From: Paragordius varius
Taxonomy: Eukaryota > Animalia > Nematomorpha
Assembly (NCBI GenBank): GCA_964247055.1
Contig: OZ176060.1
Span: forward strand, 1,674,001-1,738,000
DNA: 64,000 nt
Reading direction: 5' to 3'
The translations under genes were made by a program, and so were the position numbers. The notes below the pieces were generated by a model. The model saw only the letters and a list, made by a program, of their open reading frames with translations. It ran no database searches and was not told the DNA's origin. The stretch's first letter is position 1. The number at the start of each line of letters is the position of its first letter. Of this stretch, positions 1 to 64,000 are shown one piece after another.

Positions 1-59
1 ATATGACATATTGTTGAAAAATTTAATTTATATCAAATTTTATATAGCATACATCATGC

Positions 60-660
60 ATCATATTATTTTAAGGCATGATGAATAAATAAAATATATT
101 AAATAATTTTCTATATAATTCGAAGATGCTCAACACTTTTACCTCAGAAATTAAAACATTAAATCAAATTTATATTAAATAAAATTATATTTCTGCCAAT
201 GTATACCCAAATTTAAAAGCAACATCCTTTAAATTAAAAATTTCAGATGATAGATATGTCTATCTTCATCAAATAATATAGAAAAAGTATTTTTATATTA
301 ACTTAATATGTTTTTTTTACCGTTTCTAATACCATAAAACTTCCCTTCCACAAAATTTTGTATAAATTTAATTTTTAAGCAAAAAATATTTATCAAAAAT
401 TTCGTCAAAAGGCATATATTTAATTTTATCTATCTCAGAATTTTCCGTTTGAGAGAAATAGCCCATTTTTGAAGGACAAATAATTTGGCACTTTCGGAGA
501 CCACTCCAATTAAAGTTTAGATTGCTTTTTATATGTAGTTTATGATTTTTAGTGATATTTTTTGGAATGAAGCATTTAGCTTTCACCATAAAATTTTTTT
601 ATTTAAATGTCCCTATATTTTGCGATTTTCCGATATGAACGGTTACCGCAAGAGTAAGAC
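60..660. mobile_element. MITE/foldback-like repeat family A copy
   Basis: Shares the motifs GGCATGATG(G)AA, TTTTCTATATAATTCGA, ACCGTTTC and GAAGCATTTAGCTTTCAC with copies at about 8.1-8.6, 31.1-31.8, 36.0-36.2, 47.2-47.5, 49.1-50.5, 53.3-54.5, 55.3-56.1 and 58.7-59.3 kb. Boundaries approximate. Confidence 0.65.
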
Positions 661-789
661 TTTATTATAGCCAAAACTAAAATATTATATTACTTTTCGA
701 CGCAGAGATTAATATATTAGGCAAAATTGGGTTACCAAAGAACTGGAAAAAAGGTAAAAAAGCCAGTAATCTTTTGCTAATAAACTTAA

Positions 790-1408
790 CATTTTTTGCC
801 ACCCAATTAGAACTTACGTAAGTTATTTTGATCATTTTCAGCCAAATATGAAATAAGGCACCAACAACCAATAAAATATATTTATTGAAGTTTTATACAT
901 GTATAAATATAAAAATTTACCTTTAACGTTTATAAATTTACATAACGTTATGCAATTGTAAACAAGGTCATACCCTTATTAATAAGATATATTTTTCAAT
1001 CAAATTTACGATATTTAATTGTTCATCAAATATGAACATTAACAGAGTTTTTCCAATTATTTCATCCTCTTTTGTATTCACTCAATTCAAATAGGTTGAT
1101 TAGCCAACAATTATCAAATATAACTTTTTAACATACAAATTTTCAAATTGCATATAACTAAATTAAATTGGCCAAAAGCAAAATTATCTTTAAAAAAACA
1201 GTTACAAAACTTGAGTTATAGTTTATTATTATAATAAGCCTAAAACCAGAAAGTTGGAGTTTTTATAAAAACACAAATCCAAAACTCGCGTTTTTCTTTT
1301 AACGTCTTTAGAAGATAAAAAAACTTATGAAACTATAAGCAAATAATTAAAAACTTAGAGCTATCTCAAAAAAATTTTTTTGTTAAAAAAATTTAACCCT
1401 TTTGTACA

Positions 1409-1444
<36 letters not shown>

Positions 1445-1650
1445 TTCAAAATATTTATTTTATACATATTTTTAAATCTATCAAATACGCCCTACACCAC
1501 ACTCAAATCTTCAAGCTTTTAGGTTATGATTTTTTCCTCCAAATCTAGTTATCCTGCCTGTAACACCCCTAATGTTAAAAAATTTTTTATGACGTGAAAC
1601 CAACATGACTTGACAAACTTGCAAAAGTTAAAAAAAAATTATAACCCCAT
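790..1650 (+). repeat. Interspersed repeat family C copy (interrupted by a TA tract)
   Basis: TTTTTTGCCACCCAATT...ATCATTTTCAGC and GCCCTACACCACACT...GACTTGACAAACTTGCAA match 16140-16780 and 34420-34600. Confidence 0.65.
1411..1441. repeat. (TA)n microsatellite
   Basis: Direct reading. Confidence 0.95.
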
Positions 1651-2916
1651 GTTGACAGATTCAAATCCATACAAAAATGCCAATGTAATTTTTAAATTGC
1701 ATACATTATTTAATATGTTTTAAAGTTTAAGGTAAAACCATATTTCATGAGGCATATAGTTAATTTTCTTATGCAAAAGCACCCCGTATTTTAAAAAAAC
1801 TTGCCCCTTTGGACGGGTCCAAAAAAAATCCGGAGCCACATATAAATATAATATATTATTTAACTATTGTTTTGCTTTTTATATGTTATGAGACATAATA
1901 ATGATATTATTGAAACATTTAGTTTTCACGAAAAAAATTTTTTTAATGTGCGCATCTTTCGCCACTTTTTCAATTACCACAAAGTGAAAATAATTTTTTT
2001 TACTAGTAAGGGCTAAAATTATCATATAAAACATTTTACATTTTCTATCATTGATATAACATCAGGGTATTTTAAAGGCACTGTGTTATTGCAAAATTGT
2101 TAACGTAAAACAAAATAAATTAAAACAATTATACTATATTAGTGGAATTGGTAGATTTCATTGTATTTATAACCAAGAAAAACATACTTTTGATATCTCT
2201 TGACTATTGGTTGGCAATTGTATTAAATATAATAAATTATAATATACATCATAAGTATATAAATAATATAATAGTTAAAAATTACCACATGGTTTGTATC
2301 AACAATAAGTTGTGATGCCTCACTATAATAACAAAAAAAATATATTAATCATTTTACACTTTACAAAAAAATTGTATAATGATAATCATTTAAATTATTA
2401 TTATCGTTTGTACTTTTAAATCTTTTTATAACCTTAATAGAAAATATGGAAGATCTTAGGGAATAATGTTTTGCGTTTATGATATATATAAAAAAATTAT
2501 TCACTTGTATAAAATTTAATTAACCTAATGTGAACAAATGTGATTTTTGATTTCAGCTAATAGCAGAAAGATTTAAATAATTTTCTTTTCTAGTATTTTG
2601 GCATTTTTAATCCAAAAGCTTAGCTTTCAATTATACACGATTCATAGTTTATTTTTGCTGGTACCTTGTTATATATTAATATTTTAAATCTAATCCTTAG
2701 TATATTTTTAGCTGAGTTTTAAATTTATTTTCTAAGACATTTGTCTAATTTGCCATTATGAAAACAAATATCTCTCATATCCTTAGATGACTTAACATTT
2801 AAGTGTTACGAAATTTGCAATTCTCAAGACCAAATATTGGCTACCTGCTTGGGTGGTAATTTTAAAAATTTAGCGGACGTTTTTATCTATCTCTTACAGC
2901 AGTTTACTAAATACCA

Positions 2917-3513
2917 GACAAGTGTTGATAAGTGCAGAATAGTTATTATTCATCGGCTTTTTATTATAGACGGCTTTGGTAATTTAGGAAAATCAGTTTT
3001 TTGCAGTACAAGTGTAGATAGAGTACCTATGCATTTGAGAAAGTTGGTTTAATTTTAATTAGTAATGTCCACAGATTAATATACATCATTTGTTTTACCG
3101 AAATTTTTGAAGGGCTACCTAAAGTAAGCGAAATATCGCTTTTAAATCAACCTAAGGTCACGAGCTTTTGTGAAGGTATCCAAAAAATAGTAGCTCATAT
3201 GATGACTAGGCTTTTCAATAGCCTTAAGGAAGATGACGAAATGTGAGCTTTATAAACATATAGATAAGTAATAAGTATTGGAATTAAAATAATCTATGTT
3301 TTGTGGATTAATTTAAACATTCGATACCGTAGGCCGAATTGCGAACTCTTAAACGTAAATCAATAACGGGACATTTATAATCAGTACCTACTATAACCTA
3401 CCCCTTTTTTCTTATACTATGTCGTGACTCCATGACCTAATCTGAAACAAAGATGCATCTACTCCATTTTGTTTAACATTTGTTTTGCATGCTTTACAAG
3501 ACAGCATTGTCTG
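2917..3513 (+). repeat. 597-bp inverted duplication, copy 1
   Basis: Reverse complement of 18754-19351; by eye only one substitution and one 1-nt indel. Confidence 0.95.
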
Positions 3514-4282
3514 CTAGGAAGAAAGGTATAGGACGCCAACGATTACCCTGTTGCCGATTTTTAAAATAATGTGAAAATAACCTTCGTTCAGAATTGTGGT
3601 TCCTCAATTAAAAGATATATTTTGTAATACTTTCCCTTGCAAAAATATTGAAATTATTTAAAAAGGTTAAATAAAATTATCAAATCAAGATATCCAAAGA
3701 CGGAAACTCATATTCTCTAAATTAGCACCTAAAGTTAAAAATGACTAAGGGTAAAGGCTCTATTTTAATAATAATAAAGAACATTGAAAGAAACATAAAA
3801 GGGATGAATAAAATGAAATGTCTTGCTTCAGAGAATTAATGCATAAAACATGGCGTATAAAACGAAACTACCAAATTTCTAAAAAATTAAATGTACAAAT
3901 TTATGAGGTAAAATTATCAGGTAATAATTTAGCCTTTAGCTTATTACGTAAATTCAAGAAATCTTAAAACGATACGATATTTTTTCGAAAATGCTTCAGG
4001 GCTTCCATCACAACTCATATATGAATAATATCTTTTGTAAAAATAGGGCACAATTCAGGGTCAACCCAAAAAATTGTCGATGCTCATGTTCGATTTTAAT
4101 ATATAGGATTAAATTTATTCGCTTTATTTTTTAGGCAAATAATATTAGCTGTTTGGCCGCTGTATAAAAAATTCTCTTTGTTTTACTTACAAATTATTTT
4201 TCAATAAAATTCATTAAAGCAAAGAGTTTCTTAAAATGTAAAAATAAGCGGAAATTTGACACTCAATACAAAATATTGATTA

Positions 4283-4384
4283 CTAGATAGTATAGTTGGA
4301 AACGCGTTTAGTACATTTAATATCAAATGCTAGCAAAATCCCATTACATCCAAGAAAGATAGTATTGGTTAAGGTATTGTTTAT
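4283..4384 (-). CDS. ZP-N repeat 4, second exon; probable terminal coding exon (INNTLTNTIFLGCNGILLAFDIKCTKRVSNYTI*)
   Basis: Phase-0 acceptor ttttag|ATA; NTI strand and the fourth ZP-N Cys; ends in TAG. A weak alternative donor CGC|gtttcc exists. Confidence 0.78.
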   Translation of the reverse strand: MNNTLTNTIFLGCNGILLAFDIKCTKRVSNYTI

Positions 4385-4829
4385 CTAAAAATATAGTTTA
4401 GCATATATTTATAAAATATTTATATATTTGGCCGGAAGTTTTAACTATATTAAATTACACAGTGCACAAAATGGATGCAGTTTATGTGTTATTGGGTTTG
4501 GGCTTAATTACAGAAACTTTTGTGATCCATATTTTAAAATAAAAATTTTCGCACATTCTTTAAAACAAAATTTTTTATTTAGCATTAGGCTATTTTTTAT
4601 GATGATATAAAGAAACCACATTATGGTAACTATTTTCTTAAATAACTCATAATGCCCAAAACCCAAAATATCGCGAGAATCCTAATTTGTTTTCCGAATG
4701 TTAAATCATTTATTTATTTTTCTGTACATTATGTCATCAGATAATCCATTTTGATATTTAAGAAATGAAAAATGCTAATTTGAATAAATTTATTTTGTAA
4801 TTATTGCTATTTTTTAAAAGATAAAATAC

Positions 4830-4996
4830 TTTTACTGTTCCACATTTTTTATAATCAATGGCAAACTGAATCGATTCCGATGAATAAACATTGATATCAC
4901 ATGCTGGAGATGATTGTAAAAATTTGATGCGCCCATTATATGGCTCTGTGAATCTAATATTAACCTGTATTCCATCCATTGCGCATATGTAATTGA
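4830..4996 (-). CDS. ZP-N repeat 4, first exon (xNYICAMDGIQVNIRFTEPYNGRIKFLQSSPACDINVYSSESIQFAIDYKKCGTVK)
   Basis: Acceptor ttttaatag| in phase 1, donor AAA|gtattt in phase 0; 167 nt; three Cys and the cuticlin-like P-Y-x-G-x-I motif. Confidence 0.85.
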
Positions 4997-5026
4997 CTAT
5001 TAAAATCAACATGTATTTTTTCGGCA

Positions 5027-5029
<3 letters not shown>

Positions 5030-5108
<79 letters not shown>
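5030..5108. repeat. (TA)n microsatellite inside a short intron
   Basis: About 39 TA units between the predicted exons at 5117-5141 and 4830-4996. Confidence 0.95.
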
Positions 5109-5111
<3 letters not shown>

Positions 5112-5116
5112 CTTAC

Positions 5117-5141
5117 TGTGAGGGAAAGCTCTGAGCTTGTA
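5117..5141 (-). CDS. 25-nt linker micro-exon (YKLRAFPH + first base of I)
   Basis: actgtatag|TAC...CAC A|gtaagc; phase 0 to 1, which is exactly what is needed to join 5978-6073 to 4830-4996. Confidence 0.6.
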
Positions 5142-5977
5142 CTATACAGTAAATATTGAATTATCATATAATTTTAAATAAAGCCTGATGACATATGATT
5201 CTGTTTAAAAGTAACTTCGGTAATATCATTTATTAAATCTTTACAATATGTCCCTTCGCAATACATATAAAATTATTAAGATACCACTGAGCTACTATGC
5301 AAAAGAAAAAATGTCATCAGAATTTTATTTGAAATGATTTTCACTACTGTACATTAAATGGCGTATTAAATTTTATAAATTTTTTTCTACATAAATTGAC
5401 TTATATGAATTACATAATATGCTACTGATATGGTAGTTACTTTTACAGTGTTTATATCTAGTTTAAAAGATATCTTTTTATGGTTCCTATAATTATTATA
5501 TTGCTATATAAATAATTAATAGAAGTTTTATTTTTCAACTTTTTAACGAAATTTGCGTTTAAACGCCCTAATTAATTCTGTAAATGGATCATACATAAAA
5601 TTATCAAAATATAATATGAAAAAATTGGTTATTACTATACTACATTTAACAATAATTTTTAGGCATGGATCAAAAATTTAGGTGTATTTTATATATAACC
5701 CTAGTGTCGGTTTTAAAACTTTCTCTTTTTACGTATTTTTTTAAATATTAGGGGTTTATTTTCTAGAAAGTTATTTAAAACTAATCATGAAACCTATGAT
5801 TATAAAACATCACTTTTGTACCCAATTTTCTAATAGAAAGTTATATAATACATGTATGATTTTATTATTATTATTATAAACAATTTTAAAATAAATTTAA
5901 ATTATAATTTAAATTGTATACTAGGTGTCTTCGAAAAAAAATGAAAAATATACAGAATGCTGTTGAATCCAGGTTAC

Positions 5978-6073
5978 ATTTTGTGCTATGATATTGCGAC
6001 ACGACAAAGTTCTAATTTCTTGAAACCCTGATAGGTAGTTTATTTTAACCTTTTGTACCATCATATCGCCAAT
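5978..6073 (-). CDS. ZP-N repeat 3, second exon (IGDMMVQKVKINYLSGFQEIRTLSCRNIIAQN)
   Basis: Acceptor ggctttag|ATT in phase 0; carries the fourth Cys; donor AAT|gtaacc (alternative TCT|gtatat at 5954). Confidence 0.78.
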
Positions 6074-6908
6074 CTAAAGCCATATATAGGTGATTATAAA
6101 ACACGATTAATCAATTTATATAAATGGTAAGTTGTGAACTCATCACACCCACTCATTTACAAGTAATTTTACTCGAAATAAATTTGTGCATTTGACCACC
6201 TTGAAAAACCGCTATCCTGGTCATTAGATCATGACCATGATCATTGACCACATTTTAAAAGTAGAGAATTTTGATATTAATAAGTATTATACTATTATCA
6301 AAAACACAATTAAAACTATTATACAGCTAAAATCAATTTACATCAAGTTTTTTTCTGCTAAAATATAGCCTGTTACAAATTTAAATATTACATTATCTAA
6401 CCAAAATATACATTTATTTTCATATTGCATTAACGATAAAATATTTATAGAAAATGGCAAAAAAGTTTGAGTTGTGGATTTTTTTAACAATTCTACATTT
6501 TTAAAAAAATTGATTAATGCGCTTGAAAAGCTAAAGAAAGCCAATTATTGGCTTTTTTAAGATATTCAAATTCCAAAAGATCATGGTGCTATAAAAATAA
6601 TAGTTTTGTTATACACTATCGATTAAATGGACTAAAATCTTACATACTGACAATAGTAAACTCATATTAATCTGGATGTTAAACGGCAGTGAAATTATGA
6701 TTTTTTTTCATTAGCTTTTGGATATTTTCGGATTATGTGGCCAATTAATAAAACTGTGTATGAAAAGTATATGTCTTTCTAACAGTTAAGAAAACGTACT
6801 ACATTAATTTTATTTTTAAGGCAGCTAAATATTAAAATGCCCAAAATCATCGCAATGCAATAGTCGATAATCAGTAAAAGAATAAAAATTATATTCAGAA
6901 CAGTTTAC

Positions 6909-7075
6909 CTGAGTAACAGCACATTCTGAATATTGCATATCAAAAGTTATCCGTTTGTTACCCAACCCTTGATAAACACAAATATGTTCAGATTGAAGAG
7001 TTGTTACTCGTCCATAAAAAACACGATCGAATTCGGCAATCATTTTTATTCCGGTTTTACCACATGCTAAATTAA
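6909..7075 (-). CDS. ZP-N repeat 3, first exon (VNLACGKTGIKMIAEFDRVFYGRVTTLQSEHICVYQGLGNKRITFDMQYSECAVTQ)
   Basis: caatatag| phase 1, CAG|gtaaac phase 0; 167 nt (same length as the repeat-4 exon); three Cys and an F-Y-G-R-V motif. Confidence 0.85.
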
Positions 7076-7216
7076 CTATATTGAATAGTTGTAATAATTG
7101 ATATAAACACGCTAGTTGAAGACACAAATAATGTTGAAATTAATTTGATATATAATACTAAAAAGTCCGCAATTTATTTTATCTAATAAATATAGTTAAA
7201 ATTTGGTCGATGATAC

Positions 7217-7298
7217 CAATTGGCATTACAAAATTCAAAAACGCCGTTGTATTATACATAACTAATACTACACTCAATGCTTCATTAGGAGTATAAAA
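7217..7298 (-). CDS. Candidate linker exon (FYTPNEALSVVLVMYNTTAFLNFVMPI)
   Basis: aagatag|TTT phase 0, ATT G|gtatca phase 1; open frame, phase-compatible with 6909-7075. Confidence 0.35.
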
Positions 7299-8084
7299 CT
7301 ATCTTAACAAAACAATTATATAATGAAACACCACAAAATTAACGCACAAAATACTTAATAATTAATAATTTATTTGCATTTTCAAAAGTATGTTTAAATA
7401 TGTCTTTAACTTTGTTCTAAAGAAGAATGTTTATATATTATTTTTTGTATGTTACTTGATAAAGTTTTTCGATATACAATTAACAAGATTTACTAAATAG
7501 CTGCATTTGCAATTGTCAAACTTACTATTGTTAAATTATTTTATTTTGTTGATGCGCATATGCGCTATGGAAAAGTAGAAATATAACCAAACGTAATCAA
7601 AGATAAATGTGTTTTCTAACTGACAACTATACTGTTTAAACCTTGATAGTATCTACATCCTATACGATTACAATTTTATAAAAATGAGAATGTTATCAAT
7701 TACATCATTATTTTTTTTATTTTGCGACCCAAGATAGGTTATATTAAAAAAACAAATTTAAAAAAGTAGGGTTATCTTTTTTTAAAAATAATCCTTATAT
7801 TTTTACTTTTCCGTATAATTTCAATTTTTACTGTATATCGAAAGGCCACATGATATATAGGTCCAAGTGTTATACACCTCAAATCTAATAAACAAAAAAT
7901 GTTTTTTTCATTTTATAAAGTTTAATATTGTTTCAACATGCTTGAAATGCCATAACGTATTTTGCGTTTAGGTTTATCCTTATAATAGACAATAACAAAT
8001 TATTCGTTGATGAGTTTTATCAATCTTGTTTAAGTTTATTCTAACACAATGAAATAAATATATTGGAAAATGTATCAGGATTAT

Positions 8085-8640
8085 CATTGGTTTTGGCTCG
8101 TATGAATGATAAGAAAGTTAATTATACTTTCTAAGTGCTCCTCAGAAAATGGCACATTAAAATATTTTTTGTAATAATTTTTGATAAAAGCTAAATGCTT
8201 CATTCTAAATATCACTAAAATATATTATACAAAACTACTAATAAAAAGCAATAAAATAATTTTTTAATTAGATGGGGACTCGAAAGTCCAAAATTTTTTC
8301 TCTTCTAAAACGGGCTCTTCTAAAAAACTGATGAACGCATAATTTTTTTTAAATTAAAAAGAAAATTTTTTAAAAAATGTATACATTTAAAAAAATTCAA
8401 TTTTTTGAAATATGCGTACTTCATACTATTTCTAGGCATGATGGAAACGGTATATAAATCTTATATATTGTCAGAAAACTTTCTATATAGCTCAATGATC
8501 CTGCATATTTCTATCGCTTCAGAATTTGAATGCTAGTCCGTTTTAGAAGAGCAAAAAGTTTTTAAACTTTCGGAGCACACTTCTAAAAATCATAATACTT
8601 TATAAAATGTTTTGCTTTTTCTAAGTATTTTATGATATAT
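8085..8640. mobile_element. Repeat family A copy
   Basis: Same diagnostic motifs (GGCATGATGGAAACGGTATA, CTAGTCCGTTTTAGAAGAGC). Confidence 0.65.
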
Positions 8641-9577
8641 TTAAGTGAGAATTGGAATAAAGCTCGCAGTAGCTAACACCAAATGTACCATGAGATTCCT
8701 GATAAATTTTTCGATCGGGTTATACAAATTTCATCCAGATATTTTTTTTTGTGTAATGTCCGACAAAGCGATTTTTGGCCTTTAACAAAAAAATACAAAA
8801 TTATTAACTGCTTAACCGCATATTATCATTCTCACCAGCTCTTAGCTATCGAATGATATGTGATTCATCCATAAGTTTGATCCACATTTGACCGCACACT
8901 GATATAATTGTTTATTAATTTATTCCATTTTAAACAATTCTGTATATTATATGTTGTCAAATTTTATTTGCCAAAATTAACTATATAAATTGAGTTTCTA
9001 ATTGCATTATTTTTTAATATCCTTTTTTATTATGCACAAATCATCTCAATTTATTGTTTTTATTTCTTGTTTTAATAAAGTCATTTATATTTATTTAAAC
9101 CACATTTTTAAATCGTATTAAATAACAAATTTAAATTATTTGATATGTTTGATGACATTCTTTTTGGATATAAATTTAAAATTTGTCAAAAGTTTCGAAA
9201 ATTTTACATAATATACGTTTTTGATTGAGACAAGAAGTTTAACATATAGATTAGATATAATAATTTTATTTGATTAACTTAAATTAATAGCTGATTATAT
9301 AATAAAAAAAGCAGATTTTCTGTAAAAATAAAATTGGATCTTAAAAGATAAAAAAGCATTAAAAATTAATCGGTTTTTTATCATTACAATGAAACTTACT
9401 ATTCGTAATGGTCGTTGTATTCTAAAAAATATTTATTGAACATTTATACGATATACATATTATATGTTGAATAAATGCAGATATTTTACCTGAAAAGTTT
9501 CTTGATTGCTATAGCATATAGATAATTATACATTTATATTGACAATCATTTATAATTAATTTGAAAAATTATGGCGA

Positions 9578-9953
9578 ACGTCAAATAAATTCTTTCAAAT
9601 TATGGGTTCGGAGAAAACTTCTCCAAATAAAATGGACAGATAAAATTTCAAACACCACCATTCTAAATAAAATTAATCCAGAAATATCACTTCTGGGCAT
9701 CTTTATACGGCAAAAACAGTCCTTTTTCGGGCACATTATGAGAGCCAACTCTCTTGAAAAATCACTGATGCTGGGAAAAGTGAGTGGTACTCGTAAAAGA
9801 GGGAGAAGACGAACTCGTTGGATGGATAACATCCTCAAAGAAACCAACCAATTATTATCCGAACTAAATACCAGATCCGGTATTCGCAGTGAATGGAGAA
9901 GCTATATTTTCAATGTAGTCGGAATCGATCTTAGCAACAACAACAACAACAAC
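9578..9953 (+). mobile_element. 5'-truncated RTE (BovB-like) LINE, 3' end with (CAA)n tail
   Basis: ORF 9561-9959 reads ...FFGHIMRANSLEKSLMLGKVSGTRKRGRRRTRWMDNI..., the typical RTE C-terminus, followed by (CAA)6. Confidence 0.85.
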
Positions 9954-10325
9954 CTATAGACATCTCTTATTTAAACTTTATAATCTATCTAATTTTTTCA
10001 TCGATTAAAAAAAAACATGTTCCACAATTAGTGAAGCAGAAATTTTAAATTAAAATTATATTATAATTAATAGGGGAAATATACATGCCATCCATTTAAG
10101 AAATCGTTTAAATTTTTTTAAACGATAAAATTTATTAACTAAGAAAAAGCAATAAGCTAAATGTTTTGATTTCACAAATATGTAATTTATTTACTTATCT
10201 TTCCAAAAAATATGAGATATTTCTGTTATCTAGATTTATATCATTTTAATATTTTTATTTCTTGTGTTGTATTTTTTCAAAAACACCTTAGTAATAGATC
10301 GAACATTTTCTTAGTTTAGTCATTT

Positions 10326-10578
10326 TATATACAATTTGGTTCTTGAACTGTTCAAGGACCAACTTGAACTGTTCAAGGACCAACTTGAACTGTTCAAGGA
10401 CCAACTTGAACTGTTCAAGGACCAACTTGAACTGTTCAAGGACCAACTTGAAATGTTCAAGGACACCAACTTGAAATGTTCAAGGACACCAACTTGAAAT
10501 GTTCAAGGACACCAACTTGAAATGTTCAAGGACCAACTTGAAATGTTCAAGGACACTCTTGAAATGCAAATGGTATAT
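10326..10578 (+). repeat. 21/23-bp minisatellite array of the foldback family (unit GAACTGTTCAAGGACCAACTT)
   Basis: Five 21-mers, three 23-mers and two 21-mers, ending in the family terminus CAAATGGTATAT. Confidence 0.9.
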
Positions 10579-10919
10579 TTAAACGACGGGCTTTTGGAGT
10601 TTTTTTATTGCTTTAGCTGAGGTATATATATAGCTAATTTTTTGTAGCTTTCCAGCGCACGATATACACCAAAATTCGTTTAGCCCCTTTTTAATTGAGT
10701 TTTTTATTCCACCTCCCAATAGCATGTTTAAGAGTTGAGAATAACAGTTTGATTTCCTTGTATCGATATCATTTTGTAATTATATTTTATAAAACAATTA
10801 CATACTGTTTCGAAATTATTTATCCCTCTATTATATAAATGCTTTATTATGTTTCCTCAAAAGAATTAATGTTAAATTGTATTAACTTAATAAGTCGTAA
10901 CAATATTATCACGCTTCAA

Positions 10920-11330
10920 CAATTAATATTTATGCTAGTCCAATCTTCCAATCCCACAGCTTTATTGTTTGGCATTTGTAGTATGTTCGATTTCATTTTC
11001 AGCGTTTTTGGTCCATCAAGCTTAGTCTGTGTCCAGTAAAAATTATTTCACAGCAACTTCCCCTTTAATCTTACATTTATAATCTTTTATAATTGTTGAT
11101 TTTTGTCTTTACTTTTAAATTTAGACTTACGTAATATAGAATCTCGTTCACTCTATTTGTGACTTAATTATATCGCTTTTGTAGGTTATCAATCTTTCGT
11201 TACTCAAAGATGGTATTGGCTATAGCCATGGAAGTGTGTTGCTAATCCAAGCAAATTAGGTTCATTTTCGCCATAAGAATATCGTACCAAATTTCAAAAC
11301 ACTCTGTTTTAACCAAGATCACCAATGAAA
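10920..11330 (-). pseudogene. Highly decayed LINE (APE/RT) remnant
   Basis: Frameshifted fragments AENEIEH...MPNNKAVG resemble INEIDIENALKKMKNNKAAG of the 42.9-kb LINE. Weak. Confidence 0.3.
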
Positions 11331-11508
11331 CCCCCCACGAAAGTTTCCTATGAGCAAATGAGAGCCACTAGTTAATGATTTTTTTACCTGCCTCTGGAAA
11401 AGTTACCTTTTATAACAAATTAAAAATATGGCTGTTACTGTCTAATCTCATTAATCTGATTAAAAAATTTGCGGTTATAATCTTGCCATACTTGTCGATT
11501 ACTTTCAC

Positions 11509-11590
11509 CTTAATAACACTAGACAACAAATTTTTCTGCCACTCGAGTTTTTTGCATTTTTTGATATTTAATATCATTTTAACAGTAAAT
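11509..11590 (-). CDS. Candidate linker exon (xFTVKMILNIKKCKKLEWQKNLLSSVIK)
   Basis: Strong acceptor aatttttatttcag|, open only in phase 2 (matches the TT|gtaatc donor at 12957); donor AAG|gtgaaa in phase 0 (alternative phase-1 donor at 11439). Confidence 0.3.
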
Positions 11591-12952
11591 CTGAAATAAA
11601 AATTATAACTCGTTGGAAGAATTTTGTATAATTTGGTTTTTTAGATTATGCGCCCTCTTTATCAAAATTTTACTAAAAAATGTTTTTCTTTAAAAATATA
11701 CAAGCAATGCCCATTTGTAATATATCATTCGAAAGAGTATTAAAAAATCTATAAAATGTATACTAATATGTATTACATCGACAGTTAATATTGGGCACAA
11801 AGAGCGACAAACGCGCGAAGCGAGAGCATTTTTTTAATTGATATATTTTTAAAACTAATGGATGAAAATAGCTTAAACTTTGTCTGGATGGTGATAAATG
11901 TCCAAAAAAGTTAACACAAAAAAGTTTTTTTTGATTAAAACATTTTTTATTGCTTTTATGTCACTCAAAACAGCCATTTTTAAGTTTTTTGTTTTTTAAA
12001 AATTACCATCTCATTAATATTAATTTATTTTCTTTACAAGGCTGATAATTTCGAAAATTTAAAGATAAAAACAAAGTTTAAGGTATTTTTGATCTTTTAT
12101 AGCCATTATATAATAAATTTACAGTTATAACTATGCATTTTAGTATCCACTAGGTAAAATATTTATGATAATAATAATTTTTATTAAAAAAGCAAACCAA
12201 AAGCTTTTTCAAACATTTTTTTTAAATTAAATACTAATATAACCCTAATAATTATATTAAAATAATTTATATGATTTTCAAATTAGTTTGTCTGTGAAAA
12301 TTCTTGACTTATTTAAGGATTGAAAATTTTGACCATTTAAATCCAAATAACTTTTACATCCGATGGATTTAAATGACTTACTACCATTTAAAAGATGCAG
12401 TTTTTTGCGCTCTTTCGAATGATATAAAATACATGGCTTCATATCTAAAACTTTAAATTTTTGAAATTTCGAATTTAATGTTAAATCGGGGCCAAAAATT
12501 ATCGATAAACTCTAATATAAAAAAATTCTTCCATGTAAGACCAATTTTCTTTTCATATATACTAATTATGTACTTTAATGAAATAAATTTTAAATTTACA
12601 AGAATGGCAGTTAAAAAAAGTTAAAATTTGTTGTCTAGTGTAATATAATTGTTTTTTCTAATGTCCTTTATATTAAGGTAAATCGATAAATTTAGAATTA
12701 ATTTTACAATAACTATAAAAATATTAGTCTCATGAGAGCCTTGCATGTATCATTTTTAATATAAAACAGGATATCTTGTTTATATAATTATATCAAACAT
12801 TACACGCACAAGCTTATTGAAAAATATTTATCCTTTGTTATGCATGAAATTTTATATTGGGTTGAATTGTAGTTATTTGTTTTTGCAGGGTTAATATTAA
12901 TAACTCATCTAATTTATATCAAAATTGAGAAAACTCTATAATATATATACGA

Positions 12953-13060
12953 TTACAATGAGATATTGGTGTATTTGCATCCAAGATTAAACATATAGCG
13001 ATATCCGACATTTCGATCCTGTTGCTCCACAAACATAACATTATGGGCCTCTTCATTTTT
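12953..13060 (-). CDS. ZP-N repeat 2, second exon (KNEEAHNVMFVEQQDRNVGYRYMFNLGCKYTNISL*)
   Basis: Acceptor gtttttttatag|AAA in phase 0; carries the fourth Cys; either stops at TAA (12953) or splices at TT|gtaatc (12957). Confidence 0.8.
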   Translation of the reverse strand, partial: KNEEAHNVMFVEQQDRNVGYRYMFNLGCKYTNISL

Positions 13061-13509
13061 CTATAAAAAAACATATAATGTTACTTGTCTAAAACCTATA
13101 ATAACTCACCCTGTTATAATTCCCGTTACATTGAATATTTAATTTAAACATTTCGGCAACGTGAGGCAAAGTAGGAGTAGCAGGGAAACTGCATGCCCCA
13201 CTAGCCATGATTTTGGGAGCCGAATACGAGAATTTTATATTTATAAATTGAAATTTATTTTCAGCCATCCTAACACGATTGATTTCCGTGTCGCATAGTA
13301 TATTTTTTTTAAAAAACGGTTAAGAATTTTTGTCATAGTTTTTATAAAAAGTTCTAATTTAGCATTAATCTCAAAATTTTTATGTAAAATACACACAAAG
13401 ACGGATTTTTTAAATTATTTTATATTTTTATTAATTAATGACAACAAAACTAGAACTTTACCATGACCCAAAGGCTAAAATTTTTATCAAATACTATTTC
13501 AATTCAAGA

Positions 13510-13625
13510 GTGTCTTTGTACACTTCAAATTGCACTTGAATATTTGAAGTTGGTTAATTTTTAAAGTTTCCTCCAACTTTTTTATTTTTTTCAAGGACAC
13601 TCTTGAAGTGCAAATGGTATATATT
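13510..13625 (+). repeat. Foldback-family fragment
   Basis: TTCAAGGACACTCTTGAAGTGCAAATGGTATATAT terminus, the same type as at 10545-10578. Confidence 0.6.
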
Positions 13626-13826
13626 TGCAATAATATAAAAAATATACAACAAGCAATATAATACAGCTCTAAAGGCATTTTAAATGTTGATTGAAGCGTT
13701 TTTGCAGTTTAGCCAACTCTTACAATTGTAAAATCAAAAAGATTCAGAAAATCTTAAATTAATATTAATAATGATATGATAATTGTATTTCTTACCAAAA
13801 ATACACTATATTAAATAATTTAATAC

Positions 13827-14029
13827 CACAATAGTCCCGCAAGATTCAAAATTGAAATTGACAACCGTCGTAGACTGATTCATAGGGTTTGTATTTGGCT
13901 GAAAAGTTTTGTTATTCATAACATAAAATTGACACATCCCGAATTCGGTTTGAGCATATATATGCCCTTCAAAATGTTGCCGAAAGTAAAGCGTTATTTC
14001 AAATTGGTGTCTTTCACATCTTGGTACAA
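13827..14029 (-). CDS. ZP-N repeat 2, first exon (xVPRCERHQFEITLYFRQHFEGHIYAQTEFGMCQFYVMNNKTFQPNTNPMNQSTTVVNFNFESCGTIV); absent from the ORF track
   Basis: ataaaacag| phase 1, GTG|gtatta phase 0; 203 nt open; FEGHIY closely resembles the cuticlin ZP-N FEGHVY motif; three Cys. Confidence 0.9.
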
Positions 14030-15009
14030 CTGTTTTATAAAAGGTGCCATGAAAAATTTAAAATAAATATAAATTGACATAATTTATCCATGTTAAAATA
14101 ATTTATGAAAACTAAAGTGAAAGTGATATTTAAATTTAAATTGAAAATACTTAAGCGATATCAAACCCGTTGACAAAAGTAATCTTAGATTAGTTTCGTG
14201 CTTGACTCAATACGACACATGTAGATTTTTGACAAATCAATTTTATATATAGTTGCAACTTTGCAATTTTAGTATAAATGCAGTAGTGAATGCGAATTAG
14301 TTTTCAAAATGATTTAGTAAATTAAACTCATTTGATAATTAGGTATGTATTAAACCTAGATTTTGAGTATAACTACTTAGAAATTTTTCAATAAGAAATT
14401 TAATAAAATATAATTTTTTGCAACGAGGCTTAAGTTGATACTGTATTATGGTAAATTAAGCACTTAAAATTTTTGGCACAAGTTTTAATCAGTAACAACC
14501 CTTTAAAATTGGCTAGTTATCCTAAAATAAGCTTAAAAAGGTGTTATGCAAATCTGAAAGATATACTTTATTTTTATATCATATTTTTCTGTGTTATATG
14601 CAAATGTGAAATACATACCTTGGTTATATATCATAACTTTCACCGTTATTTGAATTGTATTATTTTTTATATTTTTTGTGTTATATGTAAATATATAACC
14701 TTTGTTACTTGAAATTTTATTGTTATAATGCAAATCATGGACAGTTAAAATTGCTATATATACACCTTAGAAAACCAAATAAATAATTCAGTTCATTTCA
14801 CATTCCTTATATTATCTCTTTATCTTAAAAGATAACAAAAGGCCATTGCGAAACTTTTTATGAATGCTCGATCAGGAATAAATAATTAGCTTCATAAATT
14901 TTTGACTCCTAAAACTGAGCGAATAGCATACAGAATATATGGGGTTGTTAACTTTATATGGATCTTTGGCCGACGATACTAATTTAATAAAGAGCAGTTG
15001 AGTAAGTAA

Positions 15010-15350
15010 GCAAATTTCAAGCGTATGATCGAAATATTGATGTTAGAGTTAAAGGTAAGTTATATAGATTAGTTGTTCAACACACAATGATGTATAGACG
15101 TGGGGCGTCAAAAAATCCAATAAAAGACATTTTAACGTGGCTGAAATGAAAATGCTTAGAATGATGTGTGGTAACAAGAAAGGACAGAGTTAAAAATAAA
15201 TTTATTCGTGGGAGCACCGATGTTAAACCAATATGGAAACAATGTCAAAAAATAGGCTACAAGATTCTAATTATATTCTAAAAATAATAGATAGTCATAT
15301 AGTTGAGGGATAACGAGGTAATATGAGAAAGCAGAAGACGCTATAGATAG
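15010..15350 (+). mobile_element. Decayed RTE LINE, C-terminal fragment
   Basis: Translates to KGKLYRLVVQHTMMY and VAEMKMLRMMCG...KDRVKNKFIRG with frameshifts. Confidence 0.7.
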
Positions 15351-16139
15351 AGCTATATGGCGAAACAGGTTGTCTCACATGACATTCATGAGTGAAAACA
15401 TGTTAAGTAATAATTAAAAACAATAATACGAAAAATATTTTTAAACATATCTTCGGTATTAAATTTGCCAGAATACATCCATGGTATTAAAAATATCAAA
15501 TTATTAATTTAACTTATTAAACCATTTATTATCATTGCTATCTAATATTTTGATAATAATATTTATATTCTAATTGTACTTGACTAGCATAAAATCTAGT
15601 TTTTATCACATGAGAGTAATTTTATTTAAAAAAATTTTTCAGAACACCATGCACGAAGTTTTGTTCATCATTAAATTTCGGTGATTTTTTAATAGATACA
15701 AGTCATTTTCTTAAATTTGAAGACTAATTACAGCGGTATTAATTATAAAACAAAATCATTTACCCTTCACCATGTTCCAAAAATGTCATAAAATACATTC
15801 AGCAAAATTTCAAAATTTTAATTAAGAAAAACATAATATCTAAAATAATTTTTAGGTCATATTTGGGATTAAATTCGGCCATTTGACTTATGAAGTTTAC
15901 ATTAATAAAAGTACAAAATAGAAGTAGCTTTTACTCTAATTATGTATAACATTATGTGGGAAAAATGGGGATCATTAAATAAAACTTAATAAATAATATC
16001 GATGAATATAAAAATGATATATGTGATTAAAATACGAGAAAAAAATTATTTTAATTAATTTTTTTAGCCTTTATTTTTGAAAATCCTTCTTGGACCCAAA
16101 TGTAAAATCAATTTTGATAATGTTTTGCGTTTAGAAATT

Positions 16140-16780
16140 GACTTGTAAGCCAAGCCTGGCAAGTTGAGCAAGATTACTTAAGCCAGCAAGTGTACACTTG
16201 AAGATCGGTGATAAAAAAACACTTGAGTCAAATCTTTTACTTATGAGTATGACAGTTTTTTGCCACCCAATTCGAATTTTATGGAAACTTTTTTGATCAT
16301 TTTCAGCTAAAATCGAAATTTTACAATATTAATATTTATTTATTAATTTTAAGATTTCGAGAATCAAATTTTTATGCGGGTTCACGGAATTGATATATTT
16401 AACATATTTTTATATTCCATGTTTTTAAATATTAGCAGAGTTCTATTATTTTATCTCTTTTGTATCCACTCAATGAATAGGTAATTAGGCAAAATTTATT
16501 AAATTAACAATTTATATCATCAGCAAAGTTACATACAAAGCCTAAATTACATACATAAATAGTTTCTAAAATAATTTTATCCATATTTTAAAATCTGTCA
16601 AGTGTGCCCTACACCACACTTGCAAAATCTATAAGTTTTACTTAATCATATGATTTTTTATCACCTCCGAATCAAGTTTTCTTGCTTGACTTAAGTCGTG
16701 TATTTTTTTTATCACATGAAAGAAATCCACGACTTGAAAAACTTGCAAGTCAAGTCAAAAAAATTTTTTATCACCCCAAT
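16140..16780 (+). repeat. Interspersed repeat family C copy
   Basis: Matches 790-1650 and 34420-34600; rich in CTTG/CAAG; ends AAAATTTTTTATCACCCC. Confidence 0.65.
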
Positions 16781-16929
16781 ATTTCACTGCTTCATTGTTT
16801 TTTTTAATATATTTCATTAGATGACTGTTCAAATAAAGATCTATCACTTTAATTTGGACCTCAAACATTTCATTTGTAATTTAAATATTTTACGAATTTC
16901 GTTAATATACACTATGCATATTTCGCCAA

Positions 16930-17037
16930 CACAGTAAAGTATGGAAACAAAAAAATGTTTTAAATAAATAAAATAATGTAAGATTGGAAAAAATTGTTAA
17001 TTTAACAGTTTGTTGTGTTTTCCATACACTACTGTGC
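16930..17037. mobile_element. Small MITE-like inverted repeat
   Basis: CACAGTAAAGTATGGAAAC ... TTTCCATACACTACTGTG. Confidence 0.45.
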
Positions 17038-17374
17038 TGCCAATTGACCAACTATGATGTGCAAAAGTCAGCATTAAAATATATGCTGATAAATAATCTG
17101 CTGTCAGAAATACTATGCTCACAATGAAAGTTATTTTTATATCTTGTTTTATATTATTAATAATCGTTTCATTGATTGGAAAAAAAATTTAAATGTTCGC
17201 TGAGGGTGAACACTCTCAGTTGTGTTAAGATATTGATTTTATTAACTAAGAATATTGAGAAATTGATTCGATTGAATTGCGATCAACTGGAAAAACAATA
17301 TCAGTCTGAGACAGGTTTACCTTATATATTTTAAATCAACAAAATTCAATAAAATAGATAATACAAAATTATAC

Positions 17375-17399
17375 CTCTGGGTCGACATGTACATGTTTC
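17375..17399 (-). CDS. Candidate 25-nt linker micro-exon (ETCTCRPR + first base of V)
   Basis: tttaatatag|GAA...AGA G|gtataa; phase 0 to 1, same length and phase as 5117-5141. Confidence 0.3.
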
Positions 17400-18301
17400 C
17401 TATATTAAATATATAAATTTTATATTAATTTTTATAAAAAAATAAAGCATTTAGATTTCAACAAAAACAATTTTAACTACATCCTCAACAATTTTGCCAT
17501 GGAGTTCTTAACGCAAAAGTTTAAATATTTTCTTAAATCTTTCGTGGCGTGTTTGTGCCAACTCAGATGAGTTTATAAATCGATAATATTAAAACCAAGT
17601 AATGTTGGTTAGGAGTAGTATATTTTATAAAAATGATAATGGAATTTACAATTCAAAATTGTATTATTCATTTAAATTTGCGAAGATATTTGGAAATTTT
17701 TATTATCACAAAGTAATAAATATGTATCCATTCATAACAAACAACTGTTAAAATAAATTAGAATTGAAAGTGTTAACATATTAAACGTCATTCATGTATA
17801 CAAAGTTTAGTCGTTTATATTCATGTATATAAATATTATAGACGCTGATTTACTTTATCTATATTAATCGACCATATGTAAATTAAAGATATTATTTATT
17901 TATTAACTCGTTTTATATAAAATAAACATTATTTTGAAACCAAAGGTGACCAAATACAAAATAAATTATAAAATTTTAAGTGAACGTTTTTGAGATTTAA
18001 ATGATATTATCAAATTATTTCTTTCACCTATTTTGAAAATACCTGATTACATAAGATACATGGGTGAAATGTTATTTGAACTTTAAATGTAATTTCATTT
18101 ATGCTAAAAATTATATTAGCATACTTTTTTTAAAATTTTCAGAAAAAAATATACCTGAGTTATTTATTTTAAATTTATTAGTTAAATTTTGATATATTAA
18201 TTAATATCTAACTAAGTTGCTATATTATGGTGAAAGTAATAAATATTATAATATAAATTTTTCCAATACATTACTAATAATGATTAATATACATATCTAA
18301 C

Positions 18302-18445
18302 CGGAAATAAGGATTCCAAATAAGACTGACTCGGAATTTCACCAATTTTTGATTTTTTTTCAACGATGCATGCCAGATCAAAATTAGTAAACGTTTTCTC
18401 GTTTTCATGAGCGACTGTGAGATTCGCAACTATAAGGTTCCCCTT
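18302..18445 (-). CDS. ZP-N repeat 1, second exon (KGNLIVANLTVAHENEKTFTNFDLACIVEKKSKIGEIPSQSYLESLFP)
   Basis: gcatgtatag|AAG phase 0; carries the fourth Cys. The 3' end is uncertain: phase-0 donor at 18302, or phase-1 donors at 18331 or 18343. Confidence 0.75.
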
Positions 18446-18753
18446 CTATACATGCATTAAATATTATACTCTAAATTTGAGTAAATGTAAAAAATTGACT
18501 ATGTTAATTTTATAAAATTGTCACTATTATGTATAATAAAAAATATTATAAAATTTGCGTTTATATAGTTTTGGAATATTGTAGATATGGAGTATTTTAC
18601 TAAACAATTTTTTAAACAGAAACACACAAATGATCTTTATTTAATTTATAATTGTCTTTATCCTATTTCAACTAGGGCCTCCCAGAGACACGATGTGAAA
18701 AAATCTTAAAAGACTAATCTTTAAACATAACTGCCAAAAGAGATAAATGCTCA

Positions 18754-19351
18754 CAGACAATGCTGTCTTGTAAAGCATGCAAAACAAATGTTAAACAAAA
18801 TGGAGTAGATGCATCTTTGTTTCAGATTAGGTCATGGAGTCACGACATAGTATAAGAAAAAAGGGGTAGGTTATAGTAGGTACTGATTATAAATGTCCCG
18901 TTATTGATTTACGTTTAAGAGTTCGCAATTCGGCCTACGGTATCGAATGTTTAAATTAATCCACAAAACATAGATTATTTTAATTCCAATACTTATTACT
19001 TATCTATATGTTTATAAAGCTCACATTTCGTCATCTTCCTTAAGGCTATTGAAAAGCCTAGTCATCATATGAGCTACTATTTTTTGGATACCTTCACAAA
19101 AGCTCGTGACCTTAGGTTGATTTAAAAGCGATATTTCGCTTACTTTAGGTAGCCCTTCAAAAATTTCGGTAAAACAAATGATGTATATTAATCTGTGGAC
19201 ATTACTAATTAAAATTAAACCAACTTTCTCAAATGCATAGGTACTCTATCTACACTTGTACTGCAAAAAACTGATTTTTCCTAAATTACCAAAGCCGTCT
19301 ATAATAAAAAGCCGATGAATAATAACTATTCTGCACTTATCAACTCTTGTC
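18754..19351 (-). repeat. 598-bp inverted duplication, copy 2 (intronic)
   Basis: Reverse complement of 2917-3513. Confidence 0.95.
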
Positions 19352-19490
19352 GTATAAGATTATCTATAACAAAAAATATTTTGGAGGTTTTAACTATATG
19401 GTTTACAGAAAAGCTGAATAGACCTTCATATATATATATTTATATATTCAAAAAATTAAATTATTAATTAATAATCCAATAATATGATAC

Positions 19491-19678
19491 TTTATATGTA
19501 AAACATTTTCCAACTCTATATGACAATTTATATTCCTTGTTGTTCTTTAATTGATTGCGTTTAAAACAGGAATCTTCTCCTATATTTTTCGTGCTGTTTT
19601 TGGGTCGTATGAACCCAAGAAAGGGTTGAAGAAAAGTAAAAGTTATATTGATTTCGTTTTCTGTACAATCCATAAAAT
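19491..19678 (-). CDS. ZP-N repeat 1, first exon (xFMDCTENEINITFTFLQPFLGFIRPKNSTKNIGEDSCFKRNQLKNNKEYKLSYRVGKCFTYK)
   Basis: ttattatttag| phase 1, AAA|gtatca phase 0; 188 nt; three Cys and a P-F-x-G-x-I motif. Confidence 0.85.
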
Positions 19679-19737
19679 CTAAATAATAAATATTACTAAG
19701 AATTATTTTCCCAAACAATTATTTTATATATAGATAC

Positions 19738-19795
19738 TAGTAGAAAGTATAAAGATGCTGGGATTGTTTAGGGTCTTAAGAATTGCAAAACTCCG
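19738..19795 (-). CDS. Candidate linker exon (RSFAILKTLNNPSIFILST)
   Basis: atatag|CGG phase 0, ACT A|gtatct phase 1; implies a 59-nt intron before the ZP-N repeat 1 exon. Confidence 0.33.
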
Positions 19796-20127
19796 CTATA
19801 TTATATTATAAACAATTATGAAAATGAAAATGCGAAAATACTAATTGTGAAATACTAGTCACTAGTATTCGCGCAGTAATTTCGTGCTGTGCACTGATCA
19901 TTACGACACATATTTGATTAGAGTTTTGACAATTTATATGTCCAACTTAATGTCGGTAATACGATAATGTAATTAAAAGTTAGGATATCAGATTGAAAAT
20001 TTATAAACACTAAGTTCCCAAGATTTCTAGAATAACTAGTGTACATATTTAAATTCGCCATTTAATTTTCTAATTTTAATTAAATGTAACATTTCGTCCG
20101 AATGCATTTATAGCATTGCAATGGTTA

Positions 20128-20620
20128 ATATATATATACCATTTACAATTCTAATTTACCCTTAAACAATTCAATTCACCCTTAAACAATTCAAATTCAC
20201 CCTTGAACAATTCAAATTCACCCTTAAACAATTCAAATTCACCCTTAAACAATTCAAATTCACCCTTGAACAATTCAAATTCACCCTTGAACAATTCAAA
20301 TTCACCCTTGAACAATTCAAATTCACCGTCATATAAAATATATGTTTTTTAAGATTAAAAATTACCAATAATCTTATATATTTTTAAAAAATAAAAATTT
20401 TGTTTTAAATTAAAATAATATTGAAAAAATAATAAACTATGCCATATAGATATATTTCATATAAATAATGAGTTATATTAATTCAAAAACTCAAAATTTA
20501 TTTTTAGGGTGAATTTAAATTGTTCAAGGGCGAATTTGAATTGTTCGAGGGTGAATTTGAATTGTTCGAGGGTTTTAAATTGTTCAAGGGTGATTTTGAA
20601 CTGTACATGGTATATATATA
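20128..20620. mobile_element. Foldback-type element: inverted arms made of 21-bp tandem repeats (unit CCCTTGAACAATTCAAATTCA)
   Basis: Left terminus TATATACCATTT plus about 8 units; AT-rich spacer; about 5 inverted units plus ATGGTATATATA. Confidence 0.85.
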
Positions 20621-21107
20621 TGTCATACCCCAAATTTAATGTGTCGTATTGATTAGTCACGCACCATAGTCTACAATTACAATTAACTTAGAGTCGCATA
20701 TATTACTTTGTATTTTCAGTAATTCAAGATTTGTTACCATTTTCAGGTTATATTTTTTAATAATTCCACAGAGTTTAACAATGTTTTACTATACACTATT
20801 GTATATATTAACCTGAGTTTCATTATCCTTGAGATTAGAAGATTAACTATAGTAATGCCTAAGAGCCAAAATGGTTATCTGCTAAATCATAACAATATCA
20901 AATTCTTAGCATCTTTACTCATAACATTAAATTTTTCAAAGTCTGGAAGTAGGTATCAAAAATTCTTAGTTAAATGAACAAAAATTAAGTATTTATTACT
21001 GACTTTAAAAAGTATTTTTATAATATGATATTTTATTTTTATGTCCAAATAGCTTAATTACTTAAAATCTATCATTTAACTTTTTTAGGACGGTTTTTTA
21101 AACAAAT

Positions 21108-21358
21108 ACAGTAACAATTGTTCTACGGATAAAATGTAAAAATATAAAGACAAATATCTTTTAACCATACCTTTTTAAACCATAATATTTTCTACACACT
21201 GCATTTACATTTACATTTTGAATTTATAAATGACTATGTTACCAATATCAGTATTTTTTTACGGCTAAAATAGGTATTAAAAATCAAGTTTAAAAATGTA
21301 TGGTTGGCTTTTAAAAAATTATTTGTCTTTATATTTTTACGTTTTGTCCGTATTACTG
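21108..21358. mobile_element. MITE (CAGTAA...TTACTG termini, about 60-bp imperfect arms)
   Basis: ACGGATAAAATGTAAAAATATAAAGACAAATA at 21125 pairs with TATTTGTCTTTATATTTTTACGTTTTGTCCGT at about 21320-21352. Confidence 0.6.
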
Positions 21359-22430
21359 GATATATTTTGTCTTTGGGCTTTATTTTGTATTTTTAGTTCT
21401 TTACGTCAAATAGTAAAAATATTTACTATAGGACATTAGAATACATTATTCATTTAAATATCACAGGTGCTAAATGGGTCAAAGTTAAGTATACCTAATT
21501 TTTTGGGGGAAAGCTGACTAAGTTCATGAAAAAAAAATGTGGTCTTGCCAGACAAAGAGGGTGAACCATTAAAACTGATTTAAGACAGTCAATTATATTT
21601 TAACAATCTTCGGTATTTATTTTATTTAATCAAATATATAAATTCTTTTCAAACTTTTTTTTTTTAAAAAAGTAAACGCCTGAATTGAAAAAATGATTAG
21701 TTTAGAAATAATAAGTATAAAATTTTAATTACTATAGGAGATTTAAAATGAAATTTTACTGTATAACTTGTCCAAAAAGGTTAGGATGTTTCACATCACC
21801 TACTTTTTTATTCTAAAACATGTTGACCCATTCGGTACCTCAGAGAAATTATAAACTTTGGATAAATTAGAGAAAATTATATTTTTTATTAAAAATGGTT
21901 TATAATTCATAAATATGGATTTTTAATTTATTATATGATTAAAGCAGCATAATTTCTACAAATTTTAGTAGATAGTTGAACAAAGCGTGTTCGTAAAAAA
22001 AGTGATTTTTCATTTTAGTTACACAATCTTCATGGAAAAATTGGGACTTTTAGCGTTTCCTAAAAGCATTAACTGCTTATAATTCTTTTATTATCCTTAT
22101 CTGCAACCTACACCCGATTTTTTAGGATTAAAGCTGGTGTTTTAATAAAATTTGATAATTATATAAAAAACATAATATACATAAAATATAATCTTGATGA
22201 AATATATATTTTGATAGATTAATATATAAGATTCTGCTGCTTTTAGTTTTGGCTTTTAAGAGTGATTAAAAAGGCTATATATATTTTTGCCGTTTCTATA
22301 TCAGAAAATGACCACAGATGTGCTATTTCAAAAACCAAATGTTTCATTCCAAAAATATCACATAAACTATAATTAAATGACGAACAAAATTTTCATAAAA
22401 ATTTTTAAATTTTTTTTTTAATTTTGATTC

Positions 22431-23022
22431 ATATATACCATTTGCAATTCAAGAGTGTCCTTGAACAATTCAAGTTGGTCTTTGAACATTTCAAGTTGGT
22501 CCTTGAACACTTCAAGTTGGTCCTTAAAATTAATAAATTTTGATTTAACCATAATTTTTGCATTTATTTTTTTATTTTATTATTTTTAACCTAATTTTAT
22601 TTATTTATTATATATTTATTCATTTCAATATCGAAATTTTTATTCAAAAATCAGTTTTTTATTTCAAACTAATTTATTTCCAATTTTACAAAATTATTAC
22701 CTTTAAATGTTTTTAATGAAAAATTGAAAATAATAACCCAGATAACTTATATATTTAGGTTTAAAAATCTTATAAATATCCAAGTTAAGATAGTAATTAA
22801 GATATACGGTTTCTCAATGATTAAAAGATAATATTGATTTAGAATTTATGTTAAATATAGAAAATAGGTTAAAACGATAAAATAGATGAATGATTTTGGA
22901 TTTTATTGATAAAAGTTAATAACAAAACAAAAAATGCAAAGGACCAACTTGATATGTATAAGGACCAACTAGAAATGTTCAAGGACCAACTTGAACTTTT
23001 TAAGGACAAACAAATGGTATAT
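22431..23022. mobile_element. Foldback-type element: inverted arms of the GGACCAACTTGAA 21-mer
   Basis: ATATATACCATTTGC + 3-4 units ... 3-4 inverted units + CAAATGGTATAT. Confidence 0.85.
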
Positions 23023-24099
23023 GTGGTCCGAAAGTCCCAACTTTTTACGTACTTCCAAAATAGGCTAGTTTTCTTAAAAATGCAAAAAGGCCGAGATTGC
23101 GTTATAGATATTATATATGCTAATTTTTGACATCAAAAGAATATCCCGAAAAAATGGATATTTTGCTATTAATTTTAACCAAAATTTTGGTGAACGAGTT
23201 TTATTATATTTTGATACATGGATGAAAAGGTATAAAAACGATTTAAGATATTAAAAAAATTATTTTTATATAATTAGATTGCTCATTATTTCTTTGTCAC
23301 CAGAATTATAAATTTTCTTTAAATTTTATGATAAATTTGGCAATCTAAACGAACAAATTTTATGTAGAAATTCTATAAAGAAATGTAGAGCGTCCGAATT
23401 TTAAAGCTTTTTTTACCGTTTCTACGATGCCTACATATAGGCTAAGATAGATTCATTTTGCTAAAAATTAAATTTTTAAACAAAGTATGCATTTAAAAAT
23501 AATTTTGTTTTATATTTTGATCTTAGTGGATATTCAAAAAACTTTTTTGATATTTACACATTTTATTCAAAAAACAAGCATAATTTAACATTATTTTCGA
23601 ATGATAATAAGGAGCTAGTTTTTCATAAAATCTGATTGTTTTTAAGTTAGTTTTACATGAACAAAATATGGTCTGTATCACAATGGGCTACTTATTTTTT
23701 GGTGATGTCTTATTTTAGTTAAACCGCTACGCATGAATACACTTGCTACATCGATACTAATTAAATTAATTTTATATATCATAAATACACCTGTTAAGCT
23801 AAAATATATTATCAAAATTAAATTAGAAATTAGGTTATTTAAAAACTTGTTCACAAATATTTTTAAATATAGTAATGGTGAAAGAATGGGAATATTTGTT
23901 TTGTTTATCTTTGTGTAATTATATAAAATTTTGAAGGCCATTTTAGGATATAATGTAGCATCATTGTTTTCAATATTAATCCTTTATAAACGTTTTGTAT
24001 CGTTTGATTAGAGTGCTGATTATGTGTCCAGTTTTACGTGTTGTTCCAAATTTAAGATGCTAATCAATTAAAGACTTGAATTATCTTATAAACAATTAG

Positions 24100-24366
24100 T
24101 TACGAGAACAAGTGTTTAACTGCGAATGTCATTTTAAAATCAGATATAGAATGCCGACAAACTGGATTTTAGAACCAATCAACCTACCTCCGTTCAAAGC
24201 CGGATATACAACTATTCAATCGTCAATCCAAATTAGTAATATTTTCCCAATGAAAGCAAGGCTTCCATACTGGATAGAGACCATTACATGGCAAAATAGA
24301 GATATTAAACAGATGACACAGCATTCAAATAAATTCCCAAGAAATTGGTTAAATGAAACCGGATAA
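24100..24366 (+). CDS. Candidate plus-strand terminal exon, unknown product (LREQVFNCECHFKIRYRMPTNWILEPINLPPFKAG...NWLNETG*)
   Basis: 89 codons open, more GC-rich than its flanks, begins right after aacaattag|. No family recognised. Confidence 0.3.
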   Translation, partial: LREQVFNCECHFKIRYRMPTNWILEPINLPPFKAGYTTIQSSIQISNIFPMKARLPYWIETITWQNRDIKQMTQHSNKFPRNWLNETG

Positions 24367-25842
24367 TGATAATTCAAGTTAATGATTATTGTTTTTTATC
24401 CAAAATACAGGTTCGAAACTTTAAAATGTAGCATTTGACTGAGGCTTTAAACATTCCACATAAATATTACCTTTTAAATGTTAATCATGCATATAAAACG
24501 ATTCACACACTAACTATTTGTGACTTATTAAAATATCAATAAATGATTGTATATTCTTGTAAGTATCGATGTAGGATTAATAAATTTGAATTTATATGTA
24601 ATATATATTATTGAAAGAGTTCAAACATAGCTTAATTAATTTTTGGCTCTTTTTAACCGTATTTGAAAGAAAATCTTTGGCAACACATATTAGATGATGC
24701 TTTACTTAGCATTAGGTACAAACAAAGATATATTTTATAAAACCTTATGGAATGGTTTTGCTTCATGGTTTTTGAAAATGCCTTTTCCCACACATAATCA
24801 TAAACTCAGTCATATTTAAATCTAATATCAGATTTTATCACCATTCGGGCAAAAAGGGCTTGAAAAAGGACTGACATATTAAGGCCAATAAAAGTAAATC
24901 CATCCGGTACCAACCTTAAATAAACAATCTTACTATGCCTAAAAAGGTTCTAAGCTTAAAAACATATTTTATAACTTGAACAAGTTTTAATAGATACGAA
25001 ATTATTTAATTAAATATACAATACAAATAATTAAGTTAGGTAGCTTACATGTTATTCCATCTGACTTCAGAGTCTAAGTGTGAAAATAGAAAAAATGCAA
25101 TTATTATTTAAATGTTAAAATCAGATGAATAAAATTTAATTACCCCTTTTTCTTTTTCAGGTTGGTTGTAAGTTGTCGTAACTGAAGATGAGATTGATAA
25201 ACTCTTAATGGTAGCCTAATAAACATTGAATAAATATCCGTAAAAATAAAAAAGTTTAAACAACGGTTTCTAATACTACCCTGCAATACATTAAGCGCGA
25301 TCCGCGAAAATTTTGTAAGTTCATATGCAAATAGTTTATAAAATATTAGTAAGATTATATGTTGAATAAAATTTCTGAAAATGTCAATCTAATAGAAAAA
25401 AATCTGTTATTGTGTTTACTTTGCAAACAAAAAAATATTTGTTAATGTCCAATATCATAAATGCTGCTGCCTGCATTAATTTTTGAGTATAAAATGCGGG
25501 CCGCGAAGCCATTCTCTTGGATCCCTGGTATAAACAAACGGTATAATAAGCCAGGGTTTATTAATTATAAGATATGCTTATTAAAATATATATTAATATT
25601 CCCACCATCGCTACTTGATTAAGTAATTGGTTAAAATATTGCGTTGGTTTTTATCAAATAGTAATGGCCAATATTAAAATATATCAAGGTATATTGATTT
25701 AATTAATTTATATAATCAAGTTAATAAATAAATAATTATATGGTCATTACCAATTTTCAAAAATAAAAATTATGTTTAAATCGGAAAATTAAAAGGATAT
25801 TAGCAGTCAGCTGTTCCTCTGAATTTTTCTATTATTATAAAT

Positions 25843-25845
<3 letters not shown>

Positions 25846-25903
<58 letters not shown>

Positions 25904-25908
25904 ATATA
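25846..25908. repeat. Imperfect (TA)n microsatellite
   Basis: Direct reading. Confidence 0.9.
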
Positions 25909-26374
25909 TGGATGAACTTGTAAATCAACAAATAACAATGAATATATACATTTCTATGCCTGATAAGTACTTCACAATAAAAAAGTGAAATATCTAAAAA
26001 AATCGGATTTTTATATCAAATTGTTTAAATTTTAAGGGAAACCTTGGGTCAACACTTATTATATTTCCATTACAGTACATAAACTGCATATGTTATGTAA
26101 ATAAGCGAATTTACCAAAATCGTATAATATTCTCCGTACACACTTTACAAACCTATGATTCAACATTTAATTAAATATGATTCATAAAACAAGCTACTAC
26201 ACAAAGCCACACTTGTTTCTATAAATAGGAAAGTGGGAAAAATATGAATGTTCAAATGATACCCAAATCGTCAAAACGGTTTTAAATAATATGAAGCTAA
26301 TTTGCTATCGTTCTTATACTTGGATAGGGACAGTACTAAATATCGTCTCTATGGCTTTTAATTTTTATTGATAC

Positions 26375-26439
26375 GCGTAATGAGGCTAATTGTAATTCCA
26401 CTATTGTAATTTTATAATAATGTAGTAAAAAATAGCCGT
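26375..26439 (-). CDS. Weak candidate exon (DGYFLLHYYKITIVELQLASLR)
   Basis: tatttatttag| phase 1, CGC|gtatca phase 0; would bridge 27089-27166 to 19738-19795. Confidence 0.2.
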
Positions 26440-27088
26440 CTAAATAAATATCAAAAGGCATCTAGACATTTTTTGTTTTCAAATGCTATAACAAAAAAAA
26501 GAAATTTTTCATTCTTCTTAATTTTCTTATCATTAAGCATATGTATTATTTTATTAAATATAGGTTGTCACATTTATTGGGTCTGGTGCGGTACATTGTT
26601 GCAAGATTTGAGGGATATTAACAGGCTTAATTATTATATAACAACAACCTCATGTTCATTACAGAAAAAATTTCTAGTTAATTCTAATAATTTTGTGTCC
26701 TCTTTTATTATATCTTTATTTACCAAGTATTCTAAATATCTTTATTTACCAGAATTATAATCTGTGTTTTTTTATTGGAAAATATTATTTTTTTCAATCA
26801 ATAAATTTGAAACATTATCAATTAAAATAAGGTGGTCCGATTGAGGCCCTCTGTAACAATCTTGGCTGCTGTTAAAAATATGTAAACTACTAAATAAATT
26901 ACATTATATGATTTTCAAATAATCTATCATCTAAAATTAAGTTTTTTCCCTTTAAATTATATTTTTAAGTTTTATCTTAATTTATTGAGAAAAACCATTT
27001 CTATACCGATTTTTCTAACACCATCGGTTGTTCGGTAATGAGTTTAATTTCAAGGCTATTAAATATTAGTTAATTGAATTTCAAATAC

Positions 27089-27166
27089 CCTGTTGTGATT
27101 TTTCAAAAGCTGTTCCGCCAGTTTTTTGTGAAAGGGTGGCCAGCGAAGATATATGTGTTGTTACCG
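27089..27166 (-). CDS. Candidate exon (xVTTHISSLATLSQKTGGTAFEKSQQ)
   Basis: atttaatcag| ... CAG G|gtattt; 78 nt; only the phase 1-1 frame is open. Confidence 0.45.
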
Positions 27167-28510
27167 CTGATTAAATATGCTTAAATTATAATATGCAGCA
27201 CTAATTCTTTTTAATTTATTAAAAATATTTTTATATATAATTTTAGATATATCGAGTTTTCTAAGAGTAATCGCAACCGAGATTCGATAACCTTTACGTC
27301 TCCTAGTTATAGGGTATGTCAATTTTAATTATTATATAGTTTTTTTTAATATAGAAATTAGGGAAATATTTTTGCTGCATTTAAGAATATGTAATGTCGG
27401 CTTTATGTAGTTTGATTCGATTTTTTCATAAAAATTAAAATATCAATAATGCACAAAAGGGGGCGTATAATACCTATCGATGAAATGTAGAGATAATTGT
27501 ATCTGATACTTATGGTATTTTACGTTTGATCCTTATTATTTATTATATTTATTGCACGTTTATGGCATTTTTCCTATATCGAAAAATAGCAAAATTTGAC
27601 TAAATAAAATTTATAAAAACTAAATGCTTAATTTTAAAATTTAGTGAGGTATTTGAAAATATGATTTAAAGTAAAAATTTTGAAGTAAGTAAAATATTTC
27701 TATCATTGTGAATAACATTATACTATTTTTTGATTAAAATATAAGCTATAATAATATATGCATATATCTTAAATAGTAAAATTTAAGCAGCTTGATTAAC
27801 TGACAGTCATGTGATATCCAGTAAAAATTCATATTATACGGTCAAGAGGTAAAAATATAAAAACAAAATTATTATTAAAGGCATCATACTGATCCTGATT
27901 TTAATGTAAACCATTTTAATATTGTTAATGAAATTAATATGTATATAGGAATATTTATTTAAAACTTTATTAATTGCTATTAAATTATAGTCTACTTATA
28001 TGCGATGAATTTGAAACAGATTCTGTCAACACCCTTTTTAGGTTAATTAAAACGCGGCCATGGTTATGAAGACCCCGATTCAAATTCGTGTAACTAGTGA
28101 CAGATATTCGCCTTTTTACTGTTCAAAAATTACTAAAGAAGACAGTCCCTATTCAAATTTGCTTCTCTACTAATTATATAGAAAATATCTAAATAAACTA
28201 TATTCAACCTACATATCAAACTGCTTCGACGCCATTTTTATTTAAAAAAAATTTAATTTTTTATCAGAACACATCTAACATTATTTAAAGACCTATTTAT
28301 AAAATCATTTATTTCACGAGGAACGAAATAATGGCCATTAAATTTAGCTTACATATGATTAAAAACAAAAATATCATACTTTCTAATACACGCATAATTT
28401 TATCGTACTAATTAAACGTTCGTTTGTTAATGACCATAACTTTTTTTAAAGAATTTGATTATCAAAAAATTTTTGTAAATCATATATGAAGGTTAGATAT
28501 AACGTAATAC

Positions 28511-28587
28511 CTGTAACCCAGAGAAAAGGGTCAAACAAATTATGCCGTACATTACGCAATTGAGTATAACTGGATCTTTCATTGCTA
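28511..28587 (-). CDS. Candidate exon (xSNERSSYTQLRNVRHNLFDPFLWVT; alternative frame MKDPVILNCVMYGIICLTLFSGLQ)
   Basis: ctttatag| ... CAG|gtatta. The phase 2-to-1 reading fits both neighbouring exons; a second open frame looks like a signal peptide. Confidence 0.4.
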
Positions 28588-29399
28588 CTATAAAGCGGAT
28601 ATTATTAAACAATTGTTATCCGGTTATAATTTATAAATAAAATTAAACTTATAAATAATTAGATTCAAAATCATAAAATTTCTTAAAACATAAATTTAAA
28701 AACTAAAAATATTCTAAAAACAATTAGAATGTGGTTAATTTACATTTTTTAGGTTATTATGGTTTATATATTAATGTCACTAAACATTTATAGCGTGTTC
28801 TAATATATTAAACATATAATTTATTATACTTAAAATAGAATCCAAAGATGAAAAGATATGTTGATTGTACAAAGCTTAAATTTGCGCAGATTTATGGATA
28901 ATGCACCAAATCCTAATATGGGTTAAATTTTAAAATAAAAACAACGACTAAAAACCGAAACGTTATATGATTTTAAAATATTAAAAATAAAAATCCACTT
29001 TGCACTATACGAAAAATTAAACCTAAAATATGATGACGAATACATTGTAAAATAATGTTTGTGCCACTTTAATCCGAGTTAACTGTTGTAGGCATAACCT
29101 TCCTTAAAATTTGTCAGTCATTAAACAACCTTTTTTTACAAACAATAGTGTTTAGCCATTGACCGAAAATTTAAATACGTATTGTAACTATTAATGCCAA
29201 TTTTAGCAAATTTTATCAAACCAAACTTCTAAATTAAAAAATAATATTTCGTTGGGCTCATGCCACAAGTATATACCGATTAGAATTATGTATTCTATTT
29301 TAGAGAAGTAATTATATCCGGATAAACAATAATTAATTCCATGAAAAGTTTCCTAAATAATAACTGTATCAAATCATTATGAAATCCTAATAAGATATC

Positions 29400-30050
29400 C
29401 AGTCTATTGAGTATATTTCGAAATATTTGTAGCCCTATTCAAATTCAAATATAGCATCAGCTATTTCCTTTATTAATTCACCGATTCTGATACTAAGCCA
29501 CTGTTCACTCCTTGTAAAATGACTGCAGAACTTTATGAGGTAATCGCCTCTATCGTTTTTGTTATCAAGGCCTTTTTCACCAGTTATTTTATATGCATTC
29601 TAGCCAATGATGGCATGAACCCATTATAGAGATGATGTCTTTTTTGGGTACTTTTTTGATAGCGGTGTTAAGAGCGCATAGAATTATCTGAGTCATAATC
29701 TTTATTAGAATTGGTTAAGGTAGAAAATTAAAATATAGTAATCGGCTGAGGGATCATAGTCAGTCGTATTGATATGATACGATCACTTATTTGGTTATAA
29801 ATCTCGGATGAATTGGCGAGCATTTTGGCTAGTATTAGAGCCACATTGTTACCTTTGGGGGTTTCTTGACCTGAGAAGAATAGTGTGATAATCACACTCG
29901 ATATGACCAATTTAAGGGATGTGGAATTCAGATATTGTATTTTGATGTCGTCTCCATTTGTTTTATTAGAACATCAATTTTATGAGTGGTACCACATGTA
30001 CCCCATGTTTTTATGCGAATTTTCATGTTCCGGCATTTGTGTTTGCAGCA
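29400..30050 (-). pseudogene. Decayed LINE APE endonuclease remnant
   Basis: KIRIKTWG..., GNNVALILAKMLANSSEIYNQISDRIISIRL: RTE-type endonuclease motifs with stops and frameshifts. Confidence 0.65.
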
Positions 30051-30852
30051 GATATTGAGCCGGGTAATAGGAAAAGGTTAATAAGTTTGGTAAAGGATGG
30101 TTAAAGAGATGTATGAAAGATAGGTAAGGTATAAGTTTTTCTGTGATAGATGTGGTGTCAATAGAGTGTATGTTCAAAGTTGTGGCCTTAGAGAAAGATA
30201 AGGAATAAAATCAAAATAGTTGAATTATGGAAGAAATTTATTGATTTGAGGTTAAACATAGGATCATTCGATTAGACTGTTCCCAAAGGGGGGCGACGCC
30301 CCCTCCCGCCTCCCTTGGCCTAGAAAAATCTAGGGGCTGCGAAAAATTTGGAAAATGACTTTATATTGTTTTGTATTATTTCATAATTGGGTTATTTTAT
30401 ATATTTAATTTTATTGGAAAGTAATCATTGTTAAATTCAGTATTGAATCTAATTATTTTTTTGTTTACTGGTTTTTACTATAAATATATATGCAATGCTA
30501 AAAACACAAATGTAATGCTCATAAGAATGGATTTAAATGTAAAGAATTATGTATAATATATTCATACATATTTTTATTTACTTTTATCCATTTTTCGCTT
30601 TTATATAAATATACACTTTTAATTCTTAGTTATTATTTCCATTAATATTATAATTTGCATTTAAAGACAAGACATGCCATGAAGAATATCTTTTATATGG
30701 TTTTATAGCTGTCTAAAAAGATGGCAAACCATTAATACAATGCCACGCTACGTTCTTAGCAATGATTGTATGCTCCCGACAAGGGTTGATGGCACCTTAG
30801 TCAAACGATGATTGTTAAAAGACAACCCAATCTTCTTCCAATTCAAACTTAC

Positions 30853-30974
30853 TTTAAATGAAAAATCCTAAAAACACATATGATTATAATAATACAAATC
30901 AAGCCTCTTTGATATCGCATATCTGATAGCCACAATGGACGGGTAATAAATTCATCCCTACATACAGATTTCAT
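30853..30974 (-). CDS. Candidate first coding exon with signal peptide/anchor (MKSVCRDEFITRPLWLSDMRYQRGLICIIIIICVFRIFHL)
   Basis: ATG, basic residues followed by a hydrophobic core, and a consensus donor AA|gtaagt in phase 2. Confidence 0.5.
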
Positions 30975-31139
30975 TATCTAATAATATGAAAACTAAACAG
31001 GCTGAACAATCAAACGGTTAAAAGGCAATCAGAATTCATATTTATTTGATTCAAGGTGCTGAGAGGACAGAAAAATAAACGCAAAAATCCCGGGCAAACA
31101 AAATTTAAAATTCGATTATTTAATTTGTTGAAGCATATA

Positions 31140-31760
31140 TTAAACTATTTTAAGGCATGATGAAAACGATATTCAACACTATAAAATTTCTAAACGCTTT
31201 TTCTATATAATTCGATGATGAACATTTCTGTCGCCTTAGAAATTTAATAATATTCATTCGTCTTCAATTTTTTAATTTATACCCATCAAAATTATAATTC
31301 TAAAGCTTTAAATTAAAGTTATTAAGCAAATAATTGTTTAGCTTATATAGAAAAAAGTTTAATTTCTTAAGTTGTTTATATACCGTTTCTATCATGTTTC
31401 AGAATAGTATGAAGTAAAAAATATGCATTTTTTAAACATTTTTGGTTGATATCAAAACTTAGCACATATTTAAAATTTTTGTAGAGCAACCCCAACACTT
31501 TCCGTTTCTTTAAGACAATTAACCCATTTTAAAGCGAATATAATTGGGATCAGAGCCCACATCTAAAAATTTCGAAAATAATGTTTTGCTTTTTTTAACT
31601 ATGATATATTTTAGTGATATTTTTTGAAAGGAAGCATTAGCTTTCATGAAAAAAATCTATTACAAAAAATGTAGTTAAATTTTACCATTTTCTGATATGA
31701 GCACTTAGCACAAAAGTATAAATATATTTTAATCCCTGTTAAGGGCCGAACCAAAAGCAC
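31140..31760. mobile_element. Repeat family A copy
   Basis: Collinear with 60-660. Confidence 0.65.
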
Positions 31761-31989
31761 CATTTATTTTTATGGACAGAGTGTTGGCGATTTAAAAAAT
31801 TTGAAGGAAAAAAATGGAGGCAAAAAAGTTTGAGATGAATAATTTTAACAAATTTATTAAAAAAAATTGCAATATGCTTTTAAAAAGCTAAAGAAATTAT
31901 GTTCCAAATTCGTTATACCTTTCTTTTTTCAATATTCAAATTTAAAATCGCTCTAGTATAAAATCCTCCCAAAAGGTCAAGAAGTGTTA

Positions 31990-32760
31990 TACCTTCATTT
32001 CAGTCCTTTGATTTAAATTCGGGTCGGTGCCTACCCCAAGTCGGTTAATTTTAACACCTCGATTTAGATTAGGGTATTGAACTCCCGATTAATTTGAGTT
32101 AAGATTCTTGAAAAACTACTGAATGAAACGGTCCCAATTTAAATTATGCTTATATTATAATAAAAATTATATAAATATGCCAAAATATCTAAATTGAAAA
32201 AAAATTTCCATGGAAAACTACTTCAACTCCATTTTTATTTTACAAAATTTTTGCAAAATATCGCCTTCATTAAATTCTAAGTTAAAATTAAAGTTATTTT
32301 TTTATTTAAATTACATCTAACATTGATAGAAATAGAAAAAGCTGTTTATTATGTATTATTTTTCAATTTTACAATTGCACACATGTCACGTTGACTAAAT
32401 TTTTACCGTTCGATTTTAGCTTAATATAATATCAAGTATTTTTGAACAAGTTTTTTTATATATTTCGGTTTATTAATGTTATATAAGTGCAATACAATGA
32501 TTTCGATTCCTTCCACATTTTTAAAGAATTTAATTTTAAACAGGCCTGGTGTATTTAACTACCCCAATTCGAATCGAAGGACTAAAATGAATATGCACAT
32601 CCAAGTGTTAAATACTTCAAAATAATGGAAGGAATTATAATCATGGCAAAAGTATGCACTTTTTTAACATTAATTCAAAATATAAAAACTCATTTAAAAA
32701 TACCTGATACTTATTTTAAGGTAAAACCCATAGGTTTAATTAACATGCATGATTGCATTA
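31990..32760 (+). mobile_element. Repeat family B arm with a truncated inverted continuation
   Basis: Matches 61356-61935; CAGGCCTG...TACCCCAATT(C)GAATCGAAGGACTAAAATG. Confidence 0.75.
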
Positions 32761-34419
32761 GTTAAATTTAAAAATAATATAAAACAAACCACTTTTTCTG
32801 TTTCTATATATTAGGTGTGATTCAAAAAATATAACTTTAATTTTAACTTATAAATTAAGTAACCAATTTTTTTTTCAAAAATGTTATTAAATAAAATTCG
32901 CGTTGAAGTAGTTTGATCTTTTTTTGAAAACTAAATATGAATTTAAATTGTGACCGTTTCTTTAAATAGATTTTGAAATATTAACTTAAATATAATCTAG
33001 GTTTAAATACCTCACTTTGTATCGAAGTGTTAATATATATATATATATATATTAACTAACCCTCTCAGCCTTCGCTGTGACGTAGTCTCACCGATAATTA
33101 TTTTTATAGTTTGCAATAAATGGAGATAAAAAATGATAAAAAACATATTTATTAATAATTATGTCTAATACCATTCTTATACAGCTTAATGAATAGGCTC
33201 AAATATTGCTGAAACTCAAAATTGACCATATTAAAACTGTACCTTATTAAAGTTACTATTCAACTATCGTTTGTTTATTAATATTTTCGTTTTGCAATAT
33301 AATGGTTAAAAGTTTTATTATGATATTGTTTTAACACAGCTAGGGCTGAAAGCAACGGAAAAAAGTAAATCCTTTGTGATCCGATATATAAAAGTATAAT
33401 ATTAGACAATCCCTCAGAATGTTTTTACACGATATCTATGTTGCGCATTTTATAGAGAAAAAGTATCAATGATTTTTACCTTAATACAAATAAGTAATGT
33501 TGACGAATTTATATGCAGATATATTTAGCGATTTAAAGAAATGTGTGGGATGAACATCTTTTTGAAGAAGTATCTAATTACTTGGAGCGAATTTGAAACA
33601 GATGTTCTGTCAACTTGAATATATAATAAAATATGCCTTTATTTAAATGATATTATATGAAAATAAATAAATTTATTTGACAATTCTTAAGATGGAAAAA
33701 AATAAGAGTAAGAGGTATATGAATTTTCGGAAATTAGTAAAATCAATTATACCAATTAATCTATATCAGCCCAAGATATAATGTTAATTATTTTTGATGA
33801 TTTTATGGACCGCAGTAAAGGTTTAAATGGGCCGCCCGCACGGGAGACTGCTGTCTTTTCCTATTATTTCGTTCGTATAAACACTGCTTTGGCAATGTTA
33901 TACTTCTGCTAAAACACGACTATATTTATGGATTTATCAAGTTTGATAACATCGGGGCAATAAGTAGTTTTATTCCCACTGTAATGCGTTAAGATTAAAA
34001 AATGGGGCTAAAGAATGTGTTTAGCTTCAGGCTAAATATAAGAGCTACCTTATAAAAATTTATTATCAATGTTAATAATTTGTTTAACAGAGTAGGATTT
34101 TTTTTTAACACATAGAATAAAATCCATTTTAAAAATTGACATCGCTTAAACCTAAAATCGTGTCGACTTATGAACTAATTTTTAAAGTCAAATGCCAAAT
34201 CCATATGACCAAATTTTTGCTTCAGGTTCAAAGACTCTATAAAACATATTTATAAATAAATACTGTTTGTATCGTTCAACTCGGTAATGCCATATTTTTA
34301 CCAAAAAAACCATAATTTATCACAGTTACATAATCTATAAAACATAAACCTAAAAAATGTGATCATTATTTTTGTTTCATATGTCTAAAATCGATATTGA
34401 GAATGGGATGAGAAAAAGT

Positions 34420-34600
34420 CGCTCTTGACTTGCAAAAGCATGGCAATTTGAGGCAAGTATTAAGCCTGCAAGTGTATGGAAATAGGTAAAAAACACCCGA
34501 GTCAAGTCTTTTGTTTATGAATGTAACATTTTTTTGCCACCCAATTCAAATTTTACGGAAATTATTTTTATCATTTTCAGCCAATGAATAAGGCACTAAA
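34420..34600 (+). repeat. Family C fragment
   Basis: Matches 16140-16310. Confidence 0.6.
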
Positions 34601-35204
34601 AAAGAAACAATCAGTACAATATATTAAAGTTTGTCAATGGGCAGGTACGTTAAAAATATAATATTTTAGATTTTTCTTCTTGTTAAGAGTTTTTATTTTG
34701 CGTTTAAATTACGAATTTCCGTAGTAGATCTCTCCCGGCTGCTTAACATTATTCTACTGATTTTGGCAAAACCCCTTTGCAAATATAATGGATGTCCTTA
34801 AAACATTACATCTAAAATAAATTTACGATGTCTACATTTAATAGTGAAGTGATATTTGAAGATTCTTGACATTTATATAAGACTTATTCAGATAGGTTTA
34901 ATTGGTGATTTCATTGCAGTATTTTAAATGAACCACAGGCCATATAACTATGGTTAAATCAATCAAAAATCAATTATTTATATTTAATTTGGGCCAATTA
35001 AATTTAAAGATTTTTCATTGTTTATTAAGTTATGAGGGAAATTGGGATTTTAACTTTTCTATCGTGATCAATTAAATTATTCATCAAAGAAGTTACTTAC
35101 AATTTGTTTAAATATACAAAATATATTTTTGGTAAATTCCTAAAAAGCTAAATAAACAAAATTAAGTTAAATATAAAACTAATAATTATTATCAGATCAA
35201 CTTT

Positions 35205-35770
35205 TTTTATTAAAACTTGGATACAACACATTCATTTTAGTCCTCTTCAAAATGAGGTTTGGATACCCCAGGCCTGTTTATAATTAAATACTTTAAAAAC
35301 TCTATAATAAACTGAAGACATGGCAAAATTTTGCACCTATATAACGTTAATAAACCGAAATATATAAAAATATTTAAAAATACTTTATATTAATTATATT
35401 AATGTAAAACCCAAACGTAAAATTTAGTTAACGTATATGTGCATTGGCCAAAATGATAAATAATACAAAATAAACTATTTTTTCTATTTCTGTCATTGTT
35501 AGATGTAATTAAAATAGAATATTAGCTTAAATTTTAACGATAGAATCGATATTTTGCAAAATTTTTGTAAAATAAAAATGGCGTCCAAGTAGTTTAACAT
35601 GGAACTGCTTTTTCAAAAAGAAATTTTATATGGATATGTTGACTTTTTTATGATTTATATTAGGATAGAAGCATAAATTAATTGTGACTGTTTCCTTTAG
35701 TAGTTTTGTAAAAATATTAATTTAAATTTAGTCTGGGGTATTTAGATATCCCAATTTGAATCAAAGTGTT
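35205..35770 (-). mobile_element. Repeat family B arm (inverted relative to 31990-32620)
   Basis: Matches 62000-62589. Confidence 0.75.
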
Positions 35771-35911
35771 ACGCGTTAAGTAGATATTGATTTATTAACT
35801 TAGGTCAAAAAAATAGAAACCACAAATTATTTTCTTGGTTGTTTCTAAATAGCACTGATGGATATAGGATCCATCGGATATGTTTTGTTTTAGATATACA
35901 AAAAAATATCT

Positions 35912-35914
<3 letters not shown>

Positions 35915-35944
<30 letters not shown>
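35915..35944. repeat. (TA)n microsatellite
   Basis: Direct reading. Confidence 0.9.
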
Positions 35945-35947
<3 letters not shown>

Positions 35948-36429
35948 CGATAAAAAAATATATCAGGAACTCATGGTGCTTTTGGTTATAGGGCTTACGA
36001 GTGATAACTTTTGTGGTAAGTGCTTCTTATCAGAAGATGGCAAAATTTGAGCATATTTTTTTGTAATCAATTTTTTTGATAAAAGCTAAATGCATCTACA
36101 AAAACATTATCAAAATTTTGTTAAAGCCTTTTTTAGGATGGAAATGATAGAGCGCTTTTATATATAATAATACTTTTTCTATATAATTTGCTGATATTTC
36201 TATCACATCAGTATATTAAAATTATAGTTTGTCTCCAATTTTATGATATTAATGTGTTTATATTTGTTTGTATTTTTCTAATATAAGAATATGCAAAGAA
36301 ATATAAATTTAAATTTACTTATTTTTTAAATAACACAGAAGCATCTTCCAGCTCATTTTTTTAGTCCTCGTTAATCTTATATTGGTTAAAACCTTAATAA
36401 TATCATAATAATGACATTTTAGTGATAAA

Positions 36430-37700
36430 AGATAGGAATATCTTCCAACCCCAAGTTTTATAACTTATTACGAGTAAACTACTCAAAAGGTCCCCTCTTA
36501 CTCCAGAGTTGCAAATCGGATGCTTCTCTACAAGATTTAATAGAATCATTTATAACTAAATTGTTTTTAGCTGCGCAATGAACATAAACTGTCCGGGGCT
36601 GATCCTTTCTTAAAAGAGATTGTACACCATTGTAAGTTCCGCTTATAACACTGGCTCCATTATAACATTAGCCCCCCACACTTATATATATATTTTTTTT
36701 AAAGAATTTATTATAATATATAACTCATGTCCTAATGGTTTATCAATTGATCTAAAGCCTAAAACTCTTCTTTAATTACAACATACCTTGTCTAAAATAT
36801 GTGCCGCGTCTTTTATTTCCGAAATATTTCTCTAAAATGCATAATAATGCATTTTCTAATTTCCTTTTGTATTAATGGACTCAAATATTTGATTTGACCC
36901 TTTAGGCTTCCAGAACTTGCTTCCTTATGCTATTATATTTTGTAAAAGTTGAACTTGGATAAAAAAATCCTACCAGTATAGATATAATTAAAAGTCTCAT
37001 CATGACCACGGAACGACAGGGAATTTTTTGACAAAGCTAAAGTTATGTTGACATATCTTATAGCTTAACTCAAAAATGTTTTGTTTTTAAGCTGTTTAAT
37101 CCCGCTCAATAGTTCCCTCTTTCCATTTATCATTGGTAGAGCAGCAGTCCATGTGATGCTTACTTCCTTCATGTATAGAAATTTTTTTGGAAAGCGCTTT
37201 CCAATTCATCACACCCTTCAAATATCCTTACTGTCATTAGACTGCCCTCACCGCTCACAATGGGCTGCGTCCAGTTTTAAACTTTAACATCCATGATCTT
37301 TTTACAGCCCAAATTTAGTGTTTTTTTGGTATAGGTTGCTGCAAAGCAACGATTTTCTTGATAAGGATGTCTTCCAAAAAGATCTGGGGGACGATGTGAA
37401 ACGATATCATATTTCATTTTTCTTCATTTGATAGCTCAATATTTAAAATTACCCCTATCGGAATTCTCTTAAATCAAACGGCACTGCGTTCCACATTAGT
37501 ATGAGTTAAACTATACAAATCATCTACATTATTGGTGATTTCAACTGTTTTTTCTTTCTTGTTTGAGCTAGCATCATGGGACACATTTATCGAAAAGGTT
37601 TTAAAAAATCTCTCATTTTTTTATTTTTAAAACTTTTGTTGCGTTTTCCTTCGCTCTTTTTCGTTAGGCTCCGCTTAATTTTGACACTAAGAAGAAGAAA
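36430..37700 (-). pseudogene. Decayed hAT transposase (ZMYM1-like group)
   Basis: Frameshifted motifs NWKALSKKISIHEGSKHHMDC, LSFRGHDE, KYLSPLIQKEI, YNGASVISGTYNGVQ, VYVHCAA. Confidence 0.8.
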
Positions 37701-37776
37701 AATCATTCAGAATTTAATATTTTGAAATTTTTTAATCGATTACTGACAAAACATGATCCGAATATCCAAATAAGGG

Positions 37777-38210
37777 CATAGGTCAGCAACCTCTCCTTTT
37801 GTGCGGCCCCCAAGGTAGTGACTATAAACTATAAAAATAGCCAAACACAAACCATGATGACGTGAGGTTATTAACATGGGCATAAATTTATTTTACCATG
37901 CAAATAACTCTTACTTCATGAAACGGAAAACTTGTTTAGTGAGTTTCAGTAATCTGCTACTATATGCCTACCCATTTATTTGGATAGCAAATAATTAATA
38001 GTTATTTTTCAAAATTCCCATAGAAAATTCATTAAACATTTTAACAGCTGTTTAGCAAGAATAACAAGTTTTTTTATGTTATTGCTTTTTGAATTAAAAT
38101 AGCATGGCTTCGAACCGGTCGCAAAAAAGCATAAAACTGATCTGAATGTGCGGTCCGTCAAGAGTTTTATTTTTGAGTAGGCCGCAACTGAAAAAAATCG
38201 CCGACCCCTG
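37777..38210. mobile_element. hAT-derived MITE
   Basis: Termini CATAGGTCAGCAAC ... TCGCCGACCCCTG with subterminal GCGGCC/GGCCGC motifs; no TSD seen. Confidence 0.65.
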
Positions 38211-38330
38211 TTTTAGAGTGTAGTCCAAGTGTAAATCTTATGAAACTAAAAAAAATTAAAAAAAAACAAAGTTAAAAATATTAGTAAAATAATGCATGTA
38301 TAACAACTTGTTGGCCGATTCCCCTTACAG

Positions 38331-40013
38331 TAAGGTGACCAGATTTTTTGAAGGAAAAAGCGGGACAAATCCGAGAGGGGGGTCATTGGGGGTATAACCA
38401 AAAATTTTTATACAAAAAATTTATTGCAATATTTATTTATTTTTAACACAAATACATTATAAATATAAAAAAATTTGTACCTTACAGGTTGTTTGTACCT
38501 CATTCAATAAATTTACATGTGCACGAACAAAGGGTGAAGTGATTGTAATATTCTAGAAAAAAATAATAAAGACGAAATCATCACAAAGTGCGCTGGGTCA
38601 TGCAAGAAGCGGCACAAAAAATATTTTTAACAATTTAGCGAATATTACTCAAAACATTATTGGCAGATACACAACGCTATTCAAACAGCTACTGATTTGT
38701 TATCCCTGGATGTGGAAAATATATACGTTATAATGCTTGGATATTGTAGAACTGTTGGTTACACGTACCGTGTATATATAAAAATAGGAATATGTTTTAA
38801 CAACTACATTTTCCACATCTAGTGGTAACAAATCAGCAGCTGTTTGAATAGCGTTGTGTATTATATGCGCTGCACACCCAACGCCAATAATGTTTTGATT
38901 AAGATTATCTGCTAATTTATGCATATTATTCGTTCCCTTGCTTTTCCACCGAAGTTCGTATTGGTGTTGTCAGCGCAATATGCGATAATTTTGTCTTTTA
39001 AATTATTTTTTTCTAGAATATGCATTATTGAAGTAAATATTATTTCGGAATTTTCACCGGGTAGAGAAATTAAATCTAAAATTTTAATTTTTATCCGGTT
39101 TCTGAATCAAAATATCTTATTAAAGTGGGAAATAATTTTGTTTCATGGTGATATGCATCAGAGTATAGGGATAAGAAATTAATTTTCAGCAAATCTTTTT
39201 GTATTTCAGAAAATGCATGTGGCGAAAGGACATTGCACACAATGGCTTCAACCTTTGTACGTGCACATGTAAATTTTTTAAGGAATAATGTGCGAATAAC
39301 CTGTGAGGTACAGTCCATAGATCTAAAGGAATGATTGTGATTAACGGCGTGAAAAGATAACACGCCCTCAGCTAGTGCCAAATTCTTTTCTTCCTCTCCA
39401 AAAGCGGTTTTTCAAAAAAATCGCTCATTTTGTAAGATGATGCCGCCATATCTAAACATTTTTTATGTTTCTGTGTTTACATATGCTTTGTATCATGCTT
39501 GCCGCCATGTGCTCGGGTGAATTCCCCCTCGATATAAGACATTTAAAAGATGATTCATTCTTCGTTTTTTTGATAAAAGGAAAATCTTTCATTAATTAAT
39601 CGTTGAATTTACAACCTCTTTTTGTGCTCATATTTATAAACTACTATTAGTATAACCTTAATTTTTTGGAATAAACGTGTAAGGTACCGATTTGTGGTAT
39701 CAATTTGTCTTTTAATCTAGAGATTTGTGGTATTAACTTGGCTTTTTGATATTGATGACAGTAGTAGTAGGAAGGAAAGTGTATAATCATATGATATAAA
39801 TTCGAAAAAAATAAATATTAATTTAAAAATACAAAATTTTAATTTAAAATTTATATGGATATTAAAGATATTTAATGATAAAAAATTTAAACGGATAAAA
39901 AAAATTTATTTGTATTAAAAAAAATTTTATATAATCGTGAAAAAGCGGGACATTTTAAAAACGTAGCGGGACGCGGGACAAAGTGTGAAAAAGCTGGACG
40001 TCTGGTCACCTTA
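38331..40013 (-). mobile_element. hAT-Blackjack element, internally rearranged, 1683 bp
   Basis: 13-bp TIR TAAGGTGACCAGA/TCTGGTCACCTTA; perfect 8-bp TSD CCTTACAG (38323-38330 and 40014-40021); subterminal CGGGAC motifs; minus-strand transposase pieces (HGGKHD...KHK, KFTCARTK, GCAAHIIHN). Confidence 0.95.
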
Positions 40014-43000
40014 CCTTACAGTAATGTATATGTAATAACAATCAGTCTGTAAAATTTAATAAGCTTCATTCATGATGTGTTAGAAACATTTTTACAAAAT
40101 TCTTGTAATTTCTGATAATGTAGTATGAATTGGTCAACTTTATATGAGTTGGCCTACATAATGTGCATACGGTATAATTAAAATAATTATTAAAAATGTT
40201 TCCTCTATTTATAGAATATTGTTAAAATGAATGTTTTTCTTCTTTCCCTCCTTTTTTTGTAAAATGCCAGAAAGTAATAAATGGACAAACAATATTATTA
40301 TTGGGTAAAGTGGATAGTATAGTGAAAAAAAATGCATTTGGTACTCACCAAAAAAACTTGACGGGTTAAATAAAATAAAATATATATTTTTTTCGAGGGC
40401 CATAAACCTTATTATGGAAAATATTCCATAGCTATTTGACACATATGCACATATTTATACTCTAAATTAGCACAATGAATTTTTTGCGGATCGCATCAAA
40501 ATCCAGTGAAAAACTTGTCGTTTTGCACCATTTAGTCAAAAAAATTAAAATATTACAATTATTTTAATATTAATTAATAATATTTGAAAAATTTAGTTTC
40601 GCCTCATGACAGGCCAATCTTAATACGTCGTCCGTATGATCATCGGTAAGCGATCTCTGTATGTATTCTTTACATACTTTATTTTTGAATATGCCGTCTC
40701 ACTCGTGTAAGTTGAGAGAAAAACAGTTAATAACTTGAGCACATTTTGTTATATTTATTTAATACATCTTGTTAAAACAATACATATCTTTCTTCTCTAC
40801 TATTCTCGTTAAATATAGCCCCCAAATTGGAAAAAGAATATTTGATTAGCAAATTGGAAAGTTTAAAGTATGTCGCAAAGGTAGGCTAATACCACCATTT
40901 GTCACAATTAATTTCCTCGTCAAACTTTCTGTTATCTGTCAAAAATAGTAGAATATCATGCCTTAAAACAAAAATCTATTTAATTTCCTATGGCTTAGCC
41001 ATCTCACAACAGTGTGCAAAAGAATATCATCAAACTCACTGTGGAAATCTTTCAGAAGGTTTTAGAATTCACGGCGGTTGAATTCTCTGCCACGGATGTG
41101 GTTAACTATATCCATAAGGATTAATTACTGAATTAAGTATTCATCTTTTACAAGCGAAACCAATTTTTTCATAGATATACCATTATTATCGAAAAAGGTG
41201 CTAATTTCGAGATCCCTTCCTTTTGTGGTATTATTCATTGGTAAAAAATTTTAAAATACCTCGTTGATTATGTTGTCTTTGCGAAATCTCACGAAGGGCG
41301 CACCTGAGATGTTGATATCAGTGCTAGAAACAATAGCAGTACTAAAATAATTGCAGTTTTTCAGAGCCAATAATGTATTGGATCTCTGTTGTCAAGGGGT
41401 CCCTTGGCATCCCGTCGTGACGGGGTTTAGGTGTTTGATCATTGCATTGAAGGATTTTTTGTTTAACCAGTCCCCGGCTTTTATGTTTTTGGACTGTAGG
41501 TCTTGGGTAATGTTTTTGTCCCATGTTATTGCTAGATGGACGACCAACTCTGTTTTGTTTGTTTGGCTTGTTTGTTATATTTTTAATCCAATTATCGTTA
41601 TCTAATCTTTGAATGTGACCGTAATAGCCAAGTCTACGGATTTCAATATATTTTGAGATTGGTAGGATTTGTTTATCATGAGAGATTGTTCGCTTAAATG
41701 TATTTATCATTCTTTGTTCCATATTATCCAGCATATTTTCCTGTGTTTTACTTATTTGCCATGTTTCGCAAGCATAAGTTATAGTGGGTCTAACGCCAAT
41801 TAGTTATATTTTGTTTTTTGTTTTTGTAGATATGTGTTTATTGGTAAATATGTATTTATATTGGTTGTGTCTACCCCAACCAATTCTTATGCGATTTTTG
41901 ATGGCTTCAGATGAACCTCCTTGAGCGGAAATGGTATCACCAAGGTAGGTAAACTTTTGTACTTTTTGAATTTCGCTGTCACCTATTTTAAGGTAGGTTT
42001 CAGCTTCTATGGGTGGAATATATTGTTTGGATAGAGTACATGGGGGGCATATATAATTATTATTATTTTTTAAAGTTCCCTTTAATCCCGAACATGGTTT
42101 GTGTAACCAGTATTGACACTTAGTGCATTGGATGGAGTTTAGACCTACATTTTTTAGGCATGCGCGGCATGGGTATTTGATTTGATCGGTCTTTTTGTCG
42201 CCTGTTATCACAACCTTAGTTTTTTGAATGTTGATTGTGAGACCATGTCGCTCAAGGCAGGTTTTCCAGAGTTTGAACTTTTGACTGAGTTCGTTTAGAT
42301 TTTCTGACGTTAACAATAAATCATCAGCGTAGATGAGCTCCCAAGGAAGACCAGTACGGATCTCATCACTGATGGTGTCTATTATTATGGTGAATAGAAG
42401 GGGGCTAAGAACAGAACTTGGTGTAGTCCTGTTGTGATGTGGAATGGAATTGTGTACCCGAAATGTGTGTTAACACAGGTTTTACTGTTATCTTATAATA
42501 ACTTTATTGCATCTATGATACATTTGTCTACTCCTTTTTTTTGAAGATACCAGAAAATAAGCCTTCGAGGGATTTTATCGAACGCTTTCTCCATGTCAAT
42601 AAATAGATGGTATAATTGGCTACCTTTAGAAAGATAGTTTTCTTGAAGGCGCCTTAATTTAAATATGGGATCAGTTGTGGTGCAGCCTTGACGGAAGGCA
42701 AATGCATGTTGTCAATATTAACTATGTCCCTTATTTTCTGAGCTAAGATTGATTCAAAAACTTTCATAGTATGTTCTAGGAGTTTAATTGGGCGATATGA
42801 TGCGCAATTAAGTTTATTTCCTTTGTTTTTATAGATTGGAATAGTAATACTATTTTGCCAATCGGATGGGATCTTATTCTCGATTATTATTTTGTTGAAA
42901 AGGGTTGTTAAAATGGGACTCTTAAACTTTATACTTTTCAATAAGTCAGCTGAGAGTTCAGACGGTCCTGCCGCTTTATTGTTTTTCATTTTTTTTAATG

Positions 43001-44670
43001 CGTTTTCTATGTCGATTTCATTGATGAGTGGTGTGGGGCCAATGTTAAAAGGCAATGTTGGCAGTTCGTCGACGTGATTTGATTCATTTAAAACTCCCTT
43101 CATATATTAAAGCCAAGTTAGTTTCACGTCTTCAGGTTTGGTCATAGTTGTACCGTCTTATCATAAATATATTTATTGGTTGGTATATCTTGCTTATTTT
43201 GTATTCTATTTTTTACTTTTCTAAATATTCTCGAATTGGATGTATCTCTTTCAATTTCATCAGCTATTTCTCTGCTCCTCTTGTTCTTTTGGACATCAAT
43301 CAACTTATTGACATATTTTTTATGATTTAAATAAGCTAACTTATCTTTATCGAGGCCTGATTTTTTACATTTTTTAAACAATTCAAATTTTTTCGATGTT
43401 AGACTTTTAATTTCATTTGACCACCACCATCTCTTTTGTGGCCTACCGCCATACTTTTTTCTGCCTCAAACTTTAAGTGCAGTCTTTACTGCCCCGTTTT
43501 TTAAGGTGGTCCATATATTTTCAACACTCATATTTTCATCTATAGCTATATTGGCTGTCTCATTTTGAAAGAGGTTCATCTTTTCTGGTTTTGAGAGGGC
43601 ATTACTATTTATTTTAGCTTAGACTATATTTTTATTGTTATTACTATTTATCTGTAGTTCTGCTGCTATCAAAGAATGTTGTGTTCACATGCATAAGTCT
43701 TTATGTTCTTTATATAATAGCGGTGTTTTTGATTGATTAGGACGTAATCAATCATTGATTCATTATCATTGCTACGATAGGTGATTAAAGCCTTATTTGG
43801 TTTTGTAAAGAAAGTGTTAGATACAACTAAATTTAAAGAATTGCAGAAATCAAGTATTGTTTCTCCTTCATCATCTCTTAAGCCAAAACCATAATTACCA
43901 TGAACATTTTCATAATCATCCTTTTTTGCTCCAACATGTCCATTCAAATCGCCACCAATTAGCACAATATCATTTGGTGGTATCTCATTGCATATATTGA
44001 ATAACTGTTCCCAAAAAGCAGTTTTGTCAGATTGAGTTCTCCCTTTCTGTGGAGCGTATGCTGATATTACGTTAAATATCTGTTTACTGATGACTACCCT
44101 AAGTTGTATTAATCTGTTTGAATGCCTGGTTATAGATACTATATTTTTTGCAAGTTCTACTTTCAAAACAATAGCAACCCCTCCTTGGCTTGTTTTATCG
44201 CCTTGATGAAATAATTTATAATTCTCAATGACTTCGTTTCGTCCATCTTTGTATCGTGTCTATTGAAGGCAACAAATGTCTATGTTTTTGTTTGTGAGCT
44301 TGGAGATGATAAATGGGGTTTTTCCTTTGAGAGATCCTATATTGTAAGTGGCAAACTTAAATTTTAACTGTTTCGTATTATTTTTTAATGTGTGAGGAAA
44401 ATCGTATTAGTGGTGGTTTGTTTGGAGATGTATATTGTTCAGAATTAAACAGTAGGGTTTTATTATTGCGTTGATTTCGTACAGTCATATTACCATTAAG
44501 ATTATAGTTATTAAATACAATGTAATAGATAAATTATGTATATAAATAAATATATTTTTTTTGGTGTTGGTGCAAGTAAGAAAATGAAATAAAATAGAGG
44601 TGTTTAAAAGTTTTTGTTGCAGTATAATAGTTGAAAATTTGGTTGCATTGATCATATTATAATTAAGCAA

Positions 44671-44752
44671 ATGTTTTATGATTGCATGCCTTTGCTATCA
44701 ACCTCTAGCTCCGACGAGGAGATAAACATATTCGGCGTTTACAACCTAGGGA
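44671..44752 (-). ncRNA. Second, weaker HDV-like ribozyme candidate in the LINE 5' UTR
   Basis: ATGTTT...AAACAT (P2), CTCCTCGTCGGAG (P3/L3-like), CTAGA-GG, and a P4-like hairpin. P1 is only about 4 bp. Confidence 0.3.
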
Positions 44753-44979
44753 ATGAATCGCCTTACCAGGCTAATGGAGTTCCCTCTCCACATTCTAATT
44801 TAAAATAATTCTGGAGTTGGGGTCTTGCATTATTATATATTGTCATGTTTTTTTGGCAACTGGTTAAAGCGCCAGAGAGCCCGCTTGGAATTTCGTGTGT
44901 GAATACAGGTATTAAGGCATTTTATAAGTCTTGCCTTGCCAGGAGCCAAAACCACCACACCCCATACATTCTTGACGCA

Positions 44980-45025
44980 TCTTCCGTTTGTCAAAGTCCT
45001 GGGTGCACGACGGGGACGTGGAAGA
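44980..45025 (-). ncRNA. HDV-like self-cleaving ribozyme core at the LINE 5' end (P1 5' strand missing)
   Basis: TCTTCC-AC-GTCCCCGTC-GT-GCACCCA-GG-ACTTT-GACAAAC-GGAAGA: 6-bp P2, P3/L3 like the CACGUCCNCGUCGUGC motif of RTE-associated HDV-like ribozymes, GG for P1.1, and a C in J4/2. Confidence 0.6.
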
Positions 45026-48000
45026 AGGACTTAGCAAAATATTTAGACATATCCTCAATGCGTTGATCACATGTTGCAGAAAGCTGAAGTTTCTCAATTT
45101 GCCTTATGATTTAATTCTTATTATAAAATTAGCCTTCATTTTATTAGTAAGGGATCAGTAAACGGTTTCATTTTTTCTTAAAATACAACAAATTTCATAC
45201 GAAGCTAATGTTAGCTTTTTCCTGGGAGAAAGCTATGGACATTAAGGCAGGTAACAATAATTTTATTTAAAAAGACAAATAATTTTTCTTCCCATTCTTT
45301 AAAGGACGATTTTCATCGGATATTATACGTTTTTTAGCATTAGATGTCATCCTTTGAATTTATGTTTAAATATTATGTATTGAATTTATGTTTAAATATC
45401 ACTGCTCAACAAGGTTTTGAACCACCCCATTATTTTTGCATTTTCTGATACCTAATGGCATGGAAAGGCCAAAACAAAAAAGAAAATTGAGGCCACCAAT
45501 AGGATTTTTCCGAAATTTAATTTTTAAATTTGTATTTAATTTAAAAATAACAATCATTCCTCGTGTACATATGTTTAAATATTCAAACGAACAAGTCGCT
45601 ACAAGTAATATTCCATGCATGAATAACAAAATTCTAGGCATTAAATAAGATACTAAACAAGCTAAGAGCCAAAGTATTAAAAATCTAAAAGGGGCTTATG
45701 TATAGTGTGATAGATATGGGCGGCTGCACAAGCTCTGCATATCCCCCAAGCGATCCAATTATGCCAGATATGGCAAAGATAACAATAAGTAATCGTAAAG
45801 CCCGATAAGAGAGACTTGCAAGCAAAATCCAGGCAATTTGACATGTCAAATTAACCAATTCACAGAATAAAGTTAGATAAATTCTACAATTAAATTGAAT
45901 AAAAAGATTAGGTAGATACAAATGGTCCAATCCCATAATAGTAAATTCTACTAAAAGTGGCTACACAACATCCCTCTGAAATTAAAAATAAACAACCAAT
46001 AATTTTAAAAAATAAAGTATATCCACTAGGTATAAATAAACGATTTTTTGTAAGAACCAACTCAAGAAAAAAAGCTTAATAAGTACTCGAAAGGACGAAA
46101 ACTAACAAAAAATAGAGCCTATCTAAAATCCGAAGGTTTAAACCATAGAATGCCTTTTCAGTATTTTTTTAAAAATTTTTTATACGTATTAAAAATTCAC
46201 TTGAAAGAAAAAGACTAAATTTTGATGTTTAAAACCGTACTATTTTTTTCTCTCTGATATTTAAATGACATATTTATATTCAAAAGATAGAGTTTAAAAC
46301 GCTTATTAAATGATATTAAGTTTATAATATTATAACATTTTGTTATAAAGTTATATTTAATTTTCTCTTGTTTTTGAAAAATTGAAAAACCTATAAAATT
46401 TCAAAATTCTGATTGGCGGGATCAAAAATTTTTTCACATTCGGTTTTAAAACACTGAAATTAGTCATAATTTAAAAAGTTTGAGTGGTGGTGCTTAAAAA
46501 TGTCCAAATTTGTCGACTAGTGTATAATGTAAATTTTTTCAAAAAAATGGGAATATATTTTTAATTATGCTATAAAAACAGGTCAAAATTTAATTATAAT
46601 GATTTTAAAAATATTTTGGGAATGAGTTAAAAAAAATGCAGGATAGCAATGAAAAGAATATGTGTATGCAAGTTTGAGTGAGATGCTTGCTTAAATACAA
46701 AAAATATATGCAATAAAAATTTTATACTTGAAAAGATAGAATAAAGACACAGAAACAACGGCCAAAATTTTAAAATCATTTTAATGTAGAGAAATCAACA
46801 TTTCAAATTAGGTAAAAAATAAAAATTACCAATATTAAATCTAAAGCAAATAAATTAATATGCGAATTCGTTTGTATTATTTTAAAAATTTATCAATTAA
46901 AAAAATAATTTATGTAAATAAGGTCATAGGGCGCTTTTAAAGCACTCTTAGGGCCGCATACGACCCGCGGGCAGCGGTTTGAGTACCCCTGCTTTAAATC
47001 ATTAAATTTTCTTTGGTCTTTGTCAGCAAAATACCAACAAGCAGTCTTTATACCCTAATACTGTATTGAGCGTTTGTATACCGTTATCATGTTTAAATTA
47101 GTATAAAGCATGCTTCCACAAAATTTTGCTAAAATTTTTGAACAAATTATGCATTATTCCCAAAAATGTTTTTGATGCCGTAATCTACCATATATATATT
47201 ATCGAAAAATGGCATTTTTGCGTTTGTTAGAGAGATCTGGCTCATTTTAGAAGGGTGAAAAAATTTGGTAGTTTTGTGGTTCACATCTAAAATTTGCTAA
47301 AATGCTATTTGCTTAAGTTTATAATAAATTTTACTGTTTTTTTAAATAAAACATATAGTTTCACCAAAAATCTTTAAAATGTGCGCAAATTTTACTATTT
47401 TTCGATATGAAATATTTATCACAAAAGTGTTAACTTTCTTAAAACACTCATCAGGGCTATATCTAAAAGCACCATAAGAAGTCTGATAGACTTATCTATC
47501 AGGACCTATGTATTTCATTAAATTATTTTTTGTGGACACTGTGTTATATGGTTTTTTAAGTATTGAGCCTAAAATATCACCAAATTTTTCGGCCCAGAGC
47601 ATCATTCACTCTCTTGCCCCCACGGTACATCACTGACCCACATGCATTTATTAAAAATTATAATTTCTTTTTAAAGATGTATATTATTAATTGATAACGA
47701 TGTTTTTGACTAACAGCGGGTGAGGGGCACACTCAAACAGATAGAATATACGCCATTGCGCTATGACAATATTAGCTGACATTATTATGTTATGTAACTT
47801 ATTTGGTTTCAGCTAGATGCATCATTGTTAAATTTATCAGAAACTATATTTGAAGCAAAACAATAATTATTTTAATGATTTTTTAAATGTAAATCTCAAA
47901 TTATTGAACTTCTCTAAAATGGACCTGTCAAACTTAAAAATGCCGATAGAGTGTGATAACAATATATATGCTTGATTATGACATAAAAAACACATTTTTG

Positions 48001-49012
48001 AAAAACAGCATAGTTTGTCTAAAAATACATTTTAAATTTTATATGTATTACGAATCCATAATACACCAGATATAAAGATAACTGCAAACAAGTTGGTCAT
48101 ACTTTACTCACAACTCACGGCGTAAATATCTAGATATTTTTTGGGGGTAGGGAGGTTCAGCTCAATTCTTGCAGGGGCCACACTATTTATAGCTCCGCCA
48201 TTACTCGTAAGACCGATTGTTGGATATCCCTATTTTATAGCATGATCGAAAAAGTATAAAAACAAGGATATTAAAATATTTTTCCACACAATTCGATGAT
48301 GCTGAATATTCTCATCGTTATTTTTTAATAGATACGTTGGGCTTCAAACTTAATTATTGTAATTTCCGCAAAAAACCAGTTAAAATAATTTTTATATTAT
48401 TACACCATTTTCAACATACTCACAAAAAAAATACTGATAATCATGGTGCTTTTGGCCCTTACGAGTGATTTAAGAAATTACACTTTTGTGGTGAATGCCT
48501 ACCGAATAGAATGGTTTATTTTAATTAGTCTTCTATCTAAAATATATAAATTAGTTAAAGATCTAAAAAATTAGTTTTTTTAAAAAAGTTGCATAACTAC
48601 TTCGAGGCCATTTTTATTCAACATTTTTTGCAAACTATTGTGTCAATTCTAACGCTAAATTAAAGGTTTTTTAAATCGTATCTAATAATAAACATAAAAA
48701 AGGGTGTTTTGCTTTTTTATATTTAGCTAATGGACGCATGTCATGACTAACTTTTTGCCTTGAAGTTTTTCCATAAAATAAGTTATATCAAGGATATTTC
48801 GGTGCAACAATATATTACACTGCATCCAAAATCGACAAGTATAAAAAAATAAATTGATGAAATATATATATTGTGAGAAAATATATCATGATCATCATAG
48901 TGCTTTTGGTTTGGCCCTTACTTAATGTGACCAGATATTTTAAACTTTAATGCAGTGGAAAATTAAATATACCATCGGTGTGGTATATCACATATTTAAA
49001 TAATATCCTATG

Positions 49013-49013
<1 letters not shown>

Positions 49014-49062
<49 letters not shown>

Positions 49063-49068
49063 TATATA
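49014..49068. repeat. (TA)n microsatellite
   Basis: Direct reading. Confidence 0.9.
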
Positions 49069-49246
49069 TTCTGATAGGTATATATCAGGATTATCTGGGT
49101 GCTTTTGGTTTTAACCTTTACGAGCTATTAAAGAAAGTTATTTACATTTTTGTGGTAAGTGCACCGTATAAAATTGCAAATGCGCAATTTTTTCAAATAT
49201 ATTTTTTAGTGAAAGTTAAATGCCTTTATTTAAGATATCACTAAAA

Positions 49247-50143
49247 TCTATATATTTATAAAAATGGAAAATGCTGGCTTTGTGATCTGGTACAGGAAAA
49301 CCGGTAGACCCAATCAAATCTAAATATCGAAAAAATATAATCATTAATAAATGTCCCGACAATAGCTTCGCCCTTTTTTTGAAATAGGCCCCCAGTTCGG
49401 GCCCACCCCGTATGAAAAACGGGTTTTTTTTGAAAACAGAAGTCCACAAAAATCGTGTCGTTGAGACAATTTTCTGGAGAACGTGTTGGACCATTCAATT
49501 TCAAATATAATTTTTGTTTACTTATTTTCGATTGCGCCGAACATAGTCGAGCCACTTTTTTGATTTAGGCCCTCGTTTTACCCGCTACCCCCGTAAAATG
49601 CCATTTTTTATAAAAAACAAAGTCCACAAAAATAATTTTTAAAATCGATTTTTCGCCGTAGGTATGAGACCGCAAAAATTCAATAAAGATTCCACGTATT
49701 CCCTGTTAAAAGGCAAAAATTTTAGTCAAGCGTTTCTATGATGATAGCTGCTGGGTAAAAAGCTACCCGCTAAAAACTGATTTTTTATGTAACTTTGTGA
49801 TCTGTTTCCGGAAAAGCGGACCCAATCAAATCCAAATATCGAAAAAATATAATCATTAATGAATGCCCCGACAATAGCTTCGCCCTTTTTTGAAATTAGG
49901 TTTCCAGTTCGGGCCCACCCTGTGTGAAAAATGGGTTAAGTCAATTTTCCGGAGAACGTGTTGGACCATTCAATTTCAAATATGATTTTTGTTTACTTAT
50001 TTTTGATCGCGCCGAACATAGTCGTCTCGCTTTTTTGATTTAGTCCCTCTTTTTACCCGCTACCCCCGTAAAATGCCATTCCCCCCCCCCCAGAAGTCCG
50101 AAGGACTTCCTCGGGCTGCGTAGCAGCACGAGATTTACGCTAG
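49247..50143 (+). mobile_element. Non-autonomous Helitron, complete, 897 bp
   Basis: 5' TCTATATATTTATAAAAATG; 3' GC-rich hairpins then CTAG; inserted at A|T with no TSD; internal direct repeats of about 260-300 bp (49305-49607 and 49819-50080). Confidence 0.9.
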
Positions 50144-50787
50144 TATAACATAAATTACATATAAAAAGCAATACAATATTTTTTAAAATTTTTAATTGCT
50201 AGATGTGGGCTCTGAAAGTTCCAAATTTTTTGGCTTTTTTAAAATGGACTGTTCTTATAAAGATAACGCAAAAATTCCGACATTGTGCAATTATTTTAAA
50301 TATATGCTAAGTTTTATTGACTAATATTTTAAAAAATGCATACTTTCAAAATTAAATTTTTAGCAAAATTTTGTTGAAGCGTACTTCATACTATTTTCAG
50401 CATGATGGAAACGAAACGGTTGAGATGTTATACCATTTATATTATTATTCGATAATATTATACATTTTTTGACTTGATTTAAATATTTGTTCGTTTTCAA
50501 ATTTATGTTAAATAAAAATTATGTTTTTTTACAAATATTCACCAGAATTTGCAAGCAAGCAAACTTTAAATTAAAATTCCAACATATAGTAACGTTCAAC
50601 ATCAATCATTTAGAAAAAGGGTTTTATTATACCTTAAAGCGGTATACCGTTTCCATCATGCTTCGAAATAGTTTGAAGTACACCCCAACAAAATATCCCA
50701 AATTTGTATATGAAAAAAAAATCAGAAAACTAATAAAATTAAAGTTTAGGAAAAAAATAAAGAAATATCATACCTCCCACCTAATAG

Positions 50788-51070
50788 GTGTGTGTGTTGT
50801 TATAGTCGAGGTCGACTTTTTGCAATATAATATAACTTCTCCATAAATTGCGGTTTTTAGTTCTAATGTTGTGTTCTGCCAAGTTTGCGTCGGTTTCTTG
50901 TGGAATATTGTCAATCTACCTTATCTTTCTTCAGCCCCTTTTACGTGTACCACTAACTTTACCCAATATCAGGGATTTTGCCGTGAATTAGATCTCATTT
51001 GAATAAAGTAGAATAGCTTGATGCGGATGGACATTCCAAACAATGACATGTCGGGGTTGATTTTATACAA
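50788..51070 (-). mobile_element. RTE LINE 3' fragment, same family as 9578-9953
   Basis: KSLILGKVSGTRKRG*RKIR*IDNI...LWRSYI followed by an (AAC)/(AC)n tail. Confidence 0.8.
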
Positions 51071-51643
51071 AATTGCTAGTAAATTTTGAAATCATGTGCC
51101 ATACATAATAAATTTTAAATAATATGTTACGGGAATACAATTTTCTATATAATTTTCCGTTTAATAATTATAACAAAAAATGAACTTTCTAAACTTTATC
51201 AAACATTTATGAAAATATCATAAACTATTTTGTTAATTTAAATGAGGCACCTCTTTTCTCGGAAGCCCTAGGCGAAAGAGCTATTAGCCTGAATCCTACG
51301 GTGTGGAGTCCCAATAAATCCTAAGTTTTATGCATAATTCGATTAGAAAATAAAATATTAACCAATTAAAAATAGACCACTCTTGGTTTTTTATCGCAAA
51401 ATGAACATTTCTTTACAAGTTATGGGGTTATTTTTACAGAGTGTGAAATAAATAATTTTTTTGAATAAACGGCATTATCATATATTTATGAAAAATTATT
51501 TTTTTTATTTCAAAAAGCAGTATAAAAGTGGGTGCAGTAGAGGCGCAGTTTATTTCTAAAAATCCATTACTGTACTGCGAACAACAGCCTATCTGGTCGC
51601 ATTACCCTTACGAGCGATATAAAAAGTTATGTACAGTTGTGTG

Positions 51644-53320
51644 CAGTGGCGTACCGAGCGTTTGCGGCGTCCGGGGCATAAAATTCTTATGGCGCCCCCT
51701 CCCCCTTTCTCTTTTCAAAAGCCAACAAAAAAATTTAGTTAAAAAATATAAACGTCCTTAAATGTTTCATTAAAATCTTGCAATATGTTGAACCCTATCG
51801 ATTCTTATAAGTGATGCCTCTCTTCTTGTTTCATTAATATTTAAAGTATTTTTATTTAAATCTTCTGCTCTCTCAAATAATCTATTGCCTCAACAATAGC
51901 ATTAAGTGCGTGAATTATAGCACTCCATCGGGCTTCAGACTCACGCTTAACAGTTTTTTTAGTTTATTTTTTAAATAAGTCCCATCTAATAGTTGAACAA
52001 AAAAGATAAATATTTTCAATTATTTCGAAACAGGTGCGCTATATCTGGCCTTTGAATCAAATATCCATAATATTAAATTTTTTTATGTCATTGATCAATT
52101 TAGCTTTATTTAAAGCTAAAAGATGTATAAACTCGTTTTGGATTTTGGATGAAACATTTGATAAAGTGGTGGGAGATTCAATGTTTCTCATGCGTTCTCC
52201 CATTATTGGGTCAAACTGAGCTACAAGTTTTAGTAAAGATAAGACACAGGATTTGGTGCTGACTAATCTAGATACATTAAAATTGCAACATGTCCTCGAA
52301 AAAGGAGTTTTTGGATGATTAATTTCATGCAGGCCGATTTTCGATGTAATAAGATTGATCAAAAAGTAGGCATCAATATAGTCAGAACTGTCTTTGGTGA
52401 ATATAAAAATTAAGACCTCTCAAAACTTCAATCCTTCTTTTTTACCGACACGTCAAAAAATCCAAGATTGATGCGTTAAATTATTTTTTGTTTCAAAGAG
52501 ATGGTATTTATTTTGATATACTTGAGATCCACTATTAATCATTTCTGTGCGAAGCTGATTAGATATTACAGGGGGAACATTATGATTAGAAAAGGCGACA
52601 TTAGTAAACTCTATAGGTATAGCGCTTGGAATTATTAATGGTATATATTTGTAGTTTTCTCATCTCTATATATTGGATTAATAACTAGGGTTTCAGGTGT
52701 ATTAAAGTTGTTATTAAGGGGTGCCGTTATGTTTAAATCGCATACACTTTTTCAATGTTAGGGTCAGATATTTTCGTTAATAAGATTTCATACTCATTCG
52801 CATTTTATACGTTTTATCTCTTCCTGGATTTTTCGTTTCCTATTTGCATAACCGCTGAGTTTAGGCATTGATATATGAAGAAAATGAATAATTCTAAAAA
52901 AACACGGCTATATTAATAACAAAAACCTACCTTGTTAGAGATGGAATGATCTTGCGGATTTAAACAAATAAAATTGGATTTTGAAATTGAATTTGTATAA
53001 ATTATTAATGCAATTATAAATTATAAGAATAAGAGATAAGGTTTTAAACAGAGAGGGAAGTTTAAATATTAACAATATGTGTGATAAAGAAACGTTTTTT
53101 AAGCAAAAAAATAGGTTTGCACATGTTAAAGGGAATAATGAAAGTTGTTTTTTGCAAAATGTTGGATCTTGATCTCGTTTATATAATTTTTATATTATTT
53201 TAAAGATTACATAAGTTGCTGAAACTTACTTAGAAGTTGTTATTATTTTTTCATAATTTAAATTGAATTTAAAAAATCATTTCTACATGATGCACCCCCT
53301 TGCCCCCCCCTCCCCGGCAG
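51644..53320 (-). mobile_element. Decayed hAT element (ZMYM1-like transposase)
   Basis: Terminus CAGTGGCGTACC; G-rich subterminal run at about 53290-53320; minus-strand LLKLVAQFDP...SKIQNEFI and VKRESEARWSA. Confidence 0.75.
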
Positions 53321-53329
53321 GTTTTGGGT

Positions 53330-54460
53330 GATTGATATCAGAAAATGGAAAAATTTGAGCACATTTTTTTATAATAAAATCTTTGGTGAAAGCTTTATGC
53401 TTCATTCCGAAAAAACTAAAATTTATCTGTAAATGATAACAAAGGTATATAAAACTTCAAAGATATTTATTGGGTTTTTACTATATATATATATACTATA
53501 TTTAAGTAAACATAATTTGCATGATAACAATAAAATTTCGAGTTATAATACAAAAATATAAAAATAAGACAATGCAAACCATATAGCACACATACAAAAT
53601 ATATATTTAAAATTTGCATATGTAACAATATCATTTTAGATGTGGGCACAAAATGTCTAATTTTTGCTCTTTTAAAGTGAGCTATTTGAAATAAACAAAC
53701 CGGGATTGCGCAATAAATTATAAAATAAATTTTAATTTTGACAACAAAAAAATATTTTTAACAATGCATAATTTTTATAAAAATTTAATTTTTAGCGATA
53801 TTTTGAGCGTTAGGCATTTATAAAAACACTTTTTCAATAATTCTGAACATTTTTATGGCTTCTAATTTATTTAAAGATTCGTTTGTTCAAATATAATTAA
53901 TTGTTTTTTTAGAAAAATAAATTTTTAAAGTTTATCAATTTTTAATTCAAAATTCTGAGCAATAGGTTCATCATCATAAAATTATATAGGAAAAATGTTT
54001 AATAATCTATTTCATACCGTTTCCATCATGCCTAAAAATAATGTGTTACGCTTCAACAAAATTTTGCTAAAAAATATTTGTAAAAAGTATGCCTTTTTTT
54101 AGAAAAATATATTCTTATGTCAATTAACATATTAAAAATTTTAGCGCCGGCACTTTTGTGTTTATTTAAAAAGAGCTAGCGGTTTTAGAAGAGCAAAAAT
54201 AATGAGACTTTTGGACCCCACATCCAAAAATTAAAATATTATAAAAATATTGTTTTGTTTAATAGGTAATTTATAATATTTTAAGGGCTGTTGTAAGGAA
54301 GCATTTAGCTTTCACTAAAAATATTTTATGATAAAAAATGTGCTAAAATTTTGTAATTTTTTGATATGGAGCAACTACTATAAAATTGTGAATATCTACT
54401 TATATAAGTAAAAACCAAAATTTAAAGAACCGTGGTTATCCTGATACATTTTAACAGAAT
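53330..54460. mobile_element. Repeat family A, most complete copy (long imperfect inverted arms)
   Basis: ATATCAGAAAATGG...GAAAGCTTTATGCTTC on the left mirrors GAAGCATTTAGCTTTCAC...TTTTTTGATAT on the right. Confidence 0.7.
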
Positions 54461-55309
54461 TTATAAATTTCACAAGTTATTTTTTTGTGGTTAAATATAA
54501 ATTTAATTTTTAAAATTACAATTTGAAAGCAATCGAATTTTAAATTATAATCCGAAGCAATAGGAATGTCATCATCAAATTGTATAGAAAAGGTGTTTTT
54601 ATAATATTAAAGCCTTATCAAACCGTTCACGATTCAATAATTAAGTGCTACCAAATTTTGCCTCAAAAAATTTTGAAAAATGTATGTTTTTAAAAATAAT
54701 ATTTTTTGATAAAATTTAGCATATATAAAATTTTTTATCGCACGATCTTGGCCTTTTGCGTTAAAGTAAACTCCAGTTTAGAAGAGCGCAAAAGTTTAGA
54801 CTTTTGAAGCTGACATCTAAAAATGAGAATTTATAGTATTATGCTTCTTATATGTAGTTTATGATACATTTTTCAGGCATAAACACATTTTTCAAGACAC
54901 GCAACATTTTTACAGGCAAAGACAACATTTTTCCGCGCTAACGCAACATTTTTTCGTCTATACATTTCTCATCCAATAAAAAAACAAGGATATACGGTAC
55001 TTATGAAAAAATGTTGGTATTAAAAGTTAGTATAGAGTATTTTAATGATTCATTAATAAAATTAGAATCAAAATTAAAATATTGATTGACCAAATTAATG
55101 CTCAAGGACCAATCAAGGATTCTCTTGAAGTGCAAATTGTATGTATTTATTAGAGGTGAAATAAAAGTTGTAAATAATATAAATAAATAAAACATACATT
55201 CAATTAAAATTATATAAATATTTATTAAATTGTCATAAATTGAATAAAATTAAATTTTAAAAAATTTTTGCTTTTAAAAAAATTTTGTCTTTGCAAGAAA
55301 AAATATTGT

Positions 55310-56110
55310 TTTTGCCTGAAAAATGGTAAATATTTTAAATTTTGAAATGAAGCATTTAGCATTCACAAAAAAAAATATTTAATAAAATTTGCCCAAATTT
55401 TGCCATTTTTTGATACAAACCACTTCACACAAAATCAATAAATATCTTAAAATAATTTAAGGGCCAAAACCAAAAGCATCATATATTTTGATATATTTTT
55501 CTATTATATTATTTTTAGGCCCCGACTTTGTACAATGTATATGTTCAAATTTGTTATATTATCGCATTTATGCCTTTATAATAAGATAATACAATCATAC
55601 AAAAAAATAATTTGATGTAATAATATATCTGATAGGAAAATGTATCATGATTTATGGTAATTTTTTTGGATTTAAGAAAGTTATTTACGCTTTTGTGGTT
55701 ACTCCATATCAGAAAATGGCAAATTTTGAGCGCATATTTAAATAATGGTCTAAGCTAAAAGCTTCATCCCAAAAAATCACTAAAATATATCATAAATTAC
55801 TTATAAAAAGCAAAAGAATATTTTTAAAAACATTTACATTTTAGATGTAAGCTCCGAAAGTACCAAATTTTTAGCTCTTCTAAAAAGGGCAACTTCTCGT
55901 AAAATAAATGCAAAAATGCCGGGAATACGCAATAAAATTTTAAATATATGCTAAGTTTTTTAACTAAAAATATATTTTAAAAAATGCATGCCTTTTTCAA
56001 AATTAAGTTTTAGGAAAATTTGTTGAAGCGTTCATACTATATTGAGGCATGATGAAAACGGTTCAAAAACTCTTTAAGATATTATATAAATACACTTTTT
56101 CTATATTTCA
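55310..56110. mobile_element. Repeat family A copy (provides the empty site for the Helitron)
   Basis: ATCACTAAAATATATCATAAATTAC at about 55777-55800 equals the joined Helitron flanks. Confidence 0.7.
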
Positions 56111-57049
56111 ATAATAGGTCTCAGAATTTTGATTACAATATACGTTCGTCTACAATACTGTGTACATTTTTTTTTAAACTTAATAGACAAAAAAAATTTT
56201 ATGACTATATAAAATAAATTTTTATTATTTAATAGCTTTTACTAATAAAATCTTAACATTCTTTTTTCAGTAAAAAAACTTATGTATCAAAATAAAACTA
56301 AAAAAAAATATTATTTTTAATGTTTTCATTTGTTATCTAGTTTATGAGTGAATCAAAAATTTAATGTTTTTATTTGGAATCTTACATGAACGGGAATTAG
56401 AATGTGTATAGATTTATGGAAAATGGGATTTAAAAGTAGTGGAATATCAAACAACAAACCGTATAAATCCTTGTATCAGGTTTGTTTAAACAAATTAATA
56501 TTTTTACTGGGATTTTTACAGGTGTTTGGTGGATATTCCATTAGTAAATCCTATTTTGTATTAGGTTAGCTAAATAATAAAAAAAATTATTTTAATAAAA
56601 AAAATTTTGTCTTTAATAGAAAAACGCGATTTTTTGATTTGAATTTTTATAAAAACTTTAATATGATTTTAGACTATTTATAAATTGTAAATATCTGCTA
56701 AAATGATAATAAAGCATAATCTCTCAAGTTATATAACTATTTTTATGATTATCTTTAATTTTCCTTAATTTTACTTTTTGCCCAATTATATTCTCTCAAT
56801 ATTTCAAAAACTAGGTCATCAAATATAATTTTTGCGGCAAATGAATCTGTTCATAAGCTATCCACGAAAAAAATTTTTGTTACGTAAAGCGATCAGAAAA
56901 TCAATAGAAAAATGGGTGAAGAAAAGGGCAAAGAATAAATAAAAGCTATAGCTTCCCAATTTTACATATATGGGTTAAACATGATAATATATTAAAACCT
57001 AAACAACTGCAATACGGTTAGCCGTTAATAGTATAACCTACGATGAAGA

Positions 57050-58620
57050 GATTATCAAAACCACATGATATAATCACTTCTCCAATATTTTTAACAAACC
57101 AAAATACCCACAAGCCCTCGCCTATTATATCCTTCATTTCAACCCTCAAATGATGAAATAGAATTTCGTTAAAAAAATCTTAATAAATGCCCAGGTCTAA
57201 ATCACAAATTAAGTATTTAAAACTCAAGATCACAATTTATTTGTGGATTATTTTAAAAAATTTTGCGAACAGGATAGCTGTTAAAAATATTATACCCAAT
57301 GCTTTGCTAAATAGCTATACAATCCCAATTTATAAGGAAAAAGGGGACCTTTTATTTTCAACTTTCGTCCCATACGCATCTTAGACGGTTTTAAAATTTT
57401 TGAAATCTGATAGCCAACAGAATCGGTCGACACTGCAGCATAGATTCTATGCAATTTGGATTTTCAAAAAACAAGGGTACTATAGATGCAATATTTATAA
57501 TCCGCCAATTACAAAAGGCTCACCTGAGAAATCTTTCTCTCCACTATGCGTTTGTAGACATGGAACAGGCTTTCGACTCAGTCCCGCAACACCTGATTGC
57601 TCGGTCGCTCACTATATACGAACACCTCAACTGTAATCCGTACAAAGCGTTGGCGATACGAACCCCATCCCACTTGAAAACGGCCTACAGCAAGGCTCTA
57701 TACTGAGCCCCCTTTTATTCATCCTAATTATGAAGGAGATCACAAAAGACATTCGAGAAGGTTTACCTTTTAAACTTTTGTACGCTGATGACTTAAAATT
57801 ATGTGCCACATCAGCAAAGGAATTAATGAAAAAATTAAATTTATGGAAGGATACCCTAAGTAAATTCGGTCTGAAAGTTAATACATCGAAAACCAAACTA
57901 ATGTGTGATGAAAACGACAATAAAATGGCCCAGCTGTGTGTGCTCATTGAATGTAACGTCAAATTCAATAAAGTGTCAAAAATGTTCAAACAAAAACTTT
58001 ATCTGGTTCTTGTCCAATACAATAAACACAATAATCATAGCATCTCCGCGCCCCGGGTCCTCCATTTTATTCTAATTCGCAGACAAATTTACATACCTTG
58101 GTGATACATTAGATGTAATGTCATAGAATCGGCCTTATCGCATAAAACCTAAGATGACTCGAAAAAGTGTCATATGCGTACACTAGTTAATATAAAATAC
58201 GTTTTAGGCAGTTCAAAGGCAAAAATTTTTATTGCCGCTATACGTCCTGCTATACTATATGGTACGGAAACATGGCCTATAACTAAATCTACTATCACTT
58301 CAAAAGCGTGAGCAGAAAATCCTAACGTCATCCTTTTCGTATATAAACACCTACAATTTTGAATCCAAATTTTGCCCCTATTAATCTCCAAAAATTAAAC
58401 CAATTAGTACAGCTATCCGTGAATACCGTTTACGTTTGGCTGGTCACATCCACAGAACCCAAAAATTGGAAAAGGCTTGTGCAAACATAATCAACTAATA
58501 ATATAAACAAAAAAGGTAGATCTGATAAAATTTGGCAATCCACTATTCAACAAGACCTAGATTTTCTTAATATCAAAATCGAAGCAGTAGATAGAAAGAA
58601 ATGGAAAACAATACCATGCT
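57050..58620 (+). pseudogene. Decayed RTE-type LINE RT, relative of the 41-45 kb element
   Basis: TIPIYKEKGD, QFGFSKNKGTIDAIFIIRQLQ, AFVDMEQAFDSVP, QGSILSPLLF, LLYADDL, FTYLGD, ILYGTETW, spread across frames. Confidence 0.88.
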
Positions 58621-58739
58621 TCCTCCTTTGGAAGGAGAAAATAGCGTATAAAACTAATCTATTAGAAATTTTTAGCATTATTGAATTATAAAGAAAAAGT
58701 GTTTCTATACTATTTAAAAGAGTTTTAGTCTCCATCTAG

Positions 58740-59260
58740 CCTAAAAAATGATGAAATACGCTCAAAAATTTTGCTAAAAATTACATTTTAAAAAAATTAC
58801 GCATTATTTTAAAAATAGTGGCTGTTTTCAGAATTTATCATTTTCTTTGTATTTTTATTAGGTCAGCTATTTTGCTTTTATTTTAAAAGAATAGTCTATT
58901 TTAGAGGAGTTAAAAAATTTGGAATTCTCGAAGTTAATATTTAGCAATTTAAATTTTCTAAAAATGTTTTGCTTATAAATAGTTGATATTATAGTGATAT
59001 TATTTAAAATGAAGCTAGCTTTCATCACAAAAATTATTTAAAAATGTGCTCAAATTTTGCAATACTTACATGGAGGACCTACTACAAAAGTATGTATAAC
59101 TTTCATATATGACTCGTAAGGGAAAACAACCACCATGATAACCTGATACATTTCTCTATCAGAATATATATATTGGTTATTTTTTATACCCCGCAATTTA
59201 GGACGAAGTTCAAAAAGCCGATATAAAGACCAAATTCTAATTTTGACCACATCCAAAAAT
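58740..59260. mobile_element. Repeat family A copy
   Basis: Shared motifs. Confidence 0.6.
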
Positions 59261-59789
59261 TAAAAAAATTTTTGCTTATATTTTTAAATATATTATATTT
59301 GTATTTCAATGATATCTTTGTAATCAGGCATTTGGCCTTCACGATATTCTTTGCTAATTTTATTATTTTTGGATATGAAACTTTAGAAAAAAAATGTCAA
59401 AAATTAAAAACATAAATCTTGGTACATAACTATTAGAATATATATTAATAAACTGTCCATGTTTGTTGAAATATAATTAATTTCAAAATGCCAAAACATC
59501 CATATTTATAGGTTAGCAAACATTTAGGTCATTATTGGCTCATGTGACGATTAAGAGATATATGCATTTGGAACATAAAATCTGTTATCTTTAAAATTCC
59601 CTAAACTATTATATTATAAACAAATTAAACTACAAGAAAAATCAAACCCATCTTGATAACAAATTAAAACTTTTGTTATAATTTTTAAAAAATGATCATT
59701 CTTACTTGTTTGAATAAAATATAGTAAAATCTATTTTTTCCTTTTTTATTAAAGGGTAAGGACTTAAATTTGTATCCGTAACACACGTT

Positions 59790-59890
59790 TGCCGAGGGCT
59801 GACAGTGATATGATGAATGCGTAATTTCGGGGTTCGAACTCTGGCTGTCACGCTGTGTAGGAAACCTTCGCCCTACCTAACTTCTGTTAT
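59790..59890. other. Possible tRNA-related SINE fragment
   Basis: B-box-like GGTTCGAACTC within a GC-richer island flanked by complementary GCTGACAG/CTGTCACGC. No valid cloverleaf. Confidence 0.25.
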
Positions 59891-61355
59891 CCCGCCTCTA
59901 TTATTACTTTTATTCAATTTAACCAAATTTAAAGATAGTAAATTTAATCATTTTTATAACATCATCCAAATTATAACCAAAAAATCAAAAAGATGTATTG
60001 CGATCATTTAAATATAAATTACAATGGGTTCATTGCGTAATAAATATCAATATTATTTTTTCTATTATTTATAGCTAGTTTGGGCCCAACAAAAGTGTCA
60101 TATTGAATGAAAGCAAATGATCGGACTTTTTTTAAACGAACAATGTGTCCATAGCTTTTGAACAAATCTATGTTGCTTTCGAGAGCGTTGCCTATATTTT
60201 TAATATAAATAGTCTAAATTATATATAATAGTTACAGTCATGTAGGGATTGTTTATAATTTTATCCAATGAATTTTTAGCACTTTGAAAATCAAAAAACT
60301 CTAATAAAATCGTGTCAGATGACAATATTTCTACATTAATCAAACCATCTAATATGGTATCAATTTTTTTTTGATAATTATACAAAATAATTTTGTTAGG
60401 TTTAGCATAATCAATATGTGGCCTGTAGTTATAGTTGATAATCTAAAATAAAGTAAAGTTATACCGTATTAAAAGCTTTGAGAGCATGTTCAAGATTTTC
60501 AAATAAAATAAGCGCTTTATTATTGTAAAATCTCATTTCTACAATGTTTTTTACACTTTCAGCCAATTCAAAAAAGTTTTTACCACTGAAATCGAATGAA
60601 ATCTATCATATTATAATCAATTACTTGATAGGGTATAGCCATAAGGTTCTATTTAATAGTTTGACATATGTAAAATTTATGTAAAATTGTTTACATGCAC
60701 ACAAAAATATATATCCTGAGGAGTTATTATATGTTAAAAAACTACAGAATTTTCGTTGATTTTGGAATAATTAAAAAGTTAAAAAGGTTACATAACTGTC
60801 GATGTTTCATCACTAATTATTCGTTTATACGAGGGGAGTCCAAATAAATTGGCTGACGAGCGACATTTTCGGTTAAAAAATCCAGGGGACTGCATACGCA
60901 AAATAGATGGGAAACGGAAATATTTTATTCTTTAAGACTGTAAAAACTACAATTTATTTTAACATTTTTGCTAATCATTTCGAAAATTTGCAGAGAAATA
61001 TTGAAAAAGTTTGTTCAACAAATTTTACAAAGATTATGTTAAATTTTGTAATTGTCCCCTGTTATACAATGCATGAAAGCGAAGAAAATTTTAGTAATAT
61101 CTATCTATTGATAAAAATGAAAGGTGGGAGCTTTGAAACAAGGTTGGGGAAAACAAATAAGCTCATTCCGATACCAAACAAAAATTATTTAATGGTTTCT
61201 ATGGGCCACTGACTAAGCCCTTTTTAAATTAGGCCTGTTTTGCTAAATACAAGTTGTTGAAAAAGTAAAAATCCTCAATATTTTAAATTCAACAGACGCT
61301 CCCAAAAAAAGTGTGGGCCCAGTCAGTTTTATTTGTGTACTTTTCAAAATGTTTA

Positions 61356-62589
61356 AACACTTCGATTCAATTTGGGGTATCTAAATACCCCAGACTGAAT
61401 TTAATTTGTAATTTTTAAAAAACTACTGAAGAAAACGGTTTAATTTAAATTTATGCTTCTATCCTAAAATAAATTATATAAATATACCAAAATATCTAAA
61501 TAAAATTTTGTTTTGAAAAAAAAGTACCATGTCAAACTACTTTGCTGCCATTTTTATTTTACAAAATTTTTGCAAAATATCGTATTGCATTGATTTTAAG
61601 GGTAAAAAGCTTATATTTTATTCAAATTACATCTAACATTGATATAAATAGAAAAAGCGTTTTATTTTGTATTATTTTTTAATTTTACCATTGCACACAT
61701 GTCACGTTGACAGAATTTTTAACTTTCGGTTTTAGCTTAAAATAAGTAATATCAAGTATTTTTGAATAAAATTTTTTATATATTTCGGTTTTATTATGTT
61801 ATATTAGTGCAAAAATTTGCCATTTTTTCAATTCCTTTTATATTTTTAAAAAATTTAGTTTCAAACAGGCCTGGGGTGTTTAACTACCCCAATTTGAATC
61901 GAAGGACTAAAATGAATGTGTTGTATCCAGATGTTAAAAGCGCCGTGTGAGACTAATCTTTTTTAATTAATCCATCAGTTTGCCCCACACTTAAGCTAAA
62001 CAGGGGTTTAACAGTTGGATACAACACACACATTTTAGTCCTTCGATTCAAATTGGGGTAGTTGGATACCCCAGGCCTGTTCAAAATTAAATTCTTCAAA
62101 CAATATGGAAGGAACGAAAACCATGTAAAAATTTTGCACTTATAAAACATTAATAAACCGAAATATATAAAAAAATTTATTCAAAAATACTTGATGTTAC
62201 TTATTTTAGGCTAAAACCGAAATATGAAAATTTCGTCAACGTGACATGTGTGAATTGATAGAATTAAAAAGTAATACAAAATAAAGCGTTTTTCTATTTA
62301 TATCAATGTTAGATGTAATTTAAATAAAAAATTACTTTTTAATTTTACCCTTAAAATAAAATGAAGACGATATTTGCAAAAATTTTGTATAATAAAAATG
62401 GCGTCGAAGTAATTTAACATAAAACTTTTTTTCCAAAACAAAATTTTATTAAGATATTTTGGCATATTTATATAATTTTTATTAGGATAGAAGCATAAAT
62501 TTAAATTGGGACCGTTTCCTTCAGTTGTTTTTTAAAAATATTAATTTAAGTTTCGTCTGGGGTATTTAGCCAATTTGAATCGAAGTGTT
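61356..62589. mobile_element. Family B element: about 1.23-kb imperfect palindrome (two ~580-bp arms, ~60-bp spacer)
   Basis: AACACTTCGATTCAA ... TTGAATCGAAGTGTT termini; the arms are reverse-complementary along their length. Confidence 0.85.
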
Positions 62590-63105
62590 AATTGGTTTGG
62601 TCCACGATAACTAAAAATGTGTGGGCATAAATAAAGATTATTTCTAATTGTTTTACAATTGGGGGAAAGGGATAAGCGTTTTTTAAACAAATATTTTTGA
62701 ACACGTGCCGAAAAACGTGTAGGCGCCGTAAGTTTTGATAGTGTACTTTTTATAATGTTTTACAAATGGACAACTCAATCTTAATTTTCATTCTTCGCAA
62801 TTCCACCCGTTTAAAAAGAAGTTTTCTATATAACTGATTTTAAGACTTTTTCCAGCAGAACATATCAGACCTTAACAGTAAGATTAATCAGCTCTTCGAT
62901 TCGAATTGAGGTATCTTAATACCCCAGACAATATTTAAGTTGATATTTATAAAAACAGCACCCCAAGCCTATTTAAAATTAATACTTCAAATATATGGAA
63001 AGAATTTAAACCATGGCAAAAGCTTGCACTTATATATTAATGAACCTAAATACAAAAATTTCATTAAATAATACTTGATATAACTTATTTGGTAAAAACC
63101 ATAGG

Positions 63106-64000
63106 TAAAGTGATCAGATTTTTTGAAGGAAAAAGCGGGACAAATCTGAGAAAGGGGGGCATGGAGTGTCCAACCAAAAATTTTTATACAAAAAATTTAT
63201 TGTAATATTTATTTATTTTTAACTCAAATACATTATAAATATATATAAATATTTTATTTCATGGTATATTTTTTTATTTGAGGGAATGCGTTTTAGCAGA
63301 TTGTCATCCTTTTTTAAAATATAAGTCTTCACAAGAATTTGTCAAATTATATTTGACAGATAAAATGGCCTTTAAAGTTTCGACATGTAAATTTGATTTT
63401 TCCGATGACCACACCTGATTTACTGTGGAACAACGCGCTCAGTAGCAGAGTTGGTCTTAGTAAAGATAGTGCCATTTTCCACAATTTTTAAAATATTTTA
63501 TGGAACATAGTTTGTTTCAAAATGATGAAATATTTCTAACAATTTTTTTTCTACTTTATTTTTTGTAGTCCATAATTTAAGTTAGTCATTATTAATATAT
63601 TTTTTAACTCTTCAGAAAAAGGATCATTTTCTAAAAGATTACTTTTTAGGAATTTTTAAGAGATGCAGATGTAATCAAATGATTTTTGAACATCGCACCA
63701 ATAAAATTCTGGTTTTAATGTTATCCAATGATCATTGGATTGCACCGTTCAGTCTTCCAAATAATCTTTACAGTTTGTTTAAAACATTTTTATATGGTAC
63801 AGGATATCTTGGCGGTTTATTAAGCCTTGTTTTTCTAAATTATTTATAATATTGCGGATGCTTAATGGTATAAAATTATTTTCTAATATTTATTGACATT
63901 GGAATTATAGGTTACCAACTTGATGGGCTACTTAGATTGCCGAAATTTTGTCACCTTCTACCAATTCAATAATATTTTGAAAGAGAGAAGATTGATTATG
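63106..64000 (-). mobile_element. Second hAT-Blackjack copy: 3' end plus C-terminal transposase, running off the window
   Basis: TAAAGTGATCAGATTTTTTGAAGGAAAAAGCGGGACAAATC matches 38331-38470; minus-strand TNSATERV and NQVWSSEKSNLHVETLKAILSVKYN (hAT dimerisation region). Confidence 0.85.

What the first reader, a model, noticed from the sequence alone, without database searches (positions are those of the whole stretch)
4283..19678. Hidden spliced gene with four tandem cuticlin-type ZP-N domains and no visible ZP-C
Seen: eight minus-strand exons pair into four complete 4-Cys domains (19491-19678 + 18302-18445; 13827-14029 + 12953-13060; 6909-7075 + 5978-6073; 4830-4996 + 4283-4384). Each has the [FY]-x-G-x-[IV] motif of invertebrate cuticlin ZP-N (repeat 2 reads FEGHIY). 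Established: ZP-N is the polymerising half of the ZP module. Tandem ZP-N repeats are known from vertebrate ZP2 and abalone VERL, but there they precede a full ZP-N/ZP-C module. Inference: this may be a secreted, ZP-N-only polymer or cross-linker of cuticle or egg coat with strongly diverged repeats, an architecture I do not recognise. The last exon ends in an in-frame stop and I found no ZP-C, furin site or TM exon in 1-4280.
Basis: partly seen in the sequence, partly recalled or inferred. Interest (0 to 1): 0.82.

Follow-up and report, generated by a model that had tools for sequence, protein, structure and literature searches.

The report
Hairworm gene of nine ZP-N domains
The four domains are real, but they are only the first four of nine "ZP-N" adhesion-type domains of one very long, probably secreted hairworm gene that runs off the window and, unusually, has no ZP-C partner domain.

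Summary
All eight minus-strand exons exist and encode four 4-Cys domains. Sequence profiles support cuticlin-type ZP-N; so do folds of the orthologue's domains. The gene model needs correcting.

- **Orthologue:** a profile of the four first-half exons found one strong relative among 1.84 billion proteins. It is a 1,553-aa "uncharacterized protein" of the horsehair worm Gordionus with nine such domains, a signal peptide, a long spacer, and no ZP-C or membrane anchor.
- **Extent:** that protein maps colinearly, domain for domain, onto at least 56 kb of this contig. The window holds domains 1-4. Domains 5-9 and a 703-codon exon lie beyond the window's left edge.
- **The "terminal stop":** the TAG after the last exon overlaps a splice donor (TA|GTAATC). 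This joins in frame to the next ZP-N exon 4.7 kb downstream.
- **Exon ends:** One junction needs a 25-nt intron, a size class already noted in this genome.
- **Still open:** the B2-to-C1 and 7C-to-8N junctions, and the gene's 5' end.
- **Expression:** no RNA evidence was found.

The ZP-N-only reading is supported and extended. The proposed matrix cross-linker role is inference.

The parts
19491..19678 (-). Exon A1: first half (C1-C3) of ZP-N domain 1. An alternative phase-2 acceptor would start it at 19695.
   Evidence: AG/GT flanks. CUT_N E 1.8e-3. Acceptors listed. Best match is P0001 domain 1.
18331..18445 (-). Exon A2: second half (C4) of domain 1 plus linker.
   Evidence: Sequence. Frame-compatible paths to B1.
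13827..14029 (-). Exon B1: first half of ZP-N domain 2.
   Evidence: CUT_N E 5e-4. tblastn to P0001 228-264, E 0.002.
12957..13060 (-). Exon B2: second half of domain 2. It ends at the phase-2 donor TT|GTAATC. The link to C1 is unresolved.
   Evidence: tblastn to P0001 279-309, E 0.008. No robust path to C1.
6909..7075 (-). Exon C1: first half of ZP-N domain 3.
   Evidence: 27% identity to D1. tblastn to P0001 333-409, E 5e-7.
5954..6073 (-). Exon C2a: second half of domain 3.
   Evidence: tblastn to P0001 386-430, E 4e-4. Path.
5929..5953 (-). Proposed 25-nt GT-AG intron (GTATATTTTTCATTTTTTTTCGAAG).
   Evidence: It is part of the top-scoring in-frame path from C2 to D1, and of the only listed full-length path (shown top 8 of 27) that avoids the (TA)n tract. 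Read contigs confirm the sequence exactly. The size class was reported by earlier notes for this genome.
5922..5928 (-). 7-nt exon piece (ACACCTA) before the phase-1 donor GTATAC at 5921.
   Evidence: Inferred; no RNA evidence.
4830..4996 (-). Exon D1: first half of ZP-N domain 4.
   Evidence: CUT_N E 0.023. tblastn to P0001 433-487, 46% identity, E 7e-9.
4284..4384 (-). Exon D2: second half of domain 4, carrying a fifth Cys that Gordionus also has. It ends at the phase-2 donor TA|GTAATC, so the TAG is split by the intron.
   Evidence: tblastn to P0001 487-519, 55% identity, E 1e-5. In-frame join to the next ZP-N exon.
1..4283 (-). First 4,283 nt of the 4,722-nt intron between D2 and exon 5Na. 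Exon 5Na starts at contig C11:1673561, which is window position -439.
2917..3513 (.). One arm of a near-perfect 597-nt inverted duplication. It lies in the D2-5Na intron.
   Evidence: the repeat finder I1/I2. Read depth about 2x the flanks, meaning two copies.
18754..19351 (.). The other arm of the inverted duplication. It lies in the A1-A2 intron.

Best explanation
The window holds the 5' part (ZP-N domains 1-4) of one large multi-exon gene on the minus strand of contig C11, spanning about 1637850 to at least 1693678. The gene is the orthologue of Gordionus LOC135922728.

The predicted protein has this layout:
- six cuticlin-type ZP-N domains, most of them split after Cys3 into two exons;
- a roughly 670-residue K/N/S-rich spacer with no known domain;
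- three more ZP-N domains, then a stop.

It has no ZP-C, no cleavage site and no membrane anchor. The apparent stops after exons B2, C2 and D2 are the G/TAx bases of phase-2 splice donors.

Shown: the domains, their ZP-N character, their one-to-one colinearity with the Gordionus protein, and the lack of ZP-C.

Inferred:
- The protein is secreted. The orthologue has a signal peptide, and the window's exons carry 9 N-glycosylation sequons.
- Without a ZP-C it cannot polymerise in the regulated way of a ZP module, so it most likely works as a multivalent binder or cross-linker in an extracellular matrix (cuticle, or egg envelope or egg string). It would use its ZP-N domains much as ZP1-N1, ZP2-N1-3 or the VERL repeats do. 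The conserved fifth Cys of domain 4 may add a covalent link.
- I put about 0.8 on the gene identity and architecture, and about 0.45 on the cross-linker mechanism.
For: - **Single strong relative:** the profile of the four first-half exons against 1.84e9 proteins gave one strong hit, P0001 (E 2e-57, nine matched stretches). It is XP_065313245.1 of Gordionus sp..
- **Other hits:** the remaining significant hits checked (16 of the other 23 fetched; 3 more were spurious repeat proteins) are ordinary arthropod-type cuticlin ZP-N.
- **Colinearity:** tblastn of P0001 against 104 kb of this contig is colinear on the minus strand. Per-exon score sums put the best match on the diagonal for 9 of 9 domains.
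- **Family content of P0001:** CUT_N E 4.5e-23, with no ZP-C. No PF00100 or PF25301 hit lies on contig C11.
- **Fold of P0001 domain 4:** AF2 pLDDT 90.3. The top 19 VIA-align rows are all ZP-N structures, Z 8.9-7.8. ESM Atlas matches to ecdysozoan ZP proteins reach TM 0.80-0.90 at rmsd 1.4-2.0 over all 85 residues.
- **Last domain:** it also ranks VERL, endoglin and ZP1-N1 first.
- **In-frame joins:** canonical in-frame joins exist for D2 to 5Na and C2 to D1.
- **Coding signal:** a 703-codon open frame follows domain 6. Its chance probability is about 2e-27 at this base composition.
- **Gene end:** the gene ends a few codons after domain 9.
Against: - No RNA evidence. The runs guessed to be RNA from this organism hold none of the exons.
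- The junctions B2 to C1 and 7C to 8N have no frame-compatible canonical path, and no linker exon could be recognised.
- An in-frame TAG sits inside a stretch that aligns with the Gordionus linker before domain 6.
- The 5' end and signal-peptide exon were not found.
- The window's own exons could not be folded as whole domains, so the fold evidence comes from the orthologue.
- The function is inferred from architecture only.
Confidence: 0.78

Rival explanations
1. The locus is a cluster of separate small genes. Each would encode one or two ZP-N domains and end at the stops after B2, D2 and 5C.
For: In-frame TAA/TAG codons directly follow B2, D2 and 5C. B2 to C1 cannot be joined in frame.
Against: - All first-half exons begin at acceptor sites in phase 1 or 2, which marks them as internal exons.
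- No signal-peptide exon lies in front of B, C or D.
- D2 joins 5Na in frame, giving the Tyr seen in Gordionus.
- The nine domains are colinear and one-to-one with a single 1,553-aa protein. Two annotation sets of Gordionus (accessions XP_ and CAK) hold near-identical full-length models.
Confidence: 0.07
2. The locus is a recently inactivated pseudogene of the nine-domain gene.
For: No RNA found. Two junctions are unresolved. There is a possible TAG in the linker before domain 6.
Against: - Every domain exon is open and keeps all four Cys.
- A 703-codon frame stays open in 27% GC DNA, where a stop is expected about every 12 codons.
- The apparent frame problem at C2/D1 is removed by a 25-nt intron of a class already noted in this genome.
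Confidence: 0.1
3. It is a conventional ZP-module protein whose ZP-C and TM exons were simply missed.
For: ZP-C is harder to detect exon by exon. The 3' end was not confirmed by RNA.
Against: - The full-length Gordionus protein ends 18 residues after the last domain's fourth Cys, with no ZP-C hit at E<=1.
- There is no ZP-C profile hit on contig C11, although 12 were found elsewhere in the genome next to their ZP-N.
- Here the frame stops right after domain 9.
Confidence: 0.03

Closest known systems
Gordionus sp. m RMFG-2023 LOC135922728 (XP_065313245.1, 'uncharacterized protein', 1,553 aa)
   Same: Nine ZP-N domains in the same order, each best matching its positional counterpart. A long spacer lies between domains 6 and 7. 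The fifth Cys in domain 4 is shared. There is no ZP-C or TM. An intron falls at the same place after Cys3 in domain 2.
   Different: tblastn identity is only about 24-55% per exon. Linkers here are shorter. The spacer is unrelated in sequence: K/N/I/S-rich here, G/K/E/P-rich there. The 14-residue Cys-containing tail of the Gordionus protein is absent here.
Abalone VERL (vitelline envelope receptor for lysin)
   Same: A long tandem array of ZP-N domains. VERL repeats 2 and 3 are among the top structural matches.
   Different: VERL ends in a ZP-C-containing ZP region (PMC13361971). From my own knowledge, it also has a membrane anchor and most of its repeats are homogenised. Here there is no ZP-C, and the repeats are old and individually conserved.
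Vertebrate ZP1/ZP2/ZP4/ZPAX N-terminal ZP-N repeats
   Same: Extra ZP-N copies used for binding or cross-linking. ZP1-N1 and ZP2-N1N2 are top structural matches, and the profile hits ZP2-N1 (5ii6) at E 0.013.
   Different: These proteins carry 1-6 ZP-N copies (PMC9154058), and to my knowledge the extra copies always sit upstream of a full ZP module. Here there are nine copies and no module.
Ecdysozoan cuticlin-type ZP-module proteins (Pfam CUT_N + CUT_C/Zona_pellucida; e.g. the nematode cuticlin and arthropod dusky/miniature type)
   Same: Closest at sequence and model level: CUT_N hits, and ESM Atlas TM 0.80-0.90.
   Different: In most of the matched Atlas clusters that carry Pfam labels, ZP-N occurs with Zona_pellucida/CUT_C. 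In this genome those genes have ZP-N and ZP-C within a few kb.
Single-domain ZP-N-only proteins (PLAC1, OOSP1; named from my own knowledge; 'isolated ZP-N domains' in PMC7456536)
   Same: ZP-N without ZP-C.
   Different: One domain in a small protein, against nine domains plus a spacer here.

Membership tests
ZP-N domain (Pfam CUT_N PF25057 / ZP-N PF23344) | Profile match over the curated threshold | tested here: inconclusive
   The window's exons are half-domains scoring 19.2, 20.9 and 15.6 bits against a cut-off of 27. The orthologue scores 82 bits, E 4.5e-23. The window's first halves against the orthologue's repeats give hhalign 98.5%. The joined domains were not searched.
ZP-N domain (Pfam CUT_N PF25057 / ZP-N PF23344) | Four conserved Cys in the spacing C1..C2..C3..C4 | tested here: met
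   All four window domains and all nine domains of the gene carry them. The disulfide pairing itself could not be read, because no model coordinates were available.
ZP-N domain (Pfam CUT_N PF25057 / ZP-N PF23344) | Ig-like beta-sandwich most similar to solved ZP-N structures | tested here: met
   Tested on the orthologue's domain 4. pLDDT is 90.3. The top 19 PDB rows are ZP-N (Z 8.9-7.8). Atlas TM is 0.80-0.90. Domain 9 is less discriminating, because FnIII ties at Z about 8.
ZP module protein (ZP-N + ZP-C) | A ZP-C domain C-terminal to ZP-N | tested here: not met
   No PF00100 or PF25301 hit in P0001 at E<=1. None on contig C11. The frame stops after domain 9.
ZP module protein (ZP-N + ZP-C) | Consensus cleavage site plus a C-terminal propeptide with a TM or GPI anchor | tested here: not met
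   P0001 ends ..TCFTKECKEVCPGRLDRISF with no hydrophobic tail. Here the sequence reads ..TCLVKE followed by a stop. Judged by inspection only.
Orthologue of Gordionus LOC135922728 | Same domain number and order, with reciprocal positional best matches | tested here: met
   Colinear tblastn. Best match on the diagonal for 9/9 rows and 8/9 columns, the ninth being a near tie.
VERL/ZP2-type tandem ZP-N array | Tandem ZP-N repeats placed N-terminal to a ZP module in an egg-coat protein | tested here: not met
   The tandem repeats are present, but the module is absent. An egg-coat location was not testable.

The most novel reading that the evidence does not exclude
Hairworms carry a conserved secreted protein built only of nine ancient, individually conserved ZP-N domains and a spacer. 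It would work in a matrix with no ZP-C at all, using the conserved unpaired Cys of domain 4 for covalent cross-links. That would be a natural test of whether ZP-N arrays can act on their own, and of the idea that the ZP module arose from duplicated ZP-N domains.
Probability: 0.35. Interest if true: 0.7.

Novelty: new variant of a known kind. Interest (0 to 1): 0.55.

Why it matters
ZP-N is the interaction half of the zona pellucida module. Extra ZP-N copies are known upstream of full modules (ZP1/2/4, VERL) and as single isolated domains. Nine tandem ZP-N domains with no ZP-C, conserved domain for domain between two distant hairworms, is an architecture I found in neither the papers nor the protein libraries searched here. 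It gives a natural case for asking what ZP-N arrays do without ZP-C regulation.

It is also a practical example of how phase-2 GTAA donors and roughly 25-nt introns in this AT-rich genome make real exons look as if they end in stops.

The gene family is so far limited to this genome and Gordionus, and its function is unknown, so the interest is moderate.

Tried and rejected
1. **Assembly error in the T8 run at about 5935-5945.** I suspected a 1-nt error to explain the C2/D1 frame break. Rejected: read contigs of two DNA runs match the window exactly over 5120-7399. A 25-nt intron solves the frame instead.
2. **Signal-peptide exons in front of each domain.** None was convincing. Candidates at window 30920 (MRYQRGLICIIIIICVF.., GTAAGT donor, phase 2) and 33146 remain speculative.
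3. **Linker exons between B2/C1, C2/D1 and D2/5Na, sought by similarity to the Gordionus linkers.** Scores did not exceed the opposite-strand control.
4. **An acidic N-terminal region like the one in Gordionus.** Not found.
5. **hhalign of the four second-half exons against the repeat profile.** Uninformative at 2.7% probability. Their identity rests on pairwise tblastn matches to P0001.
It has no compatible acceptor.
7. **Other multi-stretch hits (P0004, P0007, P0014).** These are unrelated simple repeats.
8. **Word search with P0001 residues 100-760.** It found only P0001 itself.
9. **Pfam scan of the 703-codon exon.** Nothing found.
10. **Locating the Gordionus gene's DNA.** Not on record.
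Full report
**1. Observation**

Each pair carries four Cys, and the motif reads FLGFI, FEGHI, FYGRV and YNGRI.

Exon by exon, three first halves hit Pfam CUT_N positions 6-63 with E 1.8e-3, 5e-4 and 0.023. Each is below the 27-bit cut-off, as expected for half a domain. The fourth, C1, is 27% identical to D1.

The DNA is 27% GC, where a stop is expected about every 12 codons. An open exon of 60 codons therefore has a chance probability of about 0.005.

**2.

All first-half exons start in phase 1. This led me to look outside the window.

**3. Relatives**

A profile of the four first-half exons (alignment A1) was searched against 1.84 billion representative proteins.
- One strong hit came back: P0001, E 2e-57, with nine matched stretches. 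It is XP_065313245.1, "uncharacterized protein LOC135922728", of the horsehair worm Gordionus sp. m RMFG-2023.
- Two annotation sets hold near-identical models of 1,533-1,554 aa.
- Of the other 23 significant hits, the 16 single-stretch ones I fetched are ordinary arthropod-type cuticlin ZP-N. Three multi-stretch ones I fetched are unrelated simple repeats.
- P0001 has a signal peptide, nine groups of four Cys, and a 490-residue G/K/E/P-rich spacer between domains 6 and 7. It ends 18 residues after the fourth Cys of the last domain.
- Pfam gives CUT_N at E 4.5e-23 and no ZP-C. The precomputed second family, PF28434, is named Ig_Let-653 by the Atlas tables.

**4. Extent of the gene here**

The window is G000:C11:1674001-1738000. 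I fetched 40 kb to its left.

tblastn of P0001 against the combined 104 kb is colinear on the minus strand:
- Domain 5: contig 1673561-1673438, 1671022-1670945 and 1667525-1667394.
- Domain 6: about 1661101-1660904 and 1659943 onward.
- Domain 7: 1654931-1654773 and 1654096-1653986.
- Domain 8: 1648992-1648834 and 1646921-1646814.
- Domain 9: 1642650-1642444 and 1637939-1637850.

The second exon of domain 6 runs on as a 703-codon open frame, contig 1659943-1657835. It is K/N/I/S-rich and has no Pfam family. Its chance probability is about 2e-27.

Summing per-exon local scores, with the exons kept apart, each of the nine domains here scores best against its positional counterpart in P0001. That is 9/9 rows and 8/9 columns, the ninth being a near tie. 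The nine-domain layout is therefore older than the split of the two worms, and the repeats have not been homogenised.

After domain 9 the frame stops (..TCLVKE TAA). An optional 48-nt intron would add three residues before the stop.

No ZP-C profile hit (PF00100, PF25301) lies on contig C11. Twelve were found elsewhere in the genome, most of them within a few kb of a CUT_N hit.

**5. Splicing**

Earlier notes on this genome report GT-AG introns of 22-33 nt and donors that are little more than GT followed by A or T. The donors I see fit that pattern: GTATCA, GTATTA, GTAAAC, GTATTT and GTAATC.

Allowing such introns, a path search gave these results:
- **D2 to 5Na:** D2 ends at 4284 with TA|GTAATC. 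It joins in phase 2 to AG|T AAA TAT.. at contig 1673561 (window -439), across a 4,722-nt intron. This gives ..SNYTI-Y-KYFIVYGVC, compared with Gordionus ..HSMTIY..VYGVC.
- **C2 to D1:** C2 runs to 5954. A 25-nt intron (5929-5953) and a 7-nt piece (5922-5928) then lead to the phase-1 donor GTATAC and to D1, giving ..NVTWIQQHS-TP-I-NYIC.
- **A2 to B1:** A2 reaches B1 from the phase-1 donors at 18330 or 18342.
- **Pattern:** B2, C2, D2, 5C and 9C all end with xx|GTAA or xx|GTAT. This creates the apparent stops.
- **Unresolved:** B2 to C1 and 7C to 8N have no compatible canonical path. A TAG sits in a stretch that aligns with the Gordionus linker before domain 6.
- **5' end:** not found.

**6. Reads**

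Logan contigs of two DNA runs from the same sample reproduce window 3484-5020 and 5120-7399 without a single difference. The T8 run and the TAG are therefore real sequence.

The runs guessed to be RNA held essentially none of the sampled words of 4283-7075. The one laid on window 1400-7399 gave only a spurious 33-nt match. There is thus no expression evidence either way.

**7. Fold**

Only short junction peptides were assembled inside scripts, to test frame continuity. Whole domains of this species were therefore neither folded nor scanned; the orthologue's domains were used instead.
- **P0001 domain 4** (counterpart of D), folded with an alignment of the repeats, gives pLDDT 90.3.
  - Foldseek's best rows are VERL repeats, ZP1-N1, endoglin and uromodulin.
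  - VIA-align gives Z 8.9-7.8, with the top 19 rows all ZP-N.
  - The ESM Atlas gives TM 0.80-0.90 at rmsd 1.4-2.0 over all 85 residues to arthropod and nematode ZP proteins.
- The repeat profile hits ZP2-N1 (5ii6) at E 0.013.
- **Domain 9** gives pLDDT 83.8. It also ranks VERL, endoglin and ZP1-N1 first, but FnIII domains tie at Z about 8.
- The window's first halves match the repeat profile at 98.5%. The second halves are supported only by pairwise matches with E 0.008 to 1e-5.

**8. What it is and how it may work**

Identity is well supported. This is the first four of nine ZP-N domains of a hairworm-specific, probably secreted protein that lacks a ZP-C.

The mechanism is inference:
- Canonical ZP polymerisation needs the ZP-C with its propeptide. 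Isolated ZP-N can interact on its own (PMC7456536).
- Extra ZP-N copies in ZP1, ZP2 and VERL serve cross-linking or partner binding (entry titles; PMC9154058; PMC13361971).
- A multivalent matrix binder or cross-linker is therefore the most likely role.
- Two features fit that role: the nine N-glycosylation sequons in the window's exons, and the fifth Cys of domain 4 shared with Gordionus.
- Whether the matrix is cuticle or egg envelope cannot be told from these data.

**9. Novelty**

No paper held both "Nematomorpha" and "cuticlin". The ZP papers I read for tandem or isolated ZP-N did not describe tandem ZP-N arrays without a ZP-C. The word search with P0001 found only P0001 itself. I could not screen all databases for proteins with many CUT_N domains and no ZP-C, so the claim of novelty is hedged. 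The Gordionus protein is already in RefSeq, unnamed.

Noticed in passing
window 2917-3513 and 18754-19351: A 597-nt inverted duplication (a 525-nt arm at 100% and a 76-nt arm at 99%) sits in two introns of this gene, A1-A2 and D2-5Na, bracketing exons A2 to D2. Read depth is about twice that of the flanks, which means exactly two copies. In the pre-mRNA the arms could pair, with possible effects on exon skipping or back-splicing. This is untested.
   Followed up: partly
window 5929-5953: A 25-nt GT-AG intron followed by a 7-nt exon piece is needed to keep the frame between domains 3 and 4. This fits the tiny-intron class that earlier notes report for this genome.
   Followed up: partly
window 10312-10579, 20131-20357, 20505-20577, 22431-22552, 22918-23032: There are families of 21-nt tandem repeats (units like TTGAACAATTCAAATTCACCC and AAGGACCAACTTGAACTGTTC) in both orientations. 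Some form inverted pairs within and between introns.
   Followed up: no
window 9561-9959 (+), 41345-44259 (-): A LINE reverse-transcriptase tail fragment lies inside the B2-C1 intron. A longer RTE-like LINE with endonuclease and RT frames lies further upstream.
   Followed up: no
window 5027-5117: A (TA)n microsatellite lies directly upstream of the D1 acceptor. It reads as (IY)n in the D1 frame and produces spurious long open frames.
   Followed up: no
G000:C2:1196287-1196936 (+): This is a likely orthologue of a second Gordionus protein (P0002, 315 aa; two ZP-N domains plus an S/T-rich tail, with no ZP-C hit). No ZP-C profile hit lies nearby, so hairworms may have more than one ZP-N-only gene.
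   Followed up: partly
contig C11:1661105 region (window about -12895): An in-frame TAG sits inside a stretch that aligns with the Gordionus linker before domain 6 (GSMLFCL*FNTIYMNIL against ASMGNVINTISVSQPYEANIL). It could be a different splice pattern or a real nonsense change.
   Followed up: partly
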